Assembly: GCA_964359165.1 (NCBI GenBank) | Contig: CAYHRV010000001.1 | Coordinates: forward strand, 28,080 to 92,079 | Direction of reading: 5' to 3' | Length of the DNA stretch: 64,000 nt | Source of the DNA: an uncultured Elusimicrobia bacterium | GTDB lineage: Bacteria > Elusimicrobiota > Elusimicrobia > UBA1565 | Part shown: in pieces, positions 1 through 64,000 of the stretch | Numbering within the stretch: the first letter of the stretch is position 1 | Layout of the letters: every line of letters begins with the position of its first letter | The notes under the pieces: generated by a model | What the model saw: only the letters and a program-made list of their open reading frames with translations | Databases searched by the model: none | Told to the model about the DNA's origin: nothing | Translations under genes and position numbers: made by a program

Positions 1-10
1 GCGGGCCGGG

Positions 11-496
11 GTGGGGGATTGGCCCGCCATAGGACGCATCTGCGTGCGGACCGCGCGGAGCGGACGCCGGATGGGCGCGGCCCGGGCCCAAGCCTTCGCC
101 GAACGCTGGGTAGGGCCCTATGAGCGATTCCTTCCGGGGTGGACTCTGCGCGCCCTGCGCAAGGGGCGCGTCGCCGGATATCTGACCGGCTGTCCGGATA
201 CGCGGAGCCTCCTTCGCTTCGCGGGACCGGGCTCTGAGCCCGCCGCCGCCGCCCCGGCCCGCCTGCGCCGCCTTGTCTTGAGGCATTATCCCGCCCACCT
301 GCACATGAACGTCGCCCCGGCCTTCCAGGGGAAGGGACTTGGGCGGCGTCTGATCGAGCGCTATCTGTCCATGCTCCGCCGCTCCGGGGTCCGCGGCGTG
401 CATCTGGTCTGCGGCGAAGGTCCGGAAGCCTTCTATATGCGCAAGGGGTTCTCGCTTCTGGAGCGGTTCCGCTCGGGCGGCGTGAGGCTGAGCGCC
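11..496 (+). CDS. GNAT-family N-acetyltransferase domain; no stop codon before the next gene, and the 5' end may lie upstream of the window
   Basis: Acetyl-CoA-binding style motif NVAPAFQGKGLGRRLIERYL, then FYMRKGF near the end. Same frame as the Omp85 gene with no intervening stop. Confidence 0.5.
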
Positions 497-2119
497 ATGG
501 CTAGGAAGCTGAAGACCGCGGCCGCGGCCGCGGTGCTCGCGGGGGCCGCCTCAGGCGCCCGCGCGGAGCCGGTGCCGGGCCTGAGCGTGGGAAGCGTCAC
601 CATCGCGGCCAGCCCCATCTTCGACACGAGCCTTCCCGCGGAGTCGGCCTGGCTCTTCCGCACGGCCAACGCGCTCCACGTCGACACACGCAAAGGCGTC
701 ATCCTTCGGGAGCTGCTCCTGCGGGAGGGGGACCCCTACGACCCGGCGCTCGTGGCCGAGTCGGAACGCAACCTGCGGCGCTTCGGCTTCCTGCGCAGCG
801 TCCGCATCGAGGCCTCGCCTCCCCGGGACGGGCGCGTGGACCTGACGGTGAGGACGCGCGACGCCTGGACCACGGAGCCGCAGGTCAACTTCACCCGCTC
901 GGGAGGAAGGAACTCCTGGAACACCGGCTTGGTGGAGCGCAACCTGGCCGGCCTGGGCAAGGGCATGAGCGCCTTCTACGACAGGGGCCTGGAGCGCATC
1001 CACCGGACCATCGGCTACCGCGACCCGCAGTTCCTGGGCCGGCGCTTGGACCTGGCCGGAGGCTATGTCGACGAGCCCGACGGCCGCGGCGCGCTCTTCT
1101 CCCTCTCGCGCCCGTTCTTCGCGACCATCACGCCCTATTCCGTGGGAGTCACCGAATCCTATCGGGACACGACCCAGACGCTCTACTCGGGGGGGACATC
1201 CGCCGGGCTCTACCGGACCGTGGACAATGCCGTTGCCGCGAGTTACGGGCGCTCCTTGGGCTCCACGCCTTCGAGCGTGCGCCAACTCTTCATCGGCTTC
1301 TCGCGCCAGGATTCACGCCACTCCGCCGTGGGGTCTCCCACGGCTCCGGTCCCGGAGGACAGGACGCTGGCCGCCGTGCAAGTCTCGGCGTCCCGCCAGG
1401 AGGTGCGCTACCTCAAGGAGCGGCGCATACAGCAGTTCGACCGCGACGAGGACTACAATGTCGGCCCCGGGGCCGCCGCGGGCCTGGGGCTGGCCCCGCG
1501 CTGGCTGGGCTCGAGCGTCTCGCGGCTTCTCCCGCGCTTCGAGGGCCAGATTGGGAACTCCTTCGGGCCCGGGCACTTCGCCCTTCTGCGCACGGGCTAC
1601 AGCCAGAGGCTCTCGCCCGCGGGCCGCACGGAGAACCTGCTGGGGAGCGCGGACCTCCAGTATTACAACCAAGGCCTGCCTCGCCAGACTTTCGCCGTGC
1701 GCGCCGCCTATGATCACGGCTGGCGCCCGGACACGGAGGGGCTCACCTTGGGGGAGAACAACGGGCTCCGGGGGTTCTCCAACGACCAATTCGCCGGGAG
1801 CCGCCGCCTCATCTTCAACGCCGAGGATAGGGTGTTCTTCGCCCACGACGTCCTGAGCCTGGTCTCGCTGGGAGGGGCGCTCTTCTACGACGCGGGCTAT
1901 GCCTGGCCTTCCGGCGCGCCGATGAGCCTCATGGACCTGCGCCAATCCGTAGGCGTGGGACTACGCTTCGCCTTCACGCGTTCGACCCGCAACCAGCCCA
2001 TCCGCATGGACGTGGCCTACGCGCTCAACGACAATAGCCAGCGCAGCCGCTGGGCGGTTTCGGTCTCGACGGGGTACAGCTTCGGGAGCAAGGGGAATCT
2101 TCTGGCCCTGGGTTTCTGA
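497..2119 (+). CDS. Omp85/BamA-family outer-membrane protein (POTRA-like region plus surface-antigen beta-barrel)
   Basis: ATG at 497 opens a signal-peptide-like stretch MARKLKTAAAAAVLAGAASGARA. POTRA-like segment (VDTRKGVILRELLLREGDPYD...RIEASPPRDGRVDLTVRTRD). Gly/aromatic-rich C-terminal half ending in a terminal Phe (LLALGF), typical of OMP barrels. Confidence 0.7.
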   Translation: MARKLKTAAAAAVLAGAASGARAEPVPGLSVGSVTIAASPIFDTSLPAESAWLFRTANALHVDTRKGVILRELLLREGDPYDPALVAESERNLRRFGFLRSVRIEASPPRDGRVDLTVRTRDAWTTEPQVNFTRSGGRNSWNTGLVERNLAGLGKGMSAFYDRGLERIHRTIGYRDPQFLGRRLDLAGGYVDEPDGRGALFSLSRPFFATITPYSVGVTESYRDTTQTLYSGGTSAGLYRTVDNAVAASYGRSLGSTPSSVRQLFIGFSRQDSRHSAVGSPTAPVPEDRTLAAVQVSASRQEVRYLKERRIQQFDRDEDYNVGPGAAAGLGLAPRWLGSSVSRLLPRFEGQIGNSFGPGHFALLRTGYSQRLSPAGRTENLLGSADLQYYNQGLPRQTFAVRAAYDHGWRPDTEGLTLGENNGLRGFSNDQFAGSRRLIFNAEDRVFFAHDVLSLVSLGGALFYDAGYAWPSGAPMSLMDLRQSVGVGLRFAFTRSTRNQPIRMDVAYALNDNSQRSRWAVSVSTGYSFGSKGNLLALGF

Positions 2120-2149
2120 GGCGCAGGAAAAAAGGTTTAATCCTTGGGA

Positions 2150-4054
2150 ATGCGAATGAGCGGCCGGTGGCGTTTTCCTCTCTGTGGGGGGATAATTTTT
2201 TTGGGCGGGAACGCCCTTCTCAGGGCGTTCCTCTTCCAGCGCTTCGTCGAGCCGCATGCCCTCCTGCCGCTGGTCCGGGCCTCTTGGGCGGGCTTGCGCA
2301 TGGACGCCGCGGCGCTGGCCTGGCTCCTGCTCCCCTGGATGCTGGTTTCGGCCCTGCTCCCGGCCGGCCTGCGCGAGACCAAGGCGCGGCGCTTGCTTGG
2401 GAATCTCTCCTTCATCCTGGGTTCTGGCCTCTTCCTCTTCCTGCTCGTCGTGGAGTACTTCTTCTTCGATGAGTTCAATTCCCGGTTCAATACCGTGGCC
2501 GTGGACTATCTCCTTTATCCCCATGAGGTCTTCATCAACATCCACGAGAGCTATCCGGTATTCCCCTTCCTGACGGCCGCCGTGCTCGCCGGCTTGGCGG
2601 CCTGGGGGCTGTTCCGGCGTCCGCTCGACGACGCTCTGCGCACTCCCTGCGCGCCCGGGACTAAAGGCCGCGTCTTCGCCGGCTATCTCCTGGGCGCGCT
2701 CTTCCTCACCCAGACCGCATCCTTCCAGGGCGCGCGCTGGAGCCGGGACCGCGTCCTCAACGAGGTGTCCGGCAACGGGTTCTATTCCCTGGTCTACGCC
2801 GCTTGGTCCCGGGACTTGGAGTACCAGGCTTTCTACCGCAGTCTTTCCCGGGAGGAGGCGTATGAACGGACGAGGAGACTGCTCCAGGAGGGTGGCGCGC
2901 GCTGGAGCGCGGACCCGGAGTCCATCCAGCGCTCCATCCCCGGCCGGAAGAGCGGGCCCAGGAACCTCGTCCTCATCCTCGTCGAGAGCTTCGGCTCGGA
3001 GTTCTGGGGCTCCTTGGGCGCCGAGCCCGGCTGGACTCCGCGCATGGATGAATGGGCCAAGAAGGGGATGCTGTTCACCCAACTCTACGCCACGGGGAAC
3101 CGGACGGTGCGGGGGATGGAGGGCGTTCTCGCGTCCTTCCCGCCGCTCCCGGGGGATTCGATCGTCAAGCGCCGGCTCTCCGACCGGGTCTCCACCCTGG
3201 CGCGGACGCTGGGGGGCCAGGGCTATGAGACCCTCTTCCTCTATGGGGGACGGGGACTCTTCGACGGGATGCGTTCCTTCGCCCTAAGGAACGGCTACGG
3301 CCGCTTCATAGAGCAGAAGGATTTCAAGGATCCGGCGTTCGCGACGGTCTGGGGCGTGTGCGATGAAGACCTCCTGGACCGCGCGCTGAGCGAGGCGCGC
3401 GCCCTGCACGGACGGGGAAAGCCCTTTTTCGCCACCGTGCTCACCGTATCCAACCACAAGCCCTATACCTATCCCAAGGGCCGCATCCCCGAGGACCCGG
3501 ACCTCCAAGCGCGTCCGCACGCGGTCAAGTACACCGATCACGCCATCGGGCGCTTCCTGGATCAGGCCTCCAAGGAGGATTTCTTCAAAGACACCCTCTT
3601 CGCCGTGGTCGCCGACCACGGGGCGAGGGTCTACGGGAAAGAGGATATCCCAATCCACTCCTACGAGATACCGATGCTCGTGGTCGATCCGAAGTCTCCT
3701 TCCCCGAAAAGGGTATCGACGCTGGGCTCTTCCATCGACGTGGGGCCGACCCTCCTGGGCATGCTCGGCCCGGGTTATGAGAGCGTCTTCTTCGGCCGGG
3801 ACCTTCTGAGCGTCGATCCGAAGACGGCGTTTGCGCTCATGCACCACAACCGGGACATCGGCATGCTGCGCGGCGGGCGTCTGGTGGTGCTGGGGCTCAA
3901 TAAGACGGCAGGCTTCTATTCCCTGGACTCCAAGACCCGGCTCTTGGCGCCCGCGCCGAAAGGAGGGGCGGACGAGGAGTTGGAGAAAGACGCCGCCGCC
4001 CTCTTCCAGACGGCCGATGAGCTCTACACCCGGCAGCGCTACGCGGTGAAGTAA
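2150..4054 (+). CDS. LTA-synthase/sulfatase-family membrane protein (alkaline-phosphatase superfamily; phosphoglycerol- or phosphoethanolamine-transferase-like)
   Basis: Hydrophobic N-terminal third, then LILVESFGSEFWG, VSNHKPYTYP and AVVADHG motifs. Start uncertain: TTG 2144, ATG 2150 or ATG 2156. Confidence 0.7.
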   Translation: MRMSGRWRFPLCGGIIFLGGNALLRAFLFQRFVEPHALLPLVRASWAGLRMDAAALAWLLLPWMLVSALLPAGLRETKARRLLGNLSFILGSGLFLFLLVVEYFFFDEFNSRFNTVAVDYLLYPHEVFINIHESYPVFPFLTAAVLAGLAAWGLFRRPLDDALRTPCAPGTKGRVFAGYLLGALFLTQTASFQGARWSRDRVLNEVSGNGFYSLVYAAWSRDLEYQAFYRSLSREEAYERTRRLLQEGGARWSADPESIQRSIPGRKSGPRNLVLILVESFGSEFWGSLGAEPGWTPRMDEWAKKGMLFTQLYATGNRTVRGMEGVLASFPPLPGDSIVKRRLSDRVSTLARTLGGQGYETLFLYGGRGLFDGMRSFALRNGYGRFIEQKDFKDPAFATVWGVCDEDLLDRALSEARALHGRGKPFFATVLTVSNHKPYTYPKGRIPEDPDLQARPHAVKYTDHAIGRFLDQASKEDFFKDTLFAVVADHGARVYGKEDIPIHSYEIPMLVVDPKSPSPKRVSTLGSSIDVGPTLLGMLGPGYESVFFGRDLLSVDPKTAFALMHHNRDIGMLRGGRLVVLGLNKTAGFYSLDSKTRLLAPAPKGGADEELEKDAAALFQTADELYTRQRYAVK

Positions 4055-4066
4055 GGCCCCGGGATC

Positions 4067-5401
4067 TTACCCGATGATTCTTCTCAACTGGCCGGCCAAG
4101 TACAAAGGCAAGGAGATCAGTTCGAAATCCTTTTCACGCAGGATGCTCGGCGGCTCAGCGTTGAAACGCACGGCGCGACCGACTGTCTTTTCATCGATAA
4201 ACAGGCGCAGTGATTTGAGCGTCCCCGCCTTGCCGGCCTTGACCTCGATCGGGATGACCTCCGCGCCCTTGCTGATGACATAGTCCACTTCGGCGGAGGC
4301 TCCGCGCCGTTCGCGCGCCCAGTAATGGAGCTCCGGCTCCCGCCAGGGGGCGAGGCCGTAGAGCAGATGCTGGCCGACGAATTGTTCGGCATAGGCTCCC
4401 TGGGCCACGCTGTAAAAACCGAGGTCGAGGAGGTCATTCCATTCCAGGCCGCTCGCGCCGCAAGCGAGCCCCACATCCAGGAAAAGGACTTTGAAGAAGT
4501 CCTCCCGCGCCTCGGCCCCAAGCGGAACCCCGTTGGCGGCCGAATGCCTGACCCTGTAACAAACGCGTGCCGCTTCCAGCAGATCTAGGGCGCGTTTGAC
4601 GTCCCTGGAGCGCTCCTCGGCGCCGGCGCGCACATGCTTCCATTTCTCGCCGATGTGGCGCGTAATCGCCCGGAAAACCTTGCGGAGGCGTTCGCAATGA
4701 GTCCGCGGAGCATATTTGTAGAAATCGTCTTGATAGGTGGAGAGGATGGATTGCTTGACGCGCTCAACCTCCAGAAGCGAATGCATCGCGGCGTAGGCCG
4801 CTACCGCTTCCGGCATCCCGCCGACGAAGAAAAACTCGCGTACGGCCTCCAGAAGCTTCCCATGGATGAATTCCGGGATCTCGCCGCCGAGCGAATACTT
4901 GGAAATCGTCTCGAGAAGACCGGTGTCGCCCTTGGCCTCAAGAAATTCCTCGAAGATCATGGGGCCAAGGAAGAAGTATTCCACGCGGCCTACGGGCATG
5001 GATTGCGGCTCTTTGGTGAGCACGGCATCCAAAAGCGAGCCTGCCGCCACGACGGCCAAGCCGGGATATTCCTCATGGAAATAACGCAATTGAGGGAGAA
5101 CTCTCGGCGCGGCCTGTATTTCATCCAGGAACAACAAAACATCCGCCTCTGGTTTCCTCAGAGGGACATGGAAATGGGTCTCAAGCTGCTGGAGGACGCC
5201 GTCCGTGGTTCCTCCACGAAAAACGTCGGAGAATTCCGGGTTTCGCTCAAAATTGATTTCGACGCAGGCGTGGAATTCCTTCTTTCCGAACTCTCGGATA
5301 AGAAACGATTTCCCCACTTGCCTGGCCCCCCGCAGCAGCAACGGCTTGCGGGGAACGCGTTTTTTCCACTCGAGTAGATCGTTGTAGGCTAGGCGTTTCA
5401 T
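4067..5401 (-). CDS. AAA_14/DUF4143-type ATPase with PD-(D/E)xK-like C-terminus
   Basis: Walker A LLLRGARQVGKSFL and Walker B VLLFLDEIQ. C-terminal EVDYVISKGAEVIPIEVKAGK resembles a restriction-endonuclease-fold motif. Visibly lower G+C than its neighbours. Confidence 0.8.
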   Translation of the reverse strand: MKRLAYNDLLEWKKRVPRKPLLLRGARQVGKSFLIREFGKKEFHACVEINFERNPEFSDVFRGGTTDGVLQQLETHFHVPLRKPEADVLLFLDEIQAAPRVLPQLRYFHEEYPGLAVVAAGSLLDAVLTKEPQSMPVGRVEYFFLGPMIFEEFLEAKGDTGLLETISKYSLGGEIPEFIHGKLLEAVREFFFVGGMPEAVAAYAAMHSLLEVERVKQSILSTYQDDFYKYAPRTHCERLRKVFRAITRHIGEKWKHVRAGAEERSRDVKRALDLLEAARVCYRVRHSAANGVPLGAEAREDFFKVLFLDVGLACGASGLEWNDLLDLGFYSVAQGAYAEQFVGQHLLYGLAPWREPELHYWARERRGASAEVDYVISKGAEVIPIEVKAGKAGTLKSLRLFIDEKTVGRAVRFNAEPPSILREKDFELISLPLYLAGQLRRIIG

Positions 5402-5801
5402 TTACATCTTTAATATAGCCTAATATTGGCTAAAATACAAGGCTGTTATAGCCACATATTTGTTATTATTCACTATTAGGTACGCGCCAGGAAGACGAAC
5501 TGAAGCTTGCGTGGGGCATTCCCCATCGCAATCCCAGTGTAGTTGAATCCTCTAGCCGACCTTAACGACGGCATCGATGACCGAGCGTTCGCGGCCGAAC
5601 GCGAGGAAATGGTTGAGGCCCTCAGCCGAAACCACGCGGCCCGCGGGCGAGGAACTCACCCCCGCGTAGCCCTCTGACGCCCAAGCCCGCCCGGACTCTC
5701 TTTCCATCTCGTGTTCGCCCCTCCGATCGGCCATTTTCCCCTGGCAAGGGGGAACTTACGATAACCGCCGAACTGTTGCATTCGGGTCCGTCGGACCGGG
5801 C

Positions 5802-6806
5802 TTATCCAGCTTGCGAGCAGTCCCGGCGGGTACGCTCGCGCCAATGCGCGAGGAGCAATTCCACGCTGTCTTCGAAAGAGCGCTTGGGCTTCCAGCCCGT
5901 GGCCTTCTCGAATTTCTTGACCGAGGGTATCTGTAGTGTCACATCCGCGGGCCGAAGCAGGGCCGGATCCTGCCTCGTACGGATCTTCACCGCGCTCTTT
6001 CGCAGTAGGAGATCCAGAAAATCCCCGACGCTGATGGTCTTTAAGCCCCCGATGTTGTACGCCTCGCCGCTTTCGCCTTTCATCGTCGCCACCCAGTAGG
6101 ACTCCATGGCGTCGCGCACGTCGATGAGCGTGCGTATGGAGTCGAGGTTTCCGTGGGTGAGCTCTTTCTGGAGACCGGCCTCGATGCGCGCGATCTGACG
6201 GGCGAAGGAGGTCGCGAAGAGGTCGGTGCGACGAGGGTTGATGTAGGCGAACATCCGGGTACGCACGATGCGCATCCCATAGGAGCGGAAATAGGTCAGC
6301 CCCAGCATGTCCTGCGCCGCCTTGGAGACCGCGTAGGGGCTCGAGGGCCGCATGGGATTCTCCTCGGTGATGGGGACTTCCTCGGGGCGCACCTGGCCGT
6401 AGACCTCGGAGGTGGAGCAGATCTGCACGAGGGGGTCGATCCCCGCGAGGCGGATACCCTCAAGGAGATTGGCCGTTCCCATGATGTTGTTCTGGAGGAC
6501 GGCGAGCGGGGTGGTGAAGGAGGCGCGCACGTTGGCATGGGAGGCGATATGAAAGACCGCGTCCGGCCGGACCTCGCGGAGCACCGTGAGCACGGAGCTC
6601 AGGTCGCAGAGGTCGCACTCGTGGACCTTGACCTTGTCGCGGACCTGGGCCAGGTTGTCGGCGGCCGTGGTGCTGTGCCAGCGCGCGATGCCGTGGACCT
6701 CGACGCCCTCCGGGAGGGAGGCGATGTGCTCGGCCAAGTACGAGCCGCCGGAGCCGGTGATCCCGGTGATGAGAGCTTTTTTGACGGCGGGTTTCTTGTT
6801 CTTCAT
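5802..6806 (-). CDS. Extended SDR, GDP-mannose 4,6-dehydratase-like (candidate GDP-heptose 4,6-dehydratase or reductase)
   Basis: The 532-aa track ORF is an artefactual extension. The real start is ATG 6806 (MKNKKPAVKKALITGITGSGGSYLAEHI), overlapping the upstream stop as ATGA. YxxxK present as SPYAVSKAA. Confidence 0.75.
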   Translation of the reverse strand: MKNKKPAVKKALITGITGSGGSYLAEHIASLPEGVEVHGIARWHSTTAADNLAQVRDKVKVHECDLCDLSSVLTVLREVRPDAVFHIASHANVRASFTTPLAVLQNNIMGTANLLEGIRLAGIDPLVQICSTSEVYGQVRPEEVPITEENPMRPSSPYAVSKAAQDMLGLTYFRSYGMRIVRTRMFAYINPRRTDLFATSFARQIARIEAGLQKELTHGNLDSIRTLIDVRDAMESYWVATMKGESGEAYNIGGLKTISVGDFLDLLLRKSAVKIRTRQDPALLRPADVTLQIPSVKKFEKATGWKPKRSFEDSVELLLAHWRERTRRDCSQAG

Positions 6807-7477
6807 GCCGGGCTCCGGATGAGGAATTCTCGAAGGATGAGCTTGAGCACGTCCAGGCCGTTGAGGATGGGGTGCATCTTGCGCTGGCCGCCGATGCGCA
6901 GGGGCTCGTCGCCGGGGATGTCCGCGGTCTTGAGCCCCTTCTTGGCGCAGTAGATGGCCAGGTAGGGCTCCAGCCCGGCGCGGGGATAGAGGGGAGGGGG
7001 CTCCGGGAGTATGTCCTTGCGCCAGGCGCGGAACATGACCAGGGAATCGGTGTAGCGCCCGCCGAAGAGCAGGTTGATCATCGCCGTGAACATCCAGTTG
7101 CCGAAGGCCGTGACCGAGTCGTCGTCCTCGCTCTTGGCGCCTTCCAGGTAGCGGGAGACGATGACCATGTCGTAGCCTTCCTTCATCTTCGCGATGAGGG
7201 CCGGGATGAGCTCCGGGACGGAGTTGCCGTCCGGGCTGAAGGCGATGATGATGTCGCCCGCGGCGTGGGGCAGGGCCTCGCGGTAGGCGTTGGTGATGCC
7301 GCGGGAGTCCTGATGCAGGATGCGGTAGCCCTGCTCGCGCGCGTACTCCAGGGTCCCGTCCGTGGAGCCTCCGTCCATGAGCAGTATCTCGTCGACCCAT
7401 TCCCGCTTGATGCGCGGCATGACCGTCCTCATGCCCGTGATCTCGTTGAGCGTCGGGACGAAGAGGGTGACCTTCAT
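6803..7477 (-). CDS. Family-2 glycosyltransferase (polyprenyl-phosphate sugar synthase-like)
   Basis: LFVPTLNE and LMDGGSTDGT motifs. ATGA overlaps on both sides. Confidence 0.8.
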   Translation of the reverse strand: MKVTLFVPTLNEITGMRTVMPRIKREWVDEILLMDGGSTDGTLEYAREQGYRILHQDSRGITNAYREALPHAAGDIIIAFSPDGNSVPELIPALIAKMKEGYDMVIVSRYLEGAKSEDDDSVTAFGNWMFTAMINLLFGGRYTDSLVMFRAWRKDILPEPPPLYPRAGLEPYLAIYCAKKGLKTADIPGDEPLRIGGQRKMHPILNGLDVLKLILREFLIRSPA

Positions 7478-8256
7478 CGGCGCCTCCGGGACTGGAAAAG
7501 CTCCACCGTCGCCCGGGTGCTTCGGGCGAAGGCCGGGCTCAGGGCCCGGATGCGGCCGTTGTCGATGGAGGGAGTGCGATATCGGAACAGTCCGAAGCGA
7601 GGCCTGGCGCCGGCGAGGACGGCGAGCTCCCGGAGCGTCGCGTTGCGGGAGGCGGTGGCGTTGTAGGTGCCTCGCAGGCCCCGGGAAAGCGCCGACTCGA
7701 TGAAGTCCAGGATATCCTCATGGAGCACGTAGTTCAAGGTAGAGTCCGCGGAAAGCCCGAGCCGGCAAGTCCGCCGGGAGAGCATCCGGAGCAGGGCGTT
7801 GGGACGGGAGTCCCTGCCGAGGAGCGCGGAGGCGCGCAGGATGAGGTGGCCGGGGCCCTTGGCGCGGATGAGGGCCTCGGAGGCCAGTTTGGCCGTGGCG
7901 TAGGGGGTGCGCGGTTCTTGGGCCGGGAGCGCCTCCTCCTCCCGGTGGGGTCCTCCAGTCGGCGCATAGACCTCGACCGTGGAAATGAAGACGAAGAAGC
8001 GGTGCGGCAGGGCGAGGAGGTCCCGGGTCAGGAGCCAGTTGTCCTCGAAGAAGCGGCCCAAGACCCCGGCGTCCTCCCCTTTCGGAGGGGGGGACGCCGC
8101 GCAGTGAATGATGACTTCCACTCCTTTAGACGCCTCGGCCAAAGTCCGTGCCGAATCGGCGCGCCCGAGTCCCAGTCCGCCGAAGCGCTCGAAAGCCGCT
8201 TTGCCCAGGCCGCTCCGTACGCCCGTGACCAGCATACCCGCCGGGAAGCGGCGCAT
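7474..8256 (-). CDS. NAD(P)-dependent epimerase/reductase (atypical SDR)
   Basis: Real start is internal to the 569-aa track ORF (MRRFPAGMLVTGVRSGLGKA). YxxxK present as PYATAKLA. Start overlaps the upstream TGA by 1 nt. Confidence 0.65.
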   Translation of the reverse strand: MRRFPAGMLVTGVRSGLGKAAFERFGGLGLGRADSARTLAEASKGVEVIIHCAASPPPKGEDAGVLGRFFEDNWLLTRDLLALPHRFFVFISTVEVYAPTGGPHREEEALPAQEPRTPYATAKLASEALIRAKGPGHLILRASALLGRDSRPNALLRMLSRRTCRLGLSADSTLNYVLHEDILDFIESALSRGLRGTYNATASRNATLRELAVLAGARPRFGLFRYRTPSIDNGRIRALSPAFARSTRATVELFQSRRRR

Positions 8257-9236
8257 CAGGAGGGGCCCTGGGTGAACACGTTGTAGCGGCCGGGCAGGGA
8301 GTCCTTGTGGGTCCGGTACCAGTCCATCGTGTCCCGGATGCCCTCCTCTATGGACACTTTCGGGGAGAAGCCCATGGCCTTGGCCCTGGAGACGTCCATG
8401 AGCCTCTTCTTGTCGCCGGAAGGCTTGGAGGAGTCCCAGACGACCTTCGGCGGGCGCTCCATGTTGGAGAGGATGACCTCCACGACGCGGCGCACGCTCA
8501 CGCCCTCGCCGCTGCCCAGGTTGACCGGAGTGGCTTTCGGGTTCTCCATGGCCAGGAGCATCCCCGCCGCCACGTCCTTGGCGTGGATGAAATCGCGCAC
8601 CGGCGATCCGTCTCCCCAGACGACGAGCGGGTCCTCTCCGCCCACGGCGCGCGCGATGAGGGAGGGCACGACCATGGCGTTGGCCGGGTCGAAATTGTCG
8701 TGGCGGCCGTAAACGTTGGCCGGGCGGACGATGGCGATGTCCTCCCAGCCGTGCTCGATGCGATAGGCCTCGGCCTGGAGCTCGCCCATGCGCTTGGCCC
8801 AGCCCGCGAAGCGGTCGTTGGGGGAGGGGAAGGTCTTCCAGACATCGTCCTCGTGGAACACCTCGGCCGGGGCGTAGACGCCGATGGTGCTGGTGAAGAG
8901 ATAGCGCTTGACCCCGCGGCGCCGGGCGGCCTCCATCATGTTCGTATTGAAGGAGATCGTGGGCACGAAGAAGGAGGCGGGCTTCTTGGCCGTCATGAGG
9001 GGAGAGCCCTTGATGCCGGCCAGGTGGAAGACCCTGTCCATGCCTTCGCACGCCGCGAGGCACTCGTCGAGGCGCGTGAGGTCCATGCGGCGGAACTCGG
9101 CCTTGGGATGGGCGCGCGAGGGGTCGTCGAGGGAGGCGATTCGGACCGCGCAGCCGCGCTCGAGGAGGGCGTCGACCAGGCAACGGCCGATCATGCCCGT
9201 GCCGCCGGTCACCAGGACTTTCTCCTCAGCGGACAT
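8256..9236 (-). CDS. NAD-dependent epimerase/dehydratase (GDP-sugar epimerase/reductase-like)
   Basis: Start ATG 9236 (MSAEEKVLVTGGTGMIGRCL). Extended-SDR layout along the whole length. Confidence 0.75.
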   Translation of the reverse strand: MSAEEKVLVTGGTGMIGRCLVDALLERGCAVRIASLDDPSRAHPKAEFRRMDLTRLDECLAACEGMDRVFHLAGIKGSPLMTAKKPASFFVPTISFNTNMMEAARRRGVKRYLFTSTIGVYAPAEVFHEDDVWKTFPSPNDRFAGWAKRMGELQAEAYRIEHGWEDIAIVRPANVYGRHDNFDPANAMVVPSLIARAVGGEDPLVVWGDGSPVRDFIHAKDVAAGMLLAMENPKATPVNLGSGEGVSVRRVVEVILSNMERPPKVVWDSSKPSGDKKRLMDVSRAKAMGFSPKVSIEEGIRDTMDWYRTHKDSLPGRYNVFTQGPS

Positions 9237-9948
9237 CGCCCACCTTCCAGTCCCTGCGGAATTCCTCGAGGCGTTCGGGCGTCCCGATGTCCCAGAGCCG
9301 TTCGGAGGCCTTGCAGGCGAAGACCCCCCGGTCCAGGAGGGAGGGGAAGAGGTCGCGCTCCAGCGAGGAGGGTCCCGGGGGGAGGCTATCGAGCGTCTCC
9401 CGCTCGAAGGCGTAGATGCCGGCATTGAGGAAGCAGGAGGGGTCGGGGACCTTCTCTTGGAAGGAGAGCACGCGGTCCCCGGGGCCGACCTTGATGAAGC
9501 CGCCGTCGCGGCGCTCTCCGGGCTCCACCACAACGACCGACGCGGTTCCGCCGCGCTCCTCATGAAAGCGGAGCAGGCGCGCCGGGTCCATGGGGCAATG
9601 GGAATCCCCGTTGAGCACGAGCACCGCTGGGCTTTTGAGCATGGGCAAGGCTTGCCTCAGCGCTCCCCCGGTGCCCAGAGGGGATTCCTCCCGGGAGAAG
9701 GCGAAGGAGAGGCCTAAATCGCGATAAACGCTATCGCGTTTCTCGCGATTTAGGGAGAAATGGGACTCCACCGAGTCTCCATGGTGGCCGGTGCAGAAGA
9801 TGAAGCGCCTGAAACCGCGCTCCGCGGCCCAACGGACCAGGACGGCGAGAAAGGGGCCCTTCGGAGTCGGGGCCATGGTCTTCTGCCCATCGCCGATGAC
9901 GGCGCGCAGGCGGGTGCCCAGGCCCCCGCAGAGGAGGACGACGTCCAT
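9226..9948 (-). CDS. hddC: Sugar-1-phosphate nucleotidyltransferase (D-glycero-D-manno-heptose-1-phosphate guanylyltransferase-like)
   Basis: Start ATG 9948 (MDVVLLCGGLGTRLR, the G-x-G-T-R-L signature). Lies next to a GHMP heptose-kinase-like gene. Confidence 0.7.
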   Translation of the reverse strand: MDVVLLCGGLGTRLRAVIGDGQKTMAPTPKGPFLAVLVRWAAERGFRRFIFCTGHHGDSVESHFSLNREKRDSVYRDLGLSFAFSREESPLGTGGALRQALPMLKSPAVLVLNGDSHCPMDPARLLRFHEERGGTASVVVVEPGERRDGGFIKVGPGDRVLSFQEKVPDPSCFLNAGIYAFERETLDSLPPGPSSLERDLFPSLLDRGVFACKASERLWDIGTPERLEEFRRDWKVGDVR

Positions 9949-9967
9949 CGTCGCGGGAACCGGCACG

Positions 9968-11014
9968 CTAGCGCGTCGCTTTGGAGCGGGCCGGACCGCG
10001 GTCGAGCATGGAGAATTCCCGCTCGCGCGAGTTCTGGTCATAAAAGATGATTGCGGAGCCGCTGTTCTCGAAGCGGAAGGGGACATGGAGGAGCTTGGCG
10101 AGCGCCTTGCGGATGCGCGGCCGGTCCTGCGGCCTGGCGAAGAGCAGGATGAAGCCGCCGCCCCCCGCGCCCAAGAGCTTCCCGCCCACCGCCCCGGCTT
10201 TCCGCGCGGCGGCGTACACTTCGTCGACGGCGGGCGTCGAGATCTGGTCGCTGAGGCTACGCTTGAGCGACCAGCCCTCATGGAGGAGCTTGCCGAAATC
10301 CAAGAGGTCGGACTTGCCGCTGAGCAGGCTCAAGCCTTCATCGACCATGGCCAGGATGGCCTTGAGCTCCGCCGTCTTCTTGGGGGTGTTGCGGACCTGG
10401 GTCTTGGCGATCTCGGAGGCATGGCGGGAGAAGCCGGTGAAGAAGAGCATCAGGTGGTCCTGCAGGCTCTCGAGACGGTCGTGGCGCACTATGACCGGCT
10501 CGACGGCGATCGTGCCGTCGGGCTGGAAGCGGACCTTGTTGAAGCCTCCCAGCGCGGCGGTCACCTGGTCCTGGGAGCCCACGCTTTCCTTGATGAGGTC
10601 GCGCTCGACCCGGATCGCGTCCTCGGCGAGCCTCATCTTGGTGGGCATGGACTGCTTGAGGGCGTAGAGCGCGTGGAGCAGGCCGACGGTGAAGGAGGAG
10701 CTCGAGCCCAAGCCGGCGCGCGCGGGGAGGTCTCCATCATGATGGATCTCCAGGCCGTCGGAGACCTCCATGTAGCTCAGGCACTCGCGCACGGCGGGGT
10801 GCTCGATGCGGGAGACGGAATCGACGGCCTCGATGCGAGAGTAGACGATGCGGCTCTTATGCTCGAAGAAGGGGGGGAGGTGGCGCAGGGAGATGTAGCA
10901 ATACTTGTCGATGGAAGTGGCGAGCACCGCCCCGCCGTGCTCCTTGTACCAGACGGGATAATCGGTCCCCCCGCCGAAGAACGAGACCCGGAAAGGCGTC
11001 CTGCTGATGATCAT
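9968..11014 (-). CDS. hddA: GHMP-family sugar kinase (D-glycero-D-manno-heptose-7-phosphate kinase-like)
   Basis: MIISRTPFRVSFFGGGTDYP N-terminus and GHMP motif PARAGLGSSSSFTVG. Confidence 0.8.
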   Translation of the reverse strand: MIISRTPFRVSFFGGGTDYPVWYKEHGGAVLATSIDKYCYISLRHLPPFFEHKSRIVYSRIEAVDSVSRIEHPAVRECLSYMEVSDGLEIHHDGDLPARAGLGSSSSFTVGLLHALYALKQSMPTKMRLAEDAIRVERDLIKESVGSQDQVTAALGGFNKVRFQPDGTIAVEPVIVRHDRLESLQDHLMLFFTGFSRHASEIAKTQVRNTPKKTAELKAILAMVDEGLSLLSGKSDLLDFGKLLHEGWSLKRSLSDQISTPAVDEVYAAARKAGAVGGKLLGAGGGGFILLFARPQDRPRIRKALAKLLHVPFRFENSGSAIIFYDQNSREREFSMLDRGPARSKATR

Positions 11015-11046
11015 GCCGCCGGGATTATATCACTCTGGGAGGACCC

Positions 11047-11075
11047 TTGACGCGTTTGGGGAGCATTCTTACACT
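11047..11075 (+). promoter_or_regulatory. Sigma-70-like promoter TTGACG-N17-TACACT upstream of the kinase gene
   Basis: Hexamers read directly with a 17-nt spacer. The start codon lies only about 15 nt after the -10. Confidence 0.4.
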
Positions 11076-11089
11076 ATATCAGCGGGTCT

Positions 11090-13465
11090 ATGACCATGAA
11101 AGGGGCATCACTTCCCGGTCTGCGGCTGGGGCTTGCGGCCGTTTCCCTCTTCTGCCTCCTCTTACCGGGGCTCTGTCGTCCGCCGGCGCCCCAGGGCCAG
11201 GTCCCGCCGCCGCCGGCTAATTCCCAGGAGGAACGCGAGAAGGCCTATCAGGATGTGCTCTCGAGGCTGAAGGAGGGAGGCGGGGGTCTGCCTTCCGGCA
11301 TGGTCGGCAAGCTGGAGAACGAACTCCGGAATCTTCCGCCGGATCAGAGGGACAAGGCCTTGGACCACATCCTCCGGCTCCGAGGCATGTCCTCCAAGCC
11401 CCAGGATGGATCCTTGCCCGGACTGGAGCGCTGGGCGCAAGTCCATCAGGCCCGGCAGGCGTTCTACTCCGAATTCCCCCAGCTTCGCGGGATGATGAGG
11501 CCCTTCTTCAGGGGCAATCCCCAGGCCAGGCTCAGGGACACCCAGGACCTCGTCGAAGCCAAGCCCGAGGACCCCAGGATCCGCCGGCTCCTCGCGCGGG
11601 ACTTGATCGACTCGGGACAGCCGGAGGAGGCCGTGGAGGCCGCCGATAAAGCCGCTCAGCTCGATCCGCGCGACCCGGAGCCTCATCTATTGGCCGCGGA
11701 AGCGGGCATGAGGTTGGGGGATTATGACGCGGCCAACGCCGCCGCGCGCCGCGCCCTGGCCTTGGACCCCAGGAACCCCGCCGCCATCTCCGCGCTCCGG
11801 CTCTCGGAGACCCGCCTGGGCGCCGCCCCGGCTTCTCCAGCCTCCCCTCCCGCCGATCCCCAGCGGTCCCAGGATACGCCGTTCTTCGGCCGCCTCTCCC
11901 CTCCCGCCGAGCAGGCGCCGGAGGGGATGATCGCGGCGGCGGACTGGCAGCGTTCCAGCGATCTCGCGCGCGAGGCCGAGCTTCAGGTGAGGGCCCGCTC
12001 CTTCTCGGACGCGGTCCGCTCCGCGAGCACGGCCATCCAGGTCAACCCCCAGAACGCCGCGGCGCTTTATTACCGCGCGCTCGCGCGCCTGGGGTTGCGC
12101 GACCCGGCGGGCGCCGGATCCGATATCCGTTCGGCGCTGAGCCTCGCGCCCAACAACGCCAATCTCCTCTCCTTGTTTTCCCGCACCCTCATAGAGGAGG
12201 GCGACTACCGGGGCGCCTTGGAGGCCGCAGCTAGGGCCGCGAACTTCGAGCCCGGCTTGGCTGAAGCGCACTATCACAAGGCCGTGGCGCTCGCCGGGCT
12301 TGGAGAGCGCGCGCTTTCCCTGGACTCCCTGCGCCGCGCCGCGGAACTCAGTGGCGCCTATGACCCGCTGCTCCAGCGGGCGCTGCAGCTGCCGGAAAGC
12401 GGGGACTTGGCGCTGCTCCTGCGCGGGGAGGGGGCGGGGGCGTCCCCCGCCAAGGCTCCGGCCGCTCCTGCCCGTTCCAGGAATTTCCTCGTCCTGGGCG
12501 TGGCGAGCCTTTTGGGGGGCTTCCTGGTCGCCTTGGGACTGCTCCAGGCCGTGACCGGCCAATGGATGCTCCGCCTGCGCACCGCGGTCAGCCGCGTGAC
12601 GGGATCGGGGAAGCCGCCGGTCCGCATGCGCGTCCCAGGCTCCGTGGAGGGGAAGGTCATCGCCGGGGTCTATGAGGTCCGCGATAAGATAGGGGCGGGG
12701 GGCATGGGGATCGTCTATCTGGCCCTGGACCGGACCCTGGACCGCAAGGTCGCGGTCAAGAAGATGCGCGAGGAGATCCGCTCCGATCCGAAGGAGGCCG
12801 CGCGCTTCCTCCAGGAGGCGCGCCTGGTGGCCGGGCTCCACCATCCCAACATCGTGGAGATCTACTCGATCGTCGAGGACGGGCCTGACGCGTATCTCGT
12901 CTTCGAGTTCGTCGACGGCAAGACGCTCCACGACCTCGTCACCGAGCGCAAGAGGGTTCCGTTCGCCGAGTGCGTGGGCCTGCTCAAGGGCGTTTGCTCG
13001 GCGCTCGACTATGCGCACAAGAAAGGCATCGTACACCGCGACCTCAAGCCCTCCAACATCATGATCGACCGCGAGGGGACGGTGAAGGTGATGGATTTCG
13101 GAGTGGCGCGCCAAGCCAAGGACTCCCTCAACCGCATGTCCATGACCAATACCGTGGTAGGCACCCCTCCCTACATGGCTCCGGAGCAGGAGCAGGGGGC
13201 CGTGGGCCGCGAGTCGGACGTGTTCGCCCTGGGAGTGTGCCTCTATGAGATGGCCACGGGAGTGCTCCCCTTCGCGGGAGGAGGGGCGGCGATGCTCCTG
13301 GCCAAGATGAATAAGACCTATGCCCCGCCTTCCCAGCGCGTTCCGAGCCTTCCTAAGGGGTTCGACGAGGCGCTCGCTGCGGCCCTCGAGCCGGACCCCG
13401 CGCGCAGGATCCGCGGGGCCGGGGAACTCCTCCAGCGGTTGGAATCGATCGTCCATCAAGGATAG
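11090..13465 (+). CDS. Membrane Ser/Thr protein kinase with N-terminal signal peptide and TPR ectodomain, one TM helix and a C-terminal Hanks-type kinase
   Basis: Signal-like N-terminus and TPR-like Ala/Leu-rich repeats. TM helix FLVLGVASLLGGFLVALGLLQAV. Kinase motifs IGAGGMGIVY, VAVKKM, HRDLKPSNIMI, DFGVAR, PPYMAPE. Confidence 0.85.
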   Translation: MTMKGASLPGLRLGLAAVSLFCLLLPGLCRPPAPQGQVPPPPANSQEEREKAYQDVLSRLKEGGGGLPSGMVGKLENELRNLPPDQRDKALDHILRLRGMSSKPQDGSLPGLERWAQVHQARQAFYSEFPQLRGMMRPFFRGNPQARLRDTQDLVEAKPEDPRIRRLLARDLIDSGQPEEAVEAADKAAQLDPRDPEPHLLAAEAGMRLGDYDAANAAARRALALDPRNPAAISALRLSETRLGAAPASPASPPADPQRSQDTPFFGRLSPPAEQAPEGMIAAADWQRSSDLAREAELQVRARSFSDAVRSASTAIQVNPQNAAALYYRALARLGLRDPAGAGSDIRSALSLAPNNANLLSLFSRTLIEEGDYRGALEAAARAANFEPGLAEAHYHKAVALAGLGERALSLDSLRRAAELSGAYDPLLQRALQLPESGDLALLLRGEGAGASPAKAPAAPARSRNFLVLGVASLLGGFLVALGLLQAVTGQWMLRLRTAVSRVTGSGKPPVRMRVPGSVEGKVIAGVYEVRDKIGAGGMGIVYLALDRTLDRKVAVKKMREEIRSDPKEAARFLQEARLVAGLHHPNIVEIYSIVEDGPDAYLVFEFVDGKTLHDLVTERKRVPFAECVGLLKGVCSALDYAHKKGIVHRDLKPSNIMIDREGTVKVMDFGVARQAKDSLNRMSMTNTVVGTPPYMAPEQEQGAVGRESDVFALGVCLYEMATGVLPFAGGGAAMLLAKMNKTYAPPSQRVPSLPKGFDEALAAALEPDPARRIRGAGELLQRLESIVHQG

Positions 13466-13475
13466 GGTGGTGAAA

Positions 13476-13504
13476 TTGACTTTAGGGGTGGCCCTTGCTA
13501 CACT
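13476..13504 (+). promoter_or_regulatory. Sigma-70-like promoter TTGACT-N17-TACACT upstream of the ABC exporter
   Basis: Same hexamers, spacing and trailing A (TACACTA) as the promoter at 11047. Confidence 0.45.
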
Positions 13505-13507
13505 AGC

Positions 13508-13522
13508 GTTCAAGGATTGAAC
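13508..13522. promoter_or_regulatory. Palindrome GTTCAA-gga-TTGAAC (candidate operator) between the -10 and the start codon
   Basis: Perfect 6+6 inverted repeat. Flank cactagc matches the 33226 copy (cactaagc). Confidence 0.35.
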
Positions 13523-13524
13523 TG

Positions 13525-15321
13525 ATGACGGCCTCCAAGTCGCCCCGCGAGGTGGTGCTATTCTTCCTCAACCCCCACCGCGGCGCCTACCTCCTGATCC
13601 TGGCCCTCAATCTCCTGATCGCCGCGCTGGAAGCCGCCACGGTCTTCCTCGTGGTCCCGCTCTTCTCGGAACTGCTGGGAAGCGGGCCTTCCCCCAAGAG
13701 CCTCGGCATGCCCGGCCGACTTCTGGACGCGGCGTTCGGCCTCCTGCCTTCGATGAATCCGATCGCGCGGGGGTGCCTCTTGATCATCGGGCTGACCGCC
13801 CTGAAGTTCGCGGTGAGCCTTTTCGCCCAATACAAGGCGGCGCGGGCGAGCGGGGAACTGCTCTATGAGGTGAAGCGGCGCCTCCTCGAAGCCTACGCGC
13901 GGGCGCCCTACGAGTATTTCCTGGAGACTCGGCAAGGGAGGATGTCCTACCTGGCCGCCTCGGCCACGGCGAAGCTCTCGCATCTGGTCTTGAAGGTCCC
14001 CGAGCTCGGGGCGGAGCTCGCCCGTTTCCTCGCTCTGGCGGGGCTGCTGCTCTGGCTCAACGCGCCGGCGGCCCTGGGGCTGATCGCTTTCGTCGCCGTC
14101 TTCGACCGTATCGTGAGGTGGACATCCTCCCGCCTTTCCTACACCTTCGGAAAAGGAAGAGTGGAGGCGGCGGCCCAGCAGGCGATCGTTCTCAATGAGT
14201 TCATCAACGGGGTCAAGCAGATGCGCATTTTCGGCGTCGCGGAGCGATGGATCGCGCGCTTCGACGAGGCGAACCGCAAGTTCGTGGACCTCTATGTCCA
14301 GGACACCTCCATCCTGCTGGCTCCCAAGCCCATCCTGGAGATGGCCGCAATCTCCGTGATCTTCGGCGGGATACTCCTCCTCCACCTGGCCGCGCCGCAA
14401 CGGGCCGTGGAAAGTCTGCCCGTCCTGGCGGCCTTGGCCATGGCCTCGATGAAGGCCCTGCCCTCCGTCTCGGCCATCGGCCGCTCCCGCTTGGAGATCA
14501 TGGGCTCCCTCCCGGACGCCGAGGCCCTCTATGAGGTGCTGACCAAGCCTTTTCCGCCGCTGCGGGGGGGGGAGCGGCGTTTCTCGGGCCTCGCCTCCGG
14601 CATCCGGTTCGAAGGAGTGCGCTTCGGCTATCCGGGGCGCGGCGAGCTCTACGGCGGGCTGGACCTGGAGTTCCGCCGGCACAAGACCACGGCGATCGTC
14701 GGAGACTCCGGCTCGGGCAAGACGACGATCCTCAACCTGCTCCTGGGCCTCTATGAGCCTTCGGCCGGCCGCATCCTCGTCGACGGCGCGGACTTCCGGG
14801 AGCTGGACCCGCGCTCCTGGCTGGACCGGGTGGCCGTGGTGACGCAGGACCCCTTCATCTTCCACGGGACGGTCGCCGAGAACATCGCCTTCGGCCGGGA
14901 CCGTTTCTCGGCTCAGGACATCGCGCGCGTGGCCGGTCTCGCGCAGGCCCACGACTTCATCTCGGCCCTGCCGGAGGGCTACGCGACCGTGGTGGGCGAG
15001 CGGGGGATGAAGCTCTCGGGCGGCCAGCAGCAGAGGATCGCGATCGCCCGCGCCGTGCTCTCGGACCCCGAGGTCCTGATCCTCGACGAGGCTACCAGCT
15101 CGCTCGACAGCGTTTCCGAGGCGGCGGTCCAGGGGGCGATCTCCGAAGCCGCGCGCGGCCGAACGACCATCCAGGTCGCCCACCGGCTCTCGACGATCGG
15201 GTCGGCGGACCATATCTACGTGCTGCACGAGGGACGGGTGGCGGAGCAGGGCTCGCACGAGCAGTTGCTTTCCCTGGGAGGCCGCTACGCCCGGTTCCAT
15301 TCCCTCCAGGCGTCCCGATGA
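13525..15321 (+). CDS. ABC transporter, fused permease/ATPase (MsbA/lipid-linked glycan exporter-like)
   Basis: N-terminal six-helix-type hydrophobic half. Walker A GDSGSGKTT, signature LSGGQQQRIAIARA, Walker B LILDEATS. Confidence 0.85.
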   Translation: MTASKSPREVVLFFLNPHRGAYLLILALNLLIAALEAATVFLVVPLFSELLGSGPSPKSLGMPGRLLDAAFGLLPSMNPIARGCLLIIGLTALKFAVSLFAQYKAARASGELLYEVKRRLLEAYARAPYEYFLETRQGRMSYLAASATAKLSHLVLKVPELGAELARFLALAGLLLWLNAPAALGLIAFVAVFDRIVRWTSSRLSYTFGKGRVEAAAQQAIVLNEFINGVKQMRIFGVAERWIARFDEANRKFVDLYVQDTSILLAPKPILEMAAISVIFGGILLLHLAAPQRAVESLPVLAALAMASMKALPSVSAIGRSRLEIMGSLPDAEALYEVLTKPFPPLRGGERRFSGLASGIRFEGVRFGYPGRGELYGGLDLEFRRHKTTAIVGDSGSGKTTILNLLLGLYEPSAGRILVDGADFRELDPRSWLDRVAVVTQDPFIFHGTVAENIAFGRDRFSAQDIARVAGLAQAHDFISALPEGYATVVGERGMKLSGGQQQRIAIARAVLSDPEVLILDEATSSLDSVSEAAVQGAISEAARGRTTIQVAHRLSTIGSADHIYVLHEGRVAEQGSHEQLLSLGGRYARFHSLQASR

Positions 15322-15412
15322 GAGGGCTTCCCCATTCTTAGGGCCTGTCAAACAATAACTGAGTCAATTTGGCCGAGGGGATTTTACCCCGGGGCAAGGC
15401 GCGAAGAGCGCG

Positions 15413-15429
15413 CATACTTGAAAAGTATG
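15413..15429. terminator. Short hairpin CATACTT-gaa-AAGTATG between convergent genes
   Basis: 7-bp perfect stem in the 133-bp gap between the ABC exporter (+) and the SDR (-). AT-rich stem with no clear U-tract, so weak. Confidence 0.2.
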
Positions 15430-15454
15430 TAAGCGATGAGCAACGCCGCCCCGA

Positions 15455-16261
15455 TCACCACGCGGTCCAGCCGCCGTCGACCAGGAGGTTCTGCCCGGTG
15501 ACGTAGGCCGAGAGGTCGCTCGCCAAGTATGCGACCGCGCCCTTAAAATCTTCCTCGCAGGCCATGCGGCCCAGGGGCGTCTTCTTCGCGTAGCGCGCGA
15601 CAAAGGCCTTGGGCTGGCCGCGCAGCACCCCTCCGGGGGAGATGACATTGACCCGGGTCCTCGGGGCCAGGAGGGTCGCGAGGTAGCGCGCCAACTGGAG
15701 CAGGCCGCCCTTGGACGCGCCGTAGCCGACCGGGTTCTGCAGCGGCGTCCCGTCGTAGAGGCTGAAATCGGGCCCCACAACCCCATAGGTCGAGCCGAGG
15801 AAGATCACGGAGCCGCGGCCCGAGCGCGCGAGCGCAGAGCGCGCCTCCTGGGCCAGGATGAAGGCGGACGTCAGGTTGACCTGGACGGCCTTGTTGAAGG
15901 CCTCCGCAGTCTGGCGCGGGAAAGGCACCGCCCAGCCGGGGACGCGCGTCGTCCCGACGTAGGCGGCCGTGTGGACCAGGATGTCGAGGCTGCGAAGCCG
16001 CGCGACCGCCTCGCGCACGGCCCGCCGCGTCGACGCCTCGTCCAACAGGTCGCAGGCTACGGGCAAGGCGGAGCCTGGCTTGCGGCGGTTGAGCTCTCTC
16101 GCGCGCCGGGCGCAGGCAGCGGGGTCGAGGTCGACGATGGCGACCTTCGCGCCGAGTTCGACGAGGGTCTCGCAGACGGCGAGGGAGATGTGCCCGGCGC
16201 CGCCGGTGACCAGGGCGCGGCGGCCGCGCAGGTTCATCAAGGAACGCAGTGAGCGCATCAT
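15455..16261 (-). CDS. Short-chain dehydrogenase/reductase
   Basis: ALVTGGAGHISLA glycine motif and YGASKGG (YxxxK). Confidence 0.8.
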   Translation of the reverse strand: MMRSLRSLMNLRGRRALVTGGAGHISLAVCETLVELGAKVAIVDLDPAACARRARELNRRKPGSALPVACDLLDEASTRRAVREAVARLRSLDILVHTAAYVGTTRVPGWAVPFPRQTAEAFNKAVQVNLTSAFILAQEARSALARSGRGSVIFLGSTYGVVGPDFSLYDGTPLQNPVGYGASKGGLLQLARYLATLLAPRTRVNVISPGGVLRGQPKAFVARYAKKTPLGRMACEEDFKGAVAYLASDLSAYVTGQNLLVDGGWTAW

Positions 16262-16320
16262 CGGATAATCCTCTCTCGAAGGCGAGATTGTCCATTATGG
16301 TATCATATCGCGAAATTCAG

Positions 16321-16944
16321 ATGATCCTCCTCCTCGGCGCCGGCGGGCACGCAAAGGTCGTCATAGCGGCCCTGCGCTCGGCCGGGGAGGCTCCGGCCGC
16401 CTGCCTGGACGCCGACCACGCCCTGTGGGGCAAGACGATCGAGGGGGTCAAGATCGAGGGCGGCGACGAGCTGCTCGCCCGCTATCCGAAGGAGCGCGCC
16501 GCCCTCGCGCTCGGGGTCGGCATGCCGCGCCTGGGAGGGGGGCGTCGCGCCCTCTTCGAGTCCCTGCGCGCAAAGGGCTACGGCTTCGCGCCGGTTCAGG
16601 CCGCCAGCGCGGTGGTCGCTCCGTCGGCCGTCCTCGGCACCGGGGCCCAGGTCCTCACGCGCGCAGTCGTGCATCCCGGGACCGTGATCGGGGACAACGC
16701 CATCGTCAATACCGCGGCGGTCGTCGAGCACGACTGCGAGGTCGGGGCGCACGCGCACGTGGCTCCCGGGGCGGTCGTTTGCGGCGGGGTCAGGATCGGC
16801 GCGGAGTCCTTCATCGGGGCCGGGGCGGTCGTCCTTCCCGGCGTCAAGATCGGCAAGCGCGCCATGGTCGCGGCCGGAGCCGTTGTGCGCCGCGACGTCC
16901 GCGACGGCGGACGAGCCCTGCCGGCTACACTCGCACGGCCTTGA
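16321..16944 (+). CDS. NeuD/PglD-family hexapeptide sugar N-acetyltransferase
   Basis: Start moved to ATG 16321 (MILLLGAGGHAKVV). C-terminal left-handed-helix hexapeptide repeats. 20-nt convergent overlap with the aminotransferase gene. Confidence 0.8.
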   Translation: MILLLGAGGHAKVVIAALRSAGEAPAACLDADHALWGKTIEGVKIEGGDELLARYPKERAALALGVGMPRLGGGRRALFESLRAKGYGFAPVQAASAVVAPSAVLGTGAQVLTRAVVHPGTVIGDNAIVNTAAVVEHDCEVGAHAHVAPGAVVCGGVRIGAESFIGAGAVVLPGVKIGKRAMVAAGAVVRRDVRDGGRALPATLARP

Positions 16945-18082
16945 TCACTTCCTGCTGCTGGCGGGAGCTGATACCGACGGAGGAAGGCAGGCTCAGCGCG
17001 TCGCGGTAGAGGCGCTCAGCCGTCTCGACGCGGTAGGCTTGGGACCGGGCGTGGGCGGGGCTGAGGTGCATGGGCTGCCAAAGCGGCCGGGTCATGATCT
17101 TGCGCTCCGCCAGCCGCTTTAGGAGGGTCCGGCTGTCCATCCCGAAGGCCTTATTCTCAACGAGGATCGTGTACATCCAGAACGTGGACTGCGCCCAAGG
17201 GGCCTCGCGCATCGGCGTCAGCCCGGGCGCGCCCTCGAACGCGTCGCGGTAGCGCTGGGCGATCGCGCGCTTCGCCTTGGCGTAGGGGGCGAGGTTCTCG
17301 AGTTGGCCCAGGCCGATCGCGGCGGCCACGTTGGTCAGGCGGTAGTTGTAGCCGACCTCGCCGTGGATGTACTCGATGGGGTCGCTCTTGGCCTGGGTCG
17401 TCAGGTGGCGCGCGCGCGCGGCCCAGGCGTCGTCGTCGGTCAGCAGCATCCCGCCGCCGCCGGTCGTGATCATCTTGTTGCCGTTGAAGCTGAAGCAGGA
17501 GATCGCGGCCTTCCGGCCGGTCGCGGCCCCCCGGTAGCTCGAGCCCAGGCTCTCCGAGGCGTCCTCGATCAGGCGCAGGCCGTATTTGCGGGCGGCCGCG
17601 ATCAGCGGCTCGGCGTCAGCGGGATGCCCGAGCACGTCCACCGGCATCAGGGCCCGCACGCGGCGGCCCGTCGTCTTGTTGCGCAAGGCGCCGCGCGTCC
17701 AGCGGCAGCCCTTGGCGAGGAAGTCGAGGGTTTTCTCCACGTCGATCTGGAAGAAATCCGGCTCAGCGTCCATAAAGACGGGGCGGGCGCCGACGTAGCG
17801 CACGGCGTTGGCTGGGGCGATGAAGGTCAAGGTCGGCATGATCACTTCGTCGTCCGGCCCGACGCCGGAGATGATCAGGGCCACGTGCAGGGCGGCCGTG
17901 CCGTTGACCGTCGCGACGGCATGCTTCCTTCCGACGTGCCGCGCCATCGTCTCCTCGAAGCGCGTCACGTAGGCCCCGACCGAGGAGATCCAGTTCGTGT
18001 CGAGGCAGTCCTTGACGTACTTCCACTCGTTGCCCTTGAGCAGAGGCTCGAAGAGGGGGATGCCGGGGCCGGAGGGCTTCAC
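16925..18082 (-). CDS. DegT/DnrJ/EryC1/StrS-family PLP-dependent sugar aminotransferase
   Basis: Family-typical N-terminus and PLP-lysine region FSFNGNKMITTGGGG. GTG start overlaps the upstream stop (GTGA). Confidence 0.85.
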   Translation of the reverse strand: MKPSGPGIPLFEPLLKGNEWKYVKDCLDTNWISSVGAYVTRFEETMARHVGRKHAVATVNGTAALHVALIISGVGPDDEVIMPTLTFIAPANAVRYVGARPVFMDAEPDFFQIDVEKTLDFLAKGCRWTRGALRNKTTGRRVRALMPVDVLGHPADAEPLIAAARKYGLRLIEDASESLGSSYRGAATGRKAAISCFSFNGNKMITTGGGGMLLTDDDAWAARARHLTTQAKSDPIEYIHGEVGYNYRLTNVAAAIGLGQLENLAPYAKAKRAIAQRYRDAFEGAPGLTPMREAPWAQSTFWMYTILVENKAFGMDSRTLLKRLAERKIMTRPLWQPMHLSPAHARSQAYRVETAERLYRDALSLPSSVGISSRQQQEVIKAVRV

Positions 18083-19083
18083 GACGAGGGGAGGTTCGAG
18101 AACTCCGGGGCGTCGAAATCGCGCAGGACGCCGTCGCGGATAAGTTGCGCCAACTCCTCGATGCCCTCATCGACGCTGCATTCGACCTCGAAGCCCAGCC
18201 TCTTGCGGATCTTCTGGAAGCTGACGCGGTAGTCGCGGGGGTCCTCGGCCTTGGCGAAGCGCTCGATGCGGGCCTGCGGCGCCAACGGCCCCAGCATCCG
18301 GAGCAGGTCCTGCTTGCGGAAGTTCTGGTCGTCGGAGCCCACGTTGAAGACCTCGTGGTAAACGCGGGCCCTGTCCTGGGCGAGGATCAGGGCGAAGGCG
18401 CGCGCGGCGTCCCGGACGTGGATGTAGGGGCGCCAGAACTGCTCCCCATAGACGGTCAGGCGCTTGCGCACGAGGAGTTCGCGGACGAACTCGTTGACGG
18501 TCAGGTCGAAGCGCATGCGCGGAGAGACGCCGAAGAGGGTCGAGAGGCGAAGCGCCGTCGTGCAGAGCCTGGGGAAACGCTTGGGGTCCAGCATCGCGCG
18601 CTCGACTGCGACCTTCGTTTCGGCATAGAGGGAGACTGGGCGCAGTTCGGAGTCCTCGTTCACCATGCCGTCCGAGTCCGCCATCTTGCCGTAGTTGCTG
18701 CAGGTCGAGGCGAAGAGGAAGCGCTCGACGCCCGTGGCCTCGGCGGCCGCGAGCAGGACCAGGGAGGCCTCGATGTTGACTGCGCGGGCCTCGTCCGGGG
18801 CCTGAGCGCAGGCCGGGTCGCCGACGATCGCGGCGAGGTGAACGACCGCGTCCGCGCCCTTGAGGCAGGCCGCCATCGCCTCGCGGTCGCGGATGTCCGC
18901 GCGCGTGAAGCGGAAACGGGGATGGGCCCAGGAGCCGAGCAGGGAGCCGCCGCCTTGGCGCAGGGAGTCGACGCCCCGCACCCGGTGGCCGCCGGCGAGC
19001 AGGAGGGGCGTCAGGGTCGAGCCAAGATAGCCGGCGGCTCCGGTGATAAGAATCGTCATGGGACCGGTCGTCTTCTTCTCCAT
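18079..19083 (-). CDS. NAD-dependent nucleotide-sugar 4,6-dehydratase/epimerase
   Basis: ILITGAAGYLGS and SLYAETKVA (YxxxK). Start could instead be the internal Met at about 19059. Confidence 0.75.
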   Translation of the reverse strand: MEKKTTGPMTILITGAAGYLGSTLTPLLLAGGHRVRGVDSLRQGGGSLLGSWAHPRFRFTRADIRDREAMAACLKGADAVVHLAAIVGDPACAQAPDEARAVNIEASLVLLAAAEATGVERFLFASTCSNYGKMADSDGMVNEDSELRPVSLYAETKVAVERAMLDPKRFPRLCTTALRLSTLFGVSPRMRFDLTVNEFVRELLVRKRLTVYGEQFWRPYIHVRDAARAFALILAQDRARVYHEVFNVGSDDQNFRKQDLLRMLGPLAPQARIERFAKAEDPRDYRVSFQKIRKRLGFEVECSVDEGIEELAQLIRDGVLRDFDAPEFSNLPSS

Positions 19084-19157
19084 CCTAGACTTAGATTATA
19101 GCAATTGCTCGTCGGGGATTCCGGGCCCGATCCGGTAAAAATTGCTAGGATTGCGAC

Positions 19158-19856
19158 ATGGGTCTCCTGCGGATTATGCTCGGCCTCGATCGCCGCCGCG
19201 TGGCGGCCCGCGAGGGCTGGGTCGTGCATCCGACGAGCCGAGTCTGCCATCGGCGAGGCGGATCGCTCGGCGCCGTCGTCATCGAAGAGGATGTCGAGGT
19301 CCCGGATCTCCAGGCCCAACTCCGCAGCCTCAAGATCGGCCGCTGCTCCTACGCCGGCGAGGCGCTCCTCGCCCTCGGACGTTATGGGGAGCTCTCGATC
19401 GGCCGCTATTGCAGTCTGGGGTCTCGGATCACCTTGATCTGCGGCGACGGCTACCATTGGCCGAGCCGGGCGAGCACCTACCCCTTTCCCTTTCGCGAGC
19501 CCTTCCGGGATCTCAAACCCGAAGACTACTGCCCGGAATCCGCTTTCGAACGCTCGGCGGTGACGATCGGCCACGACGTCTGGATCGGGCATGACGCGAC
19601 GATCGGCAAGAACGTGACGGTAGGGGACGGGGCGATCGTCGCCGCCTCCGCGGTGGTCACGGCGGACGTGCCCCCCTACGCGATCGTCGCGGGGAATCCC
19701 GCGGCGGTCAAGAAGCTCCGTCACGACGAGGAGACGGTAGCGCTGTTGTTGCGGGTCCGGTGGTGGGACTGGCCCGTCGAGAGGATCAAGGCGAGCCGGG
19801 ATCTCTTCACCGCCACCGGGTCCCGGCTTAAGGATGAGCTCGCGCGCCTAGCCTGA
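19158..19856 (+). CDS. Vat/XAT-class hexapeptide acetyltransferase
   Basis: STYPFPF motif, hexapeptide run VTIGHDVWIGHDATIGKNVTVGDGAIVAASAVV, C-terminal WWDWPVERI helix. Confidence 0.75.
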   Translation: MGLLRIMLGLDRRRVAAREGWVVHPTSRVCHRRGGSLGAVVIEEDVEVPDLQAQLRSLKIGRCSYAGEALLALGRYGELSIGRYCSLGSRITLICGDGYHWPSRASTYPFPFREPFRDLKPEDYCPESAFERSAVTIGHDVWIGHDATIGKNVTVGDGAIVAASAVVTADVPPYAIVAGNPAAVKKLRHDEETVALLLRVRWWDWPVERIKASRDLFTATGSRLKDELARLA

Positions 19857-20075
19857 CTTGCGGTCAGGGGGCGTCGCAGTGGACCAAGAAGGCCTGTCCG
19901 ACGAACTCGTAGTAGGCTCCCCGCGGAGCTGGTTCGAGTAAATGTGGCCCCAGGCCCGCTGCAGCGCCCCGACGCGGTCGTTCCGGTTGAGGCGAGCCAC
20001 GATTGGCCGAGGCAGCAGCGGCATGACGATCCGTTCTCGGACGAGAGCCGCCGCCTTCGAGATCAGGCGTGCCAT
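19848..20075 (-). CDS. Hypothetical small protein (75 aa)
   Basis: ATG directly abuts the kpsF stop (TGAATG). No recognisable motif. Overlaps the 3' end of the Vat-like gene. Confidence 0.2.
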   Translation of the reverse strand: MARLISKAAALVRERIVMPLLPRPIVARLNRNDRVGALQRAWGHIYSNQLRGEPTTSSSDRPSWSTATPPDRKSG

Positions 20076-21059
20076 TCAGAGCCCGCGGGCGCGGATGTCG
20101 TGCAGGTGAATCATGCCGACCGCCCGCCCGGCCTTGTCCACGACGGGCAGCACCAGGAAGGGGTTCTTCCTCTCGGTCATGATCGCGGCGGCCTCCATCG
20201 CCAGCCGCTCGGCGCGGATCGCGGTCGGCTTGGGGTTCATCAGCTCGCCGATGGGCCTCGACATCACATCCTGCCCTTGCTCGAGGCGGCGCCGCACGTC
20301 ATAATCGGTCACGAGGCCCACGAGCCGGCCCTTGCCGTCGACCACCGAGACCGCGCCCGAGCGCTTCTTGGTCATCTCGATAAGCATCGCTGAGGGGCTC
20401 TTGTCGATACGGATGACGGGGTTGTCCTCTCCGCAGCGCATGATGTCTGAAACGCGCAGGAGCAGGCGCTTGCCGAGGCTGCCGCCGGGGTGGCGCAGGG
20501 CGAAGTCCTCCTTGCGGAAGCCGCGCAGCTTCATCAGCGCCACGGCGAGCGCGTCGCCGACGGCCAGCGCGGCGGTCGTGCTGCAGGTCGGCGAGAGGTT
20601 CAGCGGGCAGGCCTCAGCTTCGACCGGGATCGTCAGGACCACCGAGGCGTTGCGGCCCAGGGTCGAGCGCGGGTTGGCGGTCATTGCGACGATCTTGACG
20701 CCGAGCCTCCTCAACGACGGCAGGATCCCGGTCAGCTCGTCGGACTCCCCCGACTTGCCGATCGCGAGGACGACGTCGCCCTTCTGGACCACGCCGAGGT
20801 CCCCGTGCATGCCTTCGGCGGGGTGGAGGGTAATGGCCGGGGTCCCCGTCGCGGTCAGCGTCGCGGCGATCTTCTGGCCGATCAGGCCGGACTTGCCCAT
20901 CCCGGTCACGATGACCTTGCCCCGGCAGGCGGCGAGGAGCAGGACCGCGCGCGTGTATTCGCCGTTGATCGCGTCGCGCACCCGGCGCAGCGCGTCGGCC
21001 TCCAGGTCCATGACGGTCCTGAGCTCCCGGGCGATGTCGACCTTCGGTCTGGGGGCCAT
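20076..21059 (-). CDS. kpsF: Arabinose-5-phosphate isomerase (SIS plus tandem CBS)
   Basis: VTGMGKSGLIGQKIAATL SIS motif, with a CBS pair in the C-terminal third. Confidence 0.85.
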   Translation of the reverse strand: MAPRPKVDIARELRTVMDLEADALRRVRDAINGEYTRAVLLLAACRGKVIVTGMGKSGLIGQKIAATLTATGTPAITLHPAEGMHGDLGVVQKGDVVLAIGKSGESDELTGILPSLRRLGVKIVAMTANPRSTLGRNASVVLTIPVEAEACPLNLSPTCSTTAALAVGDALAVALMKLRGFRKEDFALRHPGGSLGKRLLLRVSDIMRCGEDNPVIRIDKSPSAMLIEMTKKRSGAVSVVDGKGRLVGLVTDYDVRRRLEQGQDVMSRPIGELMNPKPTAIRAERLAMEAAAIMTERKNPFLVLPVVDKAGRAVGMIHLHDIRARGL

Positions 21060-21069
21060 CCGGGATATT

Positions 21070-21237
21070 TTAGCTTTTTCCGACGACGGCGACTATCCGC
21101 CCGGCGCTCCCTTCATTGCGCCTGGCGAGGGCCTCGCAGCACTCGCCCCCGTGCAGGAAGCGCGTCCGCCCCGGCAGCTCCGTTGCGACGAACTCGAGGC
21201 GCGGACCGCGGTGCAGCGCGGCGAGGAGCCAGGTCAC
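21070..21237 (-). CDS. Hypothetical small protein (55 aa)
   Basis: GTG start overlaps the methyltransferase stop (GTGA). Third-codon positions are almost all G/C, as in real genes here. No motif recognised. Confidence 0.3.
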   Translation of the reverse strand: MTWLLAALHRGPRLEFVATELPGRTRFLHGGECCEALARRNEGSAGRIVAVVGKS

Positions 21238-22139
21238 TTCTTGCGGTACACCGCGAGGAACTTCGAGCTCCAGATCAGGCTCGCGGGGAGGTCCTCGAAG
21301 ACGAGCAGGCTGTCGCTCAGCGCGTTGTAGGCCGGGACCGGCAACATGCGGTTCAAGCGCGGGGCCGAGAGATGCGGGTGGATGCCGTAGAGGCCGACGG
21401 TCTCGAAGCCGTGGGCGGCGCCGAGCGTCCGGGCCTCCTTCGGTGTGTGCTGGCGGCCCTCGGCGGAGCCCTGAAAGCCCGCCTCCTCGGGCTCGGGGGC
21501 GAGCTCGCCGGCCTTGGCCATCTCGGCCGCGCGGCGTCCCAGTTCGCGCAGGAAGGCCCGCGTGCGGTCGGCGGGCAGGGGTGCGTAGAGTTCCTGGACC
21601 TCGTCGGCCAGTTCCGCGGCTCCCCCGGCGAGCTCGCGGCGCGTGTAGGCGCTGACGCTGAAGAGGTTGAAGAGGCGGTTGCGGAAGTCGATCAGGAACA
21701 GGCCGCCGGGCTTCAGGCGCTGCGCGGCGCGCTTCAAGAGCACCGAGTCGTCGGGCAGGTATTCGAGCAGGCCCAGCGCGGCGGCCGCGTCGAAGCCCTC
21801 GGGGAGCGGGCAGGTCAGCACGTCCCCGCAGACGAACTCGACGCGCGCGCGCGCCTCGGCCGGGAGCTTTCCAATCCGCTCGCGGGCCGCGGTCAGCATC
21901 GCGCTCGACTGGTCGACCGCGACGGCGCGAAAGCCCAGCTTCGCGGCCTCCGCCGAGAGGTGGGCGCCTCCGCAGGCCAGCTCGAGAAGCAGGGCCCCGG
22001 GGCGGGCCAAGGGCTTGAGGGCTCCCAGCGAGAGGCGCAGGCGGTGCCTGGCGGTGGGGTAGGAGTGGGGCTTGTCGTGGTAGGCCTGGTCGAGCCAGGC
22101 CGCCGAGTTGAGCTCGAAGTAGCGTTCGATCGCGTCCAT
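21234..22139 (-). CDS. Class I SAM-dependent methyltransferase
   Basis: Start ATG 22139 (MDAIERYF). SAM motif LLELACGGAHLS. The track ORF carries an artefactual N-terminal extension. Confidence 0.8.
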   Translation of the reverse strand: MDAIERYFELNSAAWLDQAYHDKPHSYPTARHRLRLSLGALKPLARPGALLLELACGGAHLSAEAAKLGFRAVAVDQSSAMLTAARERIGKLPAEARARVEFVCGDVLTCPLPEGFDAAAALGLLEYLPDDSVLLKRAAQRLKPGGLFLIDFRNRLFNLFSVSAYTRRELAGGAAELADEVQELYAPLPADRTRAFLRELGRRAAEMAKAGELAPEPEEAGFQGSAEGRQHTPKEARTLGAAHGFETVGLYGIHPHLSAPRLNRMLPVPAYNALSDSLLVFEDLPASLIWSSKFLAVYRKK

Positions 22140-22141
22140 GG

Positions 22142-24181
22142 TCACTCCCGCTCCGCGCTGCCTGCCTCGGCCTTCGACCGGGCGCCCGGGCCCTCCCAGA
22201 CATGCGCCGCGCCCCACTCCCGCGCGTAGGCATCGGCCGCGCGGGCCATCGCCTCCTCGCGGGTCGCGCCGCCCTCGAGGGCGGCCAGCGTCTTGTCCAG
22301 GAAGCCGCCCATGCGCTCCGCGGCGCGGCCGTCGCGGAATGGGTCCAGGTCCGGCAGCAGCTCGCTCCAGTCCCCGAAGCCCGGCACGCCGTCCGGCCGC
22401 GACCAATGCTCCTGCAGCGCTCGCCACAGCGGGTCCCACTCCTTGAAGACGACCCGGCCGAGCCCGAGCTTATAGAGGGGGCTGATCGCGAAGCCGTCGT
22501 GGTCGAGCAGCAGGGTCGGGACGCCCGCCAGCGCGGCCTCGGCCGCCGCCGACCCGGCGACGAGATAGGCGTGGACCGCGACATCGGCCGCGAGCGCCGC
22601 CGCGGCCGGCGGGTGGGAGCTGTGGATCGCGCCGCCCTCGAAGACGAAGCAGCGGCCGGTCCTCTCGGCCTCGGCGAGCAGGGAATCAAGGGGGGCGAGG
22701 CGGCTTCGCAGCGTGCGCGCGATCTTGGGCTTGACGATCAGCCCGAGGCGGTCGTCCGAGAGCACCTTCTCCAGGATGAAGCGGTAGGCGAGCTTCAGGC
22801 GGTCGTGCCCGACGTGCCAGCGGTGGTCCCCGAGCGAGTTTTCGTCAAAGAGCGCGATCACGCGGCGCGCGCCGGCCTTCTCGAGACGCGCGCGCAGTTC
22901 TCTCGCCTGGGGCTTGAGCGCCGCGAAGCGGTGGTCGCCCAGGAAGCCGGTGGCGACGGTGTAGGCCGGCCCGGCGCCGTCCGGCGCGGGCGCGCCGGCG
23001 GTGTGCCGCCCCCACGCGAACTGGACGTCGGTCGCGGCGGTCGTCGTCCAGGAGGGGAGCCCCTCATAGGAGCGCTGGTAGACGGCGTGCACGCCGCCCA
23101 GGTCCCTCAGCGCGTCGGCCATCGCGGCATGAGCCGGGTCGTGCGTGTACCAGCCGGCGAAGAGGCGCACGCCGTGCCGCTCGAAGAGCTCGCGCCAGAA
23201 GGCCCGCTGGTCGCGGTAGTCGCGCGCCGCGCGTGCGAGCCACCGCTCGAGCGCGTCGGCCGGGGGCCGCTCGCGAGCCGGTTCGACCGCCGCGGACCGC
23301 GGGGAGAAGACCGGCAGGGACGGATCGGCGGCCGCCGCGGGGGCTACGGCCAGACCATCGAGCCCGTGGGCGCGGAGCTCCTCAAGATGAGCGCCCCGCA
23401 GCGGGTCCGAGACGGCCTGGAACAGAAGCAGGGCGCCGCGCTTTCGCAGAGGCGAGGCCTGCCAGAAGAAGAGGTCCGACTGCAGCTCCGGGCGGTCGAG
23501 GTTGAGCTGGCCGATGTACTCGGCCGCCAGGCGCGGGCCCGGAGCGGCGGCGGCCGGCGGGGGACGCAGGAACGCGGCGGCGCCCCGGAGGCCGTGGGCC
23601 CGGACCCAGCGCAGCAGGGTTCCGAAGGCCCCGCGTCCGGCCCAGCGCACGGCGGCCTCGCGCAGCGAGCGCAGGAGCGGCGCCCGGCCGAGGGCCGAGA
23701 GGCGGATGCCCTCCTGCTGGGCCCGCCGCGCGAGGATCGGCGTCCAGGGAGAGGTATCGAGGAAGGCGTCGGCCTCGGCGAGCCCTTCGCGGCGCATCGT
23801 CCAGGCGAACACCTGGATCAGGTAGAGCTCGCGCCAAAGCCGGTTGTGGTCGGTCGCCGAGCTTGTGGCTGCCGCGCGCGCCAAGTAGAAGGGGAGCCGG
23901 TCCTTCGCGCCGGCCGCCCACCTCTTGAAGGCAGGCAGCGAGCGGATCGCGTCGATCGCTTCGTCGAGGTCAGCGTGCGGGATGCGGAAGCGGATGCTGA
24001 TACCCGCCGTGTCGCGGACGTCCATCATCCGAAACTCGAGGCGCCGGGCGTCGAGCCCCAGGGCCGCCGCGGCGAGGGCGCCGAGGGGCGAGGCGTCGAG
24101 GTAGTCGACGCGGGCGAGGCCGCGCCGGCGCAGGGCGGCCGCGCGGGGAGCGGTCAGCCGGTCGATGAAGGCGCGAGTCAA
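22142..24181 (-). CDS. Large uncharacterised protein, C-terminal GT-B-like half (candidate glycosyl/NulO transferase or polymerase)
   Basis: Continuous G/C-rich third-position ORF. A TTG at 24181 overlaps the NeuA stop (TTGA). C-terminal SHPP ... AAEAALAGVPTLLLD resembles a GT-B nucleotide-sugar-binding half. Confidence 0.5.
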   Translation of the reverse strand: MTRAFIDRLTAPRAAALRRRGLARVDYLDASPLGALAAAALGLDARRLEFRMMDVRDTAGISIRFRIPHADLDEAIDAIRSLPAFKRWAAGAKDRLPFYLARAAATSSATDHNRLWRELYLIQVFAWTMRREGLAEADAFLDTSPWTPILARRAQQEGIRLSALGRAPLLRSLREAAVRWAGRGAFGTLLRWVRAHGLRGAAAFLRPPPAAAAPGPRLAAEYIGQLNLDRPELQSDLFFWQASPLRKRGALLLFQAVSDPLRGAHLEELRAHGLDGLAVAPAAAADPSLPVFSPRSAAVEPARERPPADALERWLARAARDYRDQRAFWRELFERHGVRLFAGWYTHDPAHAAMADALRDLGGVHAVYQRSYEGLPSWTTTAATDVQFAWGRHTAGAPAPDGAGPAYTVATGFLGDHRFAALKPQARELRARLEKAGARRVIALFDENSLGDHRWHVGHDRLKLAYRFILEKVLSDDRLGLIVKPKIARTLRSRLAPLDSLLAEAERTGRCFVFEGGAIHSSHPPAAAALAADVAVHAYLVAGSAAAEAALAGVPTLLLDHDGFAISPLYKLGLGRVVFKEWDPLWRALQEHWSRPDGVPGFGDWSELLPDLDPFRDGRAAERMGGFLDKTLAALEGGATREEAMARAADAYAREWGAAHVWEGPGARSKAEAGSAERE

Positions 24182-24918
24182 CGGCGCCTCCGCTTCGCGA
24201 GCCACGGGAGGCGGACCAGGCCCGCCTTGACCAGGGCCTCCATCTTGTCGAACTGCTCCCGGTCGTCGATCGAGCAGGCCCGGAGGTCCGGGACCTCGTA
24301 GCCCAGATGCCGGCCGCCCGGCCGCCACGAGGGCAGGTTCCGGCGCACGAACGCGGTCCTCCAGATATAGAGCAGGCCGTTGATCCTTAGCAGGCGCGGG
24401 GCGTCCTGGCGGCGAGTCAGGCGCGCCCCCGAGGGCACGAAGTCCCGCATCCACCCCTTCTCGATGCTCACGGAATGCCAGACCGGGTTGAATTCGGGCT
24501 CCGACACGGCGACGATCCCATCCGCACGCGGGAATCTCTTCAGGCGAGCCAGCGCCGCGCGGATGTCGGAGGGGAAGCGCGTCGGCGAGGTCGGATCGAG
24601 CAGGACGAGGTAGTCGTAGCGCCGGCCTTCCTCGGCTTCCGCGGCGGCCAGGGCGTGCCGCAGGACGGGCCACAGCGGGGTCTCGTCGCGCGCGAGGGAC
24701 TTCGGCCGCAGGAAGGGGGTCTCGGCGCCGAAGCGCCGCGCCGCGGCCGCGATCCGGGGCGAGTCGGTCGAGACGATCGTTCGCCTGACGGCGCGGCTTT
24801 GCTTCGCGCAGAGGATCGAGTGGGCGATCAAGGGCAGGCCCGCGAAGGGCCGTGTGTTCTTCCCGGGGAGGCCCTTGGAGCCCCCGCGCGCCGGGATCAC
24901 CGCGAGGACGCGGCTCAC
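24178..24918 (-). CDS. neuA: Acylneuraminate (NulO) cytidylyltransferase, CMP-sugar synthetase
   Basis: GTG start (GTGA overlap). AVIPARGGSKGLPGKN signature. Confidence 0.85.
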   Translation of the reverse strand: MSRVLAVIPARGGSKGLPGKNTRPFAGLPLIAHSILCAKQSRAVRRTIVSTDSPRIAAAARRFGAETPFLRPKSLARDETPLWPVLRHALAAAEAEEGRRYDYLVLLDPTSPTRFPSDIRAALARLKRFPRADGIVAVSEPEFNPVWHSVSIEKGWMRDFVPSGARLTRRQDAPRLLRINGLLYIWRTAFVRRNLPSWRPGGRHLGYEVPDLRACSIDDREQFDKMEALVKAGLVRLPWLAKRRRR

Positions 24919-25904
24919 CGGTAGCGCACCTTCTCGACCCGACCCCCGGCCGAAGACCGTCGCGCGGCGTCGCAGACGGCGAGCGCGCGCACGCCGTCCT
25001 CGGCGGTAGCGAGCGTCCCGCGACTCCCGCCCGAGACCGCGCGCAGGAAGGCCTTGGCCTGTCGCTTGAGCCTCTCGTCGGCGGGGGCGCGGTCCGTCCA
25101 GACGCGGGGCTTGCCGCCTCCAGGGAGCAGGGTCACCGTCTGCGCGAGAGCGTCCCACTCGAGCGTCCCGTGCTCGCCGCAGGCCAGGATCCCGCGGCGC
25201 GTCGGACGGGTCAGATAGTCGACGTGCACCGAGACTGGGAAGCCCTTCGGCGCGAGCCAATGGAGCTCGGCCAGTTCGTCGGAGGCGATGTCCAGGCGCC
25301 CGAGGTTCAGCACGCGGCCCGAGACCGCCCGCGGCCAGCCGAACAGCCAGCCCGCGTAGTCGATCTCGTGGATCAGGTCCCGCAGGACCCCGCCCTCGGC
25401 GGCGCGGGCGCTGTAGGTGCCGCTGTAGGGGCGCGAGCGCCGCCAGTCCGACAGGTAGGAGCGGCATTCGGCGCTGACCGAATGCAGGCGGCCCAGCCGC
25501 GGCAACAGCGAGCGGAAGCGCAGCAGCGAGGGCTCGAAGCGCAGCGTGCAGCCGACGAAGACGCGCCGCCCGCGGCGCCGCGCCGCCCGCGCCAGACGCC
25601 GCGCCGAGGGGGCGTCGACGCCGAGAGGCTTCTCGACCAGGGCGTCGAGCCCGAGCGAGACGGCGCGCAGGCCGTCAGCAACGTGCCGGCCGGTACTCGT
25701 CGCGATCACGCAGGCGCGGGCGCGGGCCGCGGCGAGCGAGGGGAGGGCCGGGACCCCGTCACGCTCGAGCTCCGCGAGGCGCGCGGGACGGGCGGGGACG
25801 GCGATCGGTTCGACGCCGGGCAAGGAGGAGAGGGCGCGCAGGTGCTTGAGGCCGAAGTTCCCGGCGCCGACGACGGCGACGCGCATCAGTCGCGTCCGCC
25901 TCAA
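24915..25904 (-). CDS. Gfo/Idh/MocA-family oxidoreductase
   Basis: MRVAVVGAGNFGLKHL Rossmann N-terminus. Start is either TTG 25904 (TTGA overlap) or ATG 25886. Confidence 0.8.
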   Translation of the reverse strand: MRRTRLMRVAVVGAGNFGLKHLRALSSLPGVEPIAVPARPARLAELERDGVPALPSLAAARARACVIATSTGRHVADGLRAVSLGLDALVEKPLGVDAPSARRLARAARRRGRRVFVGCTLRFEPSLLRFRSLLPRLGRLHSVSAECRSYLSDWRRSRPYSGTYSARAAEGGVLRDLIHEIDYAGWLFGWPRAVSGRVLNLGRLDIASDELAELHWLAPKGFPVSVHVDYLTRPTRRGILACGEHGTLEWDALAQTVTLLPGGGKPRVWTDRAPADERLKRQAKAFLRAVSGGSRGTLATAEDGVRALAVCDAARRSSAGGRVEKVRYR

Positions 25905-28063
25905 TTGGAGAGAGCGTACCGGACGAACATGTCCTGCTCGGGACCCTCGGCGGCCTGCTCTCCGCCGCGGACCCGGATCTTGCGGAAGAGGCTCTCGACG
26001 TTGCTGACGCGCGTGACGATCTTGCTCAGGGCGTTCGTGTGCGTTCCGTAGCGCTTGAACTGGTCGTTGCGCGCGATGAGCTGCTCCCGGGTGTAGCCGA
26101 ATTCGTAGACGATGGGCTTCTCAGCGGCGAAGGCCGACAGCGGCGTCCCGCGCGGGGCTTTGCGCCACATCAGGATGTCGTAGGGGCTCTCCATCGAGAT
26201 CGGGGAGAGGTCGGCGTCGGGCTTCAGGAGCCCGTCGAGCCTCTTCCTGATGAACTCGCCGAGGGCCGAGAGCTCGGCGGCCGCCTTGCGGCGCGCCTCG
26301 GCGTCGGCGACGCGCTCGGAGTATATCTCGAGGCAGATCCGGTTGAGGAAATCGATCCAATCCCCGACACAGTAGGCGAGGCTGGCAGCCTTGTACTTGT
26401 AGATCAGGTTGCCGCCGGCCTCCCCTTTCAGCAGCTTCTCGTAGTTGTCGTCCTTTCGGTAGTGCGCGACGAGCTCGTCCTCGGACTCCCACAACTCGCC
26501 CTTCGTTTCGCCGAGATAGTCCTCCATCACCTTGCGCACGCTCGCGGGGGCGCGGTCGAGCGAGTCATAGAGGCGCATGATCAGGTCGAAGGTCTTGATC
26601 CCGCAGGCCTCGGCGTGGCGGAAGAACTCGTGGAACGGCCGGCTATTGTGCAGGATCTCGACCATCAGGCAGAGGCCGCGGATCCAGAGGTAGTCCTCGA
26701 ACGGCATGTCCTTGCTGGCGATCCCCGCCTCCTCGTAGTCGAAGACGCGCACGCCGTCGTACTGGCCGAAGTTCAGCGGGACGATCCGGAAGCGGCCCTG
26801 GTATTGGTGCTTGGCGCGGAATTCAGGCTCCTGGAACTCGGTTCCGTAGAGCAGCAGCAGGGTGTTCGAGCAGATGCTCGATACCTCGGCGTCGAGCATC
26901 TGCTCGATGCCGCGCGTGAAGGTCTTCTTGTTCTCGCCGGGCAGGCCGATGATGACCTCGCCCTTGGTCGCGCGGCCCTGGTCGTTGAGCTCGTGAGTGA
27001 CTGCCGCGTAGTGGTCGAGCTTGATGTTCTGCCGGTGGACGTTCTTGAGGACCTCGGGGTCCATCGACTGCACCGACATGTTGACCGAGAAAGTCGTGCC
27101 GAGCAGGCGCGTGATGTCGATCACGAGCTCCTTGTTGTTCTTGCCGGTCGTCGACATGATGTGGCGCGGCCAGCCGAACTCCTTCTGGGTCTTCAGGAAC
27201 TCCTCGCAGATCTCGCGGTCGCGCTGGTACATCGCGAAGTTCGTGTCGGCGATGTGCAGGTTCGTGATGCCGAGCTTGTGCATGCGCGGCGCGATGTAGT
27301 CGATCTCCGCCTTGATGCGGTCGAGCGAGAACTTGTTGACCTTGTTGAAGTAGCCGTTGCCGGTGTGGCAGAAGGTGCACAGGAACGGGCAGCCGCGGTT
27401 GGTCTCGAGGAAGGGCGTCAGGCGTCCGTCGAAGAATGTGTCGAGCATGCCGTTTAAGTAAGGCGACGGGATGTCGTCGAGCTCCCGGATGCGCGGAAGG
27501 CTCGGGCCCGTGACGAGGACCGGCTCGGGCGAGCGCCTCGTGTCCGGCACGAGGTAGACGAGTCCGGGGAGCAGGGTCCCGTCGAGGACGCTCTCGCGCA
27601 GGCGCGCGGCTCCGCCCTCGCGCTTGGCGAGGACCCGCCCCAGCAGCTCGGCGAAACTGGCCTCGGCCTCGAGCTCGACGTAGACGTCGGTGTTCGGGCG
27701 GCTCAGCAGGAAGCCGCGCTGCAGCGGCCCGCGGTGCGGGAAATTGGTCCCGCCCTGGACCGTGATGGTTTCGGGGCGGCGCTCCTTGGCGACGCCCGCG
27801 ACCCTCTCCGCGAGGCGGCTGTTCCACGAGTAGTTGCTCAGCGCGATCACGTCGGGTGGATCGGCCTTGATCGCGTCGATGGCGGTCTGCGGGTACTTGA
27901 ACAGCGAGACCTCGATCGCGTCACCATGGATCTTCTTCGCGTAGGAGCCGATGAAGCCGATGTTGATCGGGATAGTGTCCGCCACGAGGACGATTGTGTC
28001 GTGTGTGAGGTCGCAGAGGAAGACTCGAAGGGGGCGATGGGAGGCCATGGCGAAGCGACCCAT
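25901..28063 (-). CDS. B12-binding-domain (class B) radical SAM enzyme, 720 aa
   Basis: N-terminal cobalamin-domain-like segment (VFLCDL...DVIALSNYSWN). Radical SAM cluster motif RGCPFLCTFCH (CxxxCxxC). Confidence 0.85.
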   Translation of the reverse strand: MGRFAMASHRPLRVFLCDLTHDTIVLVADTIPINIGFIGSYAKKIHGDAIEVSLFKYPQTAIDAIKADPPDVIALSNYSWNSRLAERVAGVAKERRPETITVQGGTNFPHRGPLQRGFLLSRPNTDVYVELEAEASFAELLGRVLAKREGGAARLRESVLDGTLLPGLVYLVPDTRRSPEPVLVTGPSLPRIRELDDIPSPYLNGMLDTFFDGRLTPFLETNRGCPFLCTFCHTGNGYFNKVNKFSLDRIKAEIDYIAPRMHKLGITNLHIADTNFAMYQRDREICEEFLKTQKEFGWPRHIMSTTGKNNKELVIDITRLLGTTFSVNMSVQSMDPEVLKNVHRQNIKLDHYAAVTHELNDQGRATKGEVIIGLPGENKKTFTRGIEQMLDAEVSSICSNTLLLLYGTEFQEPEFRAKHQYQGRFRIVPLNFGQYDGVRVFDYEEAGIASKDMPFEDYLWIRGLCLMVEILHNSRPFHEFFRHAEACGIKTFDLIMRLYDSLDRAPASVRKVMEDYLGETKGELWESEDELVAHYRKDDNYEKLLKGEAGGNLIYKYKAASLAYCVGDWIDFLNRICLEIYSERVADAEARRKAAAELSALGEFIRKRLDGLLKPDADLSPISMESPYDILMWRKAPRGTPLSAFAAEKPIVYEFGYTREQLIARNDQFKRYGTHTNALSKIVTRVSNVESLFRKIRVRGGEQAAEGPEQDMFVRYALSN

Positions 28064-28073
28064 TATAGCATTC

Positions 28074-29123
28074 CTACGATGATGCTTCGATGATGCGGGC
28101 GATCCGGCGGGCGCTGTGGCGGTTGGCCGCCTTCAGGCGCTGAAAGCCCCGCAGGACCCGGGCCCGCGATGCCCGGTCGCCGAGGGCCCGCGCCAGGGCG
28201 GGACCGAGCTCGGAGCGGCTGCGGGCGAGGAAAGCCAGGCCTTCCCCGCACCAGGGCGGCGTCGCTTCGCCCGTGGACCCGATATGGCGGTCCAACCCCA
28301 AGCCGGGCAGTAGGATGAAAAGGCCCGGGACGCCCGCGTACCCGGCCTCGACCGCCAAGGTCGAGAACTGGGTGCCCACGAGGTCGGCGGCTCGCGCCAA
28401 GGCGATTGGGTCGCTCTCGGCGGTGACATCGATGACCTTGATGCCGGGGGTCCTGACCGCGTCGGCCGGAGTGTAGGGGTGCGAGCGGTAGAGCAGCGTC
28501 GCCCGATGCTTCCGGAGATGGGGGAGCAGAGCCTTGAGGGTCCCGGCATTCCCCATCCGGTTGGGCTGCCCCGCCCACAGGACCGCCGGCTCGTCGCCGA
28601 TCCCGAGGCGGGCCCTGAGGGCCGTTCGCTCGGCGCGCGTCGGCGGGGACTGGACGCAGGCGTAGCGCGGGTTCCCCGTGACATGTACCGAGGAGGGCCT
28701 CAGCCCCCGCCTGAGGTGGAGAGCCTTGGCGCTCGGGAACTCCACGAAAAGGCCGTCCGCGCGCGGCTGATCCGGAGTGTAGTTGCCGGGATAATCCTCG
28801 ATCGCGTAGACCGGCAGGCCGGCCTTTGCCGCCGCCGTCGAGAGCCGTGTTTCGAGGTTGTCGCGGACGGGGGTCTTGGAGACGCCCCGCACGAGGGCCC
28901 GATACCCGCCGCGCCGGAGGAAGTCGAGGCACCCTGCCGCGCCGCTCAGGGCGGGGCTCGGGTGCAGGAAGGGCAGCCCATGGCGGCGCCGCTCCTTGGC
29001 CGCCTCCCCGTCGAGAAGGAAGGCGCAGGCCGAGGCGCCGAATTCCCGTTCCAGGGGAGCGAGCCCGATGTAGGGGCCCCGATAGAGCGCGACCAGGAGG
29101 TAGCGGGGGCCTCGCGCGCTCAT
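28074..29123 (-). CDS. Uncharacterised GT-B-like protein (candidate CMP-sugar-dependent transferase)
   Basis: LLYRSHPYT followed by AVEAGYAGVPGLFIL. ATGA overlap with the sulfotransferase-like gene. Confidence 0.45.
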   Translation of the reverse strand: MSARGPRYLLVALYRGPYIGLAPLEREFGASACAFLLDGEAAKERRRHGLPFLHPSPALSGAAGCLDFLRRGGYRALVRGVSKTPVRDNLETRLSTAAAKAGLPVYAIEDYPGNYTPDQPRADGLFVEFPSAKALHLRRGLRPSSVHVTGNPRYACVQSPPTRAERTALRARLGIGDEPAVLWAGQPNRMGNAGTLKALLPHLRKHRATLLYRSHPYTPADAVRTPGIKVIDVTAESDPIALARAADLVGTQFSTLAVEAGYAGVPGLFILLPGLGLDRHIGSTGEATPPWCGEGLAFLARSRSELGPALARALGDRASRARVLRGFQRLKAANRHSARRIARIIEASS

Positions 29124-30145
29124 CCCAACATCTCGGCCGCCAGCGGCGGGTAGCCCAGGCGCTCCTGCAGCCGGCTGGCTTGACGCAGGAGGCTCGACGG
29201 GACGCCGGACCAGTCCGCAGGCGCAAGCGGCTCGCGCGGCCTGGCCGGAATCTCACGGGCGAGCTGCCGGGTCCGCGCTGTCGGCGAGGCGCCGAGCAAG
29301 CGCCCGAAGCGGGACGCCGCCGCCAGAGGGTCCATGGCGAACGATTCGTAGTCGAGCCTCCAATAGTCGCCGGCGCGCGCCCTGGGCAGCCTCTCGCTTG
29401 CCTCCAAGCCGCCCCGATGCATCATCAGCCAGTAGAAGAGCCGACGGCCGAGGACGGGCAAGGCGAGGAATTCCCGGGTCCTGCCGCGCGGGACCCACCA
29501 GGGGATCGCGAGCGTCGGGCGCCCCGGCCCCGGCTTGAAATCATAATGAAGGTCGTTCTCCCAGGGTTTCTTTAGCTGGGCATCGGTCAAGAGCGCTGAG
29601 CGCCGGACCCAATCCCTGTCCAGCACGACGGGGAGGGCCTGCCGCACCATGTGGATGATCAGGGCCTGGGGCAACGCAGCCTTCAGGAAGTCGAGGCAAG
29701 GGTCCGTCTGGGTGACGGAAATGACGAGCACGGAGCGGTTTTTCTCGACGTGCCTGACCACGTCCGAGCGGCTCTTGAGGCCGTTGAGCCTGCGCGCGAT
29801 CTCGCCGCGGCTCTTGAAGCGCCAGATGCTCGACCAGTCCGAGCGCCTGAAGTTGGCGTTGCGCAGCAGTATCCTGTCGTTGAAGGACTCCTCGATGAAG
29901 GCCTGCAGCATCGTGGCCGCCGCGGGACGGCCGATCAGGCCCGCCTTCTGCATGACCGGCAGGGCCAGGGCGGTCCAGGGCTCCTCGATGAATTCGACGC
30001 TGCGCATCGACCCAAGCAACAGGCCCAGGGTCGTCTTGCCGGTGCGGCAGGCGCCGGTGATGAAGACGAGCCGCGGGACCTTCAGGCGCGAGAAGGCATG
30101 GAAGTGGTGGCGCGGCCGCGGGGAGCCGCGGCCGTCAGCGGCCAT
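29120..30145 (-). CDS. Sulfotransferase-like P-loop protein
   Basis: 5'-PSB-like loop FITGACRTGKTTLG. HMVRQALPVVLD fits a 3'-PB region. C-terminal RLDYESFAMDPLAAASRFGRLLG resembles the YEDL..dP....FLG tail of bacterial sulfotransferases. Confidence 0.6.
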   Translation of the reverse strand: MAADGRGSPRPRHHFHAFSRLKVPRLVFITGACRTGKTTLGLLLGSMRSVEFIEEPWTALALPVMQKAGLIGRPAAATMLQAFIEESFNDRILLRNANFRRSDWSSIWRFKSRGEIARRLNGLKSRSDVVRHVEKNRSVLVISVTQTDPCLDFLKAALPQALIIHMVRQALPVVLDRDWVRRSALLTDAQLKKPWENDLHYDFKPGPGRPTLAIPWWVPRGRTREFLALPVLGRRLFYWLMMHRGGLEASERLPRARAGDYWRLDYESFAMDPLAAASRFGRLLGASPTARTRQLAREIPARPREPLAPADWSGVPSSLLRQASRLQERLGYPPLAAEMLG

Positions 30146-30977
30146 GCGGGCCCCCGAGGCGCTCGTAGAGGTGGTTGCGCGAGACGAATCCGCCGCGCTT
30201 TATGGACCACTCGCTCTTCGCCGAGAGCTCGAAGCCCCGGCGGCCCAGCAAGCCGTCGCTCGAGGGGGCCGCGCCTTCGCGATGCGTGACCTCGACGAGC
30301 ACACCGCGCAGGGAAGGGCCGGCCAGGGTCGAACGGGCGCCCTCCAGGATGCGGTCCTCGAGACCGTCCACGTCGATCTTCAGCAGGGTCGGGGACGCGA
30401 GGCCGGCGCGGGCGACGAGGCCGTCGATCGTGGCGGCCAGGACCCCCTGGACGAGCCGCTGGGCGGCCGCGGCCGGCTGGTCGGGGTTGAAGCTCCCGAT
30501 CGAGTGGAAGGCGGAGCCCGCCTCCAGGTCGCTGACGAAGAAGCGCTCGAAGGCTTCTTTGTCCGAGAGCGGGAAATTGCAGGGAGTCACGTTCTCGAGG
30601 CCGTTGAGCGCGAGGTTGCGGCAGAGGCGGGAGAAGTTCTGCGCGGCCGGCTCGAAGGCGTAGACGCGGCAGCCGGGCTGACGCTTGGCGGCGTAGAGGG
30701 AGTAGACTCCGATATTTGAGCCCACGTCGAAAAGGACGTCGCCGTCGCGGAGGTTCTTGTCGAGCCAGTCCAGGGTCTCGGGCTCCTTCGAGGCGTAGGT
30801 CTCCGCCCGGTATTGCTCGATCTCGGAGGAGACCCCGAGCAGGATCTCGGTCCCGCGGACGCGGCAGCGGACCTTGTCTCCTCCGAGGAGTCGGCGCAGG
30901 CGGCGCACGCCGAGGCGCGAGCCGCGGTATAGGCTTTTGGCCCAGGAGGGGGCGGCGTCCTTCAGGGAGACGGTCAT
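30135..30977 (-). CDS. FkbM-family methyltransferase
   Basis: LFDVGSNIGVYSL and LLKIDVDGLEDRIL motifs. Confidence 0.8.
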   Translation of the reverse strand: MTVSLKDAAPSWAKSLYRGSRLGVRRLRRLLGGDKVRCRVRGTEILLGVSSEIEQYRAETYASKEPETLDWLDKNLRDGDVLFDVGSNIGVYSLYAAKRQPGCRVYAFEPAAQNFSRLCRNLALNGLENVTPCNFPLSDKEAFERFFVSDLEAGSAFHSIGSFNPDQPAAAAQRLVQGVLAATIDGLVARAGLASPTLLKIDVDGLEDRILEGARSTLAGPSLRGVLVEVTHREGAAPSSDGLLGRRGFELSAKSEWSIKRGGFVSRNHLYERLGGPHGR

Positions 30978-31017
30978 GTCAGCAGTGCATCGCCGAGACC
31001 GTCCCGTTGGCGCGCGT

Positions 31018-32133
31018 TCATCGCGGCTTGGGTCGTCCCGCGTCAGGCCCCGCGTCCTGCCAGGCCTTGACCTGCCGGCGGGCCTTCTTATAGTCGCCGT
31101 GCTGGCCGATGTCGAGCCAATACTCGCGGATCGGGAAGCTGGCGACCTTGTGGCCGCTGCGGATCAGGGAGGCGATGAGGTCCGTCATGTCCGAGCGCTG
31201 CCCCTTGGGGATGTAGCGCGTCATCGCCGGCTCGAGGAGGTAGATGCCGGCCCCGACGAAGAACTCAAGGGTCGGCTTCTCGGTGATTGCGCGCACGAAG
31301 GAGCCGTCGCATTCGATGACCCCGTAGGGGACCTTGATGTCGTATTGGCTGACCGCCACGGTGAGATCGGCGCCTAGCTCCTTGTGGTAGGCGTGCATGG
31401 CCCGGAAATCCATCTGCGTCAGGATGTCGCCGTTGATGACCAGGATCGTCTCGTCGGAGGGGGCCATCAAGCCCAGGGCCCCCGCAGTCCCGAGCGGCCG
31501 GTCCTCGTCGAGATAGTTGAGGTCGAGGCCCAGCTCCTTGCCGTCCCCGAAGTACTCGACGATCTTGTCTTTGTGGTGATGGGTGCTGACGTGCACCTGC
31601 TTGATCCCGGCGTCACGGAGCTGCTCGAGGATGATCTCCATCAACGGCTGGTCGCCGACATCGAGCATCGGCTTGGGGGTGTCCTTCGTCAGGGGCAGCA
31701 GGCGGCTCCCCTTGCCCCCCGCCATCACGACGGCGCGCAGGCCGAGGGCGTGGTCCGGCACCAACTCGTTGAGGAAGACGAGGCCGACGACACGCTGCTC
31801 CTTGTCGAGGAGCGGGAGGTGGAGGAGCTTGTGCTCCTTCAGGAGCTTGCGGCAGGCGTCCCGGCTCGCCGTCGCTGGGGCGCTCAGCGGCCGCGCGAGG
31901 GGGGTCCCTTCCTTGCGGGCGAGCAGCACCGAGATCGGCCCATCTAGGTCGATCCGGGCCAGAAGAGCCCGCCGCATGTCGCCGTCGGTCACGGTGCCGA
32001 GCAGCCGCCTCTCGCCGTCCACGACCAGGACGATGCCCTGGCGGGTCCGGTCCATCTGGGCGACGGCCTCGCGGATCGGGCAACCCGGCTCCACGCAGAC
32101 CGTCGAGAAATCGAAGGGCTTCTTGGCGGTCAT
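31018..32133 (-). CDS. CBS-pair plus sugar-phosphate nucleotidyltransferase (PtmE-like, legionaminic-acid-pathway type)
   Basis: N-terminal CBS pair, then VVMAGGKGSRLLPLT nucleotidyltransferase signature. Confidence 0.8.
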   Translation of the reverse strand: MTAKKPFDFSTVCVEPGCPIREAVAQMDRTRQGIVLVVDGERRLLGTVTDGDMRRALLARIDLDGPISVLLARKEGTPLARPLSAPATASRDACRKLLKEHKLLHLPLLDKEQRVVGLVFLNELVPDHALGLRAVVMAGGKGSRLLPLTKDTPKPMLDVGDQPLMEIILEQLRDAGIKQVHVSTHHHKDKIVEYFGDGKELGLDLNYLDEDRPLGTAGALGLMAPSDETILVINGDILTQMDFRAMHAYHKELGADLTVAVSQYDIKVPYGVIECDGSFVRAITEKPTLEFFVGAGIYLLEPAMTRYIPKGQRSDMTDLIASLIRSGHKVASFPIREYWLDIGQHGDYKKARRQVKAWQDAGPDAGRPKPR

Positions 32134-33176
32134 GCCAGCATCTCGAGGCGGAGCAGGCTGCCGGCGGGGATGTCCCGCCGCGCCACGCGGCCGATGAGCT
32201 TGGCGCGCATCGCCGGAGGGAGTCCGGTCCCGGGGCGCTTGAGCGCGATCAGCTCCTCGCGCAGGCGGCTGCCGGCGGGGATCAATCGCGCGGCGACCAG
32301 GCTTTTGCGCGCGACGCGCGCCGTCTCCCGCTCGCCCCGGACCGGCTCCTTGCGCCCGTGACCGAGGGAGCTTTCAACGATGCGCACGCCGCGGACGAGC
32401 GCCGCGAGCTCGCCGGGCTCGAGCGAGCAGGCGTGGTCGGGCCCCGGCAGGCCGCGGTCCAGGGTGAAGTGCTTCTCGATCAGGCAGGCGCCCAGGGCCG
32501 CGGCGGCCAGCGAGACCTCGATGCCGGGCGTATGGTCCGAGAAGCCGACCGGCCTGCCGAAGGCGGAGGCGAGCGTCGCCATGGCCCTCAGGTTGGCCTC
32601 CCGGGGGGGGGCAGGATAGCGGCTGACGCAGTGGAGCAGGACGAGGGGAGGGTCCCCCGCCTTCTCGATCGCGCGGACGGCGTCGCCGACCTCCCTAAGG
32701 TCGGCCATCCCCGTCGAGAGGATGACCGGGCGGCCTTTGCGGGCGATGTGCGCGAGCAGCGGGAGGTTGGTGATCTCGCCGGAGGGGACCTTAAAGGCGG
32801 CGACGCCGAGGCGCTCGAGTAGGTCGGCGCTCTGCTCGTCGAACGGGGTCGAGAGGAAGAGGATCGAGCGCCGGCGGCAGCGTTCGTGGAGCCGCCGGTG
32901 GGCGGCCTCGTCGAGTTCGAGGCCGCGCAGCATCTCGAGCATCGACTGCCCGCGGGGCGAGCCCTTGCGCTGGTAGGCGGCCTTCGGGGCGCCGGCCGTG
33001 GCGATCCGATCCGCCGAGAAGGTCTGGAACTTGACCGCGTCAGCCTCGGCGCGGGCCGCGGCGTCCACGAGCCGCAAGGCGTTCCGGGTCTGCCCATTGT
33101 GGTTGACGCCGGCCTCGGCGACGATCAGGCAGGGCCATCCGGGGCCGATCTCGCGTCCCGCGATGTTGATAGTCAC
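32130..33176 (-). CDS. neuB: N-acetylneuraminate/legionaminate synthase family (NeuB)
   Basis: GTG start. LIVAEAGVNHNG signature and a C-terminal SAF/antifreeze-like domain. Confidence 0.9.
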   Translation of the reverse strand: MTINIAGREIGPGWPCLIVAEAGVNHNGQTRNALRLVDAAARAEADAVKFQTFSADRIATAGAPKAAYQRKGSPRGQSMLEMLRGLELDEAAHRRLHERCRRRSILFLSTPFDEQSADLLERLGVAAFKVPSGEITNLPLLAHIARKGRPVILSTGMADLREVGDAVRAIEKAGDPPLVLLHCVSRYPAPPREANLRAMATLASAFGRPVGFSDHTPGIEVSLAAAALGACLIEKHFTLDRGLPGPDHACSLEPGELAALVRGVRIVESSLGHGRKEPVRGERETARVARKSLVAARLIPAGSRLREELIALKRPGTGLPPAMRAKLIGRVARRDIPAGSLLRLEMLA

Positions 33177-33225
33177 GCTGTCCGGCCCGAAAGTCTAATA
33201 GAGGCAGCCATCTTGTTCACTAAGC

Positions 33226-33240
33226 GTTCAAGATTTGAAC
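33226..33240. promoter_or_regulatory. Palindrome GTTCAA-gat-TTGAAC (candidate operator) in the neuC-neuB gap
   Basis: Perfect 6+6 inverted repeat, 50 nt upstream of the neuB GTG. Confidence 0.35.
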
Positions 33241-33335
33241 AATCTTTGGACATTTATCGGGGAGGGCGACTGTTAGGCCGCGGAGGCGATCCTTACCGAC
33301 GGCGGGACTCGGGTGGGATTTTGACATTGTTAAGT

Positions 33336-33344
33336 ATTATATCA
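33336..33344 (-). promoter_or_regulatory. Extended -10 element TGATATAAT (internal promoter for the neuB block)
   Basis: Read on the minus strand inside a 326-bp non-coding gap. Confidence 0.3.
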
Positions 33345-33502
33345 TGCCTCGATGCCCCCCCGGCGGCGTCGCGTGAGGTGGAACGCTGTCCGCGTCACGG
33401 GACTCATTTTGGTCTTGGCACCTCCGTTGCGCACAGCGGAGCCATCCGGCGGCCCCGCGCCCGAGACCTGGAACTGGCGCTGGGTCGCGGCGGGGGGCGG
33501 GG

Positions 33503-34681
33503 TCAGCGCGGCAGGTCGTGGAAGCGTTTTTTTAGAAGGTCTTTCCCCAGGGGCGTCCGCTTGAGGGTTTCGACAATCCTCCGGCACGCGTCTCGACCCG
33601 CGTAGGGGTTCTGAAGGCTCCGCAGTCGCCCGCGGAAAGCGGGCGAGAGAGCGCGGCGAAGCGCCGCGGCGATCGCCCCGGCCTCGGTCCGCCGGACGTC
33701 GATCACGTTGGCGGCCCGCAGGCGTCCGTCCTGCCGGTCCCCGACGTTGACCGCGGGCAGGCCGAAGGAGGGGGCTTCGAGAAGGCCGCTCGAGGAGTTG
33801 CCCGCCATCACCGCGGCGTGCCGCAGGAGCGAGAGGTAGCGCGTGCGGCCCAGAGAGCTGAACACGCGGAATCGGTCGGGGTCCCGCCTCGCGGCGGCTC
33901 GGAGGTTGCGGACGATCGCCAGGCTGTCGGGATCGGCATTGGGTAGGGTGCAGGCCCAAACGACGCCCGGGACCGCGGACATCGCGCCGATCATCGCGGC
34001 GCTCTCGCGGGAGGCGGTCCGCGCGCTGAGGGTCGCCGGGTTGTAGGTCATCACCCCCCATGGGCGGCTGAGCGGCAGGCCCAGCCCCCGCGCGAGCTCG
34101 TCGCGGCCCAGCGACGCGGCGGTCCTGACATCGTCGAGCCCAGGGGCGCCGAAGGCGAACACGCGGCGGGGATCCTCTCCCATCTGGATGACTCGCCGCC
34201 GGAACGCGGCGGTGGCGGTGAAGTGCAGGTGGCTGAGCTTGGTGACGCTGTGGCGTATCTGCTCATCGATGGCGCCCTCGGTGGACTCGCCGCCGTGGAT
34301 GTGCGCGATCGGAAGGCGGAAGGGCACGGCCGCCGCCGCCGCCGCCAGGACCTCGTAGCGGTCCCCGAGCAGCAGCAGGAGGTCGGGCTCGAGGCGCGCG
34401 AAGGCCCGCGCGCAGCCCGCCGTGATGCGGGCCATGGATGCCGACACCGCGGCCTCCGAGTCGGAGGAGAGGCCCGAAGGGATGCGGGCGGCTATCGGGA
34501 AGCCGTCGGCCTCGATCTCGCGCACCGTCCGCCCGAAGGCCGGCAGAAGGTGCTTGCCCGTGACCAGCAACTGCAGGCGCAGGGAGCGGGCGGAGAGGAT
34601 CAGGCGCAGGATCGGCGATAGGAGGCCGTATTCGGCCCGGGTCCCGGTGACGACCGCTATGCGACGGGGCCTGCGCTTCAT
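33503..34681 (-). CDS. neuC: Hydrolysing nucleotide-sugar 2-epimerase (NeuC family)
   Basis: IAVVTGTRAEYGLL and IAHIHGGE motifs. Confidence 0.85.
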   Translation of the reverse strand: MKRRPRRIAVVTGTRAEYGLLSPILRLILSARSLRLQLLVTGKHLLPAFGRTVREIEADGFPIAARIPSGLSSDSEAAVSASMARITAGCARAFARLEPDLLLLLGDRYEVLAAAAAAVPFRLPIAHIHGGESTEGAIDEQIRHSVTKLSHLHFTATAAFRRRVIQMGEDPRRVFAFGAPGLDDVRTAASLGRDELARGLGLPLSRPWGVMTYNPATLSARTASRESAAMIGAMSAVPGVVWACTLPNADPDSLAIVRNLRAAARRDPDRFRVFSSLGRTRYLSLLRHAAVMAGNSSSGLLEAPSFGLPAVNVGDRQDGRLRAANVIDVRRTEAGAIAAALRRALSPAFRGRLRSLQNPYAGRDACRRIVETLKRTPLGKDLLKKRFHDLPR

Positions 34682-34726
34682 GGGAATATCCCGTTATGCT
34701 ATCATTATCATCGTGGGAAACGCCAA

Positions 34727-35602
34727 ATGAAGCCTAGTCTGAGGGTGATCCCGCGGCTCGACATCAAGGGCCCCAACCTCGTCAAAGGCGTCCACCTCGA
34801 GGGCCTCCGGGTCCTTGGCAAGCCGGATCGCTTCGCGCGCCACTATTATGAGAACGGCGCCGATGAGCTCTTGTACATGGACATCGTCGCGAGCCTCTAT
34901 GGCCGCAACAACCTGCTGGACATGGTCCGCCGGACCGCGCGGGAAGTCTTCATCCCGTTGACTGTCGGCGGCGGCCTGCGCAGCCTCGACGACATCCGCG
35001 AGATGCTGCGGGCGGGGGCCGACAAGGTGGCGCTGAACACCGCCGCGGTCCGCCGGCCCGAGTTGATCCGCGAGGCGTCGCGCAAGTTCGGCTCCTCGAC
35101 GATCGTGGTCTCGATCGAGGCGATCCGGCGCGCCGACGGCGTCTACGAGGCCTACACGGACAACGGGCGCGAGAAGACGGGGCTCGAGGCGGTTGCGTGG
35201 GCGAAGAAGGCCGCGGAACTTGGAGCCGGCGAGATTTTGGTGACCTCGATCGACCGCGAAGGGACCGGAGAGGGCTTCGACCTCGAGTTGACGCGGACGA
35301 TCTCGCGGGCCGTCCCGCTCCCGGTGATCGCCTGCGGCGGGGCCGGCTCCGTCGAGCACGCGCTCTCGGCCGCCCGCGAGGGCGAGGCCCAGGCGGTCTG
35401 CGTCGCGTCGGTCCTCCACTACGAGCTGCTGAAGAATCATCCGGTCGAGGAGAGCTTCGCCGAGGGCGTCAACACGGCGCACCTGCGCCAGGGGTCCGGC
35501 TTCGGCCGGATCCGCGAGGCGTCGCTGCCCCGCCTGAAGGCCTACCTCCGCGAGAACGGGATAGATTGCCGGCACGATCCCAAGGTCGACGCCCATGCCT
35601 GA
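34727..35602 (+). CDS. hisF: Imidazole-glycerol-phosphate-synthase cyclase-subunit paralogue (HisF-like)
   Basis: RVIPRLDIKG N-terminus and (beta/alpha)8 repeat pattern. Sits in a glycan locus beside HisH-like and PP-loop amidotransferase genes. Confidence 0.85.
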   Translation: MKPSLRVIPRLDIKGPNLVKGVHLEGLRVLGKPDRFARHYYENGADELLYMDIVASLYGRNNLLDMVRRTAREVFIPLTVGGGLRSLDDIREMLRAGADKVALNTAAVRRPELIREASRKFGSSTIVVSIEAIRRADGVYEAYTDNGREKTGLEAVAWAKKAAELGAGEILVTSIDREGTGEGFDLELTRTISRAVPLPVIACGGAGSVEHALSAAREGEAQAVCVASVLHYELLKNHPVEESFAEGVNTAHLRQGSGFGRIREASLPRLKAYLRENGIDCRHDPKVDAHA

Positions 35603-36260
35603 GCGACGGCGCGTCGCGATCGTCGACTTCGGCCTTGGCAACCTATTCAGCGTACTACGCGCCTGCGAGGAGGCGGGCGCGAAGGCGGCGATCACCTCCG
35701 CCCCCGCCGATGTCGCCGCCGCCGATGGGATCGTGCTGCCCGGCGTCGGCGCCTTCGGGGACGCGATGAAGGCGCTCGAGGCTTCCGGGATGTCGAAAGC
35801 CTTGAAGGCCGCGGTCTCCGGCGGCAAGCCCCTGCTCGGGATCTGCCTCGGGATGCAGCTGCTGATGGAGGAGAGTTCCGAGTTCGGAAGGCACGAGGGA
35901 CTCGGCCTGATCCCCGGGCGCGTCGTGCGCTTCCCTGAGACGACCGACGGGGAGCCGCTGAAGGTCCCACACATCGGTTGGAGCCGCTTGATCACCGGCT
36001 CGCCGACCCGCTTCGCGAAGACGCCGCTGGAGGGCCTCGCCGACGGCGCCTACATGTATTTCGTTCATTCCTATTACGTCGCGCCCGCTGACCCGGCGGT
36101 CGTCGTCAGCCGCTCCCGCTATGCGTCGGTCGAGTTCTGCTCGAGCCTGGCCTGGGGGAGCGTCGTCGCCTGCCAGTTCCACCCCGAGCGCAGCGGTCCC
36201 GACGGCATCCGGATCTATCGGAACTGGCTTTCCCGCCTCCCGGAGGCGGCGCACAGATGA
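35595..36260 (+). CDS. hisH: Class I glutamine amidotransferase (HisH-like)
   Basis: VAIVDFGLGNLFSV, nucleophile elbow ICLGMQLL, C-terminal QFHPE. Confidence 0.85.
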   Translation: MPERRRVAIVDFGLGNLFSVLRACEEAGAKAAITSAPADVAAADGIVLPGVGAFGDAMKALEASGMSKALKAAVSGGKPLLGICLGMQLLMEESSEFGRHEGLGLIPGRVVRFPETTDGEPLKVPHIGWSRLITGSPTRFAKTPLEGLADGAYMYFVHSYYVAPADPAVVVSRSRYASVEFCSSLAWGSVVACQFHPERSGPDGIRIYRNWLSRLPEAAHR

Positions 36261-37531
36261 AGTCGACTCAGACACCGGCCGAGCTCGATGCCAAGTACGG
36301 CCTGCCGGCCGATGTGAAGTTCTGCCGTCTTTGCGTGATGTCCAACCAGAAGCCCAACGCGGCCGTCGAGTACGCGCACACGAAGGACTCGAAGAAGGCG
36401 ACGGTGCACTTCGACGCCGACGGGGTGTGCGACGCCTGCCGCTACATGGAGAAGAAGCGCAAGACGATCGACTGGGACGCGCGCGACGCCGAGCTGCGCG
36501 CCCTCTGCGAGCGCTACCGCAAGACGGACGGCTCCTATGACTGCCTCGTGCCGGGCTCGGGCGGCAAGGACAGCTTCTACGCCGCGCATGTCCTGAAGTA
36601 CAAGTATGGGATGCACCCGCTGACCGTCACCTGGGCGCCGCACATCTACACCGACTGGGGCTGGAAGAACCAGCAGGCCTGGATCCACGCCGGCTTCGAC
36701 AACCTCCTCTGCACCCCGAACGGGCGGGTCCACCGGCTGCTGACCCGCCTCGCCGTCGAGAACCTCTACCATCCCTTCCAGCCCTTCATCATCGGCCAGA
36801 AGGCCCTGGCCCCGAAGATGGCCGCGCGCTACGAGATCCCGCTCGTCTTCTACGGCGAGTACGAGGCCGAGTACGGCAACCCGATCGCCGAGACGAGATC
36901 CGCCCAGAGGGACTGGTCGTATTTCACGGTCCCCGATAAGAGCAAGATCTTCCTCGGCGGCGCCGCGCTCAAGGATCTAGAGGACAATTACGGCCTCGAG
37001 CCCAACGACTTCGCGCCCTACCTGCCGGGGAACCCGGAGGACCTCAAGCGCGTCGGCGTGCAGGTGCACTACCTGGGCTATTACCTCAAGTGGCACCCGC
37101 AGAGCTGCTATTACTACGCGGTCGAGCACGGCGGCTTCCAAGCCTCGCCCGAGCGGACGCCCGGGACCTACAGCAAGTACAACAGCATCGACGACCGGAT
37201 GGATGACCTCTTCTACTACACGACCTTCATCAAGTTCGGGATCGGCCGCGCGACCTACGATGCCGCCCAGGAGATCCGCTCCGGCGACATCACGCGCGAG
37301 GAGGGCGTCGCGCTGGTGCGGCGCTTCGACGGCGAGTGGCCGGCGCGCTTTGACGAGCAGCTCTTCACCTACCTCAGCATGCCCCCCAAGGAGTTCCCGA
37401 CGGCCCACAAGATGTTCGAGTCGCCGGTGATGACGCGCGTGCGCTTCGACGCGCTCGCCGACCGCTTCCGGTCGCCGCACCTCTGGGAGAAGAAAGGGGC
37501 GGAGTGGGTCCTCCGCCACCGCGTCAGCTAG
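36257..37531 (+). CDS. N-acetyl-sugar amidotransferase (PP-loop, WbpG/PseA-like)
   Basis: Zn-ribbon-like CRLC...CDAC, then PP-loop CLVPGSGGKDS. Confidence 0.8.
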   Translation: MKSTQTPAELDAKYGLPADVKFCRLCVMSNQKPNAAVEYAHTKDSKKATVHFDADGVCDACRYMEKKRKTIDWDARDAELRALCERYRKTDGSYDCLVPGSGGKDSFYAAHVLKYKYGMHPLTVTWAPHIYTDWGWKNQQAWIHAGFDNLLCTPNGRVHRLLTRLAVENLYHPFQPFIIGQKALAPKMAARYEIPLVFYGEYEAEYGNPIAETRSAQRDWSYFTVPDKSKIFLGGAALKDLEDNYGLEPNDFAPYLPGNPEDLKRVGVQVHYLGYYLKWHPQSCYYYAVEHGGFQASPERTPGTYSKYNSIDDRMDDLFYYTTFIKFGIGRATYDAAQEIRSGDITREEGVALVRRFDGEWPARFDEQLFTYLSMPPKEFPTAHKMFESPVMTRVRFDALADRFRSPHLWEKKGAEWVLRHRVS

Positions 37532-39188
37532 TCCGCGCCTCTAGGAAGTCCCGCATCAGCCGGCCGAGCCGGTCCGCGGCCGCCGGCTCCTCGCCGGAGA
37601 CGTCCTTCCTGAAGTCCCGCGAGCGGAAGAGTTCGGTCTTGGCGGGGTCGGCGTCGAAGCGGCCCTCGTCGTCGACCTTCCCGCCGGTCTCCAGGTAGAA
37701 GTCGTAGTCCCGGTCCTTGACCGTCGCCTTGTAGGTCGCGCCGGGGAAGAACGATTCGCATACGATATGGTCGCGCGCGGCGGGACCCCCGAAGACCGCG
37801 GGCAGCCGGCCGTCCAGCCGCGCCCCGGCCTCGACCCCGGCGAAATGCAGCAGAGCCGGCAGCACGTCGATGTTCTGGACGAGCTCGGGGCAGCTCCCCG
37901 CGGGGACCCCGCCGCCGCGCAGCAGCCACGGCACGTGGGTGCGCTCGCGCGAGAGGATGTGCGGGTCGCCGGTGATGTAGCTCGTTCCATGGTCGGCGAC
38001 CAGGGCCACCAGTATCTCGTCCTCCGAGTAGCGGTCCTGCAGCAGCGAGAAGACCTGGCTCAGGTAGAAATCGACCTTGTTGAGCTCCCGCAGGCAGCGC
38101 TCGGTCTTCGGAGGGTCGGCCTCGACGGCCGGAACCGACTTCTTCTTGGACTGCGTGTAGTCGTGGGCCTGCAGCGTGTAGCGCAGTTGGTCCCCGAGGT
38201 CGGGCACCGCGTTGATCGTGTGGTGGAGATCGAAGTAGCTCAGCCACGCGAAGGTGTCGCGCCGCGGGAAGGCGCGCATCTGGTCGAAGAAGGCGTAGTT
38301 GATCTCCTTCAAAGACGCCTGGCGCTTGTAGACCGTGCGGTCGAAGCCGCGCGCGTAGCCGTAGGAGGGGGTCTTCCTCCAGTTGCCGCAGGCCTGGAAG
38401 GTCAGGTAGCCGTCATCTTGGAAGAGCTCGCTCGCGATCGGGTAGTCGCCGAAGGAGACGTCGCGCTCGGCGTGGAACATCCGGTGGCGCGCGACGCGCA
38501 AGCCCGTGTGGAGGCTCGCCAGGCCCGGCAGAGACCACTCCGAGGGCACGTGGCAGTCGGTAAACATCGTCCCCTTTGCGAAGAAGCGGTGGATGTTCGG
38601 CGCCGCCTCCTCGAGCGGGTGGAGCTTGAAGAGCTCCTGCGTGAGCCCGTCCACGAAGAGGCAGAGCACGAGGCGCTTCCTGCGTGGCCGGGCCTGGGTC
38701 AGCGGAATCGGGCGCCCGAGGACGAGGTCGCAGGAGGAGGAGAGCTCGATCTCGGTCTTGTCCTTGAAGCAAAGATAGTAGAAGCGCTCGGCGACCTGGC
38801 CGCCGAGGGCGTGCTCCCGGCCGTTGGCCTTGACCTTGATTGAGTAGCCCTTCTCACGGTCGAGCTTGCCGGGCTTGATCAGCCGGTAGGGGAGGGCGGC
38901 GTCCGTCACGGTCAGCCGCTGGACCTCGCCGGCCCGGACGCGGCGCCCCCAAAGGAGCTCAAGTTGGGGCGCGAATGGGTCGAGATAGTAGGGGGGGTTC
39001 TGGAGCTCGTTGTAGAAGCCCGACCAGAAGCCCTGCAGGCCGTCCGGGCTGAACAGGGGCTTGAAGAGATAGTTCTGCCAGGCCCTGCCGAGCGGGAAAG
39101 CGGTGTTGCCTCGGTTCCAGTTGTAGCGCTTGCGGTAGAAGAGGTCGAGCCCCACCGAGAACAGGGCCTCGAGGACGGGGTTGGCCAT
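37524..39188 (-). CDS. Alkaline-phosphatase-superfamily (sulfatase/phosphotransferase-like) protein
   Basis: LVLCLFVDGLTQ (metal/nucleophile region with Thr, no CxPxR) and LVADHGTSY. Confidence 0.6.
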   Translation of the reverse strand: MANPVLEALFSVGLDLFYRKRYNWNRGNTAFPLGRAWQNYLFKPLFSPDGLQGFWSGFYNELQNPPYYLDPFAPQLELLWGRRVRAGEVQRLTVTDAALPYRLIKPGKLDREKGYSIKVKANGREHALGGQVAERFYYLCFKDKTEIELSSSCDLVLGRPIPLTQARPRRKRLVLCLFVDGLTQELFKLHPLEEAAPNIHRFFAKGTMFTDCHVPSEWSLPGLASLHTGLRVARHRMFHAERDVSFGDYPIASELFQDDGYLTFQACGNWRKTPSYGYARGFDRTVYKRQASLKEINYAFFDQMRAFPRRDTFAWLSYFDLHHTINAVPDLGDQLRYTLQAHDYTQSKKKSVPAVEADPPKTERCLRELNKVDFYLSQVFSLLQDRYSEDEILVALVADHGTSYITGDPHILSRERTHVPWLLRGGGVPAGSCPELVQNIDVLPALLHFAGVEAGARLDGRLPAVFGGPAARDHIVCESFFPGATYKATVKDRDYDFYLETGGKVDDEGRFDADPAKTELFRSRDFRKDVSGEEPAAADRLGRLMRDFLEARTS

Positions 39189-39736
39189 CAGGGCTTGCGC
39201 GCCGCGAGGCGCTCGGCCAGGAAGGCGAAGAGGCGACCGGCCGACGCCTCGGGCGTCTCGCCGCCGTCCCCGGAGCGGACGACGAAGTCAGGGGAGCGAG
39301 GAGGTTCGTACGGAGGGCCGGTCGGCGTGCCGATCACGCCCTCGAGCTCGCGGCGCGAGGCCTTGGCGTAGAGCCCCTTCACGTCGCGCCGCGCGGCCGT
39401 CGCGAGGTCGGCGTCGCAGTGGACCTCGTAGAAGCCCTTGCCGAGCCTGGCCCGGGCCTTCGCGCGCGAGCGGGCGAAGGGCGAGATAATGGGGACCAGG
39501 ATCACGTCGCATGTCCCCCGCAGCGCGGCGCAGCGCTCGGCGATCAGCTCGTTGTTCTTCTCGATGTCGGCGGGCGTGAAGCCGAGCGGCGGGTCGTGGA
39601 GCCGGCGCACCTCGTCGCCGTCGAGGACCTCGACTTCGCGGCCCGCGCCCTCGAGCCTGCGGCTCAGCAGGCCCGCCACCGTGGATTTCCCGGAGCCCGA
39701 GAGGCCGGTGAACCAGACGACGAGGGCGCGCCTCAT
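39188..39736 (-). CDS. cysC: Adenylyl-sulfate (APS) kinase
   Basis: Real start ATG 39736 (ATGA overlap). VWFTGLSGSGKST P-loop. The 693-aa track ORF is an artefactual extension. Confidence 0.9.
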   Translation of the reverse strand: MRRALVVWFTGLSGSGKSTVAGLLSRRLEGAGREVEVLDGDEVRRLHDPPLGFTPADIEKNNELIAERCAALRGTCDVILVPIISPFARSRAKARARLGKGFYEVHCDADLATAARRDVKGLYAKASRRELEGVIGTPTGPPYEPPRSPDFVVRSGDGGETPEASAGRLFAFLAERLAARKP

Positions 39737-41895
39737 TCGACGAAGATCGGCCGCTTGGAGGCGAGCTCCCGGCGGAGCATGTCCTGGACCGGCTTGCGCA
39801 TGAACCAGTCCGGCAAGGCGCGCCCGGACCGGAGGGCCTCCCGGACCTGGGTGCCGCTGATCGTCTCGCGGCCGCCGCCGTTGAGCGCCTCGTAGCGCCC
39901 GCTTTTCGGGTCGTAGCCGATCGCGTCGAAGAAGACCGGGGCGACGCCCAAGTCGCCGAGGCTCTCGAAGAGACGCTGGTTGTCGGCCGGCTTGTAGAAG
40001 TCGGCCACCCCGGTGTGGTCGCGGCCGATGATGAAGTGGGAGCAGCCCATGTTCTTGCGGCACAGCGCGGTGAATACGGCCTCGCGGGGGCCCGCGTAGC
40101 GCGAGTAGGCGGCGAAGCTGCCGACCAGGACCTTGCCCTTTGGGTAGAGGCCGAAATTGAGCATCAGTTGGTAGCTCTGCATGATCGGGCCGGGGAGGAA
40201 GTCCCCGGCCTTCTTGGGCCCGATCGCGGGCGTCACGTAAAGGCCGTCGGCGTGCGTCGCCTCGATGGCGAAGAGCTGGATGTGCTCGTGCACGCGGTGG
40301 ATCGGGTTGCGGGTGTGGAAGCCCACGACGCGGCTCCAGCCCTTGTGCGCGAAGATGTAGCGCGACTGCCAGGGCGTCAGCTCGTAGGGGCGGTGCGGGG
40401 AGGCGCGCCGCTCGATCAGGGTCACCTCGCCGGCCAGGAAGGACTCGCCGCCGCTCCGAAGCTTCGCGACGCCGGGGTGCTCGGCGGAGTCGGTCCCGAA
40501 CCACTTCTTGGCGATCTCCGAGAGCCGGACCGGGTAGACCTCGCGGACGTCGAGCAGGGCGCGCGGCCTGCCTTCGGCGTCCTCGAGGCGCAGGCGCTCG
40601 CCGCGACCGGTCCGCGCCGCGGCCTCGCGGTCGACCTGCAGGACGACGGGTAGAGTCCACGGCGTGCCGTCCGGCAGGCGGTTCCCGGAGAGCACGCTCT
40701 CGAGGGTCCTGCGGTCCATGAAGCCCGTCAGCGGCGAGTAGGTCCCGAAGGCGATCTGCTCGCAGTCCATCAGGTCCGTCTCGCCGACCTTGAGGCCCGT
40801 GAGCTTGCCGAGGCTCGCGAGGTCGGCGGGGCCGGCCTCGCGGTGGACGAGCCTGCCTCCGTGGGGCAGGACGAGCTGTGAGGTCAGCTCCGAGGAGAGA
40901 TGCGGGGCCTCGTCGGGGCTCGCAGCCTCGTGCTCGCGGACGATCTTGACGATCATGCTCGCGCACTGGACCGGGAAGGAGCCGATCGCCGTCTCGGCGG
41001 CCAAGACCAGGCCGTCCGCCCCGTCGGCCAGGGTGTTGAAGACGTCGTTGACCTCGGCGCGGGTCGGGCTGGCGGAGGAGGTCATCGACTCGAGAAGGTT
41101 CGTCGCGACGTAGACCTTGACGCCCCGCGCCTTGCCGCGCTTGATGATGGACTTCTGGGCGCGCGGGATCCGCTCGAGCGGGATCTGGCGCGAGAGGTCG
41201 CCGCGGTCGATCAGCAGGGCGTCGGACTTCTTCGCGATGGCATCGAGGTTCGCGAGGCCGTTGCGGCACTCGATCTTGGAGATCAAGAAGGCGTCCTTCC
41301 CGAAGACCCGGCGCACTTCGTCGACGTCGGAGGCCCGGTTCGCGAAGGACAGGGCCACATGCTTCAAGCCCAGCTCCTTGCCGAGCTCCAGGGCCAGCCG
41401 GTCCTTCCGGGTCAGGGCCGGCAGGTCGACGTCTCGCTCCAGCGTCACGGCCTTGTTCGAGCCGATGACGCCCCCACTGAGGGCCCGGAGCGTCGCGAGG
41501 CCGGGGTGCGTCTCGATCACCTGGAAGAGCACGGAATCGAAGTCGACGGTCAGGAAATCCTCGACCGCCAAGAGATCGACGACGTCCTCGGGATAGAGGT
41601 TGAGGTCGTGCGAGTCGCCGGGGACGGGTTCCGCGTGGACGCGCAGCAGGCCGTTCTCGCGGATCGCGACCTTGCCGTCCACCAGGCTCCCGGTGCGGAT
41701 CTGCGCGCCCTCGGTGTCGAGGCAGACGGGCACCTTGGTGCGGCCCTGCAGGTAGCGGATGATCCCCGCCAGGTCCTCGAAGCGCGTGTGGGAGAGGTTG
41801 ATCCGGAAGAGGCTCGCCCCAAGCGCCTCCAGGCGCGCGACGACCCGGTCGTTGAGCGAGGAAGGGCCCAGCGTGCAGAGCAGTTCCTTGGTCAC
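39733..41895 (-). CDS. Fusion protein: pyruvate-kinase-like barrel (no PK C-terminal domain) plus sulfate adenylyltransferase (ATP sulfurylase)
   Basis: N-terminal half has LGPSS, RINLSHT, LDTEGAQIRTG, ISKIEC, IDRGDLS, NLLESM, PTRAEVNDV, LAAETA. C-terminal half has FHTRNPIHRVHEHI and GRDHTGV. Single uninterrupted frame. Confidence 0.8.
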   Translation of the reverse strand: MTKELLCTLGPSSLNDRVVARLEALGASLFRINLSHTRFEDLAGIIRYLQGRTKVPVCLDTEGAQIRTGSLVDGKVAIRENGLLRVHAEPVPGDSHDLNLYPEDVVDLLAVEDFLTVDFDSVLFQVIETHPGLATLRALSGGVIGSNKAVTLERDVDLPALTRKDRLALELGKELGLKHVALSFANRASDVDEVRRVFGKDAFLISKIECRNGLANLDAIAKKSDALLIDRGDLSRQIPLERIPRAQKSIIKRGKARGVKVYVATNLLESMTSSASPTRAEVNDVFNTLADGADGLVLAAETAIGSFPVQCASMIVKIVREHEAASPDEAPHLSSELTSQLVLPHGGRLVHREAGPADLASLGKLTGLKVGETDLMDCEQIAFGTYSPLTGFMDRRTLESVLSGNRLPDGTPWTLPVVLQVDREAAARTGRGERLRLEDAEGRPRALLDVREVYPVRLSEIAKKWFGTDSAEHPGVAKLRSGGESFLAGEVTLIERRASPHRPYELTPWQSRYIFAHKGWSRVVGFHTRNPIHRVHEHIQLFAIEATHADGLYVTPAIGPKKAGDFLPGPIMQSYQLMLNFGLYPKGKVLVGSFAAYSRYAGPREAVFTALCRKNMGCSHFIIGRDHTGVADFYKPADNQRLFESLGDLGVAPVFFDAIGYDPKSGRYEALNGGGRETISGTQVREALRSGRALPDWFMRKPVQDMLRRELASKRPIFVE

Positions 41896-42611
41896 GGGCG
41901 GAGCTCGAGCTCCTTGACGGCCTCCGGGCTCGCGAAGCAGAAGGTGTTGGTCTTGCCGTGCACGTAATACGAGTACTCGAGCAGGGTGAAGCCCTGGCGC
42001 TCGAACTCGTAGCGCCAGATCCTGGGATAGGGGAGCGCGGCGGGCTGGAGCAGAAGCATGCAGAAGCGGCGCGTCACGCGGCAGATCTCCCGGACCAGCG
42101 GGAAATCGGGAGCGATGAACTCGATCGAGGTGCCGCGCGAGATCGCGACGTCGAAGCGCTTATCCGCGACCTTCGGGAAGAAGGTCTCGAGCGGGCTGGC
42201 GAGAAGCTTGGCGTCGGCCTGGATATGGGGGGCGTAGGTCTTCGAGAAGGCGATCGCGTTGGCGTTGATGTCGACGCCCTGGAGGTCCCGGTAGCCCCGG
42301 TTCCAGAGCTCGACGAGGTTGCGCCCAGAGTTGCAGCAGAGGTCGAGGACGCTCGCGTCCTTGCCGGTGTAGCGCTCGACGCAGTCGGCGAGCAGGCGGG
42401 TCTTCTTGTCGAGCTCGGTGTATTGCTCCGGCCGGTGCATCGGGGAGTCGTTGGTCTTCACGGACCAATCGGCCTGGAAGCGGCTGCGGCGCCGGCTGTA
42501 GTAGGGCGAGAGCAGGGAGTGGGCGGTGGTCGGGAGCAGCGAGTTGAATGCGCGCAGGAAGCGGGCTCTTGGGGTCATAGGGGGATTGTGCAGCCTCGGC
42601 GGGGTGCCCAT
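41892..42611 (-). CDS. Class I SAM-dependent methyltransferase
   Basis: VLDLCCNSGRN SAM motif. Start may be the second Met (MTPRARF). Confidence 0.7.
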   Translation of the reverse strand: MGTPPRLHNPPMTPRARFLRAFNSLLPTTAHSLLSPYYSRRRSRFQADWSVKTNDSPMHRPEQYTELDKKTRLLADCVERYTGKDASVLDLCCNSGRNLVELWNRGYRDLQGVDINANAIAFSKTYAPHIQADAKLLASPLETFFPKVADKRFDVAISRGTSIEFIAPDFPLVREICRVTRRFCMLLLQPAALPYPRIWRYEFERQGFTLLEYSYYVHGKTNTFCFASPEAVKELELRP

Positions 42612-42655
42612 TTTTGATTATATCAATAATCGGAAGTATCTATTCACGGGACTGA

Positions 42656-44092
42656 TTAGTAAATCTCGAAGAGTTTACTGTAAGTGACCGCGGGATGAGT
42701 CAATCCCAGCCTTTCCCGCGATGACTCGCAATCCACGTCTTTCTTTGATACGGCGGCGAGAAATTCGGCGGAAAGATCTTGGTGGCCGATCGTGGCGGCG
42801 CCCTTTATTCCCCGCAGGTCGATATATTGAAGGTAATCAGGATGTGTCAGTTGAACCACGGGGCGTCCGAGCAGGAGAGCCTCTTCCAGCACCGTCGTGC
42901 TCATCCCGATGACAGCAATGGCTCTCGCCAGGGCATCTTTCAATGAGACGCCGGCGGAGACATCCATTAAGCCCTTGCGGAGACATGATTTCATCCATTT
43001 CTTGTCGGCGCGACTGACTTCCGCGTGAGGATGGAGCCGCAGCCTGACGCGCATCGGTGTCGCGGAATTCTCAATAAGCTTTCGCAGGCTCTCGATCAGA
43101 ACATCGTTATCAAAGGCGGCCAAGGCTCCCACAAACAGGTAGCAATCGCCTTTTACTCCCCTAGCAGGGGCCGCATCCTTCCAATGCGAGAAACGGCAGC
43201 TGCACCCCAGAAGGAATTTTGTGGTGCCGTAGTGAGGCGCCAGCAGTTCGATCGCATCATTACTGAATGCGTACATGACATCCGGCAGCATCAGCCCGTT
43301 CTTCCTTTCTTCGGGGCAGCAGAAATACCACCTTTTGCCGGATGAGATCGATGCGTGCTGAACGGCGTATCCCCGCGCATTATATTTGGAAGCGACCCGC
43401 CATACCACGCGCGCATGGGAGTGCATCTCATGGATGCAGCCGATCTTTTTAATGCCGTATTTCTCCACGACCTCCGATAGGGCACGTTCGAGATGGCAAG
43501 CATAAAGCCACTGAAGACTGCCCGCCCATTCAAGCCACAACAACAACAGCAGCATCTTGTCGACAAAGCCGCCTTTCACCCTGATGAATGCCCGGATTCC
43601 TCCCCAGATCATGTTCGACACGATGAACAGTTTGCGGCTGAAGGAGATTCCCTTGATGTCTTTTTCGTTCTTCCCGCAGGTGCCGGCGGGTCCGCAAACA
43701 AAGAGCCCATCATCTTTATCGGTGCGCACATACGATGTCTTATATGCCCCGGTCGAGGTTTCAGAGCCGCAGGTGGACGGCACAACCAGAAGAGTGCCGC
43801 TGATTTTTCCATACACCGCATATTTCAGCGGTTTGAAATTTATCGCCAACTTGACCGCGCCTTTTATGAAGCCGTAGAGAGTCCCAGCCGCGAGATTTAG
43901 AAGAAGCGCAGCCCGGTGCTTCTCCCTGTAGCCGTCATGCCACAGTCGGCACACGTCCGGATTTCGGGCGCTCAGAGGGGAAGCGCATATGAGCGAGGTC
44001 GCGCCCTCATCCGCGGCGCAGGAGGCGGCAGCGAGGAATTCCACGGCCAGATGCTCGATGGGATGAATGAACGAATTCTCGTCGCGCTTCAC
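42656..44092 (-). CDS. Uncharacterised GT-B-like protein (candidate CMP-ulosonic-acid transferase); start uncertain
   Basis: RLRLHPHAEV followed by MSTTVLEEALLLGRPVVQL. Last gene of the lower-G+C operon. GTG 44092 is the first start candidate downstream of the neighbouring stop. Confidence 0.45.
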   Translation of the reverse strand: MKRDENSFIHPIEHLAVEFLAAASCAADEGATSLICASPLSARNPDVCRLWHDGYREKHRAALLLNLAAGTLYGFIKGAVKLAINFKPLKYAVYGKISGTLLVVPSTCGSETSTGAYKTSYVRTDKDDGLFVCGPAGTCGKNEKDIKGISFSRKLFIVSNMIWGGIRAFIRVKGGFVDKMLLLLLWLEWAGSLQWLYACHLERALSEVVEKYGIKKIGCIHEMHSHARVVWRVASKYNARGYAVQHASISSGKRWYFCCPEERKNGLMLPDVMYAFSNDAIELLAPHYGTTKFLLGCSCRFSHWKDAAPARGVKGDCYLFVGALAAFDNDVLIESLRKLIENSATPMRVRLRLHPHAEVSRADKKWMKSCLRKGLMDVSAGVSLKDALARAIAVIGMSTTVLEEALLLGRPVVQLTHPDYLQYIDLRGIKGAATIGHQDLSAEFLAAVSKKDVDCESSRERLGLTHPAVTYSKLFEIY

Positions 44093-44123
44093 GGTGCGCC
44101 AAGAGGCTGCGCGCGAGGGATCA

Positions 44124-45056
44124 TTATGCTTCTGCTTTAAGACAATCGATTGCGTTCCGGACGGCCTCCTCTTCCATCTGCACCCTGGACTCCTTGGTGA
44201 GAGTGGCGACATGCGGAGTCATGACCATATTATCCAGCTCGCAGAGCTTGCCAACATAGGGCTCCTCGGGAAAAACATCCAGGGCGGCGCCCGCCAGGCG
44301 CCCGATTTTCAAGGCGTCATACAGCGCCATTTCATCGACCATCGATCCTCTCGATACGTTGATCAGGAAGGCCCCCGCCTTCATCGCCGCGATCTCATTC
44401 GTTCCTAGCCGGAACGGCTTTTCTTTAATGGACGACAGGTGGATGGTCAGGATATCCGACGTCCGCAGCAACTCGGCTGAAGAAACGATTTTCACCCCGG
44501 CCTGATCCGCCCAAGTCCTGTCGGGGCGGAGGTCCGTGCCGTAAACCTCCGTGCCCAGCTTCAGCATGACCTCGGCGACCCTTTTGCCGATTCTGCCGAG
44601 CCCCAGGATGCCGACTTTCTTGCCGAAAAGCAGGTTGCCGGCTTCCTTGTGCCATCGCTTCGCGCGCATGAGTCCCGCGTGGCGGGACAATCTGCGCATC
44701 AGATCGAAGGCCATGGCGATGGTGAGCTCGACGACGGGTTGGACGACGGCATCCGGCGTATTCTTGATGATGATCCGTTTGTCGGAAGCCTTCTCGGCGT
44801 CGATGTTATCGATGCCGACCCCGCATCGGCTGATGCATCTCAAGCGGGGCAGATGATCGATGACGAAGCCGTCATAAGGCTCGACGCCCGCGACGATGCC
44901 CTCGGCATCTTTCCCGAGAGCGACGATCTCTTCGCGGCTCAGGCGTTTCCCGAGCGCATTGATGGAGAAATCGAAGCCGCTGCTTTTTAGGAGTTCGAGG
45001 GGAGCGCTGCCATGCTCCGAAAATGTGGAAAGAGCCACGAATATCTTCTTCTTCAT
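44124..45056 (-). CDS. D-isomer-specific 2-hydroxyacid dehydrogenase (phosphoglycerate-dehydrogenase-like)
   Basis: Start ATG 45056 (ATGA overlap). NAD motif VGILGLGRIGKRVA. Confidence 0.8.
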   Translation of the reverse strand: MKKKIFVALSTFSEHGSAPLELLKSSGFDFSINALGKRLSREEIVALGKDAEGIVAGVEPYDGFVIDHLPRLRCISRCGVGIDNIDAEKASDKRIIIKNTPDAVVQPVVELTIAMAFDLMRRLSRHAGLMRAKRWHKEAGNLLFGKKVGILGLGRIGKRVAEVMLKLGTEVYGTDLRPDRTWADQAGVKIVSSAELLRTSDILTIHLSSIKEKPFRLGTNEIAAMKAGAFLINVSRGSMVDEMALYDALKIGRLAGAALDVFPEEPYVGKLCELDNMVMTPHVATLTKESRVQMEEEAVRNAIDCLKAEA

Positions 45057-45826
45057 AAAGCCGAGATCCGTTCGAACAATTTCTTTTGCGCCGGGTCGCT
45101 GCGCAGGATATCCTCGATCCTGGCGACATCGCCCGGCCGATCTACTCCGACGGTGTTCCGCTCGTACACGACGCCTCGTATGGCGTGGCGATGTCCCAAG
45201 ATGCGCAGGAAATCGACGGACTCCGCGATTTCCAACGAGGTCGGCGGGAGCCTGGAATAGGCGTGCAGGAAGGATTTTGTGAAGGCCGAGATTCCGGTCT
45301 GCCGATACATGGGGCAGCCGTTGCGCACGCGCAAATGCGGGATCGGGGAACGAGAAAAGCACATGATGAATCCCGTCTCATCAAGGACCGCTTTGACGAT
45401 GTCTTCATCAAGCAGGTCTGCTTCGTCCTTGATCGCGGAGATCAGGTTCGCGCAGTTCACCGTTTCGTCGGCCAAGAGCGGTTCCGTCAGGCGAGCGAGG
45501 ACTTCCGGCTCGAACAACGGCTCATCTCCCTGGACGATGACGGCGATATCCAGGTCGATCCGGCCGGCCGCTTCTTCCACCCGATCGGTGCAGCGCTCAT
45601 GCGTGTTCTTGGTCATGATGGCCTTTCCGCCGAAGCGGGTGACCGTGTCGAATATCTCCCGATCGCACGTCGCGACAGAGACATCGTCGATCGCCGCGGA
45701 GAGTAATACCCGCCTGCGCACATGCTCTATCATGGGAAGCCCGGATATCTTCACAAGCGGCTTTCCGGGGAATCTGGACGCCCCCATGCGGGCGGGGATG
45801 ACGGCCACGACCTTCTTGCGCTTCAT
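45053..45826 (-). CDS. KdsB-family cytidylyltransferase (CMP-ulosonic acid synthetase-like)
   Basis: Start ATG 45826 (MKRKKVVAVIPARMGASRFPGKPL). VQGDEPL motif. Confidence 0.8.
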   Translation of the reverse strand: MKRKKVVAVIPARMGASRFPGKPLVKISGLPMIEHVRRRVLLSAAIDDVSVATCDREIFDTVTRFGGKAIMTKNTHERCTDRVEEAAGRIDLDIAVIVQGDEPLFEPEVLARLTEPLLADETVNCANLISAIKDEADLLDEDIVKAVLDETGFIMCFSRSPIPHLRVRNGCPMYRQTGISAFTKSFLHAYSRLPPTSLEIAESVDFLRILGHRHAIRGVVYERNTVGVDRPGDVARIEDILRSDPAQKKLFERISAL

Positions 45827-45848
45827 GGTGATGTTCGTGGTCTCAGTC

Positions 45849-46616
45849 CTATTGCGTGAGCACTCCGCAGTCCACATTTATGCATTGTCCAGTGATGGCG
45901 GATGCGGCATCAGACGCCAGATAAAGACACGCATCGCCGACTTCGTCTCCCGTCGGAAGTCGTTTCAAGGCGGAATTTGCGGACGCGAATTCGTCTAAAT
46001 ATCCGTGGACATCCTTCCCCCGGGCTGGAGATCTCGGGTCCTTTAAAGCATCCAAGACCCCATCGGTCTCGATGTACACCGGGCAGACCGCGTTCACCCG
46101 GATTCCCCGCGGACCCAGCTCTTTCGCGAGCGCCTGAGTGATGCCGTTCACGCCGAATTTAGATGCGCAATAGACGGAATTGTCGGCGCTCCCCCGCTTG
46201 CCTGCAAGACTGGAGATGTTGATGATGCACCCGCCTTTGGTCAGCCTGTCCGCGGCGGCCTTACACCCCCAGAAAGTCCCCTTCAGATTCGTGTCGATCA
46301 TCTTGTTCCAGAAGCCGATGTCGACTTCGCCCGCAGGCCGCCATTCGGAAAAACCGGCGCAATTGATGTAGGCGTCAAGCCTGCCGGTCCATCCGATGGC
46401 CGCATCGATCAGTCGTCGATGATCGAGCTCGTTCCGTACATCGGCGGCATGATAGCGGGCCTTGCCGCCCAATCTTTTTGCCGAGCCTGAATCGGTTCGA
46501 GCGCCAATCATCACATCGTAGCCGTCGGCGTGGAAGACTCGAGCGATCGCCGCGCCGATGCCGCGATTGCCGCCGGTGATGATGACCGTCTTCGAGGGGC
46601 CCTTGAGCTTATTCAC
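45849..46616 (-). CDS. Short-chain dehydrogenase/reductase
   Basis: VIITGGNRGIGAA and YCASKFG. Confidence 0.85.
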   Translation of the reverse strand: MNKLKGPSKTVIITGGNRGIGAAIARVFHADGYDVMIGARTDSGSAKRLGGKARYHAADVRNELDHRRLIDAAIGWTGRLDAYINCAGFSEWRPAGEVDIGFWNKMIDTNLKGTFWGCKAAADRLTKGGCIINISSLAGKRGSADNSVYCASKFGVNGITQALAKELGPRGIRVNAVCPVYIETDGVLDALKDPRSPARGKDVHGYLDEFASANSALKRLPTGDEVGDACLYLASDAASAITGQCINVDCGVLTQ

Positions 46617-47392
46617 TAGATCGTCATCGCGGTGAATCCGCCGTCAACGGTTATCTCTGCGCCGGTCACGAAACCAGACGCCTCGGAGGCGAGCCACAGG
46701 ACGGCGCCGGACAGCTCGTCAGGCCGGCCGTATCTGGCCATCGGCGTATGTCCCAGGATAGCCCGCTCGCGGTCGGGAGAAAGGAAGTTCTTCTTGCTCC
46801 ATTCTGTCGGAAAAAATCCGGGCCGCAGGGCGTTCACTCGGACATTGTGCGGCGCCCACTCTCGGGCCAGATTCTGCGTCAGATTCCTGATCCCGGCCTT
46901 GGCTGCCGAGTAGGCGAACGCCTTCGATAAGGGAGGGCCGGCCGATGCGGAGGACAGGTTGATGATCGAGCCTCCTTTTTTCTCCACCATATGACGGCCG
47001 AATATCTGGCATCCCAGAAACGTCCCTGTCACATGCGAATCCAATATGGATTTCCATTCTTCAACGGAAATATCAAAAAAAGGGGTCGGGGCGTTGATGC
47101 CTGCGCCGTTTATCAGCACATCGACATCGTCGAATTCTTCGATCACCCTGCGCAGGGCTTCTTCGTGGGCGGCTTTTTCGGTGACCTGCAGCGGGACCCC
47201 GATCGCCGTCCCGCCTTCCTTTCTGATCTTCGAAACCACGGCATTCATGGCCGCGGCATTCCTGTCTAAAACGGCGACGCGCACGCCGGCTTTGCCGAGG
47301 GCCGACGCCATCTCGCCGCACAGGAACCCCGCTCCGCCGATAACGGCCGCCGTTTTTCCGTCCAACTTAAAGAGTCGTGTCAGGTAATCCAT
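46616..47392 (-). CDS. Short-chain dehydrogenase/reductase
   Basis: Start ATG 47392 (MDYLTRLFKLDGKTAAVIGGAGFLCGE). YSAAKAG. Confidence 0.8.
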   Translation of the reverse strand: MDYLTRLFKLDGKTAAVIGGAGFLCGEMASALGKAGVRVAVLDRNAAAMNAVVSKIRKEGGTAIGVPLQVTEKAAHEEALRRVIEEFDDVDVLINGAGINAPTPFFDISVEEWKSILDSHVTGTFLGCQIFGRHMVEKKGGSIINLSSASAGPPLSKAFAYSAAKAGIRNLTQNLAREWAPHNVRVNALRPGFFPTEWSKKNFLSPDRERAILGHTPMARYGRPDELSGAVLWLASEASGFVTGAEITVDGGFTAMTI

Positions 47393-48080
47393 TTTTCCTT
47401 CCGTGCGCGCCATGCCATGCCGCGATGCATGACTTGGCCTGCGCCAAGTCGTCGAAGCATTTGATTCCAAGCCCGCTGAAATCGTAGCCGGAATTTCTCC
47501 CGATGAAGACGCACCCGATGCCCTTCGCGACCTCATAGTCTTCTTTGCTGTCTCCGATGTAAAGGATGTCCACGGGTCGGACATCCTCGGCGCGCATGAT
47601 CCGTTCGAATATCGCCTTCTTCGGCGCGGGCGCGCCGTATATGCCCTTGAAATACCGATGAAGTCCTCGGCGCTTCAGAATGACGGTCAATTCATCCAGC
47701 GGCGTCGCGGAAGCCATGTAGAGCGGGCATTTCTTGGAAAAAAATCCAAGGAACTCGAGTGCGCCGTCGACGTAGGGGCATGCGATGATCCCGTCCCTGG
47801 TCATGGCCGAAAACCGCGTCGCCCAGTCGTTTGCGCGGGCGCTATCGAACTCCTGTTTCAATATGTGCTCCATGATATGCCTGAACTTGTCATGCCGGTT
47901 GACGGCATTGTGAGCGTGATGATACGCCATTATTTCCCGATGGTGAGAAGGGAATTCCGAGAAGATATGAGAAAACGCACGACGCTTGATGTCGTTTGAT
48001 TCGACGATGACGCCGTCGAAATCGAGGACGATGACCTTGAGGGAATTTATCGTCAGGCTCCGTCGCCCTTTGCTTCGCAT
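47367..48080 (-). CDS. HAD-superfamily phosphatase
   Basis: Motif I VLDFDGVIVES near the N-terminus. Start is ATG 48080, or CTG 48056 overlapping the aldolase stop (CTGA). Confidence 0.7.
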   Translation of the reverse strand: MRSKGRRSLTINSLKVIVLDFDGVIVESNDIKRRAFSHIFSEFPSHHREIMAYHHAHNAVNRHDKFRHIMEHILKQEFDSARANDWATRFSAMTRDGIIACPYVDGALEFLGFFSKKCPLYMASATPLDELTVILKRRGLHRYFKGIYGAPAPKKAIFERIMRAEDVRPVDILYIGDSKEDYEVAKGIGCVFIGRNSGYDFSGLGIKCFDDLAQAKSCIAAWHGAHGRKNGLPDTTL

Positions 48081-48850
48081 ATGATCATCCTGGCTGTTTC
48101 GCTCCACTTCCAAAGTATGAAGATGTCCGAAGCGAGGACGACAAAGGTGTATCCGGCCGCAAATGCGGCCTGAACGTTGTCGCGGTCCGGCTCGATCACT
48201 TGCGTGCCGCATGCCTTGCCGTGTCGGGCGCAGGCGGCGATGACCGTTTTCTCCGCCGCCGCCACCAGTGGATGGTCCAGCCGGCCGGGGACCCCCAGGG
48301 AGCCGGAAAGATCGTAAGGCCCGATCATCGCGCCGTCGACCTCCGGGTAGGAGATCATCTTATCGATATTCTCAACGCCCTGGATCGATTCGATCTGGAT
48401 GATCAATGCCGAGGATTCGTTCCAGCCCTTCGTGTGGTCATGGAAATCAAAGCCGTAGCCTTGTCCCCTGGCTATGCCGAAGCTTCGTTTTCCCAACGGC
48501 GGATACTTGCACCAGGAGATCAATTGCTCGACCTCCCCCGGAGTATTGACCATCGGAGCGATGATCCCATCCGCCCCCGAATCCAAAAGCCGCTTTATCG
48601 CCTCCATGCTGTGGGACGCTATCCGGGGCAGGCACAGCGTCCCATTCCCCTGACATGCGGCCATGATCCGTTGAGATTGCTCCTGGCTGATGGTGCTGTG
48701 CTCGAGGTCTATGCCGATGAAGTCGACTCCTGATCGCGCGAGGATCTCGGTCACCGAGGGATGGGAGAGCGAGGTCCACCCGGCAAAAGCCCGCTTTCGG
48801 CCGCGCAATCTTGTCTTTAGGGCGCGGCGATTTTCGTTCGTGTCATGCAT
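48053..48850 (-). CDS. HpcH/HpaI-family (class II, pyruvate-specific) aldolase
   Basis: DFIGIDLEHS metal-site motif and an overall HpaI/GarL-like sequence. Confidence 0.8.
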   Translation of the reverse strand: MHDTNENRRALKTRLRGRKRAFAGWTSLSHPSVTEILARSGVDFIGIDLEHSTISQEQSQRIMAACQGNGTLCLPRIASHSMEAIKRLLDSGADGIIAPMVNTPGEVEQLISWCKYPPLGKRSFGIARGQGYGFDFHDHTKGWNESSALIIQIESIQGVENIDKMISYPEVDGAMIGPYDLSGSLGVPGRLDHPLVAAAEKTVIAACARHGKACGTQVIEPDRDNVQAAFAAGYTFVVLASDIFILWKWSETARMIICEAKGDGA

Positions 48851-48856
48851 GCGTTG

Positions 48857-49561
48857 TCAGCCTTGTCTCGAACGGGAGAGTAATTTTTCCGTTTTTGCGG
48901 CATCGGAGAGGAACATCTGGACCGTTTCTTTTGAATAGGGATGCACGATCATTCCCCTCAGGATATCCGGGACAACGGTGACGATGTCCGCTCCAGCGTC
49001 AAGCCACTCTATGACGTTCAAAACCTCGCGAGTGGACCCGATGATTATCTTGGCCGGCAGCTTGTGGTAGTCCAGAACCTTGCGCAGTTTTTTTATCTCA
49101 TCATTGCAATTATATCCCATGTTGTTGACTCGGCCGCCGAATAGGGACACATAGGTCGAGCCGGCCAAGGCGGCGAGCAGGCACTGTTGCGCGCTCATCA
49201 TGGCTGTCGCATTCACCTGGACCTTATATCTGTCGGTCAATTCGCGGATGGCCGCCAGATTCTCGATCTCTCCGTCGGGGCCGTGTATGGGTATTTTAAC
49301 ATTGATATTGTCGGCCCATTTCGCGCACTCCCTCGCCTGCGTGATCATCCCCTGATAATCGTTTGTGGTGACTTCCACGGACAAGGGATAGGGGGCGATC
49401 ATCTTGGCTATCTGGATGAACCTGTCCTTGAGGGCCTTTCTGCCGCTGGTCACGCCGTCTTTGAGCAATATGGTCGGATTCGTGGTCACTCCCCGGATAA
49501 CGCCCATTTTCAGATATTTCTCGATCTCCGTGACGTTCCCTGAATCCAAGAAAATCGCCAT
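48857..49561 (-). CDS. Transaldolase-family protein (short TalC / fructose-6-phosphate-aldolase type)
   Basis: MAIFLDSGNVTEIEKY and GVTTNPT motifs. 234 aa fits the short subfamily. Confidence 0.8.
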   Translation of the reverse strand: MAIFLDSGNVTEIEKYLKMGVIRGVTTNPTILLKDGVTSGRKALKDRFIQIAKMIAPYPLSVEVTTNDYQGMITQARECAKWADNINVKIPIHGPDGEIENLAAIRELTDRYKVQVNATAMMSAQQCLLAALAGSTYVSLFGGRVNNMGYNCNDEIKKLRKVLDYHKLPAKIIIGSTREVLNVIEWLDAGADIVTVVPDILRGMIVHPYSKETVQMFLSDAAKTEKLLSRSRQG

Positions 49562-49588
49562 TGTCTCCTCCAGTCCTCGTCCTGATCT

Positions 49589-50194
49589 CTATTTACGCGT
49601 GACCGATTCCCACTTGTTGCTGATTTTCATGACACGGGGATCGGAAACGATCAGATGCCAGATGAGACCCTGGAAGGATTCAGCGTGCGGGGTCACGGTA
49701 TCTGGATTTACCGTCGGGATGATCACGCAGACGTCCGCGGTCTTGGCGGTAAAACCTCCGTCTCTTCCGACGATTCCCATGATCTTGGCATTTTGTGATC
49801 TGGCATATTCCAAGGCGTAGACTAAATTGGCGCTGATGTTCTTCTCTTTATCCCCACCGCCCACTGAAAACACAAAGACGCCGTCCTTTTCGCTTAATCG
49901 GCTGGTTTTGAGCCATTCCGAGAAAACCGTATGCCAGCCTTCATCATTCGTGCGAGCGGTCAGCTCGGAAACGTTGTCCACGGGAGAATAGGATTCTATG
50001 CCGCCGATTTTCCTGAAGTCATTGACCGCATGAGAGCAATTTCCCGCGCTGCCGCCGACGCCGATAAAAAACAAGCGCCCTTCGGATTCCCGGATGGACA
50101 GGATCAGCTTGATCATCTTTTCCACGGCGGACTTGTCGATCCGCTTGATGATTGATGCCGCGTCGGCGAAGTACTCGTCTGTGTGCGACGTCAT
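49589..50194 (-). CDS. gmhA: SIS-domain sugar-phosphate isomerase (GmhA / phosphoheptose-isomerase-like)
   Basis: FFIGVGGSAGNCSHAVNDF motif. About 200 aa, a single SIS domain. Confidence 0.75.
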   Translation of the reverse strand: MTSHTDEYFADAASIIKRIDKSAVEKMIKLILSIRESEGRLFFIGVGGSAGNCSHAVNDFRKIGGIESYSPVDNVSELTARTNDEGWHTVFSEWLKTSRLSEKDGVFVFSVGGGDKEKNISANLVYALEYARSQNAKIMGIVGRDGGFTAKTADVCVIIPTVNPDTVTPHAESFQGLIWHLIVSDPRVMKISNKWESVTRK

Positions 50195-50212
50195 CGATTC
50201 TCCGTTGGGGGA

Positions 50213-51226
50213 TTATTTCTTCCGCAGCACTATCCGGGCGTATGAGCTCAGCAGGTTCTCCTGAAGGAACTCCTGAAAAAGAGTCTTGGATTCCGCGCCG
50301 CGGCTGCGCAGCATGTATTCCATGGGCCTCGAAAGCTTGATCTCGGGGTTGTGCCGCACGGCGGTTTCTACAAGTTCGACGTCGAGGATCCCCGGGGTGC
50401 TGAATTCAAGACATTCGAAATCATGTCTTTTAAATAGCGCCCTGAGTCCTTCAACGGTGAATACATTCAGGCGGTCCGGGGGGAAGATGTTCTCGGCCTT
50501 GTCCCAGAGGGTCTGGAGGTCGAACCCGGAGATCAGGATGTCGGTCATAAAGCACAGGCCGTTCTTCTTCAGCATGGCCCGAAGCGCCGCGAAGAGCGCA
50601 TCGACGTCCCCGGCGTTGTCGGCAACCTCGAATATCGAAACGACATCGGCGCCGTTTTTGAGCGGGGCGGGATCAAGCGACGCATTCAGGATATTGATGC
50701 GGCCGCTCAGCGCCGCATCGTCTAGGCGGATGCGGGGGTTGAGGAGTGTTTTTCTCGTGAAGAAGGCGTTGTCCAGCAGCTCATCGATATAGCCGTACTG
50801 CTCCGTGTTGACGTCGACGATATGCTCGGCCTCCGGCAGGTTCTCCTGCGTCGAATCCAGTATCCAGTCGAAGCGAGGCCTGATGATCTTGTCCTGTCTT
50901 TTCCGGTTCGTTTTTTTTGATAGTTCATCGCGCCAATAATCCCTGGCGGCCGATTTCGCATAGTACCCATTCAGTGCGGCGTCATCGGGCCGTGGAGAAA
51001 CATACAGCGTGGAACAATCGGGACATTCCACATACTGCATGCCGAGCTTGGCGAACGACGCCTTGCCGTTTTTGCCGCGGCAGCCGGGACAGGGACTGTC
51101 TTTGAGAGCGTGTTTCGGGAAATAAACATCGACATCTTTTTCGGTGAGCTGGATGTATCTTTTAAAAAGGTCGAACGGCCTCAGGTCGATCTCGTTGTAT
51201 TCATCAGAGATGACGATCTTTTTCAT
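50213..51226 (-). CDS. Zn-ribbon plus methyltransferase-like protein (SAM motif degenerate)
   Basis: CPGCRG...YVECPDCSTLYVSPRP zinc-ribbon as in many class I methyltransferases. No clean GxGxG SAM loop seen. Confidence 0.5.
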   Translation of the reverse strand: MKKIVISDEYNEIDLRPFDLFKRYIQLTEKDVDVYFPKHALKDSPCPGCRGKNGKASFAKLGMQYVECPDCSTLYVSPRPDDAALNGYYAKSAARDYWRDELSKKTNRKRQDKIIRPRFDWILDSTQENLPEAEHIVDVNTEQYGYIDELLDNAFFTRKTLLNPRIRLDDAALSGRINILNASLDPAPLKNGADVVSIFEVADNAGDVDALFAALRAMLKKNGLCFMTDILISGFDLQTLWDKAENIFPPDRLNVFTVEGLRALFKRHDFECLEFSTPGILDVELVETAVRHNPEIKLSRPMEYMLRSRGAESKTLFQEFLQENLLSSYARIVLRKK

Positions 51227-52266
51227 CTGATCGGCTCCCTCAGCCGGTGTTCGGCTGCGTCGGCATAGGCTTTTTCAATGATTTCCATGACCCTCAGCGC
51301 ATCTTCCGAGGAGCTCTTGGTGATCGGGATATCCCGGTCGATGCATTTGACGAACTCCTCGACTTCCAAGTCCCACGACAGATCCCTGTCGAAATACGTG
51401 ACCTCTTCGGAGGGATTGCCGACCGCCGCGGCTTCGTCTTCGAACTGCCTCTTCCCGATGATGATCTGTTCTCTCCCGTAGCTGCCCGATTTCGAAAGGA
51501 GTCCTTCGACGGTGACGTAGCCCTCTTGAAGCGTGATGTCTATCTTGAAAGTATGCTTCCACATGGTGGCGGATGAGTGAAAAAAGGCATTCTGCCCGAG
51601 CTTGTTCTGGAGGATGATATAGGCGTTGTCTTCAACGTCGAAATTCCAGAACGAGCTGCTGATGAAGCCCTTGACCGATTCAAAGTCGCCGCAGAAATAC
51701 CGGAATAAGTCGAGCATGTGGATCCCCTGATCCAGCAGTATCCCCCCACCCGAGATATGCTTGTTGTTGCGCCAGGAATTCGCGAAATTGACGCCGCCGG
51801 ATTTCCCGTAGAGGCCGCGGACGTTGACGATCCCTCCGAGTCTGCCGTTATCGACCAACGCCTTGGCCTTGACGATCCCGGGATGGAAGCGATGATTGAA
51901 CCCGAACATCAGTTTCACGCCGGCATTTTGTTTTTCAGCGCGGATGATGTCCTCGATGTCCCGGACATCGCAGCCCGGCGGCTTCTCGCAGAAAACGTGG
52001 ATATTTTTATTCATGCTCTTTATGCATATTTCCGGCGAGTAATGGTTCGGGGTGCAGACAAAGACGATGTCCAGGTCTTCCTGGAAGAGTTGTTCGTGCG
52101 AATCGAAGACGGGGCAGCCCTTGATTTTCTCCCGGGCCTTGGGATTCGTGTCGCTGATGCCGACCAAGGATAATCTCGGGCTGCGCTCCAATACGCCTCT
52201 GCGGATCTCCCCCATGTATCCATACCCGACGATGCCGGCTCTTAATTCTTTGCGCGTTTCGGGCAT
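51223..52266 (-). CDS. Gfo/Idh/MocA-family oxidoreductase
   Basis: GIVGYGYMG Rossmann N-terminus. ATGA overlap with the downstream gene. Confidence 0.8.
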   Translation of the reverse strand: MPETRKELRAGIVGYGYMGEIRRGVLERSPRLSLVGISDTNPKAREKIKGCPVFDSHEQLFQEDLDIVFVCTPNHYSPEICIKSMNKNIHVFCEKPPGCDVRDIEDIIRAEKQNAGVKLMFGFNHRFHPGIVKAKALVDNGRLGGIVNVRGLYGKSGGVNFANSWRNNKHISGGGILLDQGIHMLDLFRYFCGDFESVKGFISSSFWNFDVEDNAYIILQNKLGQNAFFHSSATMWKHTFKIDITLQEGYVTVEGLLSKSGSYGREQIIIGKRQFEDEAAAVGNPSEEVTYFDRDLSWDLEVEEFVKCIDRDIPITKSSSEDALRVMEIIEKAYADAAEHRLREPIR

Positions 52267-52273
52267 GTCGACA

Positions 52274-52840
52274 TTACTCCGGGGATGGGAAGCGGAGGGC
52301 GTGGAAATCGAGGAGCGTCACGAACCTCTGCCCCGGGGCAGGCTGGGGGACGCGCTCCTCCGTCGCGATGAAGACGGTGCCGGGCCGGGGACCGAGGGCC
52401 TTGAAGGTCTCGGCGTACTCGAGCCTTAGCCCGGGCAGGGCTAGATCGTTCACGGCCCCTTGCACCGCCTTGGCCGTTTCGGGCCAGGCGACGACCGTCG
52501 CCTCGTGCACGCCGGTCTCGTACTCGCGGCGCATCGAGTCTTGCACGGCGGCGATGATCTGGTGGAAGAGACGGATCGTGTGCAGAGTGTAGGCGAAGGA
52601 CTTGCGGCTCTTCTCGATCGCGCCCTTCATGGTGAGGAGGTATTCGGTCCGCTTCCAGTCGAGCTGACGGATTTTGATATAGCCCTTGCGCGCCAGACGC
52701 ATGAGCAGGATGTTGGTCATCCCCAAAGACAGTCCGATGCGCTTGGAGATCGCTCTCTGGGTCTGGCCGGGATTATCGGCCACGGCCTGCATGAGGGCAT
52801 ACTCGTTGAGGGCGAACCCTTTGGAAGTCGGCTGGGGCAT
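52274..52840 (-). CDS. Winged-helix (MarR-like) transcriptional regulator with an uncharacterised C-terminal domain
   Basis: QTQRAISKRIGLSLGMTNILLMRLARKGYIKI helix-turn-helix plus wing. High G+C, unlike the ten genes it precedes. 7-nt gap to the next gene. Confidence 0.65.
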   Translation of the reverse strand: MPQPTSKGFALNEYALMQAVADNPGQTQRAISKRIGLSLGMTNILLMRLARKGYIKIRQLDWKRTEYLLTMKGAIEKSRKSFAYTLHTIRLFHQIIAAVQDSMRREYETGVHEATVVAWPETAKAVQGAVNDLALPGLRLEYAETFKALGPRPGTVFIATEERVPQPAPGQRFVTLLDFHALRFPSPE

Positions 52841-52847
52841 GTTGTCT

Positions 52848-52862
52848 GTTCAACTATTAAAC
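52848..52862. promoter_or_regulatory. Near-palindrome GTTCAA-cta-TTAAAC (candidate operator), 8 nt upstream of the regulator start codon
   Basis: 11 of 12 positions match GTTCAA-N3-TTGAAC. Lies immediately downstream of the -10 at 52863-52871. Confidence 0.3.
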
Positions 52863-52871
52863 ATTGTATCA
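52863..52871 (-). promoter_or_regulatory. Extended -10 element TGATACAAT upstream of the regulator and island operon
   Basis: Read on the minus strand in an AT-rich gap. Same TGATAyAAT form as at 33336. Confidence 0.35.
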
Positions 52872-52918
52872 TAGACCGCATGCTTAGAGGAGCGGATCGG
52901 CGGCTTTTTGTCAAGAAG

Positions 52919-52966
52919 TGGTGGGATTGGCCTGTCGAGAGGATCCGGGCCAATCAAGCGCTGTTC
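52919..52966 (+). pseudogene. 16-codon remnant of a Vat/XAT acetyltransferase C-terminus
   Basis: Encodes WWDWPVERIRANQALF. About 22 nt (tggtgggattggcctgtcgaga) are repeated, inverted, near 53090-53112 and, with 2 mismatches, near 19760. Confidence 0.4.
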
Positions 52967-53018
52967 ATCGCCTTAGTCGACTTCGAGAACATCGGCTTCC
53001 GGATCCCGGCTTGACCCT

Positions 53019-53458
53019 TCAGAGCAGCCGGAGCTTGTCCTTGAGCCCGGGGCCGGCCGCGCGGAAGAGGTCCAGGTTCGCGCGGATTTTCTCGACAGGC
53101 CAATCCCACCACTGCAGCCTCAGGAGCAGGCTCACCGTCTCCTCGTCATGGCGCGACCTACGGACCGACGCGGGATTGCCGGCCACGACCGAGTCGGGGG
53201 GGCGTCGTGGGTAAGGACCGCGTGGGCGGCGACGACGGCGCCGTGGCCGACGCTCACGTTCTTCCCGATCACGGCGCCGTGCCCTATCCAGACGTCATTG
53301 CCTATCGTGACGCCCGAAGACTCGAAAGAGGACGGAGGGTAGAACTCGGAGGCATCAAGGTCCGTGAAGGGGGGGCGGAAGGGGAAGGGATAGGTGCTCG
53401 CCCGGTCGGCCCGATGGTAGCCCTCGCCGCGGCAGAGCACTCGGCTTGTCGGATGCAC
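53019..53458 (-). pseudogene. Decayed Vat/XAT acetyltransferase paralogue (internal deletion plus frameshift in a G7/C7 run)
   Basis: The N-terminal frame MHPTSRV...STYPFPF...HDAPP breaks at the homopolymer 53196-53202. The shifted frame continues DSVVAGNPASV...WWDWPVEKIRANLDLF...KDKLRLL-stop. About 55 residues present in the 19158-19856 copy are missing. Confidence 0.65.
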
Positions 53459-53562
53459 CTCATGCGCCCTCCCGCTCCTCAGCCGCCGCCGGTCGAGGCC
53501 GAGCCATCACTTGAGCCGGTCCATCGCGGAAGGATGCTAGTATTTTAGTACAATCAATCCGA

Positions 53563-53949
53563 ATGCTCCGAGACCCCATCTCCGACGGAGAAGCCGCCCC
53601 CGCCTCCTTCGACTCCCGGAGCCGGTATCGGGACGCCTTCTTCGGGGACTTGGTGCCGGAGATCGAGAATCGAGGATACACGCCCCTGCTGTTCGGGCCG
53701 GTATCCGGCGGCGCGCAGACCCTGCGCCGATGCGCCGGCCACCGTTCCTTCCCAATGCTCCGCCTCGAGCAATGCGCCGAGGGACTGCGGCGGGCCGTCG
53801 CGGAGATCGCGTCCGCCCCGAGGGATCGCATGGAGAGCGCGCGCCGCGACGCGCGGCTGTTCACCGAACGGTACTTGCGCGCGCCGAGTCCGGCGGCGCT
53901 GGGAGCCTTTTTCATGGAGGCAGGCGATGCCCGGCCCCTCGGCCCCTGA
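53563..53949 (+). CDS. Hypothetical protein (128 aa)
   Basis: G/C-rich third positions. Weak resemblance to the C-terminal tail of a GT-B glycosyltransferase. Overlaps the GT2 start by 23 nt. Confidence 0.35.
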   Translation: MLRDPISDGEAAPASFDSRSRYRDAFFGDLVPEIENRGYTPLLFGPVSGGAQTLRRCAGHRSFPMLRLEQCAEGLRRAVAEIASAPRDRMESARRDARLFTERYLRAPSPAALGAFFMEAGDARPLGP

Positions 53950-54910
53950 CTCCCCGGGACTCGCGCCGCTTCCGGCGCAGCCGCTGCTGAGCGTCATCGT
54001 TCCATGCTACAACATGGCCGGGCATACCCGGCTGACCGTCGAGAGCCTGCTGCGCCAGAGCTATCCGCGCCTGGAGGTGCTCTGCGTCGATGATGGGTCG
54101 AAGGACGGCACCCTGGAGATGCTCGCGGGATTCGGGAGCCGCATCCAGGTGATCGCCCAGAAGAACCAAGGCGCCTGCCGCGCCCGCAATGCCGGCCTCT
54201 TCCGCTCGCGGGGGGAGCTCGTGGCTTTTTTGGACTGCGACGACCTCTGGGAGCCCCGGAAGGCGCAAAGGGCCGTGGAGGCCTTCGAGGCGAACCCGCG
54301 GGCGGGCCTGGTCTATCATCACGCGCTCTGGATCGACGCGGGCGGGCGCGTCGTGGGCCCCCCCGCCCTTCCCTCTCTGCCGTCGGGACGGATATTCTCC
54401 CGGCTCATCGAGAAGGACTTCATCCGGAACTCGACGCCCACGCTCCGCCGCGCCGCGCTCGACGCGGTGGGGGGATGGGATGAGACGATCTTCACCACCG
54501 CCGATTGGGAGCTCTGGTTGAGGATCACGCGCCGCTACGAGGCGGTGTTCTTGCCCGAGGCGCTTTCCAGGACGCGCATCGCCAGCCTCTACAACGCGCG
54601 CAACATCGAGCAGACGCGGCGCGAGACGCTCTATATTTTCGACAAGTACGCCTCCGAGCTCGGCCCCCGCGCGCGCCGGTCCGCCGAAGCCCACATGCAT
54701 TTTTACCTCTCCCGGCTGCACGCGGCCAACGGCGACTACGCCGCGGCGCGCGGTTCGGCGATCGAGGCCGCGCGGTTGGACCCCACGCTCAAGCACCGCC
54801 TCATGGCCCGGCTCTACGGCCTGGGGCGGCCGGCCAACGAGGCGCTCGCCTCCGCGTGGAGGGCGTTTTCCAGGTGGTCGTCGAATCGCTTCAAGAGGAT
54901 ACCCGGATGA
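53927..54910 (+). CDS. Family-2 glycosyltransferase
   Basis: SVIVPCYN, VDDGSKDGT and LDCDD motifs. Confidence 0.85.
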   Translation: MPGPSAPDSPGLAPLPAQPLLSVIVPCYNMAGHTRLTVESLLRQSYPRLEVLCVDDGSKDGTLEMLAGFGSRIQVIAQKNQGACRARNAGLFRSRGELVAFLDCDDLWEPRKAQRAVEAFEANPRAGLVYHHALWIDAGGRVVGPPALPSLPSGRIFSRLIEKDFIRNSTPTLRRAALDAVGGWDETIFTTADWELWLRITRRYEAVFLPEALSRTRIASLYNARNIEQTRRETLYIFDKYASELGPRARRSAEAHMHFYLSRLHAANGDYAAARGSAIEAARLDPTLKHRLMARLYGLGRPANEALASAWRAFSRWSSNRFKRIPG

Positions 54911-55086
54911 GGATCACCCCGCTCGGCGGCGCGGGGACGGCGCTCAGCGGAGCGCCGAGAGGATCGTTCGCAGGCTGAGAAAGGCGATTAGGAAACCGAC
55001 GGCGAGCACCACGGGGAGATCGGGGTCCATCCACCGGATTATAATATTTTATCGCCCCGCTCCCTGGTTGCCGCCTTCGGCCCAAT

Positions 55087-56028
55087 ATGGGAGAATTCGC
55101 ATCCGAGGCCGGCATGAATCCATTGCTCAGACGCTTGCTGGAAACCACCCAACAGGAGCGGACGCTGTCCCTGGTGGACGTGGGGAGCATGGGAGGACCG
55201 GAGGAGGAGTGGCGGGAACTCCTGGCCGAGGGGTTCGCGCGGGCCGAGGGCTTCGAGCCGGACCCCCGGGAGTTCGCGCGCCTTCCCAAGGGAGGCGCGG
55301 TCACCTACCATCATTGCGCGTTGGCTGAGCGCTCGGGAGTCGCGATGACGCTTCACATCGCCCGAGAGCCCGGAAAGACCTCGGTCTACGAGCCCAATCT
55401 GCCTTTGTTGCGGCGCTTTCCGAGGGCCGAGCGCTGGGAGATCGTCGGGACCCGGGCCCTGGAGGGCGGCTTCGTCCGGACCCTCGACGAGACGGTCTCC
55501 GGCGCCGACTTCCTCAAGCTCGATACGCAGGGAAGCGAACTCGACATACTGCGCGGCGGACCCCTGACGGTGTCGAAAGCCCTGGGCCTCAAGGTCGAAG
55601 TCGAATTCCTCGAGCTCTACAAGGGCCAGCCGCTCTTCGGGGATGTGGACCGCTTTCTGAGGGCTTCCGGCTTCGAGCTCGTGGACCTTCGCCGCGTTTT
55701 CTGGAAGCGGCGGGAGCTGGGAGGGTTTTTCGGGAAAGGCCAGCTCGTCTTCGGCGACGCGCTCTACCTGCGTCCTCCCGAGTCCGTGCCGCCCGAGCGC
55801 GCGGCGGCCTATGCCGCGCTCTGCCTCCTCTACGGGATGCGGGATTGGACGGCCGCCCTGAACCTGCCCGGCGCCCTGGGGACGGCGCTTCGGGCGCCGG
55901 ATGCGGCCTATGCCCTCCGGGTTCCCGGGCGCAACCGGCTCTTGCGCTGGGGCCGGGCCCTCAGCCGTTTCCTGTCCCGGAGCGACCAAGGCTTCTCTGA
56001 CGGGGACGTGGGTCTGGGCAATCCCTAG
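55087..56028 (+). CDS. FkbM-family methyltransferase
   Basis: LVDVGSMGG and FLKLDTQGSELDIL motifs. Confidence 0.75.
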   Translation: MGEFASEAGMNPLLRRLLETTQQERTLSLVDVGSMGGPEEEWRELLAEGFARAEGFEPDPREFARLPKGGAVTYHHCALAERSGVAMTLHIAREPGKTSVYEPNLPLLRRFPRAERWEIVGTRALEGGFVRTLDETVSGADFLKLDTQGSELDILRGGPLTVSKALGLKVEVEFLELYKGQPLFGDVDRFLRASGFELVDLRRVFWKRRELGGFFGKGQLVFGDALYLRPPESVPPERAAAYAALCLLYGMRDWTAALNLPGALGTALRAPDAAYALRVPGRNRLLRWGRALSRFLSRSDQGFSDGDVGLGNP

Positions 56029-56606
56029 CCCCGGAGAGCGAGGGCCAGAGCGGCGACGCTGCACACCGTGGCCGGGCGGCCGTCGGTCAGCAGGGCGAGG
56101 GCGCGCTCGGGACGCATCCAACTCAGGGAGCATTCCTCGAGGTCGTCGTTGCGGGGGTCCTGGACCCTCGCCGTTCCCCGAGCCAGGAAGAGGGCGGCCC
56201 GTCCGCAGCCCCGGTTCCCGTTGAGGTGGAAGCGGCCGAGGCTTTTCCAGGACTTGGCCCGACAGCCGGTCTCTTCCAGGAGTTCGCGCTTGGCCGCCGC
56301 GAGGGCCGTTTCCCCCGGGTCGACGTAGCCGGCCGGAAGGGCCCAGCAGACGGATTCAAGTCCGCGCCGATAATGCCTTTCCATGAGCACGCGGCCTTTT
56401 TCATCGAATGCCGCGACGATCGCGAAATCCGGCATCTTGATGGTGTAATAGTCGTCGAGGACGCGTCCGCTGGGGAGGCGGAGTTTCTCCCGGAACACCT
56501 CGAACCAGGGTTTCGCCCGGAACACGCTCCTGCGGCCGAGGAGTTTCCAGGGTCTGGGCCCCGCGGAGCCCGCGAGGGAATCCCCGCCCGGCGCGCGGCG
56601 CTTCAT
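56025..56606 (-). CDS. NUDIX hydrolase (ADP-ribose/nucleotide-sugar pyrophosphatase-like)
   Basis: Start ATG 56606 (ATGA overlap with aroQ). Nudix box [17 protein letters not shown]. Confidence 0.8.
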
Positions 56607-57040
56607 GTCTTCCCGAACTCCCGCTTGAGCCTGGCTAGACCTTCGAGGTAGCTCCGGGGCCCCTTCCCCATCACGGAGGCGACGCAAACGGGGGCCGTGA
56701 CGGAAGTCCGCCGCCACTTCTCCCGCTTGCGGATGTCGCTGAGATGGACCTCCACCGCGGGCAGAGCCACGGCGGAGAGCGCGTCGCGCAGGGCATAGGA
56801 ATAATGGGTGTACGCGCCGGGGTTGATGAGCACGCCCTCGGCCCAGCGGCGGTGCTTGTGCAGGAGGTCGATGAGAGCTCCCTCGTGGTTGCTCTGGAAT
56901 ATCCGGACCCGGAGGCCGAGCCGGGAGGACTCCGCCCGGATGAGGGCATTGAGCCCAGCCAGCGTGAGGGCGCCGTATATCTCGGGCTCGCGCTCACCCA
57001 AGAGATTCAGGTTGGGGCCGTGCAATACGAGGATGTTCAT
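56603..57040 (-). CDS. aroQ: Type II 3-dehydroquinate dehydratase
   Basis: [16 protein letters not shown]-terminus. 145 aa. Confidence 0.9.
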
Positions 57041-58125
57041 AGCGCTCCGATGCCCCGCAAGGTCCGGCGGATGTCGGCTCCGGAGACGTCGTCTACGCGG
57101 CGCGGCCGGCCGATGCCTTCGAGGAGTATGAAGACGTTGCGCGAGCCGCGCACCTTCTTGTCCCGGCTCAAGGCCTCGGCCAGCCCGCGCATCCCCCGGA
57201 GCGCGGGCGCGGGGAGCCGCTCCAGGAGCCGCGCGCCGAGGCGGGCATCGCGGGCATCGACGAGCCAGCCCCGGTCCCGGGAGAGGGCCGCGGCCGCGCG
57301 CATGCCCCAGGCCACCCCTTCCCCGTGGAGGAGCCGGTATCCCGAGAGCGTCTCGAAGGCGTGGCCCAGGGTGTGCCCGAAGTTGAGGAGCTCCCTCTGT
57401 CCCGAGAGGTCCCGCTCGTCCTGGGCCACGATGCGCGCCTTCCAGCCGACGCAGGCCGCCACCATGTCCCTGAGGGAAGCGGGATCCCTGCGCAGGACAT
57501 CCTCCCAGCGCTTGTCCAGCCAAGAGGCGAAGGTCCGGTCGAAGACCAGGGCGTATTTCACCACCTCGGCCATCCCGGAGAGGAATTGGTGCTCGGAGAG
57601 GCTCGCGAGAGTCCCCACGTCGCAGACCACGAAGGCGGGCTGGTGGAACGAGCCCACCGCGTTCTTCGCGCGGGGGAGGTCCACCGCGGTCTTGCCCCCG
57701 ATAGAGCTGTCCACCTGGGCGAGCAGGGTGGTCGGCACATGGACCAGGGGGATGCCGCGGTAGAAAGTCGCGGCGGCGAAGCCCGCGGCGTCCCCTATGG
57801 AGCCGCCGCCCACCGCCACCAGGGGGGTGCGCCGCCGGGCGCCCTTCTCCAGCAGGAAGGAGTAGATGTCCGATATGACGCGCAGGTCCTTGGCTTTCTC
57901 GCCCTCGGGCAGGGTGAGGAGCGAGGCCGCGCGGCCCGAGGAACGGATGGCGCGGAGCAATCGTCCGGCGATGCTGCGAGCCAGGCGCCGGTCGGTTACG
58001 ACCAGGGCGGACTCCTGAGGAGTCCGCGACTTCAGCCAGCGGGGGAGAGAGGGTGAGAGTCCCTGGCCGATGTAGACCGGATAGGCCCTTCCCGGCAACA
58101 GGACTTCGACGACCGTGGTTTTCAT
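57037..58125 (-). CDS. aroB: 3-dehydroquinate synthase
   Basis: Start ATG 58125. [11 protein letters not shown] nucleotide loop and metal-site His residues (HTLGHAFE). Confidence 0.9.
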
Positions 58126-58670
58126 CTCACCCAGCCTTCGCCGCGGAGGCGGCGCAGGAGCCGCTCCGAGACCCTGTCCGGGTCCCCTTCGGTCCGAAAG
58201 GAGAGATGGGCCGCCCGGCGATAGAGGGAGCGGCGCTCGAGATAGAGTCGGCGGACGTTGCGCAGGCGCTCTTGGCGCGTGCGCCCCTTCCATAGGGGCC
58301 TGCGTTCCTCGCCGTGCCGCTCGCCGCGCTCGAAGATCGCCTCCAAGGACGCCTGGCGGTAGACCACGACCCCGGTGCGGCGCATAGCGGCCACGTTCGC
58401 GGGGTCCAGGACGGCGCCTCCGCCCACGGACACCACCCGCCGGCTCCGGCGCGCGGCATGGGCCACGGCCCGGGCCTCCAGCCGCCGAAAGCGCGCCTCG
58501 CCCTCACGCTCGAAGATGGCGGCGACGCTGCGGCCCTGGGAAGCCTCCACCGCCGAGTCCGTGTCCAGGAAGGGCCAGCCCAGGCGTCCGGCCAGGGCCC
58601 GGCCGAGCTTGGTCTTCCCGCTGGCCATGAAGCCGACGAGGAAGACTTTATCCACGGGACGCTGCTTCAT
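58122..58670 (-). CDS. aroK: Shikimate kinase
   Basis: Start ATG 58670. [11 protein letters not shown]-loop. Confidence 0.85.
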
Positions 58671-59805
58671 GTCTCCGGATCTCCGCGATGGAATCTCCGC
58701 CGAACTTCTCCAGGAACGCGTCCGCCAGGACGAGGGCCGCCAGCGCCTCGCCGATGACCGCGGCCGCGGGCACGGCGCAGACATCGGAGCGTTCGATGTG
58801 GGCGCAGGCCGCCTTCCCGGTCTTGAGGTCCACCGAGCGCAGGGGCTTCATGAGCGTGGCCAGGGGTTTCATGGCCGCGCGCACGACGAGGGTCTCGCCC
58901 GTGGTCATGCCGCCCTCGAGCCCGCCCGCGCGGTTGGTGCGCCGCGCCGCCGCGCGTCCCTTGCCGGGATAGAGCTCGTCATGCGCCAAGGAGCCCGAGG
59001 TCTGGGAGAGCGAGAATCCCAGACCGATCTCCACGCCTTTGACCGCGTTGAGGCTCATGAAGGCGGCCGAGAGGGCGCCTTCCAGGCGGCGGTCCCACTG
59101 GGCGTAGCCGCCCAGGGCGGGGGGAAGTCCGCCGACGCGCACCTCGAAGACCCCGCCCAGCGTGTCCCCGGCCTTGCGGGCGTGGTCGATGACGGCCCTC
59201 ATGCGTTCCTCCGCATCCGCGCTCAGGCAGCGGACGCTGGAGGAGTCCGCGGCGGCGTTCATGCGGTCCACCGGGACCAGGTCGGCGTCCGCGTGGTCCT
59301 GCGCCCCGCCGATGGAGACCACGCGGCTGGCGATGCGCACGCCGAACTCCTCCAGGAGGAGGCGCGCCGGGACAGAGAGGGCCGTGCGCATGGCGGTCTC
59401 CCGGGCGCTGGCGCGCTCGAGCACGCTGCGCAGGTCCTTGTGGCCGTATTTGATGGAGCCGCACAGGTCGGCGTGCCCGGGGCGGGGGATGCTCACGGAC
59501 TTGAGGCTCTCATCCCCACCGGGCTCGACTTGGAGCGCTCCGGTCCAATTCTTCCAATCCTTGTTCCAAAGGAGGAGCGCGATGGGCGAGCCGATGGTCT
59601 TGCCGTGGCGGACCCCGGAGAGCAGCTCGGCCTTGTCGGACTCGATCTTCATCCTGCCGCCGCGGCCGTGGCCGCGCTGCCTGCGCGAGAGCTGTTCCTC
59701 TATGTGGCCGGCTTCCAGAGCCAGCCCCGCCGGCATCCCCTCGATGATGCCGACGAGCCCCTTGCCGTGCGATTCGCCCGCCGTAAGATAGCGCAGTCTG
59801 TTCAT
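58648..59805 (-). CDS. aroC: Chorismate synthase
   Basis: MNRLRYLTAGESHG N-terminus. Confidence 0.9.
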   Translation of the reverse strand: MNRLRYLTAGESHGKGLVGIIEGMPAGLALEAGHIEEQLSRRQRGHGRGGRMKIESDKAELLSGVRHGKTIGSPIALLLWNKDWKNWTGALQVEPGGDESLKSVSIPRPGHADLCGSIKYGHKDLRSVLERASARETAMRTALSVPARLLLEEFGVRIASRVVSIGGAQDHADADLVPVDRMNAAADSSSVRCLSADAEERMRAVIDHARKAGDTLGGVFEVRVGGLPPALGGYAQWDRRLEGALSAAFMSLNAVKGVEIGLGFSLSQTSGSLAHDELYPGKGRAAARRTNRAGGLEGGMTTGETLVVRAAMKPLATLMKPLRSVDLKTGKAACAHIERSDVCAVPAAAVIGEALAALVLADAFLEKFGGDSIAEIRRHEAASRG

Positions 59806-60632
59806 AGGTTGTGTTTTCCCATTTCTTCTTCCACCTTCTCCACGACGCGCTCGGAGAGCGCCTCATCGAACCAGATGCGCCAGGCCGCCGCGGCTTGGGC
59901 CACGAGCATCCCCAGCCCGCCCAGGGTCCGCGCCCCGGCGCCGCGCGCCGCCCTGAGGAACGGGGTGTCGGCCGGCCGGTAGACCAGGTCGTAAGCCAAC
60001 GCCTCGCTCCTCAGCCGGAACCCCTCCGGCAGGGGACAGCTCTTGCCGTCCAAACCCGCGGAGGTGGCGTTGACGACCAGGTCCGCGTACGCCAAGGCCT
60101 CCAGCGACTCGCGCTCCGCGAGTGGGGCCCAGCGCGCCTTGAAATCCTCGGCCAGGGACCGGGCGCGCTCGGGCGCGCGTCCCAGCACCCAGAGGGCGCC
60201 GGCTCCGCGCCGCCTCAAGGCCGCGCATACCGCCCGAGCCGCTCCTCCCGCGCCCAGCACCGCGGCGCGCTTCACCCCGGCGGCGAAGCCCATCTTGTCC
60301 AGCGGGGCGAGGAAGCCTTCGAGGTCGGTATTGTACCCGAAGCAGCGGCCTTGATGGAACCGGACGGCGTTGACGGCGCCGACCTCGCGCGCCGTCTCAT
60401 CGACGCGGTCGAGCCGGCGCATGATCTCCACCTTGAGCGGCAGCGTGACGTTCCAGCCGGTCCAGGGGCGCCTGCGGGCCGAGCGCAGGGCCGCTTCAAG
60501 ACCCTCCGGCCCGAGCGTCAGGGCGTAGTGGCGCACAGGGCGCCCGGTCTCCCGTGAGAAGGTTTTGAATATGAGCGGGGAGAGGGAATGCGAGATCGGC
60601 CGTCCCACCACCGCGGCCCAGGCGGCTTTCAT
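59802..60632 (-). CDS. aroE: Shikimate dehydrogenase
   Basis: Start ATG 60632 (ATGA overlap). VVGRPISHSLSP and NVTLPLK motifs. Confidence 0.85.
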   Translation of the reverse strand: MKAAWAAVVGRPISHSLSPLIFKTFSRETGRPVRHYALTLGPEGLEAALRSARRRPWTGWNVTLPLKVEIMRRLDRVDETAREVGAVNAVRFHQGRCFGYNTDLEGFLAPLDKMGFAAGVKRAAVLGAGGAARAVCAALRRRGAGALWVLGRAPERARSLAEDFKARWAPLAERESLEALAYADLVVNATSAGLDGKSCPLPEGFRLRSEALAYDLVYRPADTPFLRAARGAGARTLGGLGMLVAQAAAAWRIWFDEALSERVVEKVEEEMGKHNL

Positions 60633-61918
60633 TGTCCGGCGCACCTCTCGAGGTCCAGGAAAAATCCGGGATAGGAGATCGCCGCGCACTCGGCGTCCGA
60701 AAGCGTGGTCTCCCCTTGCGCGGCCAGGGCCGCCACGGCGAAGGCCATGGCGATGCGGTGGTCGGCGCGCGTCTCGATGGCGGCGCCGCGCAGGCGGCAG
60801 GGGCCTTCGATGAGGAGGTCCTCTCCTTCCGTACGGGCCTTGACCCCCATGGCGTGCAGGGCCGCGAGAGTCGTCGAAAGCCGGTCGGACTCCTTGTGGC
60901 GCAGTTCCGCGAGTCCCATGAGCCGCGTCTCGCCCTCGGCCTGGGAGGCCACGACCGCCAGGAGGGGGACCTCGTCGACTAGCGAGGGGATCCGTTCGGC
61001 GGCCACGCGCACGGCGCGCAGGCCGCCAAAGGACGCGCGCAGGTCGGCCACGGGTTCTCCGCCCTCCTCTCTCGCGCCGACTTCGGCGACTTGCGCGCCC
61101 ATCTCGCGCAGGACATGGACGAAACCCATGCGCGTGGGGTTGACGCACACCCCGGGCAGGGTCAATTCCGAGCCTTCGACGAGCACGGCGGCGGCCAGGA
61201 AGAAGGCGGCCGAGGAAGGGTCCGCGGGGACGGTGAGCGTCCTGCCGCCTTCCAGGTCCCCGGGGTTGAGGCGGATGGTCTCCCGCTCGACGCTGATGCG
61301 GGCTTTCATCCAGGCGAGCATCCTCTCGGTGTGGTCCCGGGTGGAGAACGGGTCCTCGACGACGCTCTCCCCCTCGCCCGAGAGCGCGGCCAGGAGCAGG
61401 GCGGATTTCACCTGCGCGCTGGGGACATGGAGCTTGTGGCGCAGGGCTTTGAGGGGCTTTTTCCCGCGCAGGCGGATCGGCGCCGTATCCCCGGCCGACA
61501 AGGAGATCTCGGCGCCCATCTCGCGCAGGGGCACGGCCACTCGGCCCATGGGCCTGGCGGAGAGTGAGGAGTCTCCGGTGAGGACGGAATCGAATCCCCA
61601 CCCGGAGAGCATGCCCGCGAGCAGGCGCATGGTGGTGCCGGAGTTGCCGCAGTCCAAGGCGCGTCCCGGAGCGCGCAGCGGGCTATGGGCGGTGTTCCCC
61701 TCGATGAGGATCTCGTCCTTGGAATGGGTGACCCGCGCGCCGAGGGCCTCCAGGCAAGACCGCGTGGACCGGACATCGAGCCCCGGGGGGAGGCTGCGGA
61801 TGATCAGGCCGCCCCGGGCCAGGGCTCCCAGCATCAACGCCCTGTGCCCGATGGATTTATCCCCCGGGACCCGGACCTCGCCCGAAAGGGGCTTATGGGC
61901 GGGAAAGATCGATTTCAG
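60629..61918 (-). CDS. aroA: 3-phosphoshikimate 1-carboxyvinyltransferase (EPSP synthase); non-ATG start
   Basis: The track ORF (TTG 61837) cuts off the conserved PGDKSIGHRALMLGAL motif, which lies in frame upstream. That frame is open only to the TGA at 61952-61954 and holds no ATG, GTG or TTG. A CTG at 61918 sits 8 nt after a GGAGG. Confidence 0.8.
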   Translation of the reverse strand: MKSIFPAHKPLSGEVRVPGDKSIGHRALMLGALARGGLIIRSLPPGLDVRSTRSCLEALGARVTHSKDEILIEGNTAHSPLRAPGRALDCGNSGTTMRLLAGMLSGWGFDSVLTGDSSLSARPMGRVAVPLREMGAEISLSAGDTAPIRLRGKKPLKALRHKLHVPSAQVKSALLLAALSGEGESVVEDPFSTRDHTERMLAWMKARISVERETIRLNPGDLEGGRTLTVPADPSSAAFFLAAAVLVEGSELTLPGVCVNPTRMGFVHVLREMGAQVAEVGAREEGGEPVADLRASFGGLRAVRVAAERIPSLVDEVPLLAVVASQAEGETRLMGLAELRHKESDRLSTTLAALHAMGVKARTEGEDLLIEGPCRLRGAAIETRADHRIAMAFAVAALAAQGETTLSDAECAAISYPGFFLDLERCAGQ

Positions 61919-62041
61919 GACCCAGCCCTCCGGAGGGAGCGGCGCCTTGCATCAGAAACGGGAAGAATGTTGTTGATCGGGACGCTTCCAAGGTGTTGAT
62001 TACCGTTGGAATATTAGCAAATCGCATCCGAGCGCCGCCGA

Positions 62042-62947
62042 TCAGCGCAGGCCGCGCTTCTTGAGGTAGGCGATGAGCTCGCGCGGATAATCGGTGATGA
62101 TCGCGTCCACTCCCAAGGCGAGCATCGCCGACCAGCCCCGCTCGTCGTTGACGGTCCAGGGCGCGACCTGGACTCCGAGTCGATGCAGGGCTTCCACGTC
62201 CTCCCGGGTGAGCCATAAGGCGTTCGGGCTGAGGATGGCCGCTTTCTCGGCCGCCGCCACGGCCGCGAGGTCCGGCAGGTTGTCGGAGATGAGCATGGAT
62301 GTTCGCACGCGCGGCTCGAGCCTGCGCACCTGGGCGAGGGTGCGCCGGTCGAAGGACTGCACGATGACCCGCGACTCCCAGCCGAAATCCCGGACCACCG
62401 CCAGGACGAGCCGGGCGAACTCCGCGGGCTCGGGGCTCAGGTCCGGCTCGCCGGGAACGATCTTCGTCTCGATGTTGAACTCCACGGCCGAGGCCGCCGG
62501 GGCCGTGGAATCCTTCACGAGCCGGAACACCTCGGCCAGGGAGGGGATCCTCTCTCCGGGGACGGGGACCTGCCTTGGGAACCTGGGATTCTTGAGCGAG
62601 CCGCAGTCGTAGCCCCGGACCTCCTCGTAGGTCAAGGACCGAAGCGGGGGCCTGCCGGCGGGCTTGCCGCCGGGAGCCAGGCAGAGGGCGGGGTCGATGC
62701 GCTGATCATGGCTGACGACCACGACTCCGTCCTTGGTCACGTTCAAGTCGAGCTCCAGGACATCCGCTCCCGCTTGGAGGGCCTCCCGGAAGGCGGCCAG
62801 GGTGTTCTCCGGGAGGGCGCCGCGGCAGCCGCGGTGGCCGTGGACGAGCACCCTGGACGCCGCCCAGGAGGGCGTCGAGGGGAGGGCGGCGCAGGCGAAG
62901 AGCCAGCCGACGGCCGCCAGGAACCGAAGCCCGGCCACGGGGTTCAA
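62042..62947 (-). CDS. Secreted glycerophosphodiester phosphodiesterase (GDPD family)
   Basis: A TTG at 62947 overlaps the DAHPS stop (TTGA). Signal-like LRFLAAVGWLFACAALPSTPSWA, then HGHRGCRGALPENT. Confidence 0.75.
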   Translation of the reverse strand: MNPVAGLRFLAAVGWLFACAALPSTPSWAASRVLVHGHRGCRGALPENTLAAFREALQAGADVLELDLNVTKDGVVVVSHDQRIDPALCLAPGGKPAGRPPLRSLTYEEVRGYDCGSLKNPRFPRQVPVPGERIPSLAEVFRLVKDSTAPAASAVEFNIETKIVPGEPDLSPEPAEFARLVLAVVRDFGWESRVIVQSFDRRTLAQVRRLEPRVRTSMLISDNLPDLAAVAAAEKAAILSPNALWLTREDVEALHRLGVQVAPWTVNDERGWSAMLALGVDAIITDYPRELIAYLKKRGLR

Positions 62948-63966
62948 GGCACCTCGAAGCCCAGGGCCCGGCCGATGGCGCGCATGTCCTTCATGAGCGC
63001 CGTGAATTGGTCGGGGAGCAGGGACTGCGGCCCGTCGCAGAGGGCCTCCTCGGGCTTGTCGTGCACCTCGATGATGAGGCCCGAGGCGCCCACGGCCGCG
63101 GCCGCGCGCGCCATGGGCCGCACCTTGTCGCGCAGGCCCGTCCCGTGGCTGGGGTCGACGATCACGGGCAAGGGGCTGAGCTTCTGGACCACGGGCACGG
63201 CGTTGAGGTCGAGGGTGTTGCGGGTATGGCTGGCGAAGGTGCGGATGCCGCGCTCGCAGAGCATGATCGCCTTGTTCCCTTCGGCCATGATGTATTCGGC
63301 GGCCATGAGCCATTCCTCGATGGTGGCCGAGAGCCCGCGCTTGAGCAGGACGGGCTTGTCGAGCTTGCCGGCCTCGCGCAGGAGGGAGAAGTTCTGCATG
63401 TTGCGGGCCCCGATCTGGATGATGTCCGAGTATTTATAGACCAGCGCCAGGGAGTCCGGGTCCAGGGCTTCGGTGCACACGGGCAGGCCGGTCTCCTCGC
63501 GGGCCTCGGCGAGTATCTTGAGTCCCTCCTCGCCCAGCCCTTGGAAGGCGTAGGGCGAGGTGCGCGGCTTGAAGGCTCCGCCGCGCAGGACATGCGCCCC
63601 GGCCTTGGCCACCTTTCGGGCGATGCGCAGGGTCTGCTCCCGGCTCTCGACCGCGCAGGGCCCGGCGAAGATGGTGAGAGTCCCCGGCCCGATCTTGGCC
63701 TTGCCGCCGCCCACGCTCACGGTGATGTCCTTGGCGTGGAAGTCCCGGCCCGCGAGCTTGTAGGGCTTGGAGACCGCGATGGCCTGCAGTACGCCGGGGA
63801 GCACCTCGAAGTGGCTGGGCTCCACCGGCCCCGGGTTCCCCGTGATCCCCACCGCGGTGCTCTGCGCGCCCGGGATGACATGGGGCTTGAACCCCATGGC
63901 TCGTATCTTGGCCACTACGGCCTCAAGCTGTTCCGCCTTATGCCCCGCCTGCATTACGATCAACAC
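62944..63966 (-). CDS. 3-deoxy-7-phosphoheptulonate (DAHP) synthase, type I-beta with N-terminal regulatory domain
   Basis: GTG start preceded by GGAGG. AGPCAVES and GAFKPRTSPY motifs, with an N-terminal ferredoxin-like extension of about 80 aa. Confidence 0.9.
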   Translation of the reverse strand: MLIVMQAGHKAEQLEAVVAKIRAMGFKPHVIPGAQSTAVGITGNPGPVEPSHFEVLPGVLQAIAVSKPYKLAGRDFHAKDITVSVGGGKAKIGPGTLTIFAGPCAVESREQTLRIARKVAKAGAHVLRGGAFKPRTSPYAFQGLGEEGLKILAEAREETGLPVCTEALDPDSLALVYKYSDIIQIGARNMQNFSLLREAGKLDKPVLLKRGLSATIEEWLMAAEYIMAEGNKAIMLCERGIRTFASHTRNTLDLNAVPVVQKLSPLPVIVDPSHGTGLRDKVRPMARAAAAVGASGLIIEVHDKPEEALCDGPQSLLPDQFTALMKDMRAIGRALGFEVP

Positions 63967-64000
63967 ATGGCCTCCTTCATCGCCCGAGCCAGCGTTCCTA

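What the first reader, a model, noticed from the sequence alone, without database searches (positions are those of the whole stretch)
39733..41895. Pyruvate-kinase-like domain fused to ATP sulfurylase, coupled to APS kinase
Seen in sequence: one uninterrupted 720-codon frame. Residues about 1-340 carry most pyruvate-kinase hallmarks: LGPSS, RINLSHT, LDTEGAQIRTG, ISKIEC with the catalytic-region Lys and Glu, IDRGDLS, NLLESM, PTRAEVNDV and LAAETA. The PK C-terminal regulatory domain is absent. Residues about 350-720 are a complete ATP sulfurylase (FHTRNPIHRVHEHI, GRDHTGV). The gene is joined by GTGA and ATGA overlaps to a methyltransferase upstream and to cysC downstream. Established: the ATP sulfurylase equilibrium strongly disfavours APS and is normally pulled by a GTPase (CysN), pyrophosphatase or APS kinase. 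Inference: a fused PEP-dependent phosphotransfer domain could regenerate ATP or remove ADP in cis, giving a PEP-driven PAPS factory dedicated to glycan sulfation. I cannot recall a characterised enzyme with this architecture, and I cannot check from here whether it is already catalogued.
Basis: partly seen in the sequence, partly recalled or inferred. Interest (0 to 1): 0.75.

Follow-up and report, generated by a model that had tools for sequence, protein, structure and literature searches.

The report
Pyruvate-kinase-like domain fused to ATP sulfurylase
A real, widely conserved but uncharacterised bacterial enzyme joins a trimmed pyruvate-kinase-like domain to the enzyme that activates sulfate, most likely so that phosphoenolpyruvate helps drive production of the sulfate donor PAPS for decorating cell-surface sugars.

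Summary
An uninterrupted 720-codon gene lies on the minus strand at 39733-41895. It has a PK barrel (A+B domains, no C domain), a PUA_2 domain and an ATP-sulfurylase domain. It is translationally coupled to a methyltransferase, an APS-kinase-family gene and an alkaline-phosphatase-superfamily gene, inside a 50-kb surface-glycan cluster that also holds a sulfotransferase.

It is not an assembly artefact. At least 60 clusters at 50% identity share the architecture. Relatives show other arrangements: PK-SAT-APSK, PK-APSK, SAT-PK and PK+PK_C-SAT. In metagenome loci, 59 of 59 determinable sulfurylases of this type are PK-fused.

The PK-like part belongs to a distinct clade without the C domain. This clade is also common as a stand-alone gene next to APS-kinase genes. 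It keeps every catalytic and metal ligand.

Three substitutions co-vary. PK Ala292 becomes Asp, the sulfurylase QXRN Gln becomes His, and the sulfate-binding Arg of the kinase becomes Ile.

Best reading (inferred, untested): a PAPS-synthesis module in which the PK-like domain uses PEP to turn ADP back into ATP. This would relieve the APS-kinase dead-end E·ADP·APS complex. A changed substrate, giving a PAPS analogue, is not excluded. I found no paper describing a natural fusion of this kind. Verdict: new variant of a known kind.

The parts
39733..41895 (-). 720-aa PK-like / PUA_2 / ATP-sulfurylase fusion gene (GTG start)
   Evidence: ORF; Pfam; NCBIfam; homologues; AF2 model with pLDDT 88
40966..41886 (-). 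Pyruvate-kinase barrel (A+B domains), residues 4-310; there is no PK_C domain
   Evidence: PF00224 E 1e-64. Superposes on PKM2 / rabbit PK A+B domains over about 340 columns at rmsd about 2.5 A. Catalytic residues R31, N33, S35, D60, R67, K148, K207, E209, D233 and T265 are invariant.
40879..40914 (-). Disordered inter-domain linker, residues 328-339
   Evidence: pLDDT below 50 in the AF2 model; variable length and sequence in alignment A1
40408..40866 (-). PUA_2 (ATP-sulfurylase N-terminal) domain, residues 344-496
   Evidence: PF14306 E 2e-38
39769..40386 (-). ATP-sulfurylase catalytic domain, residues 504-709. Motifs are FH527TRN (canonical FQTRN), H533xxH536, GPKKAGD and GRDHTGV.
   Evidence: PF01747 E 8e-63. 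Residue-level alignment to 8a8d and 1v47. TM 0.92 to 8a8d.
39188..39736 (-). APS-kinase-family gene (182 aa), ATGA-overlapped with the fusion. It is the Ile subtype: ADIEKNNELIA replaces the canonical DRxENIRR.
   Evidence: PF01583 2e-39. TIGR00455 141.5 bits against a cut-off of 138.7. Alignments.
37524..39188 (-). 554-aa sulfatase / alkaline-phosphatase-superfamily protein whose start overlaps the kinase stop. Its role is unknown.
   Evidence: PF00884 2e-14 and PF01663 7e-10. Only weak PDB relatives. The same family lies near the fusion in L003, L083, L088, L097, L098, L103, L140 and L156.
41892..42611 (-). Class-I SAM methyltransferase (239 aa), GTGA-overlapped with the fusion start
   Evidence: PF13649 and PF08241; junction
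29120..30145 (-). Candidate PAPS-dependent sulfotransferase (341 aa) in the same glycan cluster
   Evidence: PF13469 Sulfotransfer_3, E 1e-8, above the gathering score

Best explanation
The gene encodes the sulfate-activating enzyme of a dedicated PAPS-supply module for sulfating a surface glycan that contains nonulosonic acid.

Proposed steps:
- The C-terminal PUA_2 + ATP-sulfurylase half makes APS from ATP and sulfate.
- The overlapping downstream APS-kinase-family protein phosphorylates APS to PAPS and releases ADP.
- The N-terminal PK-like domain (A+B domains only, probably unregulated) transfers phosphate from PEP to that ADP.
- This regenerates ATP in place and removes ADP, so the kinase is not trapped in its dead-end E·ADP·APS complex and APS does not build up to inhibit the sulfurylase.
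- The net reaction is ATP + PEP + sulfate -> PAPS + PPi + pyruvate.
- Sulfotransferases in the cluster then use the PAPS.

Shown here: the architecture, the conservation of catalytic residues, the recurrent fusion and adjacency with sulfate-activation genes, and the glycan and sulfotransferase context.

Inferred: all of the enzymology, including PEP/ADP use and the reason for the coupling.
For: (1) Domains and fold.

(2) PK ligands are kept. R31/N33/S35/H36, D60, R67, K148, K207/E209, D233, T265 and E301 are invariant in 120 fused and 120 stand-alone members.

(3) Rosetta-stone evidence links the PK-like domain to sulfate activation:
- PK-PUA2-ATPS-APSK in P0270, P0276 and L007.
- PK-APSK in P0331.
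- Reverse-order SAT-PK in P0332.
- Full PK+PK_C-SAT in P0308.

(4) 59 of 59 determinable His-type sulfurylases in metagenome loci are PK-fused.

(5) Stand-alone PK-like genes are directly followed by APS_kinase genes in L012, L013, P0180 and P0157.

(6) Neighbours of the fusion:
- cysC lies directly downstream in 14 of 56 loci.
- Sulfotransfer_1/3 is the commonest informative neighbour.
- TauE and CysTWA sulfate-transport genes lie nearby in Methyloversatilis.

(7) The window has a Sulfotransfer_3 gene and NeuB/NeuC/CMP-sugar genes.

(8) Published experiment: PAPSS1 without PK/PEP accumulates ADP and yields practically no PAPS, and adding PK restores it. [quoted passage not shown]
Against: - No activity was measured.
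- In vivo the ATP/ADP ratio is already held high, so a private PK helps only if ADP is handed over locally. Nothing here shows a complex with the kinase.
- The PK-like clade differs invariantly from canonical PK at several positions: K114 to E, E117 to Q, A292 to D, G297 to S, Q328 to N. It scores below the curated PK cut-off, 243 against 306 bits.
- The sulfurylase has His where the strictly conserved sulfate-binding Gln sits (PMC3779200).
- The partner kinase has Ile where the sulfate-binding Arg497 sits (PMC4373884).
- The three changes co-vary. This could mean an altered ligand rather than ordinary ADP/APS.
- Locus L123 has a canonical CysC as well as the Ile-type kinase, which suggests the two are not redundant.
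- About three quarters of fusion loci lack an adjacent APS kinase.
Confidence: 0.5

Rival explanations
1. The module makes or recycles something other than ordinary PAPS, and the three co-varying changes reflect one altered ligand seen by all three enzymes. Possible versions: a PAPS analogue with a different nucleotide or anion, parallel to the 3'-phospho-CDP-amidate donor of the Campylobacter MeOPN pathway. Or a PAP-to-PAPS salvage loop, in which the kinase makes 3'-phospho-ADP, the PK-like domain makes 3'-phospho-ATP, and the His-type sulfurylase adds sulfate.
For: - The triad is near-invariant and co-occurs: PK DRGDL in 112/113, sulfurylase His in 76/80, and every fused or adjacent kinase is Ile-type.
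- Gln and Arg497 both contact the sulfate of APS, and Arg497 also contacts adenine N1.
- Both halves of the fusion fall below the curated equivalog cut-offs, and the kinase only just passes.
- L123 keeps a canonical CysC next to the Ile-type kinase.
- Alkaline-phosphatase-superfamily proteins recur nearby, and one (P0314) is fused to the PK-sulfurylase.
Against: - All other sulfurylase ligands are canonical: RN, HxxH, GxxKxxD and the GRD loop.
- His can still donate an H-bond to sulfate.
- Arg483 and the LGF phenylalanine of the kinase are kept.
- PAPS-type sulfotransferases, TauE and sulfate ABC-transporter genes are the typical neighbours.
- Stand-alone PK-like genes pair with a kinase subtype that keeps the Arg.
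- No alternative anion-forming enzyme is consistently present.
Confidence: 0.2
2. The PK-like domain really serves the sugar pathway, and its fusion to the sulfurylase is incidental gene-order fusion. For example, it could handle PEP or pyruvate for NeuB-type synthases or HpcH-type aldolases in nonulosonic-acid clusters.
For: PK-like genes, fused or alone, very often sit in clusters with NeuB, CTP_transf_3, 2-Hacid_dh, HpcH_HpaI and HAD genes. Examples are the window, L013, P0180, L084, L086, L088 and L089.
Against: - Independent fusions in both orders, and with APS kinase alone, point specifically at sulfate activation.
- Methyloversatilis has the fusion followed only by sulfotransferases, TauE and an HD protein, with no nonulosonic-acid genes.
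- 59/59 fusion with His-type sulfurylase.
- PEP and pyruvate are abundant metabolites that need no private supply.
Confidence: 0.1
3. The PK-like domain is a non-catalytic module. It could be a PEP or energy-charge sensor, or an oligomerisation scaffold, that regulates the sulfurylase.
For: - It lacks the C domain that gives canonical PK its tetramer and allostery.
- The helix A-alpha-6' segment (GDLGVEI), which takes part in PK allostery (PMC4448766), is rewritten to GDLSRQ(I/V).
Against: Every catalytic, Mg2+, K+ and phosphate-binding residue is invariant across about 240 sequences that are only 36-60% identical. That pattern is expected for an active enzyme, not for a sensor.
Confidence: 0.07
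4. Sequencing or assembly artefact: two genes are joined by a frameshift or a chimeric contig.
For: None in this window. One relative (L008, a long-read MAG) shows the fusion split by an apparent frameshift.
Against: The same continuous architecture appears in hundreds of independent assemblies, including complete genomes such as the Methyloversatilis discipulorum 4.25-Mb contig. The alignment runs continuously through the linker. GC3 is uniform.
Confidence: 0.01

Closest known systems
Homo-oligomeric (Sat-type) ATP sulfurylase, e.g. Methanothermococcus thermolithotrophicus 8A8D and Thermus thermophilus 1V47
   Same: It has the PUA_2 + ATP-sulfurylase fold (TM 0.92, 37-40% identity). The RN, HxxH, GxxKxxD and GRD motifs are present.
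   Different: It carries an N-terminal 330-residue PK-like domain. The QXRN Gln is His, and GRDHAG is GRDHTG. It scores below the TIGR00339 and NF003166 curated cut-offs.
Bifunctional PAPS synthases (human PAPSS1/2; Aquifex aeolicus SAT/APS kinase, 2GKS)
   Same: They put the sulfate-activation steps in one polypeptide or operon. Relatives of this gene (P0270, P0276, L007) also carry the APS kinase in the same chain.
   Different: No known PAPS synthase contains a PK domain. Here the kinase is a separate, overlapping gene of an Ile subtype.
Pyruvate kinase (EC 2.7.1.40; PykF, PykA, PKM)
   Same: It has the A+B domains, and all catalytic, Mg2+ and K+ ligands are kept. It is about 32-35% identical to solved PKs.
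   Different: There is no C-terminal allosteric/tetramerisation domain. It has a clade-specific signature (E62, Q65, D230, S235, R236, N266, AAETAIG). It scores below the TIGR01064 cut-off. Its genomic home is glycan clusters, not glycolysis.
CysDN, the GTPase-coupled ATP sulfurylase
   Same: The concept is the same: a second nucleotide- or phosphoryl-handling partner is attached to overcome the unfavourable APS equilibrium (established knowledge; described in PMC4373884).
   Different: The fold is unrelated (CysD is PAPS-reductase-like, CysN is an EF-Tu-like GTPase). CysDN couples to GTP hydrolysis at the sulfurylase step. Here the coupling would be PEP-dependent ADP removal at the kinase step.
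Engineered in-vitro PAPS cascades (ATP sulfurylase + APS kinase + pyrophosphatase + PK/PEP)
   Same: They use the same set of activities. PK/PEP is required for useful PAPS yield because it removes ADP (PMC9885120).
   Different: Those are separate commercial enzymes mixed in a tube. This would be a natural, genetically fused version.
Campylobacter jejuni MeOPN pathway (Cj1415-Cj1418)
   Same: From my own memory, not checked here: an APS-kinase homologue 3'-phosphorylates a nucleotide-activated non-sulfate group to make a PAPS-like donor for capsule decoration.
   Different: That pathway uses a PPDK-like glutamine kinase and a cytidylyltransferase, not a PK barrel or a sulfurylase. It serves only as an analogy for the rival reading.

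Membership tests
Pyruvate kinase (PF00224 / TIGR01064, EC 2.7.1.40) | (beta/alpha)8 A domain with inserted B-domain lid | tested here: met
   PF00224 at residues 4-310, E 1e-64. The AF2 model superposes on PKM2 / rabbit PK over about 340 columns at rmsd about 2.5 A.
Pyruvate kinase (PF00224 / TIGR01064, EC 2.7.1.40) | Catalytic Lys/Thr, Mg2+ ligands Glu/Asp, K+ site Asn/Ser/Asp/Thr, phosphate-binding Arg (rabbit R72, N74, S76, D112, R119, K269, E271, D295, T327; numbering from my own knowledge) | tested here: met
   R31, N33, S35, D60, R67, K207, E209, D233 and T265 are invariant in 240 clade members.
Pyruvate kinase (PF00224 / TIGR01064, EC 2.7.1.40) | C-terminal alpha/beta (PK_C, PF02887) allosteric/tetramer domain | tested here: not met
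   No PK_C hit. The PK part ends at about residue 327 and is followed by a disordered linker.
Pyruvate kinase (PF00224 / TIGR01064, EC 2.7.1.40) | Score above the curated equivalog cut-off | tested here: not met
   TIGR01064 gives 243.2 bits against a cut-off of 306.4. All NCBIfam PK models are below their cut-offs.
Pyruvate kinase (PF00224 / TIGR01064, EC 2.7.1.40) | Canonical active-site-region motifs LDTKGPEIR / (M)VARGDLG / ATQMLES | tested here: not met
   The clade has LDTEGAQIR / IDRGDLSR / ATNLLES. DRGDL is present in 112/113 of the nearest representatives. Solved PKs all have ARGDLG.
Pyruvate kinase (PF00224 / TIGR01064, EC 2.7.1.40) | PEP + ADP -> pyruvate + ATP activity | not testable with these tools
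   Needs an enzyme assay.
Sat-type ATP sulfurylase (PF14306 + PF01747 / TIGR00339) | PUA_2 + ATP-sulfurylase domains and fold | tested here: met
   TM 0.92 and rmsd 2.2 A to 8a8d.
Sat-type ATP sulfurylase (PF14306 + PF01747 / TIGR00339) | HxxH, the RN of QXRN, the GxxKxxD mobile loop and the GRD loop | tested here: met
   R529, N530, H533, H536, G559/K562/D565, G624, R625 and H627 are invariant or nearly so.
Sat-type ATP sulfurylase (PF14306 + PF01747 / TIGR00339) | Gln of QXRN, which H-bonds the sulfate of APS and is described as strictly conserved | tested here: not met
   His527 is invariant in 27/27. His is present in 76/80 of the nearest representatives. The role of the Gln is from PMC3779200.
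Sat-type ATP sulfurylase (PF14306 + PF01747 / TIGR00339) | Score above the curated cut-off | tested here: not met
   TIGR00339 gives 285.2 against 322.95. NF003166 gives 345.5 against 387.
APS kinase (PF01583 / TIGR00455), for the overlapping downstream gene | P-loop, the LDGD catalytic Asp, the first sulfate/phosphate Arg (M. tuberculosis Arg483), and the LGF stacking Phe | tested here: met
   GLSGSGKST, LDGDEVR and LGF are present. TIGR00455 gives 141.5 bits against 138.7.
APS kinase (PF01583 / TIGR00455), for the overlapping downstream gene | Second conserved Arg (M. tuberculosis Arg497), which binds the APS sulfate and adenine N1 | tested here: not met
   It is Ile in the window kinase and in all kinases fused to or directly downstream of the fusion. 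Its role is from PMC4373884.
Bifunctional PAPS synthase | ATP sulfurylase and APS kinase in one polypeptide | tested here: not met
   In the window they are separate genes with an ATGA overlap. The feature is met in relatives P0270, P0276 and L007.

The most novel reading that the evidence does not exclude
The co-varying triad is PK Ala292 to Asp, sulfurylase Gln to His, and kinase Arg497 to Ile. Under this reading it marks a separate nucleotide-sulfate (or sulfate-like) donor system rather than ordinary PAPS synthesis. One version is a PEP-driven salvage loop that rebuilds PAPS directly from PAP through 3'-phospho-ADP and 3'-phospho-ATP. Another is synthesis of a PAPS analogue with a different nucleotide or anion, reserved for glycan decoration and kept apart from assimilatory sulfur metabolism.
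Probability: 0.15. Interest if true: 0.9.

Novelty: new variant of a known kind. Interest (0 to 1): 0.6.

Why it matters
Bacterial glycan sulfation is chemically widespread. Sulfate and nonulosonic acids co-occur in environmental extracellular polymers, but the genes behind sulfated-polymer production "are not well known" (PMC10483923).

This fusion, and the stand-alone PK-like + APS-kinase pair, could serve as an easily recognised genomic marker of dedicated glycan-sulfation modules across many phyla.

If the PK-like domain does recycle ADP with PEP, it would be a third natural solution to the unfavourable energetics and kinetics of sulfate activation. The other two are the CysN GTPase and pyrophosphatase/APS-kinase pull. 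It would also be a ready-made one-protein catalyst for PAPS production, which is a bottleneck in enzymatic synthesis of sulfated glycans (PMC9885120).

It also defines a large clade of C-domain-less 'pyruvate kinases' that annotation pipelines name simply 'pyruvate kinase', a label that could be misread as glycolytic.

Tried and rejected
1. Assembly or frameshift artefact. Rejected by recurrence across assemblies.

2. The second 720-aa ORF at 25901..28063 as a paralogue. It is a B12-binding radical-SAM protein, and the equal length is coincidence.

3. The 'ETAKG' Lys-to-Ile change as proof of a dead PK. PKM2 K367M is reported to lack pyruvate kinase activity (PMC4737187). However, the solved bacterial PKs 7oo1 and 2e28 have Ser and Ala at that position, so the change is not diagnostic.

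4. Homology between the window's sulfatase-family protein and the Phosphodiest domain fused in P0314. BLASTP gives E 0.39, so they are related only at superfamily level.

5. The first genome scan used the whole-protein alignment and was swamped by ordinary PKs through the PTRAEVND pattern. I repeated it on metagenomes with a sulfurylase-only alignment.

6. Literature searches for a natural PK-sulfurylase fusion found nothing relevant. The library is limited to open-access papers and bioRxiv, so this is not proof of absence.

7. I could not obtain a residue-level list of PK nucleotide contacts. The role of Ala292 remains unassigned.


Full report
**1. Observation**

The 720-codon frame is real and lies at the stated coordinates, but on the minus strand (39733..41895, GTG start). 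The plus-strand reading is full of stops. GC3 is 0.96, which marks it as the coding frame in this roughly 69% GC region.

Pfam assigns three domains and no PK_C domain:
- PK barrel, residues 4-310 (E 1e-64)
- PUA_2, residues 344-496 (2e-38)
- ATP-sulfurylase, residues 504-709 (8e-63)

The GTGA overlap with the upstream methyltransferase (41892..42611) and the ATGA overlap with the downstream APS-kinase-family gene (39188..39736) are both present. That gene's stop overlaps the start of a 554-aa sulfatase / alkaline-phosphatase-superfamily gene (37524..39188). The four genes are therefore translationally coupled.

An AlphaFold2 model built on 27 homologues is confident (mean pLDDT 88, pTM 0.79). 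It has a disordered linker at residues 328-339. The C-half superposes on solved ATP sulfurylases (8a8d, TM 0.92). The N-half superposes on PK A+B domains (about 340 columns, rmsd about 2.5 A). No solved chain contains both.

**2. Not an artefact, and not rare**

A search of the 5.8-billion-protein collection returned more than 120 clusters at 90% identity with the same three Pfam domains. They are 57-73% identical to the query. Named sources include Bacteroidota, Verrucomicrobiota, Alphaproteobacteria, Methyloversatilis, Caldilineaceae, Anaerolineae and Omnitrophica. The sources call them only 'pyruvate kinase', 'ATP sulfurylase' or 'sulfate adenylyltransferase'.

An exhaustive phmmer search of 1.84 billion representatives at 50% identity found about 60 or more full-length representatives, down to about 36% identity.

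Proteins of unusual length in that list show other arrangements:

| Protein(s) | Arrangement |
|---|---|
| P0270, P0276 | PK-PUA_2-ATPS-APS_kinase (also L007) |
| P0331 | PK-APS_kinase |
| P0308 | Full PK with PK_C, then SAT |
| P0332 | Reverse order, SAT-PK |
| P0314 | Phosphodiest-PK-SAT |
| P0329 | PK-CBS |

I then scanned metagenome contigs with a sulfurylase-only alignment. Of 69 loci where this sulfurylase type was called, 59 were fused to the PK-like domain. Ten were cut by the contig end. None was a complete sulfurylase without PK.

**3. Context**

The window is one long surface-glycan cluster (about 6.8-56 kb) flanked by shikimate-pathway genes. It contains:
- NeuB, a NeuC-type epimerase, a CBS-nucleotidyltransferase and CTP_transf_3
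- WbuX/HisH/HisF-like amidotransferase genes
- DegT aminotransferases and several methyltransferases
- a B12 radical-SAM protein
- an HpcH aldolase and a 2-hydroxyacid dehydrogenase
- a Sulfotransfer_3 candidate at 29120..30145

Pfam-annotated contexts of homologues repeat this picture:

| Locus | Context of the fusion |
|---|---|
| L084 | Fusion -> APS kinase -> Sulfotransfer_1, in a nonulosonic-acid cluster |
| L089 | Fusion -> APS kinase, with NeuB/NeuC/DegT nearby |
| L081 (Methyloversatilis) | Fusion -> Sulfotransfer_3 -> TauE -> HD -> Sulfotransfer_3, with a CysTWA-type sulfate ABC transporter nearby |
| L085 | Sulfotransfer_3 -> fusion -> P-loop protein |
| L083, L088 | Fusion near sulfatase-family proteins |

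Across the metagenome loci, cysC lies directly downstream in 14 of 56 loci that have room for it. Sulfotransferases are the commonest informative neighbour: eight loci have a locally labelled sulfotransferase within four genes. Among 138 previously unlabelled neighbours, seven were Sulfotransfer_3 and four were Sulfotransfer_1.

**4. The PK-like half is a distinct clade**

The genome scan also found stand-alone proteins of about 337 aa that are 46-50% identical to the N-half. Ordinary PKs are only about 32% identical. These stand-alone proteins occur in Desulfobacula, unclassified Proteobacteria and Thermoplasmata archaea.

Searching with the Desulfobacula protein returned 120 clusters of PK-barrel-only proteins. 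In L012, L013, P0180 and P0157 the stand-alone gene is immediately followed, often with overlap, by an APS_kinase-family gene. These sit in glycan clusters very like the window's, with NeuB, B12-rSAM, 2-Hacid_dh, HpcH, CTP_transf_3 and HAD genes.

Fused and stand-alone members share one signature. In window numbering it is E62, A64, Q65, D230, S235, R236, N266, N283, T288 and AAETAIG. Canonical PKs have K, P, E, A, G, V, Q, G/S, A and SGETAKG at these positions.

The catalytic and metal residues are invariant in all 240 sequences: R31, N33, S35, H36, D60, R67, K148, K207, E209, D233, T265 and E301.

The most general mark is DRGDL, with Asp at canonical Ala292 (rabbit numbering, from my own knowledge). 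It is present in 112 of 113 nearest representatives, including the reverse-order and PK_C-containing fusions. All solved PKs aligned here have ARGDLG.

The Lys-to-Ile change in 'ETAKG' is not diagnostic. PKM2 K367M is reported to lack pyruvate kinase activity (PMC4737187), but solved bacterial PKs carry Ser or Ala at that position.

The PK half scores below NCBI's curated PK cut-off, 243 against 306 bits.

**5. The sulfurylase and the kinase also deviate, at sulfate-contacting residues**

[quoted passage not shown] Here the Gln is His527. It is invariant in 27 of 27 fusion proteins and present in 76 of 80 nearest representatives. A canonical APSK-SAT protein in the same hit list has FQTRN. All other sulfurylase motifs are canonical. 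The half scores below the curated cut-offs, 285 against 323 bits.

In APS kinases two conserved arginines hold the phosphosulfate. In M. tuberculosis CysC, Arg497 binds the sulfate group and adenine N1 (PMC4373884). The window's kinase has Ile there: ADIEKNNELIA against the canonical DRxENIRR. So does every kinase fused to the PK-like domain or directly downstream of the fusion.

Locus L123 carries two kinases:
- a canonical CysC upstream of the fusion, scoring 249 bits on TIGR00455
- an Ile-type kinase downstream, scoring 150 bits against the cut-off of 138.7

The window's own kinase scores 141.5 bits. The kinases next to stand-alone PK-like genes form a second subtype that keeps the Arg.

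So PK(Asp), SAT(His) and APSK(Ile) behave as a co-varying triad. I cannot explain it from sequence alone.

**6. Most likely mechanism**

The fusion permutations are classic Rosetta-stone evidence that the PK-like activity works together with sulfate activation. The tie appears closest with the APS-kinase step, which is the only ADP-producing step.

The simplest chemistry is the canonical one. PEP + ADP gives ATP + pyruvate. The net reaction is then ATP + PEP + sulfate -> PAPS + PPi + pyruvate.

There is direct experimental precedent for why this helps. Human PAPSS1 in vitro accumulates ADP and makes practically no PAPS unless PK/PEP is added. [quoted passage not shown]

On this reading, loss of the C domain gives an unregulated PK. 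The Arg-to-Ile change could weaken APS binding to E·ADP. That last point is my inference only.

I put this at about 0.5. The first-level claim, a real and conserved sulfate-activation enzyme serving glycan sulfation, is much firmer (about 0.85).

**7. Rivals**

- (a) The triad reflects an altered ligand. This could be a PAPS analogue with another nucleotide or anion, or a PAP-to-PAPS salvage loop via 3'-phospho-ADP and 3'-phospho-ATP. For it: the triad, the sub-threshold curated scores and the L123 kinase pair. Against it: canonical remaining motifs and the sulfotransferase, TauE and sulfate-transporter neighbours. About 0.2.
- (b) The PK-like domain serves the nonulosonic-acid or aldolase sugar pathway, and the fusion is incidental. 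About 0.1. Against it: fusions with APS kinase alone and in both orders, and Methyloversatilis, whose locus lacks nonulosonic-acid genes.
- (c) A non-catalytic sensor or scaffold. About 0.07. Against it: invariant catalytic residues.
- (d) Artefact. About 0.01.

**8. Comparison with what is known, and novelty**

It works like a PAPS synthase with an added energy-coupling partner. In concept this parallels CysDN, and it matches the enzyme set of engineered PAPS cascades.

At Pfam level it is a member of the PK and ATP-sulfurylase families. It fails equivalog-level tests for both: the curated cut-offs, the absent C domain, Ala292 to Asp, and Gln to His.

I found no paper describing a natural PK-sulfurylase fusion. 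That search covers only open-access literature and bioRxiv.

I class it as a new variant of a known kind. It is catalogued automatically, and I found no paper or curated model that describes it.

It matters as a likely marker and engine of bacterial glycan sulfation. The genetics of that process are poorly known, although sulfate and nonulosonic acids co-occur chemically in environmental biofilm polymers (PMC10483923).

Noticed in passing
window 42000-52000: This block has clearly lower G+C (55-59% against about 69% elsewhere). It holds a TIGR04326-like surface-carbohydrate protein, 2-Hacid_dh, CTP_transf_3, two SDRs, an HpcH/HpaI aldolase, a transaldolase/FSA, SIS, a methyltransferase and GFO. 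It may be a horizontally acquired sugar-acid module. The same gene set accompanies stand-alone PK-like + APS-kinase pairs elsewhere (P0180; L013).
   Followed up: partly
window 37524-39188 (-): The sulfatase-family protein coupled to the kinase is cytoplasmic-looking and very divergent. Its best PDB matches have E about 1e-6 (VP1736, phosphonate monoester hydrolases). By eye it has S-L-P-G-L where sulfatases carry the C/S-x-P-x-R formylglycine motif. It may therefore be a Ser/Thr-nucleophile transferase or phosphatase rather than a sulfatase. Its role is unknown; candidates are a PAP phosphatase, a pyrophosphatase or a transferase.
   Followed up: partly
L123:2668-3297 and L123:5732-6286: One metagenome locus has a canonical CysC (DRAENIRR, 249 bits on TIGR00455) immediately upstream of the fusion and an Ile-subtype kinase (150 bits) immediately downstream. 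This suggests the two kinases are not redundant.
   Followed up: partly
L012:1153-2694; L013:9980-11591; L014-L019: There is a large family of stand-alone, C-domain-less PK-barrel proteins of about 337 aa, auto-annotated 'pyruvate kinase'. In bacteria and in Thermoplasmata archaea they sit in glycan clusters. They are often followed by a second APS-kinase subtype (GPTSxGKTT ... SDRQRVV) and a HAD hydrolase.
   Followed up: partly
P0314 (1151 aa), P0332 (725 aa), P0308 (859 aa), P0329 (478 aa): Unusual relatives were found: Phosphodiest-PK-SAT, reverse-order SAT-PK, a full PK with PK_C fused to SAT, and PK-CBS. Where the motifs could be matched, they carry DRGDL in the PK part and His in any sulfurylase part; P0314's RGDL motif was not matched, and P0329 has no sulfurylase part.
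   Followed up: partly
L139, L147, L150, L154, L158, L165 and others (genes flanking the fusion): Nine of the 138 previously unlabelled immediate neighbours of the fusion are Na_H_Exchanger-family membrane proteins. A 270-aa P-loop 'AAA_33' protein with no NCBIfam match replaces cysC in the Caldilineae-type loci. These may be an ion or sulfate transporter and a very divergent kinase.
   Followed up: no
window 25901-28063 (-): A second ORF of exactly 720 aa is a B12-binding radical-SAM protein, not a paralogue of the fusion. It is 32% identical over 664 aa to a protein in the Desulfobacula cluster L013.
   Followed up: yes
L008:9971-12152: In a long-read Microthrixaceae MAG the fusion is split into two overlapping ORFs. 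This is probably a sequencing frameshift or a pseudogene.
   Followed up: no
window 44124-45362 (-) and 45053-45877 (-): The mechanically listed 412-aa 2-Hacid_dh ORF overlaps the CTP_transf_3 gene by about 300 bp. The Pfam match starts at residue 122, so the true start is probably near 45000.
   Followed up: no
window 2144-4054 (+) and 11090-13465 (+): Near the left end of the window there is a second, larger sulfatase-family protein (636 aa; the Sulfatase domain starts at residue 273, so it may be LtaS/phosphoglycerol-transferase-like). There is also a TPR-Ser/Thr protein kinase.
   Followed up: no

Follow-up and report, generated by a model that had tools for sequence, protein, structure and literature searches.

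A low-GC gene cassette that probably makes a CMP-activated 2-ulosonic acid with an aldolase in place of a PEP-dependent synthase

How might an acidic sugar be built for CMP activation where a metal-dependent aldolase occupies the place of a synthase? To our knowledge, all known pathways to CMP-activated acidic sugars use a Kdo- or sialic-acid-type synthase. The question is raised by a 64,000-nucleotide stretch of DNA from an uncultured Elusimicrobia bacterium, the whole of which is called the window here, and for which a preliminary description had proposed a rebuilding of the Kdo pathway around a pyruvate aldolase. Open reading frame, Pfam and NCBIfam analysis recovered every gene named in that description, all on the minus strand and with coordinates identical or very close to those given, and added a methyltransferase-fold/zinc-ribbon gene (50213-51226) that had been overlooked. 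The genes belong to a low-GC block of eleven tightly packed genes on the minus strand at 42656-52266, given below with other features of the window.

52274..52840, minus strand: winged-helix (HTH_24/MarR-like) regulator (Pfam), 7 nt upstream of the cassette, GC3 0.86 (host-type)
51223..52266, minus strand: Gfo/Idh/MocA NAD(P) oxidoreductase (Pfam), first gene of the low-GC cassette
50213..51226, minus strand: protein with a class I methyltransferase fold and a Cys4 ribbon at the N terminus (Pfam, AF2, Foldseek)
49589..50194, minus strand: single-domain SIS protein, GmhA-like (Pfam SIS_2/SIS)
48857..49561, minus strand: short transaldolase, TalC/FSA family (PF00923, 129.8 bits)
48053..48850, minus strand: HpcH/HpaI-family class II (metal-dependent) 2-oxoacid aldolase (PF03328, 107.8 bits)
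47367..48080, minus strand: HAD-IA phosphatase (Pfam HAD_2/Hydrolase; TIGR01549)
46616..47392, minus strand: first SDR (SDRa), like D-mannonate, 5-ketogluconate and hexonate oxidoreductases (NF006132, 264 against a cutoff of 281; PDB 4G81)
45849..46616, minus strand: second classical SDR (Pfam, NCBIfam)
45053..45826, minus strand: KdsB/KpsU-like cytidylyltransferase (CTP_transf_3, 140 bits)
44124..45056, minus strand: D-2-hydroxyacid dehydrogenase, most similar to short phosphoglycerate dehydrogenases (Pfam, NCBIfam, PDB)
42656..44092, minus strand: protein with a GT-B fold, 478 aa, family unannotated, closing the low-GC block (AF2, Foldseek)
37498..37517, minus strand: GC-rich, terminator-like hairpin followed by a T-rich tail, directly behind the final gene of the co-directional string 52840-37524
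20076..21059: kpsF (TIGR00393, 308.6 against a cutoff of 203.7)

Over exactly 42656-52266, GC was 55-59% against approximately 69% in the surroundings, and GC3 was approximately 0.7 against approximately 0.9 for host-type genes. Neighboring cassette genes either overlapped or lay at most 44 nt apart, with overlaps of 4 nt between the methyltransferase-fold start and the Gfo stop, 28 nt between the HAD start and the aldolase stop, and 4 nt between the 2-hydroxyacid dehydrogenase start and the cytidylyltransferase stop. Moreover, the only intergenic terminator-like site in the co-directional string followed its last gene, which together with the tight spacing argues for co-transcription. The regulator does not belong to the mobile cassette, and no homolog of it was found beside the cassette in the other loci compared. 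The compositional drop, the gene overlaps and the terminator position speak for horizontal transfer and an operon structure. In the favored explanation, the block is probably a self-contained cassette, gained by such transfer, that both makes and uses a CMP-activated 2-ulosonic acid without a KdsA/NeuB-type PEP-dependent synthase.

Ten of the genes, in the order Gfo, methyltransferase-fold protein, SIS, transaldolase, aldolase, HAD, SDR, SDR, cytidylyltransferase and 2-hydroxyacid dehydrogenase, were collinear on one strand in approximately 60 independent polysaccharide loci. More than 10 phyla were represented, and such recurrence is far beyond chance. The carriers were dozens of bacteria, mostly uncultured. 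Orthologs of the aldolase subfamily were 55-85% identical across phyla and came from Omnitrophota, Planctomycetota, Chloroflexota, Thermodesulfobacteriota, SAR324, Bdellovibrionota, Elusimicrobiota, Acidobacteriota, a Methanomicrobiaceae metagenome-assembled genome (MAG) and the cultured Kiloniella laminariae. Forty-two loci were complete, each flank extending 6 kb or more; in each of these the cassette genes found shared a strand, and they spanned a median of 8.4 kb. Under strict thresholds Gfo was present in 40, the methyltransferase-fold protein in 39, SIS in 38, HAD and each SDR in 35, the cytidylyltransferase in 34, the transaldolase in 31 and the 2-hydroxyacid dehydrogenase in 28. The SDRs were kept or lost as a pair, both being missing in L011 and L013. 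Transaldolase, SIS or HAD was absent from some loci (L013, L029, L050 and L052), and thus the supply of the acceptor is not fixed, which counts against the favored explanation. The cassette was flanked or interrupted by Wzx-type flippases, GT2 and GT4 glycosyltransferases, and methyl- and acetyltransferases; variant loci added O-methyl- and O-acetyltransferases, and no aminotransferase was seen flanking or interrupting it in the polysaccharide loci inspected. A distant, minimal version on an Acuticoccus plasmid comprised the aldolase (39% identical), a cytidylyltransferase, the phosphoglycerate dehydrogenase-like 2-hydroxyacid dehydrogenase (40%) and HAD (36%).

The preliminary description reported kpsF and neither kdsA nor kdsC in the window, and we agree: kdsA was absent among the scanned open reading frames, and no KdsC-type HAD-IIIA protein was seen in the window. 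One candidate for kdsA, at 62944-63966, was rejected; it is the only DAHP_synth_1-family gene in the window, KDO8P synthase models scored under cutoff, and it encodes a DAHP synthase I-beta in a shikimate operon (NF006421, 484.7 bits). The same inventory had passed over a complete NeuB/NeuC/NeuA-type nonulosonic-acid cluster. Were canonical synthases to supply the cassette cytidylyltransferase with ordinary Kdo or this neighboring nonulosonic acid, the aldolase and its companions could be catabolic or could make, for example, a side-chain substituent. NeuB/NeuC/NeuA genes adjoin the cassette both in the window and in L001, SDRa is like the hexonate/mannonate oxidoreductases of sugar-acid catabolism, and PF03328 enzymes are classically catabolic, their known physiological role being retro-aldol cleavage (PMC7610986). 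However, NeuB occurred within 10 kb of the cassette in only 3 of approximately 65 loci and DAHPS/KdsA-family open reading frames in none, and the window's Neu cluster has its own NeuA-like cytidylyltransferase (approximately 24226-24915). Moreover, the pairing of an HpcH aldolase with a KdsB-like gene was found in at least 34 of the 42 complete loci, on one strand and in polysaccharide loci, and the cassette loci had no catabolic transporter, kinase or dehydratase. Finally, MAGs with the labels Chloroflexota, CPR (Uhrbacteria) and Methanomicrobiaceae, in which lipopolysaccharide Kdo is not expected, also carry the cassette. We conclude that supply by canonical synthases is highly unlikely.

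The aldolase scored far under the HpaI, GarL and RhmA equivalog cutoffs of NCBIfam and was approximately 30% identical to YfaU and GarL. Residues D48, E50, H51, R76, Q152, E154 and D180 were invariant among 66 orthologs, and because these include the catalytic Arg, Glu, Asp and His, the enzyme is counted as competent. Aldolases of the HpcH family take polyhydroxy aldehydes, and some take hydroxypyruvate (PMC7610986). We propose that the cassette aldolase would form the C-C bond. We note that the equilibrium of PF03328 aldolases is not strongly synthetic, which counts against the favored explanation.

The cytidylyltransferase passed the NCBI KdsB subfamily model NF009905 (259.7 against a cutoff of 255), fell 0.5 bit short of the kdsB equivalog cutoff, and was closest in the PDB to the E. 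coli capsule enzyme KpsU (1GQ9, 153.6 bits). By these scores ordinary Kdo could be its substrate. Its N-terminal CTP motifs were retained, but sugar-domain His, Tyr and LEQLR positions were altered in 51 of 51 orthologs. The solved KdsB/KpsU sequences compared all have the His of RH(I/V)GIYAY and the Glu of LEQLR, whereas the His was found in none of the 51 cassette enzymes and the Glu was replaced by Asp in 48. The changes argue for a substrate other than Kdo. In both the Acuticoccus plasmid and L061, a NeuA-type cytidylyltransferase took the place of the KdsB-like enzyme, and we know of both subfamilies only as activators of 2-ulosonic acids. Together with the collinear recurrence and the lack of nearby KdsA-family genes, this exchange in two distant versions makes it very probable that the end product is a CMP-activated 2-ulosonic acid formed with no PEP-dependent synthase; the cytidylyltransferase is the proposed activating enzyme.

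The acid could be a known sugar, CMP-Kdo or CMP-Kdn, if the aldolase joined pyruvate to arabinose-5-P or mannose-6-P and the oxidoreductases were minor tailoring enzymes. Consistent with this are the KdsB model match and KpsU proximity, the kpsF gene, and the succession of isomerase, condensation, phosphatase and cytidylyltransferase reactions, which matches the Kdo and Kdn-9-P routes. Besides the altered sugar domain, several observations speak against it. kpsF lies 23 kb from the cassette, has host GC, and occurs within 10 kb of it elsewhere only in L012. The cassette's SIS protein, confirmed as to family, is GmhA-like and not KdsD/KpsF-like as a Kdo-type isomerase would be: its best NCBIfam match was GmhA (46.6 bits against a cutoff of 209), as was every PDB match. 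Neither arabinose-5-P nor mannose-6-P needs a dedicated transaldolase, and four oxidoreductases are conserved. We consider a known sugar unlikely. Kdo-pathway logic survives only as a set of reaction types, while the details of isomerase, phosphatase, transaldolase and cytidylyltransferase differ.

Residues H55, D59, N83, D84, E172, Q175 and H180 of the SIS protein were invariant among 58 orthologs. The transaldolase scored 157 against a cutoff of 246 for TIGR00875, and its orthologs shared invariant D6, E63, K89 and R144, with Phe or Leu, never Tyr, at position 141. Its assignment to a transaldolase/F6P-aldolase family was sound, but the signature (Glu63, Phe/Leu141) is of the transaldolase type and not that of F6P-aldolase. 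Because the transaldolase Lys and Glu and the SIS protein's His/Asp/Glu/His set are invariant, both enzymes are counted as competent, and the SIS protein is a proposed ketose-phosphate to aldose-phosphate isomerase. A HAD phosphatase is likewise present, as Kdo logic demands, but it is HAD-IA and not KdsC-type; HAD-IIIA models of NCBIfam scored under cutoff, and weak PDB matches were 2AH5 and the sugar phosphatase TM_1254.

Gfo scored below every NCBIfam equivalog cutoff and was closest in the PDB to inositol dehydrogenases, levoglucosan dehydrogenase, DgpA and YjhC, and is a probable sugar ring-hydroxyl oxidoreductase. The methyltransferase-fold protein matched only the C-terminal half of Methyltransf_23 in Pfam, and the glycine-rich SAM loop (GxGxG) was absent from the family alignment. 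Its AF2 model (pLDDT 84.6) gave a methyltransferase fold in Foldseek, with the cyclase SpnF as top match. We note that the data force no pathway step on this protein, Gfo or the 2-hydroxyacid dehydrogenase, which counts against the favored explanation.

The 2-hydroxyacid dehydrogenase had been grouped with tailoring enzymes. Instead, it belongs to the minimal conserved set with the aldolase, HAD and cytidylyltransferase, and in L069, from which it is absent, an Ldh_2-family 2-oxoacid/2-hydroxyacid oxidoreductase in the operon functionally replaces it. Retention and replacement imply that this function is required, and they make dedicated hydroxypyruvate supply a serious alternative to pyruvate. 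The dehydrogenase, with or without HAD, would draw hydroxypyruvate from glycerate or 3-phosphoglycerate, and the product would be a 3-hydroxy (Ko-like), not 3-deoxy, 2-ulosonic acid. Its nearest solved relatives are phosphoglycerate dehydrogenases (1WWK, human PHGDH), then glyoxylate/hydroxypyruvate reductases, and its gene overlaps that of the cytidylyltransferase in both the window and Acuticoccus versions. Hydroxypyruvate, unlike pyruvate, requires a dedicated supply. It was accepted by 19 of 571 class II aldolases tested (PMC7610986). However, most characterized HpcH enzymes prefer pyruvate, oxidation of glycerate or 3-phosphoglycerate is thermodynamically uphill, and several loci have the dehydrogenase without HAD. 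Moreover, a route through 3-phosphohydroxypyruvate and a sugar-phosphate acceptor would need two dephosphorylations from a single phosphatase. We regard hydroxypyruvate as a possible but not the favored donor; it would change the product chemistry and otherwise be a variant of the same explanation. Thus, of the earlier proposal of a CMP-activated 2-keto-3-deoxy acid made without a KdsA/NeuB synthase, comparative genomics gives strong, though indirect, support to the dedicated aldolase route, but the 3-deoxy character is not assured.

The terminal protein starts at a GTG (44092), with an upstream ATG at 44212 possible, and had no Pfam or NCBIfam match. Its AF2 model (pLDDT 92) confirmed the GT-B fold suggested earlier. 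An hhalign comparison with a family of approximately 600 aa, encoded upstream of Gfo in other loci, gave 98.4%, and one homolog, P0184, is fused to a GT2 domain. We propose that it may be the transferase for the CMP-sugar. Because its top Foldseek matches are 2-epimerases, it could instead be a NeuC-like hydrolysing epimerase.

We infer the following pathway for a CMP-activated 2-ulosonic acid from the families of the proteins and the context of their genes. Transaldolase and SIS isomerase would produce an aldose phosphate from pentose-phosphate-pathway intermediates, in the simplest case heptose-7-P from sedoheptulose-7-P or, alternatively, octose-8-P as by LmbR/LmbN. The aldolase would join the enolate of a C3 2-oxoacid, pyruvate or hydroxypyruvate, to the aldehyde, with hydroxypyruvate coming from the action of the 2-hydroxyacid dehydrogenase on glycerate or 3-phosphoglycerate. 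HAD would then remove the phosphate, making an otherwise reversible condensation irreversible. Gfo and the SDR pair would alter hydroxyl stereochemistry or oxidation state, the KdsB-like enzyme would form the CMP-sugar, and the GT-B-fold protein would move the sugar onto the glycan whose synthesis the surrounding locus encodes. The resulting acid would probably exceed Kdo in size (C9-C11) and lack amino groups.

We found no published description of the cassette in the literature, and it is apparently undescribed. If the pathway is correct, a metal-dependent aldolase of the cassette stands in the synthase's place for a CMP-activated acidic sugar. Its transaldolase and isomerase pair is similar to the octose-phosphate module in which octose-8-P is built by the transaldolase LmbR and the isomerase LmbN (PMC4351081, PMC5854111).

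GC content is approximately 69% in the window and 55 to 59% in the block from 42656 to 52266, where third-position GC is 0.66 to 0.74, compared with approximately 0.9 in the flanking genes. The low-GC block, here called the cassette, consists of eleven genes, all on the minus strand. Domain and family assignments indicated that each gene listed for this block in a preliminary description was real and correctly placed. The genes in order of transcription, assigned by domain and family searches except for the methyltransferase-fold and 478-amino-acid proteins, and a downstream hairpin are:

51223-52266, minus strand, Gfo/Idh/MocA oxidoreductase (Gfo), first in transcription order
50213-51226, minus strand, methyltransferase-fold (MT-fold) protein with an N-terminal Cys4 ribbon, second in transcription order
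49589-50194, minus strand, single-domain SIS protein
48857-49561, minus strand, short transaldolase-family protein (TAL)
48053-48850, minus strand, HpcH/HpaI aldolase (HpcH)
47367-48080, minus strand, HAD-IA phosphatase
46616-47392, minus strand, SDR (SDRa)
45849-46616, minus strand, second SDR
45053-45826, minus strand, KdsB-like cytidylyltransferase (CTase)
44124-45056, minus strand, D-2-hydroxyacid dehydrogenase (2-HADH)
42656-44092, minus strand, 478-amino-acid protein without any family match, last in transcription order
37517-37498, minus strand, GC-rich hairpin and T tract, 3′ of the last gene of the co-directional string

The co-directional string begins with a winged-helix regulator gene of host GC (52274-52840), passes through the cassette, and continues into four host-GC genes encoding a methyltransferase, a pyruvate-kinase-barrel/ATP-sulfurylase fusion, an APS kinase, and a sulfatase-family protein. 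By coordinates, adjacent genes either share 1 to 28 nt or have no more than 44 nt between them, and the string from the regulator through the cassette to the hairpin resembles one operon. The fusion gene (39733-41895, minus strand; pyruvate-kinase barrel, PUA_2, and ATP sulfurylase), which is followed by the APS kinase gene, also adjoins the cassette in two loci from other genomes (L003, 1-2139; L034, approximately 2967-5130), and a fragment is found in another (L002). The fusion protein may regenerate ATP from phosphoenolpyruvate (PEP) for PAPS synthesis with release of pyruvate and, together with a sulfotransferase (29120-30145), suggests a sulfated glycan.

The remainder of the window is a single large glycan region. 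A complete NeuB/NeuC/NeuA-type cluster occupies 16249-36260 (especially 25901-28063, minus strand) and includes genes for a KedN5-family B12 radical-SAM C-methyltransferase, an FkbM methyltransferase, a sulfotransferase, and a HisH/HisF-like amidotransferase. Its nonulosonic-acid set contains an aminotransferase, a dehydratase, PglD-like and other acetyltransferases, the HisH/HisF-like genes, and the following:

32130-33176, NeuB
33503-34681, NeuC
31018-32133, CBS-nucleotidyltransferase
approximately 24226-24915, NeuA/PseF-like cytidylyltransferase belonging to the NeuB set

Also in the glycan region are kpsF, GT2 genes, and an ABC exporter. Three of its open reading frames (ORFs) with host-type codon bias (22142-24220 and 28074-29123, minus strand, and 36257-37531, plus strand; 692, 349, and 424 amino acids) had no Pfam match and could encode transferases, polymerases, or ligases of unrecognized families. 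A gene for a TPR-containing Ser/Thr protein kinase lies amid the glycan genes (11090-13465, plus strand) and is a hint of a host resembling Myxococcota or Deltaproteobacteria. GC is also low in a second patch (4001-6000, 58.5%), apparently a further insertion of foreign DNA, in which an AAA_14/DUF4143 ATPase gene (4067-5401, minus strand; GC3 of 0.71) has a sulfatase-family gene on one side and GT2 genes on the other. Adjoining the glycan region is a housekeeping shikimate operon (56603-63966, minus strand; DAHP synthase I-beta, aroA, aroE, aroC, aroK, aroB, and aroQ), and the window's chorismate synthase is identical in protein sequence to one on a Hainich groundwater metagenome contig.

Thousands of homologs of the aldolase were found, the closest 120 of which were 63 to 100% identical and came from metagenomes of many lineages. 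All proteins of the island were compared by tblastn with 80 aldolase-bearing loci from a one-genome-per-species scan, the taxon labels of metagenome-assembled genomes (MAGs) being those of the depositors. The gene order Gfo, MT-fold, SIS, TAL, HpcH, HAD, SDR, SDR, CTase, 2-HADH recurred in approximately 60 of the 80 loci. Carriers of this order were Omnitrophota, Planctomycetota (including Scalindua), Chloroflexota/Dehalococcoidia, Thermodesulfobacteriota/Syntrophaceae, SAR324, Bdellovibrionota/Oligoflexia, Elusimicrobiota, Acidobacteriota, Aminicenantes, an Uhrbacteria (CPR) MAG, a Methanomicrobiaceae MAG, and alphaproteobacteria such as Kiloniella laminariae, which is cultured, together with a Halopseudomonas MAG, Pseudodesulfovibrio, and Magnetovibrio. 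In the 42 loci that extended 6 kb or more to either side of the aldolase, every cassette gene found was on the same strand, and the median span was 8.4 kb. At strict score thresholds, Gfo was present in 40 of the 42, the MT-fold gene in 39, SIS in 38, TAL in 31, HAD and each SDR in 35, CTase in 34, and 2-HADH in 28, with some apparent absences being divergent copies or cassettes stretched by insertions beyond the 10-kb flank. The CTase count bears out the co-occurrence of aldolase and KdsB-like genes in glycan loci for which the preliminary description had proposed a search. We conclude that the block is a conserved, mobile cassette.

Genes inserted in cassettes encoded FkbM-type and class I methyltransferases, hexapeptide acetyltransferases, and GT2 or GT4 glycosyltransferases, and no aminotransferase was among them. 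The annotated surroundings of the cassettes contained Wzx-type flippases, GT2 and GT4 proteins, and PFTS_polysacc proteins. Cassette loci are thus biosynthetic polysaccharide loci, and a catabolic role for the aldolase was rejected on this context. In two loci, proteins of the recent Pfam family PFTS_polysacc (PF27878) are encoded immediately upstream of a GT-B-like gene followed by the cassette (L086, 3204-5111; L087, 3019-4800); no PF27878 homolog was found in the window, and a literature search on the family name yielded nothing.

To our knowledge, all CMP-ulosonic acid routes (Kdo, Kdn, sialic, legionaminic, and pseudaminic) need PEP-dependent synthases of the KdsA/NeuB type. Among all ORFs within 10 kb of the cassette in approximately 65 loci, no DAHPS/KdsA-family protein was detected, and NeuB was encoded near the cassette in only three loci, consistent with the original suggestion of a route that proceeds without such a synthase. 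The sole KdsA-family (DAHP_synth_1) gene among the scanned window ORFs (62944-63966) encodes a DAHP synthase with a ferredoxin-like domain in the aroA-E-C-K-B-Q operon, such that the reported lack of kdsA and kdsC holds for the scanned ORFs. The window kpsF was considered as a cassette partner and rejected, as the gene has host GC, lies at a distance of 23 kb, and has no counterpart next to other cassettes.

In place of the PEP-dependent synthase, the cassette encodes an aldolase that passed its Pfam model (PF03328) with 107.8 bits against a cutoff of 25 over residues 25 to 244. Residues R76, E154, D180, H51, and Q152 aligned with YfaU, and we take R76 to be the catalytic Arg, E154 and D180 the metal-binding Glu and Asp, and H51 the His by reference to HpaI and YfaU. 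D48, E50, H51, R76, Q152, E154, and D180 were invariant in 66 cassette aldolase orthologs. Identity to YfaU/RhmA and GarL was approximately 30%, and scores fell below the NCBIfam equivalog cutoffs for HpaI (128.5 versus 368.8), GarL (124 versus 406.75), and RhmA (109 versus 441). The invariant catalytic set, together with scores far below the equivalog cutoffs, marks the protein as a class II 2-oxoacid aldolase that is predicted to be competent and that represents a new subfamily.

Three further proteins could act on sugar phosphates. The SIS protein matched only GmhA structures in the PDB, weakly, and scored 46.6 bits against the GmhA equivalog cutoff of 209. His55, Asp59, Glu172, and His180 were invariant with GmhA-like spacing and presumably resemble the GmhA zinc site, and ND and GGG motifs were also present. 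We read the protein as a probable GmhA-type ketose-phosphate/aldose-phosphate isomerase with a differing substrate or phosphate loop. TAL scored 157 against TIGR00875 (cutoff of 246) and retained Asp6, Glu63, Lys89, and Arg144, with K89 and E63 invariant. In this superfamily the Lys forms the Schiff base, and Glu/Phe at two discriminating positions denotes transaldolase whereas Gln/Tyr denotes fructose-6-phosphate aldolase. Position 141 was Phe in 44 cassette orthologs, Leu in 9, and Tyr in none and, with Glu63, marks the protein as a putative transaldolase of the short TalC type; of the two activities first offered for this enzyme, the fructose-6-phosphate aldolase is the one that falls away. 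The phosphatase belongs to HAD-IA and scored 22 with the HAD-IIIA model, for which the cutoff is 44.6.

The CTase was closest to KpsU of the Escherichia coli capsule (1GQ9; 153.6 bits) and scored at the NCBI KdsB thresholds (259.7 versus 255 for subfamily NF009905; 154.7 versus 155.2 for the kdsB equivalog TIGR00466). The N-terminal CTP motifs, FSR, and GVD were retained. At C-terminal positions invariant in solved KdsB/KpsU sequences, the His of RH(I/V)GIYAY was Gln, Ile, Val, or Leu in all 51 cassette CTases, the first Tyr was replaced by Ser, Leu, or Met in 50, and LEQLR became (V/I)D(F/Q)LR, with Asp for Glu in 48. These positions are presumably Kdo contacts, and the changes in the sugar domain point to a sugar other than Kdo.

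A four-gene version of the cassette on a plasmid of the cultured marine alphaproteobacterium Acuticoccus sp. I52.16.1 encodes an aldolase (39% identity), a 2-HADH annotated as phosphoglycerate dehydrogenase (40%), a HAD hydrolase (36%), and a CTase of the "acylneuraminate cytidylyltransferase family," which is of the NeuA type rather than the KdsB type. This version (L088; NZ_CP094833.1, 40686-43847) lies beside UDP-sugar dehydrogenase and GT2 genes and would be a handy experimental entry point. A NeuA-type CTase likewise replaces the KdsB type in a Bdellovibrionales locus (L061). We know of KdsB-type and NeuA-type CTases only for 2-ulosonic acids, and the exchange of one for the other suggests a CMP-ulosonic acid as the final product. 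This nonorthologous displacement is the strongest single argument for such an end product.

The remaining proteins include four oxidoreductases. In a marine alphaproteobacterial locus (L069), 2-HADH is absent and an Ldh_2-family oxidoreductase is encoded in the operon, indicating that a 2-oxoacid/2-hydroxyacid redox step is core rather than tailoring. Gfo resembles ring-hydroxyl oxidoreductases, including YjhC, which we understand to act on a sialic acid derivative, and SDRa resembles hexonate and mannonate oxidoreductases. Both SDRs were lost jointly in two loci (L011 and L013), as expected of an optional oxidation/reduction (epimerization) pair. Structure prediction and structure search indicated a class I methyltransferase fold for the MT-fold protein, to which profile searches against the PDB and structure prediction added only generic methyltransferase-fold matches. 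GxGxG (motif I) was in none of 18 aligned orthologs, its position being taken by VDVNTEQYG in the window and EVVTPPSE in a second clade. Approximately 55 orthologs have invariant SGFD, PPDR, STPG, and FLQ motifs and have lost the glycine-rich SAM loop, and in every case the gene shows translational coupling to Gfo. In the structure search the best match was the cyclase SpnF, which has the MT fold but does not act as a methyltransferase.

The 478-amino-acid protein has approximately 100 homologs, all annotated as hypothetical and devoid of Pfam domains, one of which is fused to a GT2 domain. An AlphaFold (AF2) model was obtained with a pLDDT of 92 and a pTM of 0.89, and Foldseek matched the model with a probability of 1.0 to UDP-GlcNAc 2-epimerases, GtfA, TarM, and lipopolysaccharide glycosyltransferases (TM scores of 0.33 to 0.54), in agreement with the GT-B-like character assigned at first. 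Profile comparison related the protein (98.4% probability) to an unannotated family of approximately 600 amino acids encoded directly upstream of Gfo in most other loci, and thus a GT-B-fold protein travels with the cassette. We regard this protein as the putative transferase of the cassette product, and the match to UDP-GlcNAc 2-epimerases leaves some room for a NeuC-like hydrolyzing epimerase instead.

Taken as a putative transferase, the GT-B-fold protein would complete the following pathway. TAL and the isomerase would supply an aldose phosphate, to which the aldolase would add a C3 2-oxoacid. The translationally coupled HAD phosphatase would strip the phosphate and pull the reversible aldol reaction forward, Gfo and the SDRs would retailor the product, and the CTase would activate the sugar acid before transfer by the GT-B protein. 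As TAL is missing in approximately one-quarter of cassettes and SIS in a few, the ketose phosphate is probably one also available from central metabolism, which favors conversion of sedoheptulose-7-phosphate to heptose-7-phosphate. Octose-8-phosphate is a possible alternative acceptor by analogy to the lincomycin enzymes LmbR and LmbN (PMC4351081, PMC5854111). Part of the HpcH family accepts hydroxypyruvate as a nucleophile (PMC7610986). With pyruvate as the donor, 2-HADH would have no role, whereas with hydroxypyruvate, which could arise from glycerate or 3-phosphoglycerate via the phosphoglycerate dehydrogenase-like enzyme, all four genes of the minimal version would have one. A hydroxypyruvate donor would give a 3-hydroxylated, Ko-like product instead of a 3-deoxy one, and we regard the two donors as roughly comparable in likelihood. 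As a rough estimate of chain length, C10 would be the front-runner but short of an even chance, C11, C9, and C8 would each be about equally and distinctly less probable, and some other length would be slightly more probable than any one of those three. Two other routes were set aside: a tartronate-semialdehyde acceptor (reverse GarL, giving a C6 ulosaric acid) permits no pyranose and leaves TAL and the isomerase without a role, and oxidation of an aldose via aldonate to 2-keto-aldonate by Gfo and 2-HADH makes the aldolase superfluous. We propose, tentatively and as a reading rather unlikely to hold as a whole, that the cassette makes a surface sugar of a new class, namely a nonamino C10 or C11 CMP-2-ulosonic acid built from pyruvate or hydroxypyruvate and heptose-7-phosphate or octose-8-phosphate by the first HpcH aldolase of an anabolic glycan pathway. 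The module itself is mobile and occurs in Omnitrophota, Planctomycetota, Chloroflexota, and Desulfobacterota-type lineages and also in an archaeal MAG.

Genome surveys of "sialic acid-like" sugars use KdsA/NeuB-type synthases as markers, and a widespread aldolase-based route would therefore escape them. Such a route would provide a new surface building block for abundant uncultured groundwater, marine, and wastewater lineages and a biosynthetic role for the HpcH aldolase family, and its enzymes would be of interest as biocatalysts in the synthesis of long-chain keto-sugar acids and their CMP donors. The cultured carrier K. laminariae and recently published mass spectrometry methods for CMP-sugars make the question directly testable. 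A literature search that stopped short of subscription journals found no link of PF03328 aldolases to cytidylyltransferases or ulosonic acid biosynthesis and nothing relevant on HpcH with legionaminic or nonulosonic acids or ten- or eleven-carbon acids; "HpcH" and "cytidylyltransferase" were co-mentioned only in an unrelated genome report. Unexplained di-N-acetylated C10 CMP-ulosonic acids have been described in Magnetospirillum (SugarBase; bioRxiv 10.64898/2026.04.20.719630). Being di-N-acetylated, they were rejected as the cassette product and better fit the type of NeuB/B12-radical-SAM cluster next door, whose product, if a nonulosonic acid with C-methylation and chain extension, would match the Magnetospirillum acids.

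Individual cassette enzymes both resemble and depart from known systems. HpcH/HpaI, GarL, RhmA (YfaU), and SwHKA share with the cassette aldolase the Pfam family, TIM-barrel class, and conserved Arg/Glu/Asp/His set, and their addition of pyruvate or hydroxypyruvate to polyhydroxy aldehydes is documented in vitro. They serve catabolism of aromatics or sugar acids, and the physiological role of PF03328 aldolases is described as catabolic (PMC7610986), whereas the cassette subfamily is placed in glycan biosynthesis and has invariants of its own (e.g., Q56, Q58, Q60, R61, R128, Y179, K248, and W249). Like GmhA, the isomerase has one SIS domain, a similar length, and the GGSA..H...(D/E), ND.G, and C-terminal E/Q...H motifs, but the Ser/Thr-rich phosphate loop is exchanged for an invariant SVGGG and the HldE, GmhB, or HddC partners of GmhA heptose pathways are lacking. 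By function, the cassette recalls the lincomycin cluster, in which the dedicated transaldolase LmbR and sugar-phosphate isomerase LmbN yield octose-8-phosphate (PMC4351081, PMC5854111), with a HAD phosphatase and a nucleotidyltransferase acting next. The lincomycin octose phosphate, however, is activated directly as a GDP-sugar without aldolase extension or CMP, and TAL is dispensable in approximately one-quarter of cassettes.

As a whole, the cassette is close in logic to the canonical CMP-Kdo pathway: in both, sugar-phosphate isomerization precedes addition of a C3 unit to an aldose phosphate, dephosphorylation, and CTP-dependent activation, and the CTase is a true homolog (KpsU, 1GQ9). The Kdo logic first ascribed to the island therefore stands for reaction types and CTase homology and gives way elsewhere: KdsA is replaced by an unrelated PF03328 metal aldolase using a 2-oxoacid instead of PEP, the isomerase is GmhA-like without CBS domains rather than of the KdsD/KpsF type (SIS plus two CBS; KpsF/GutQ model), the phosphatase is HAD-IA rather than KdsC-type HAD-IIIA, the CTase sugar-binding motifs are altered, and the cassette has four oxidoreductases, the MT-fold protein, and a transaldolase in addition. 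Nonulosonic acid and Kdn pathways (NeuC, NeuB or Kdn-9-phosphate synthase, phosphatase, and NeuA) similarly provide CMP-activated 2-ulosonic acids for surface glycans, two distant cassette versions have a NeuA-type CTase, and nonulosonic acid clusters adjoin the cassette in, for example, the window and locus L001. Unlike those pathways, the cassette has no NeuB-type synthase, aminotransferase, N-acetyltransferase, or nucleotide-sugar starting point. In reaction types, the cassette parallels both the Kdo and the Kdn-9-phosphate pathways. Judged by sequence, it would belong to neither, because KdsA/NeuB, a KdsD-type isomerase, and a KdsC-type phosphatase are lacking and the CTase is the only, and a divergent, family member. 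What would be new relative to both is CMP-ulosonic acid biosynthesis in which the key synthase is replaced and the precursor logic is its own.
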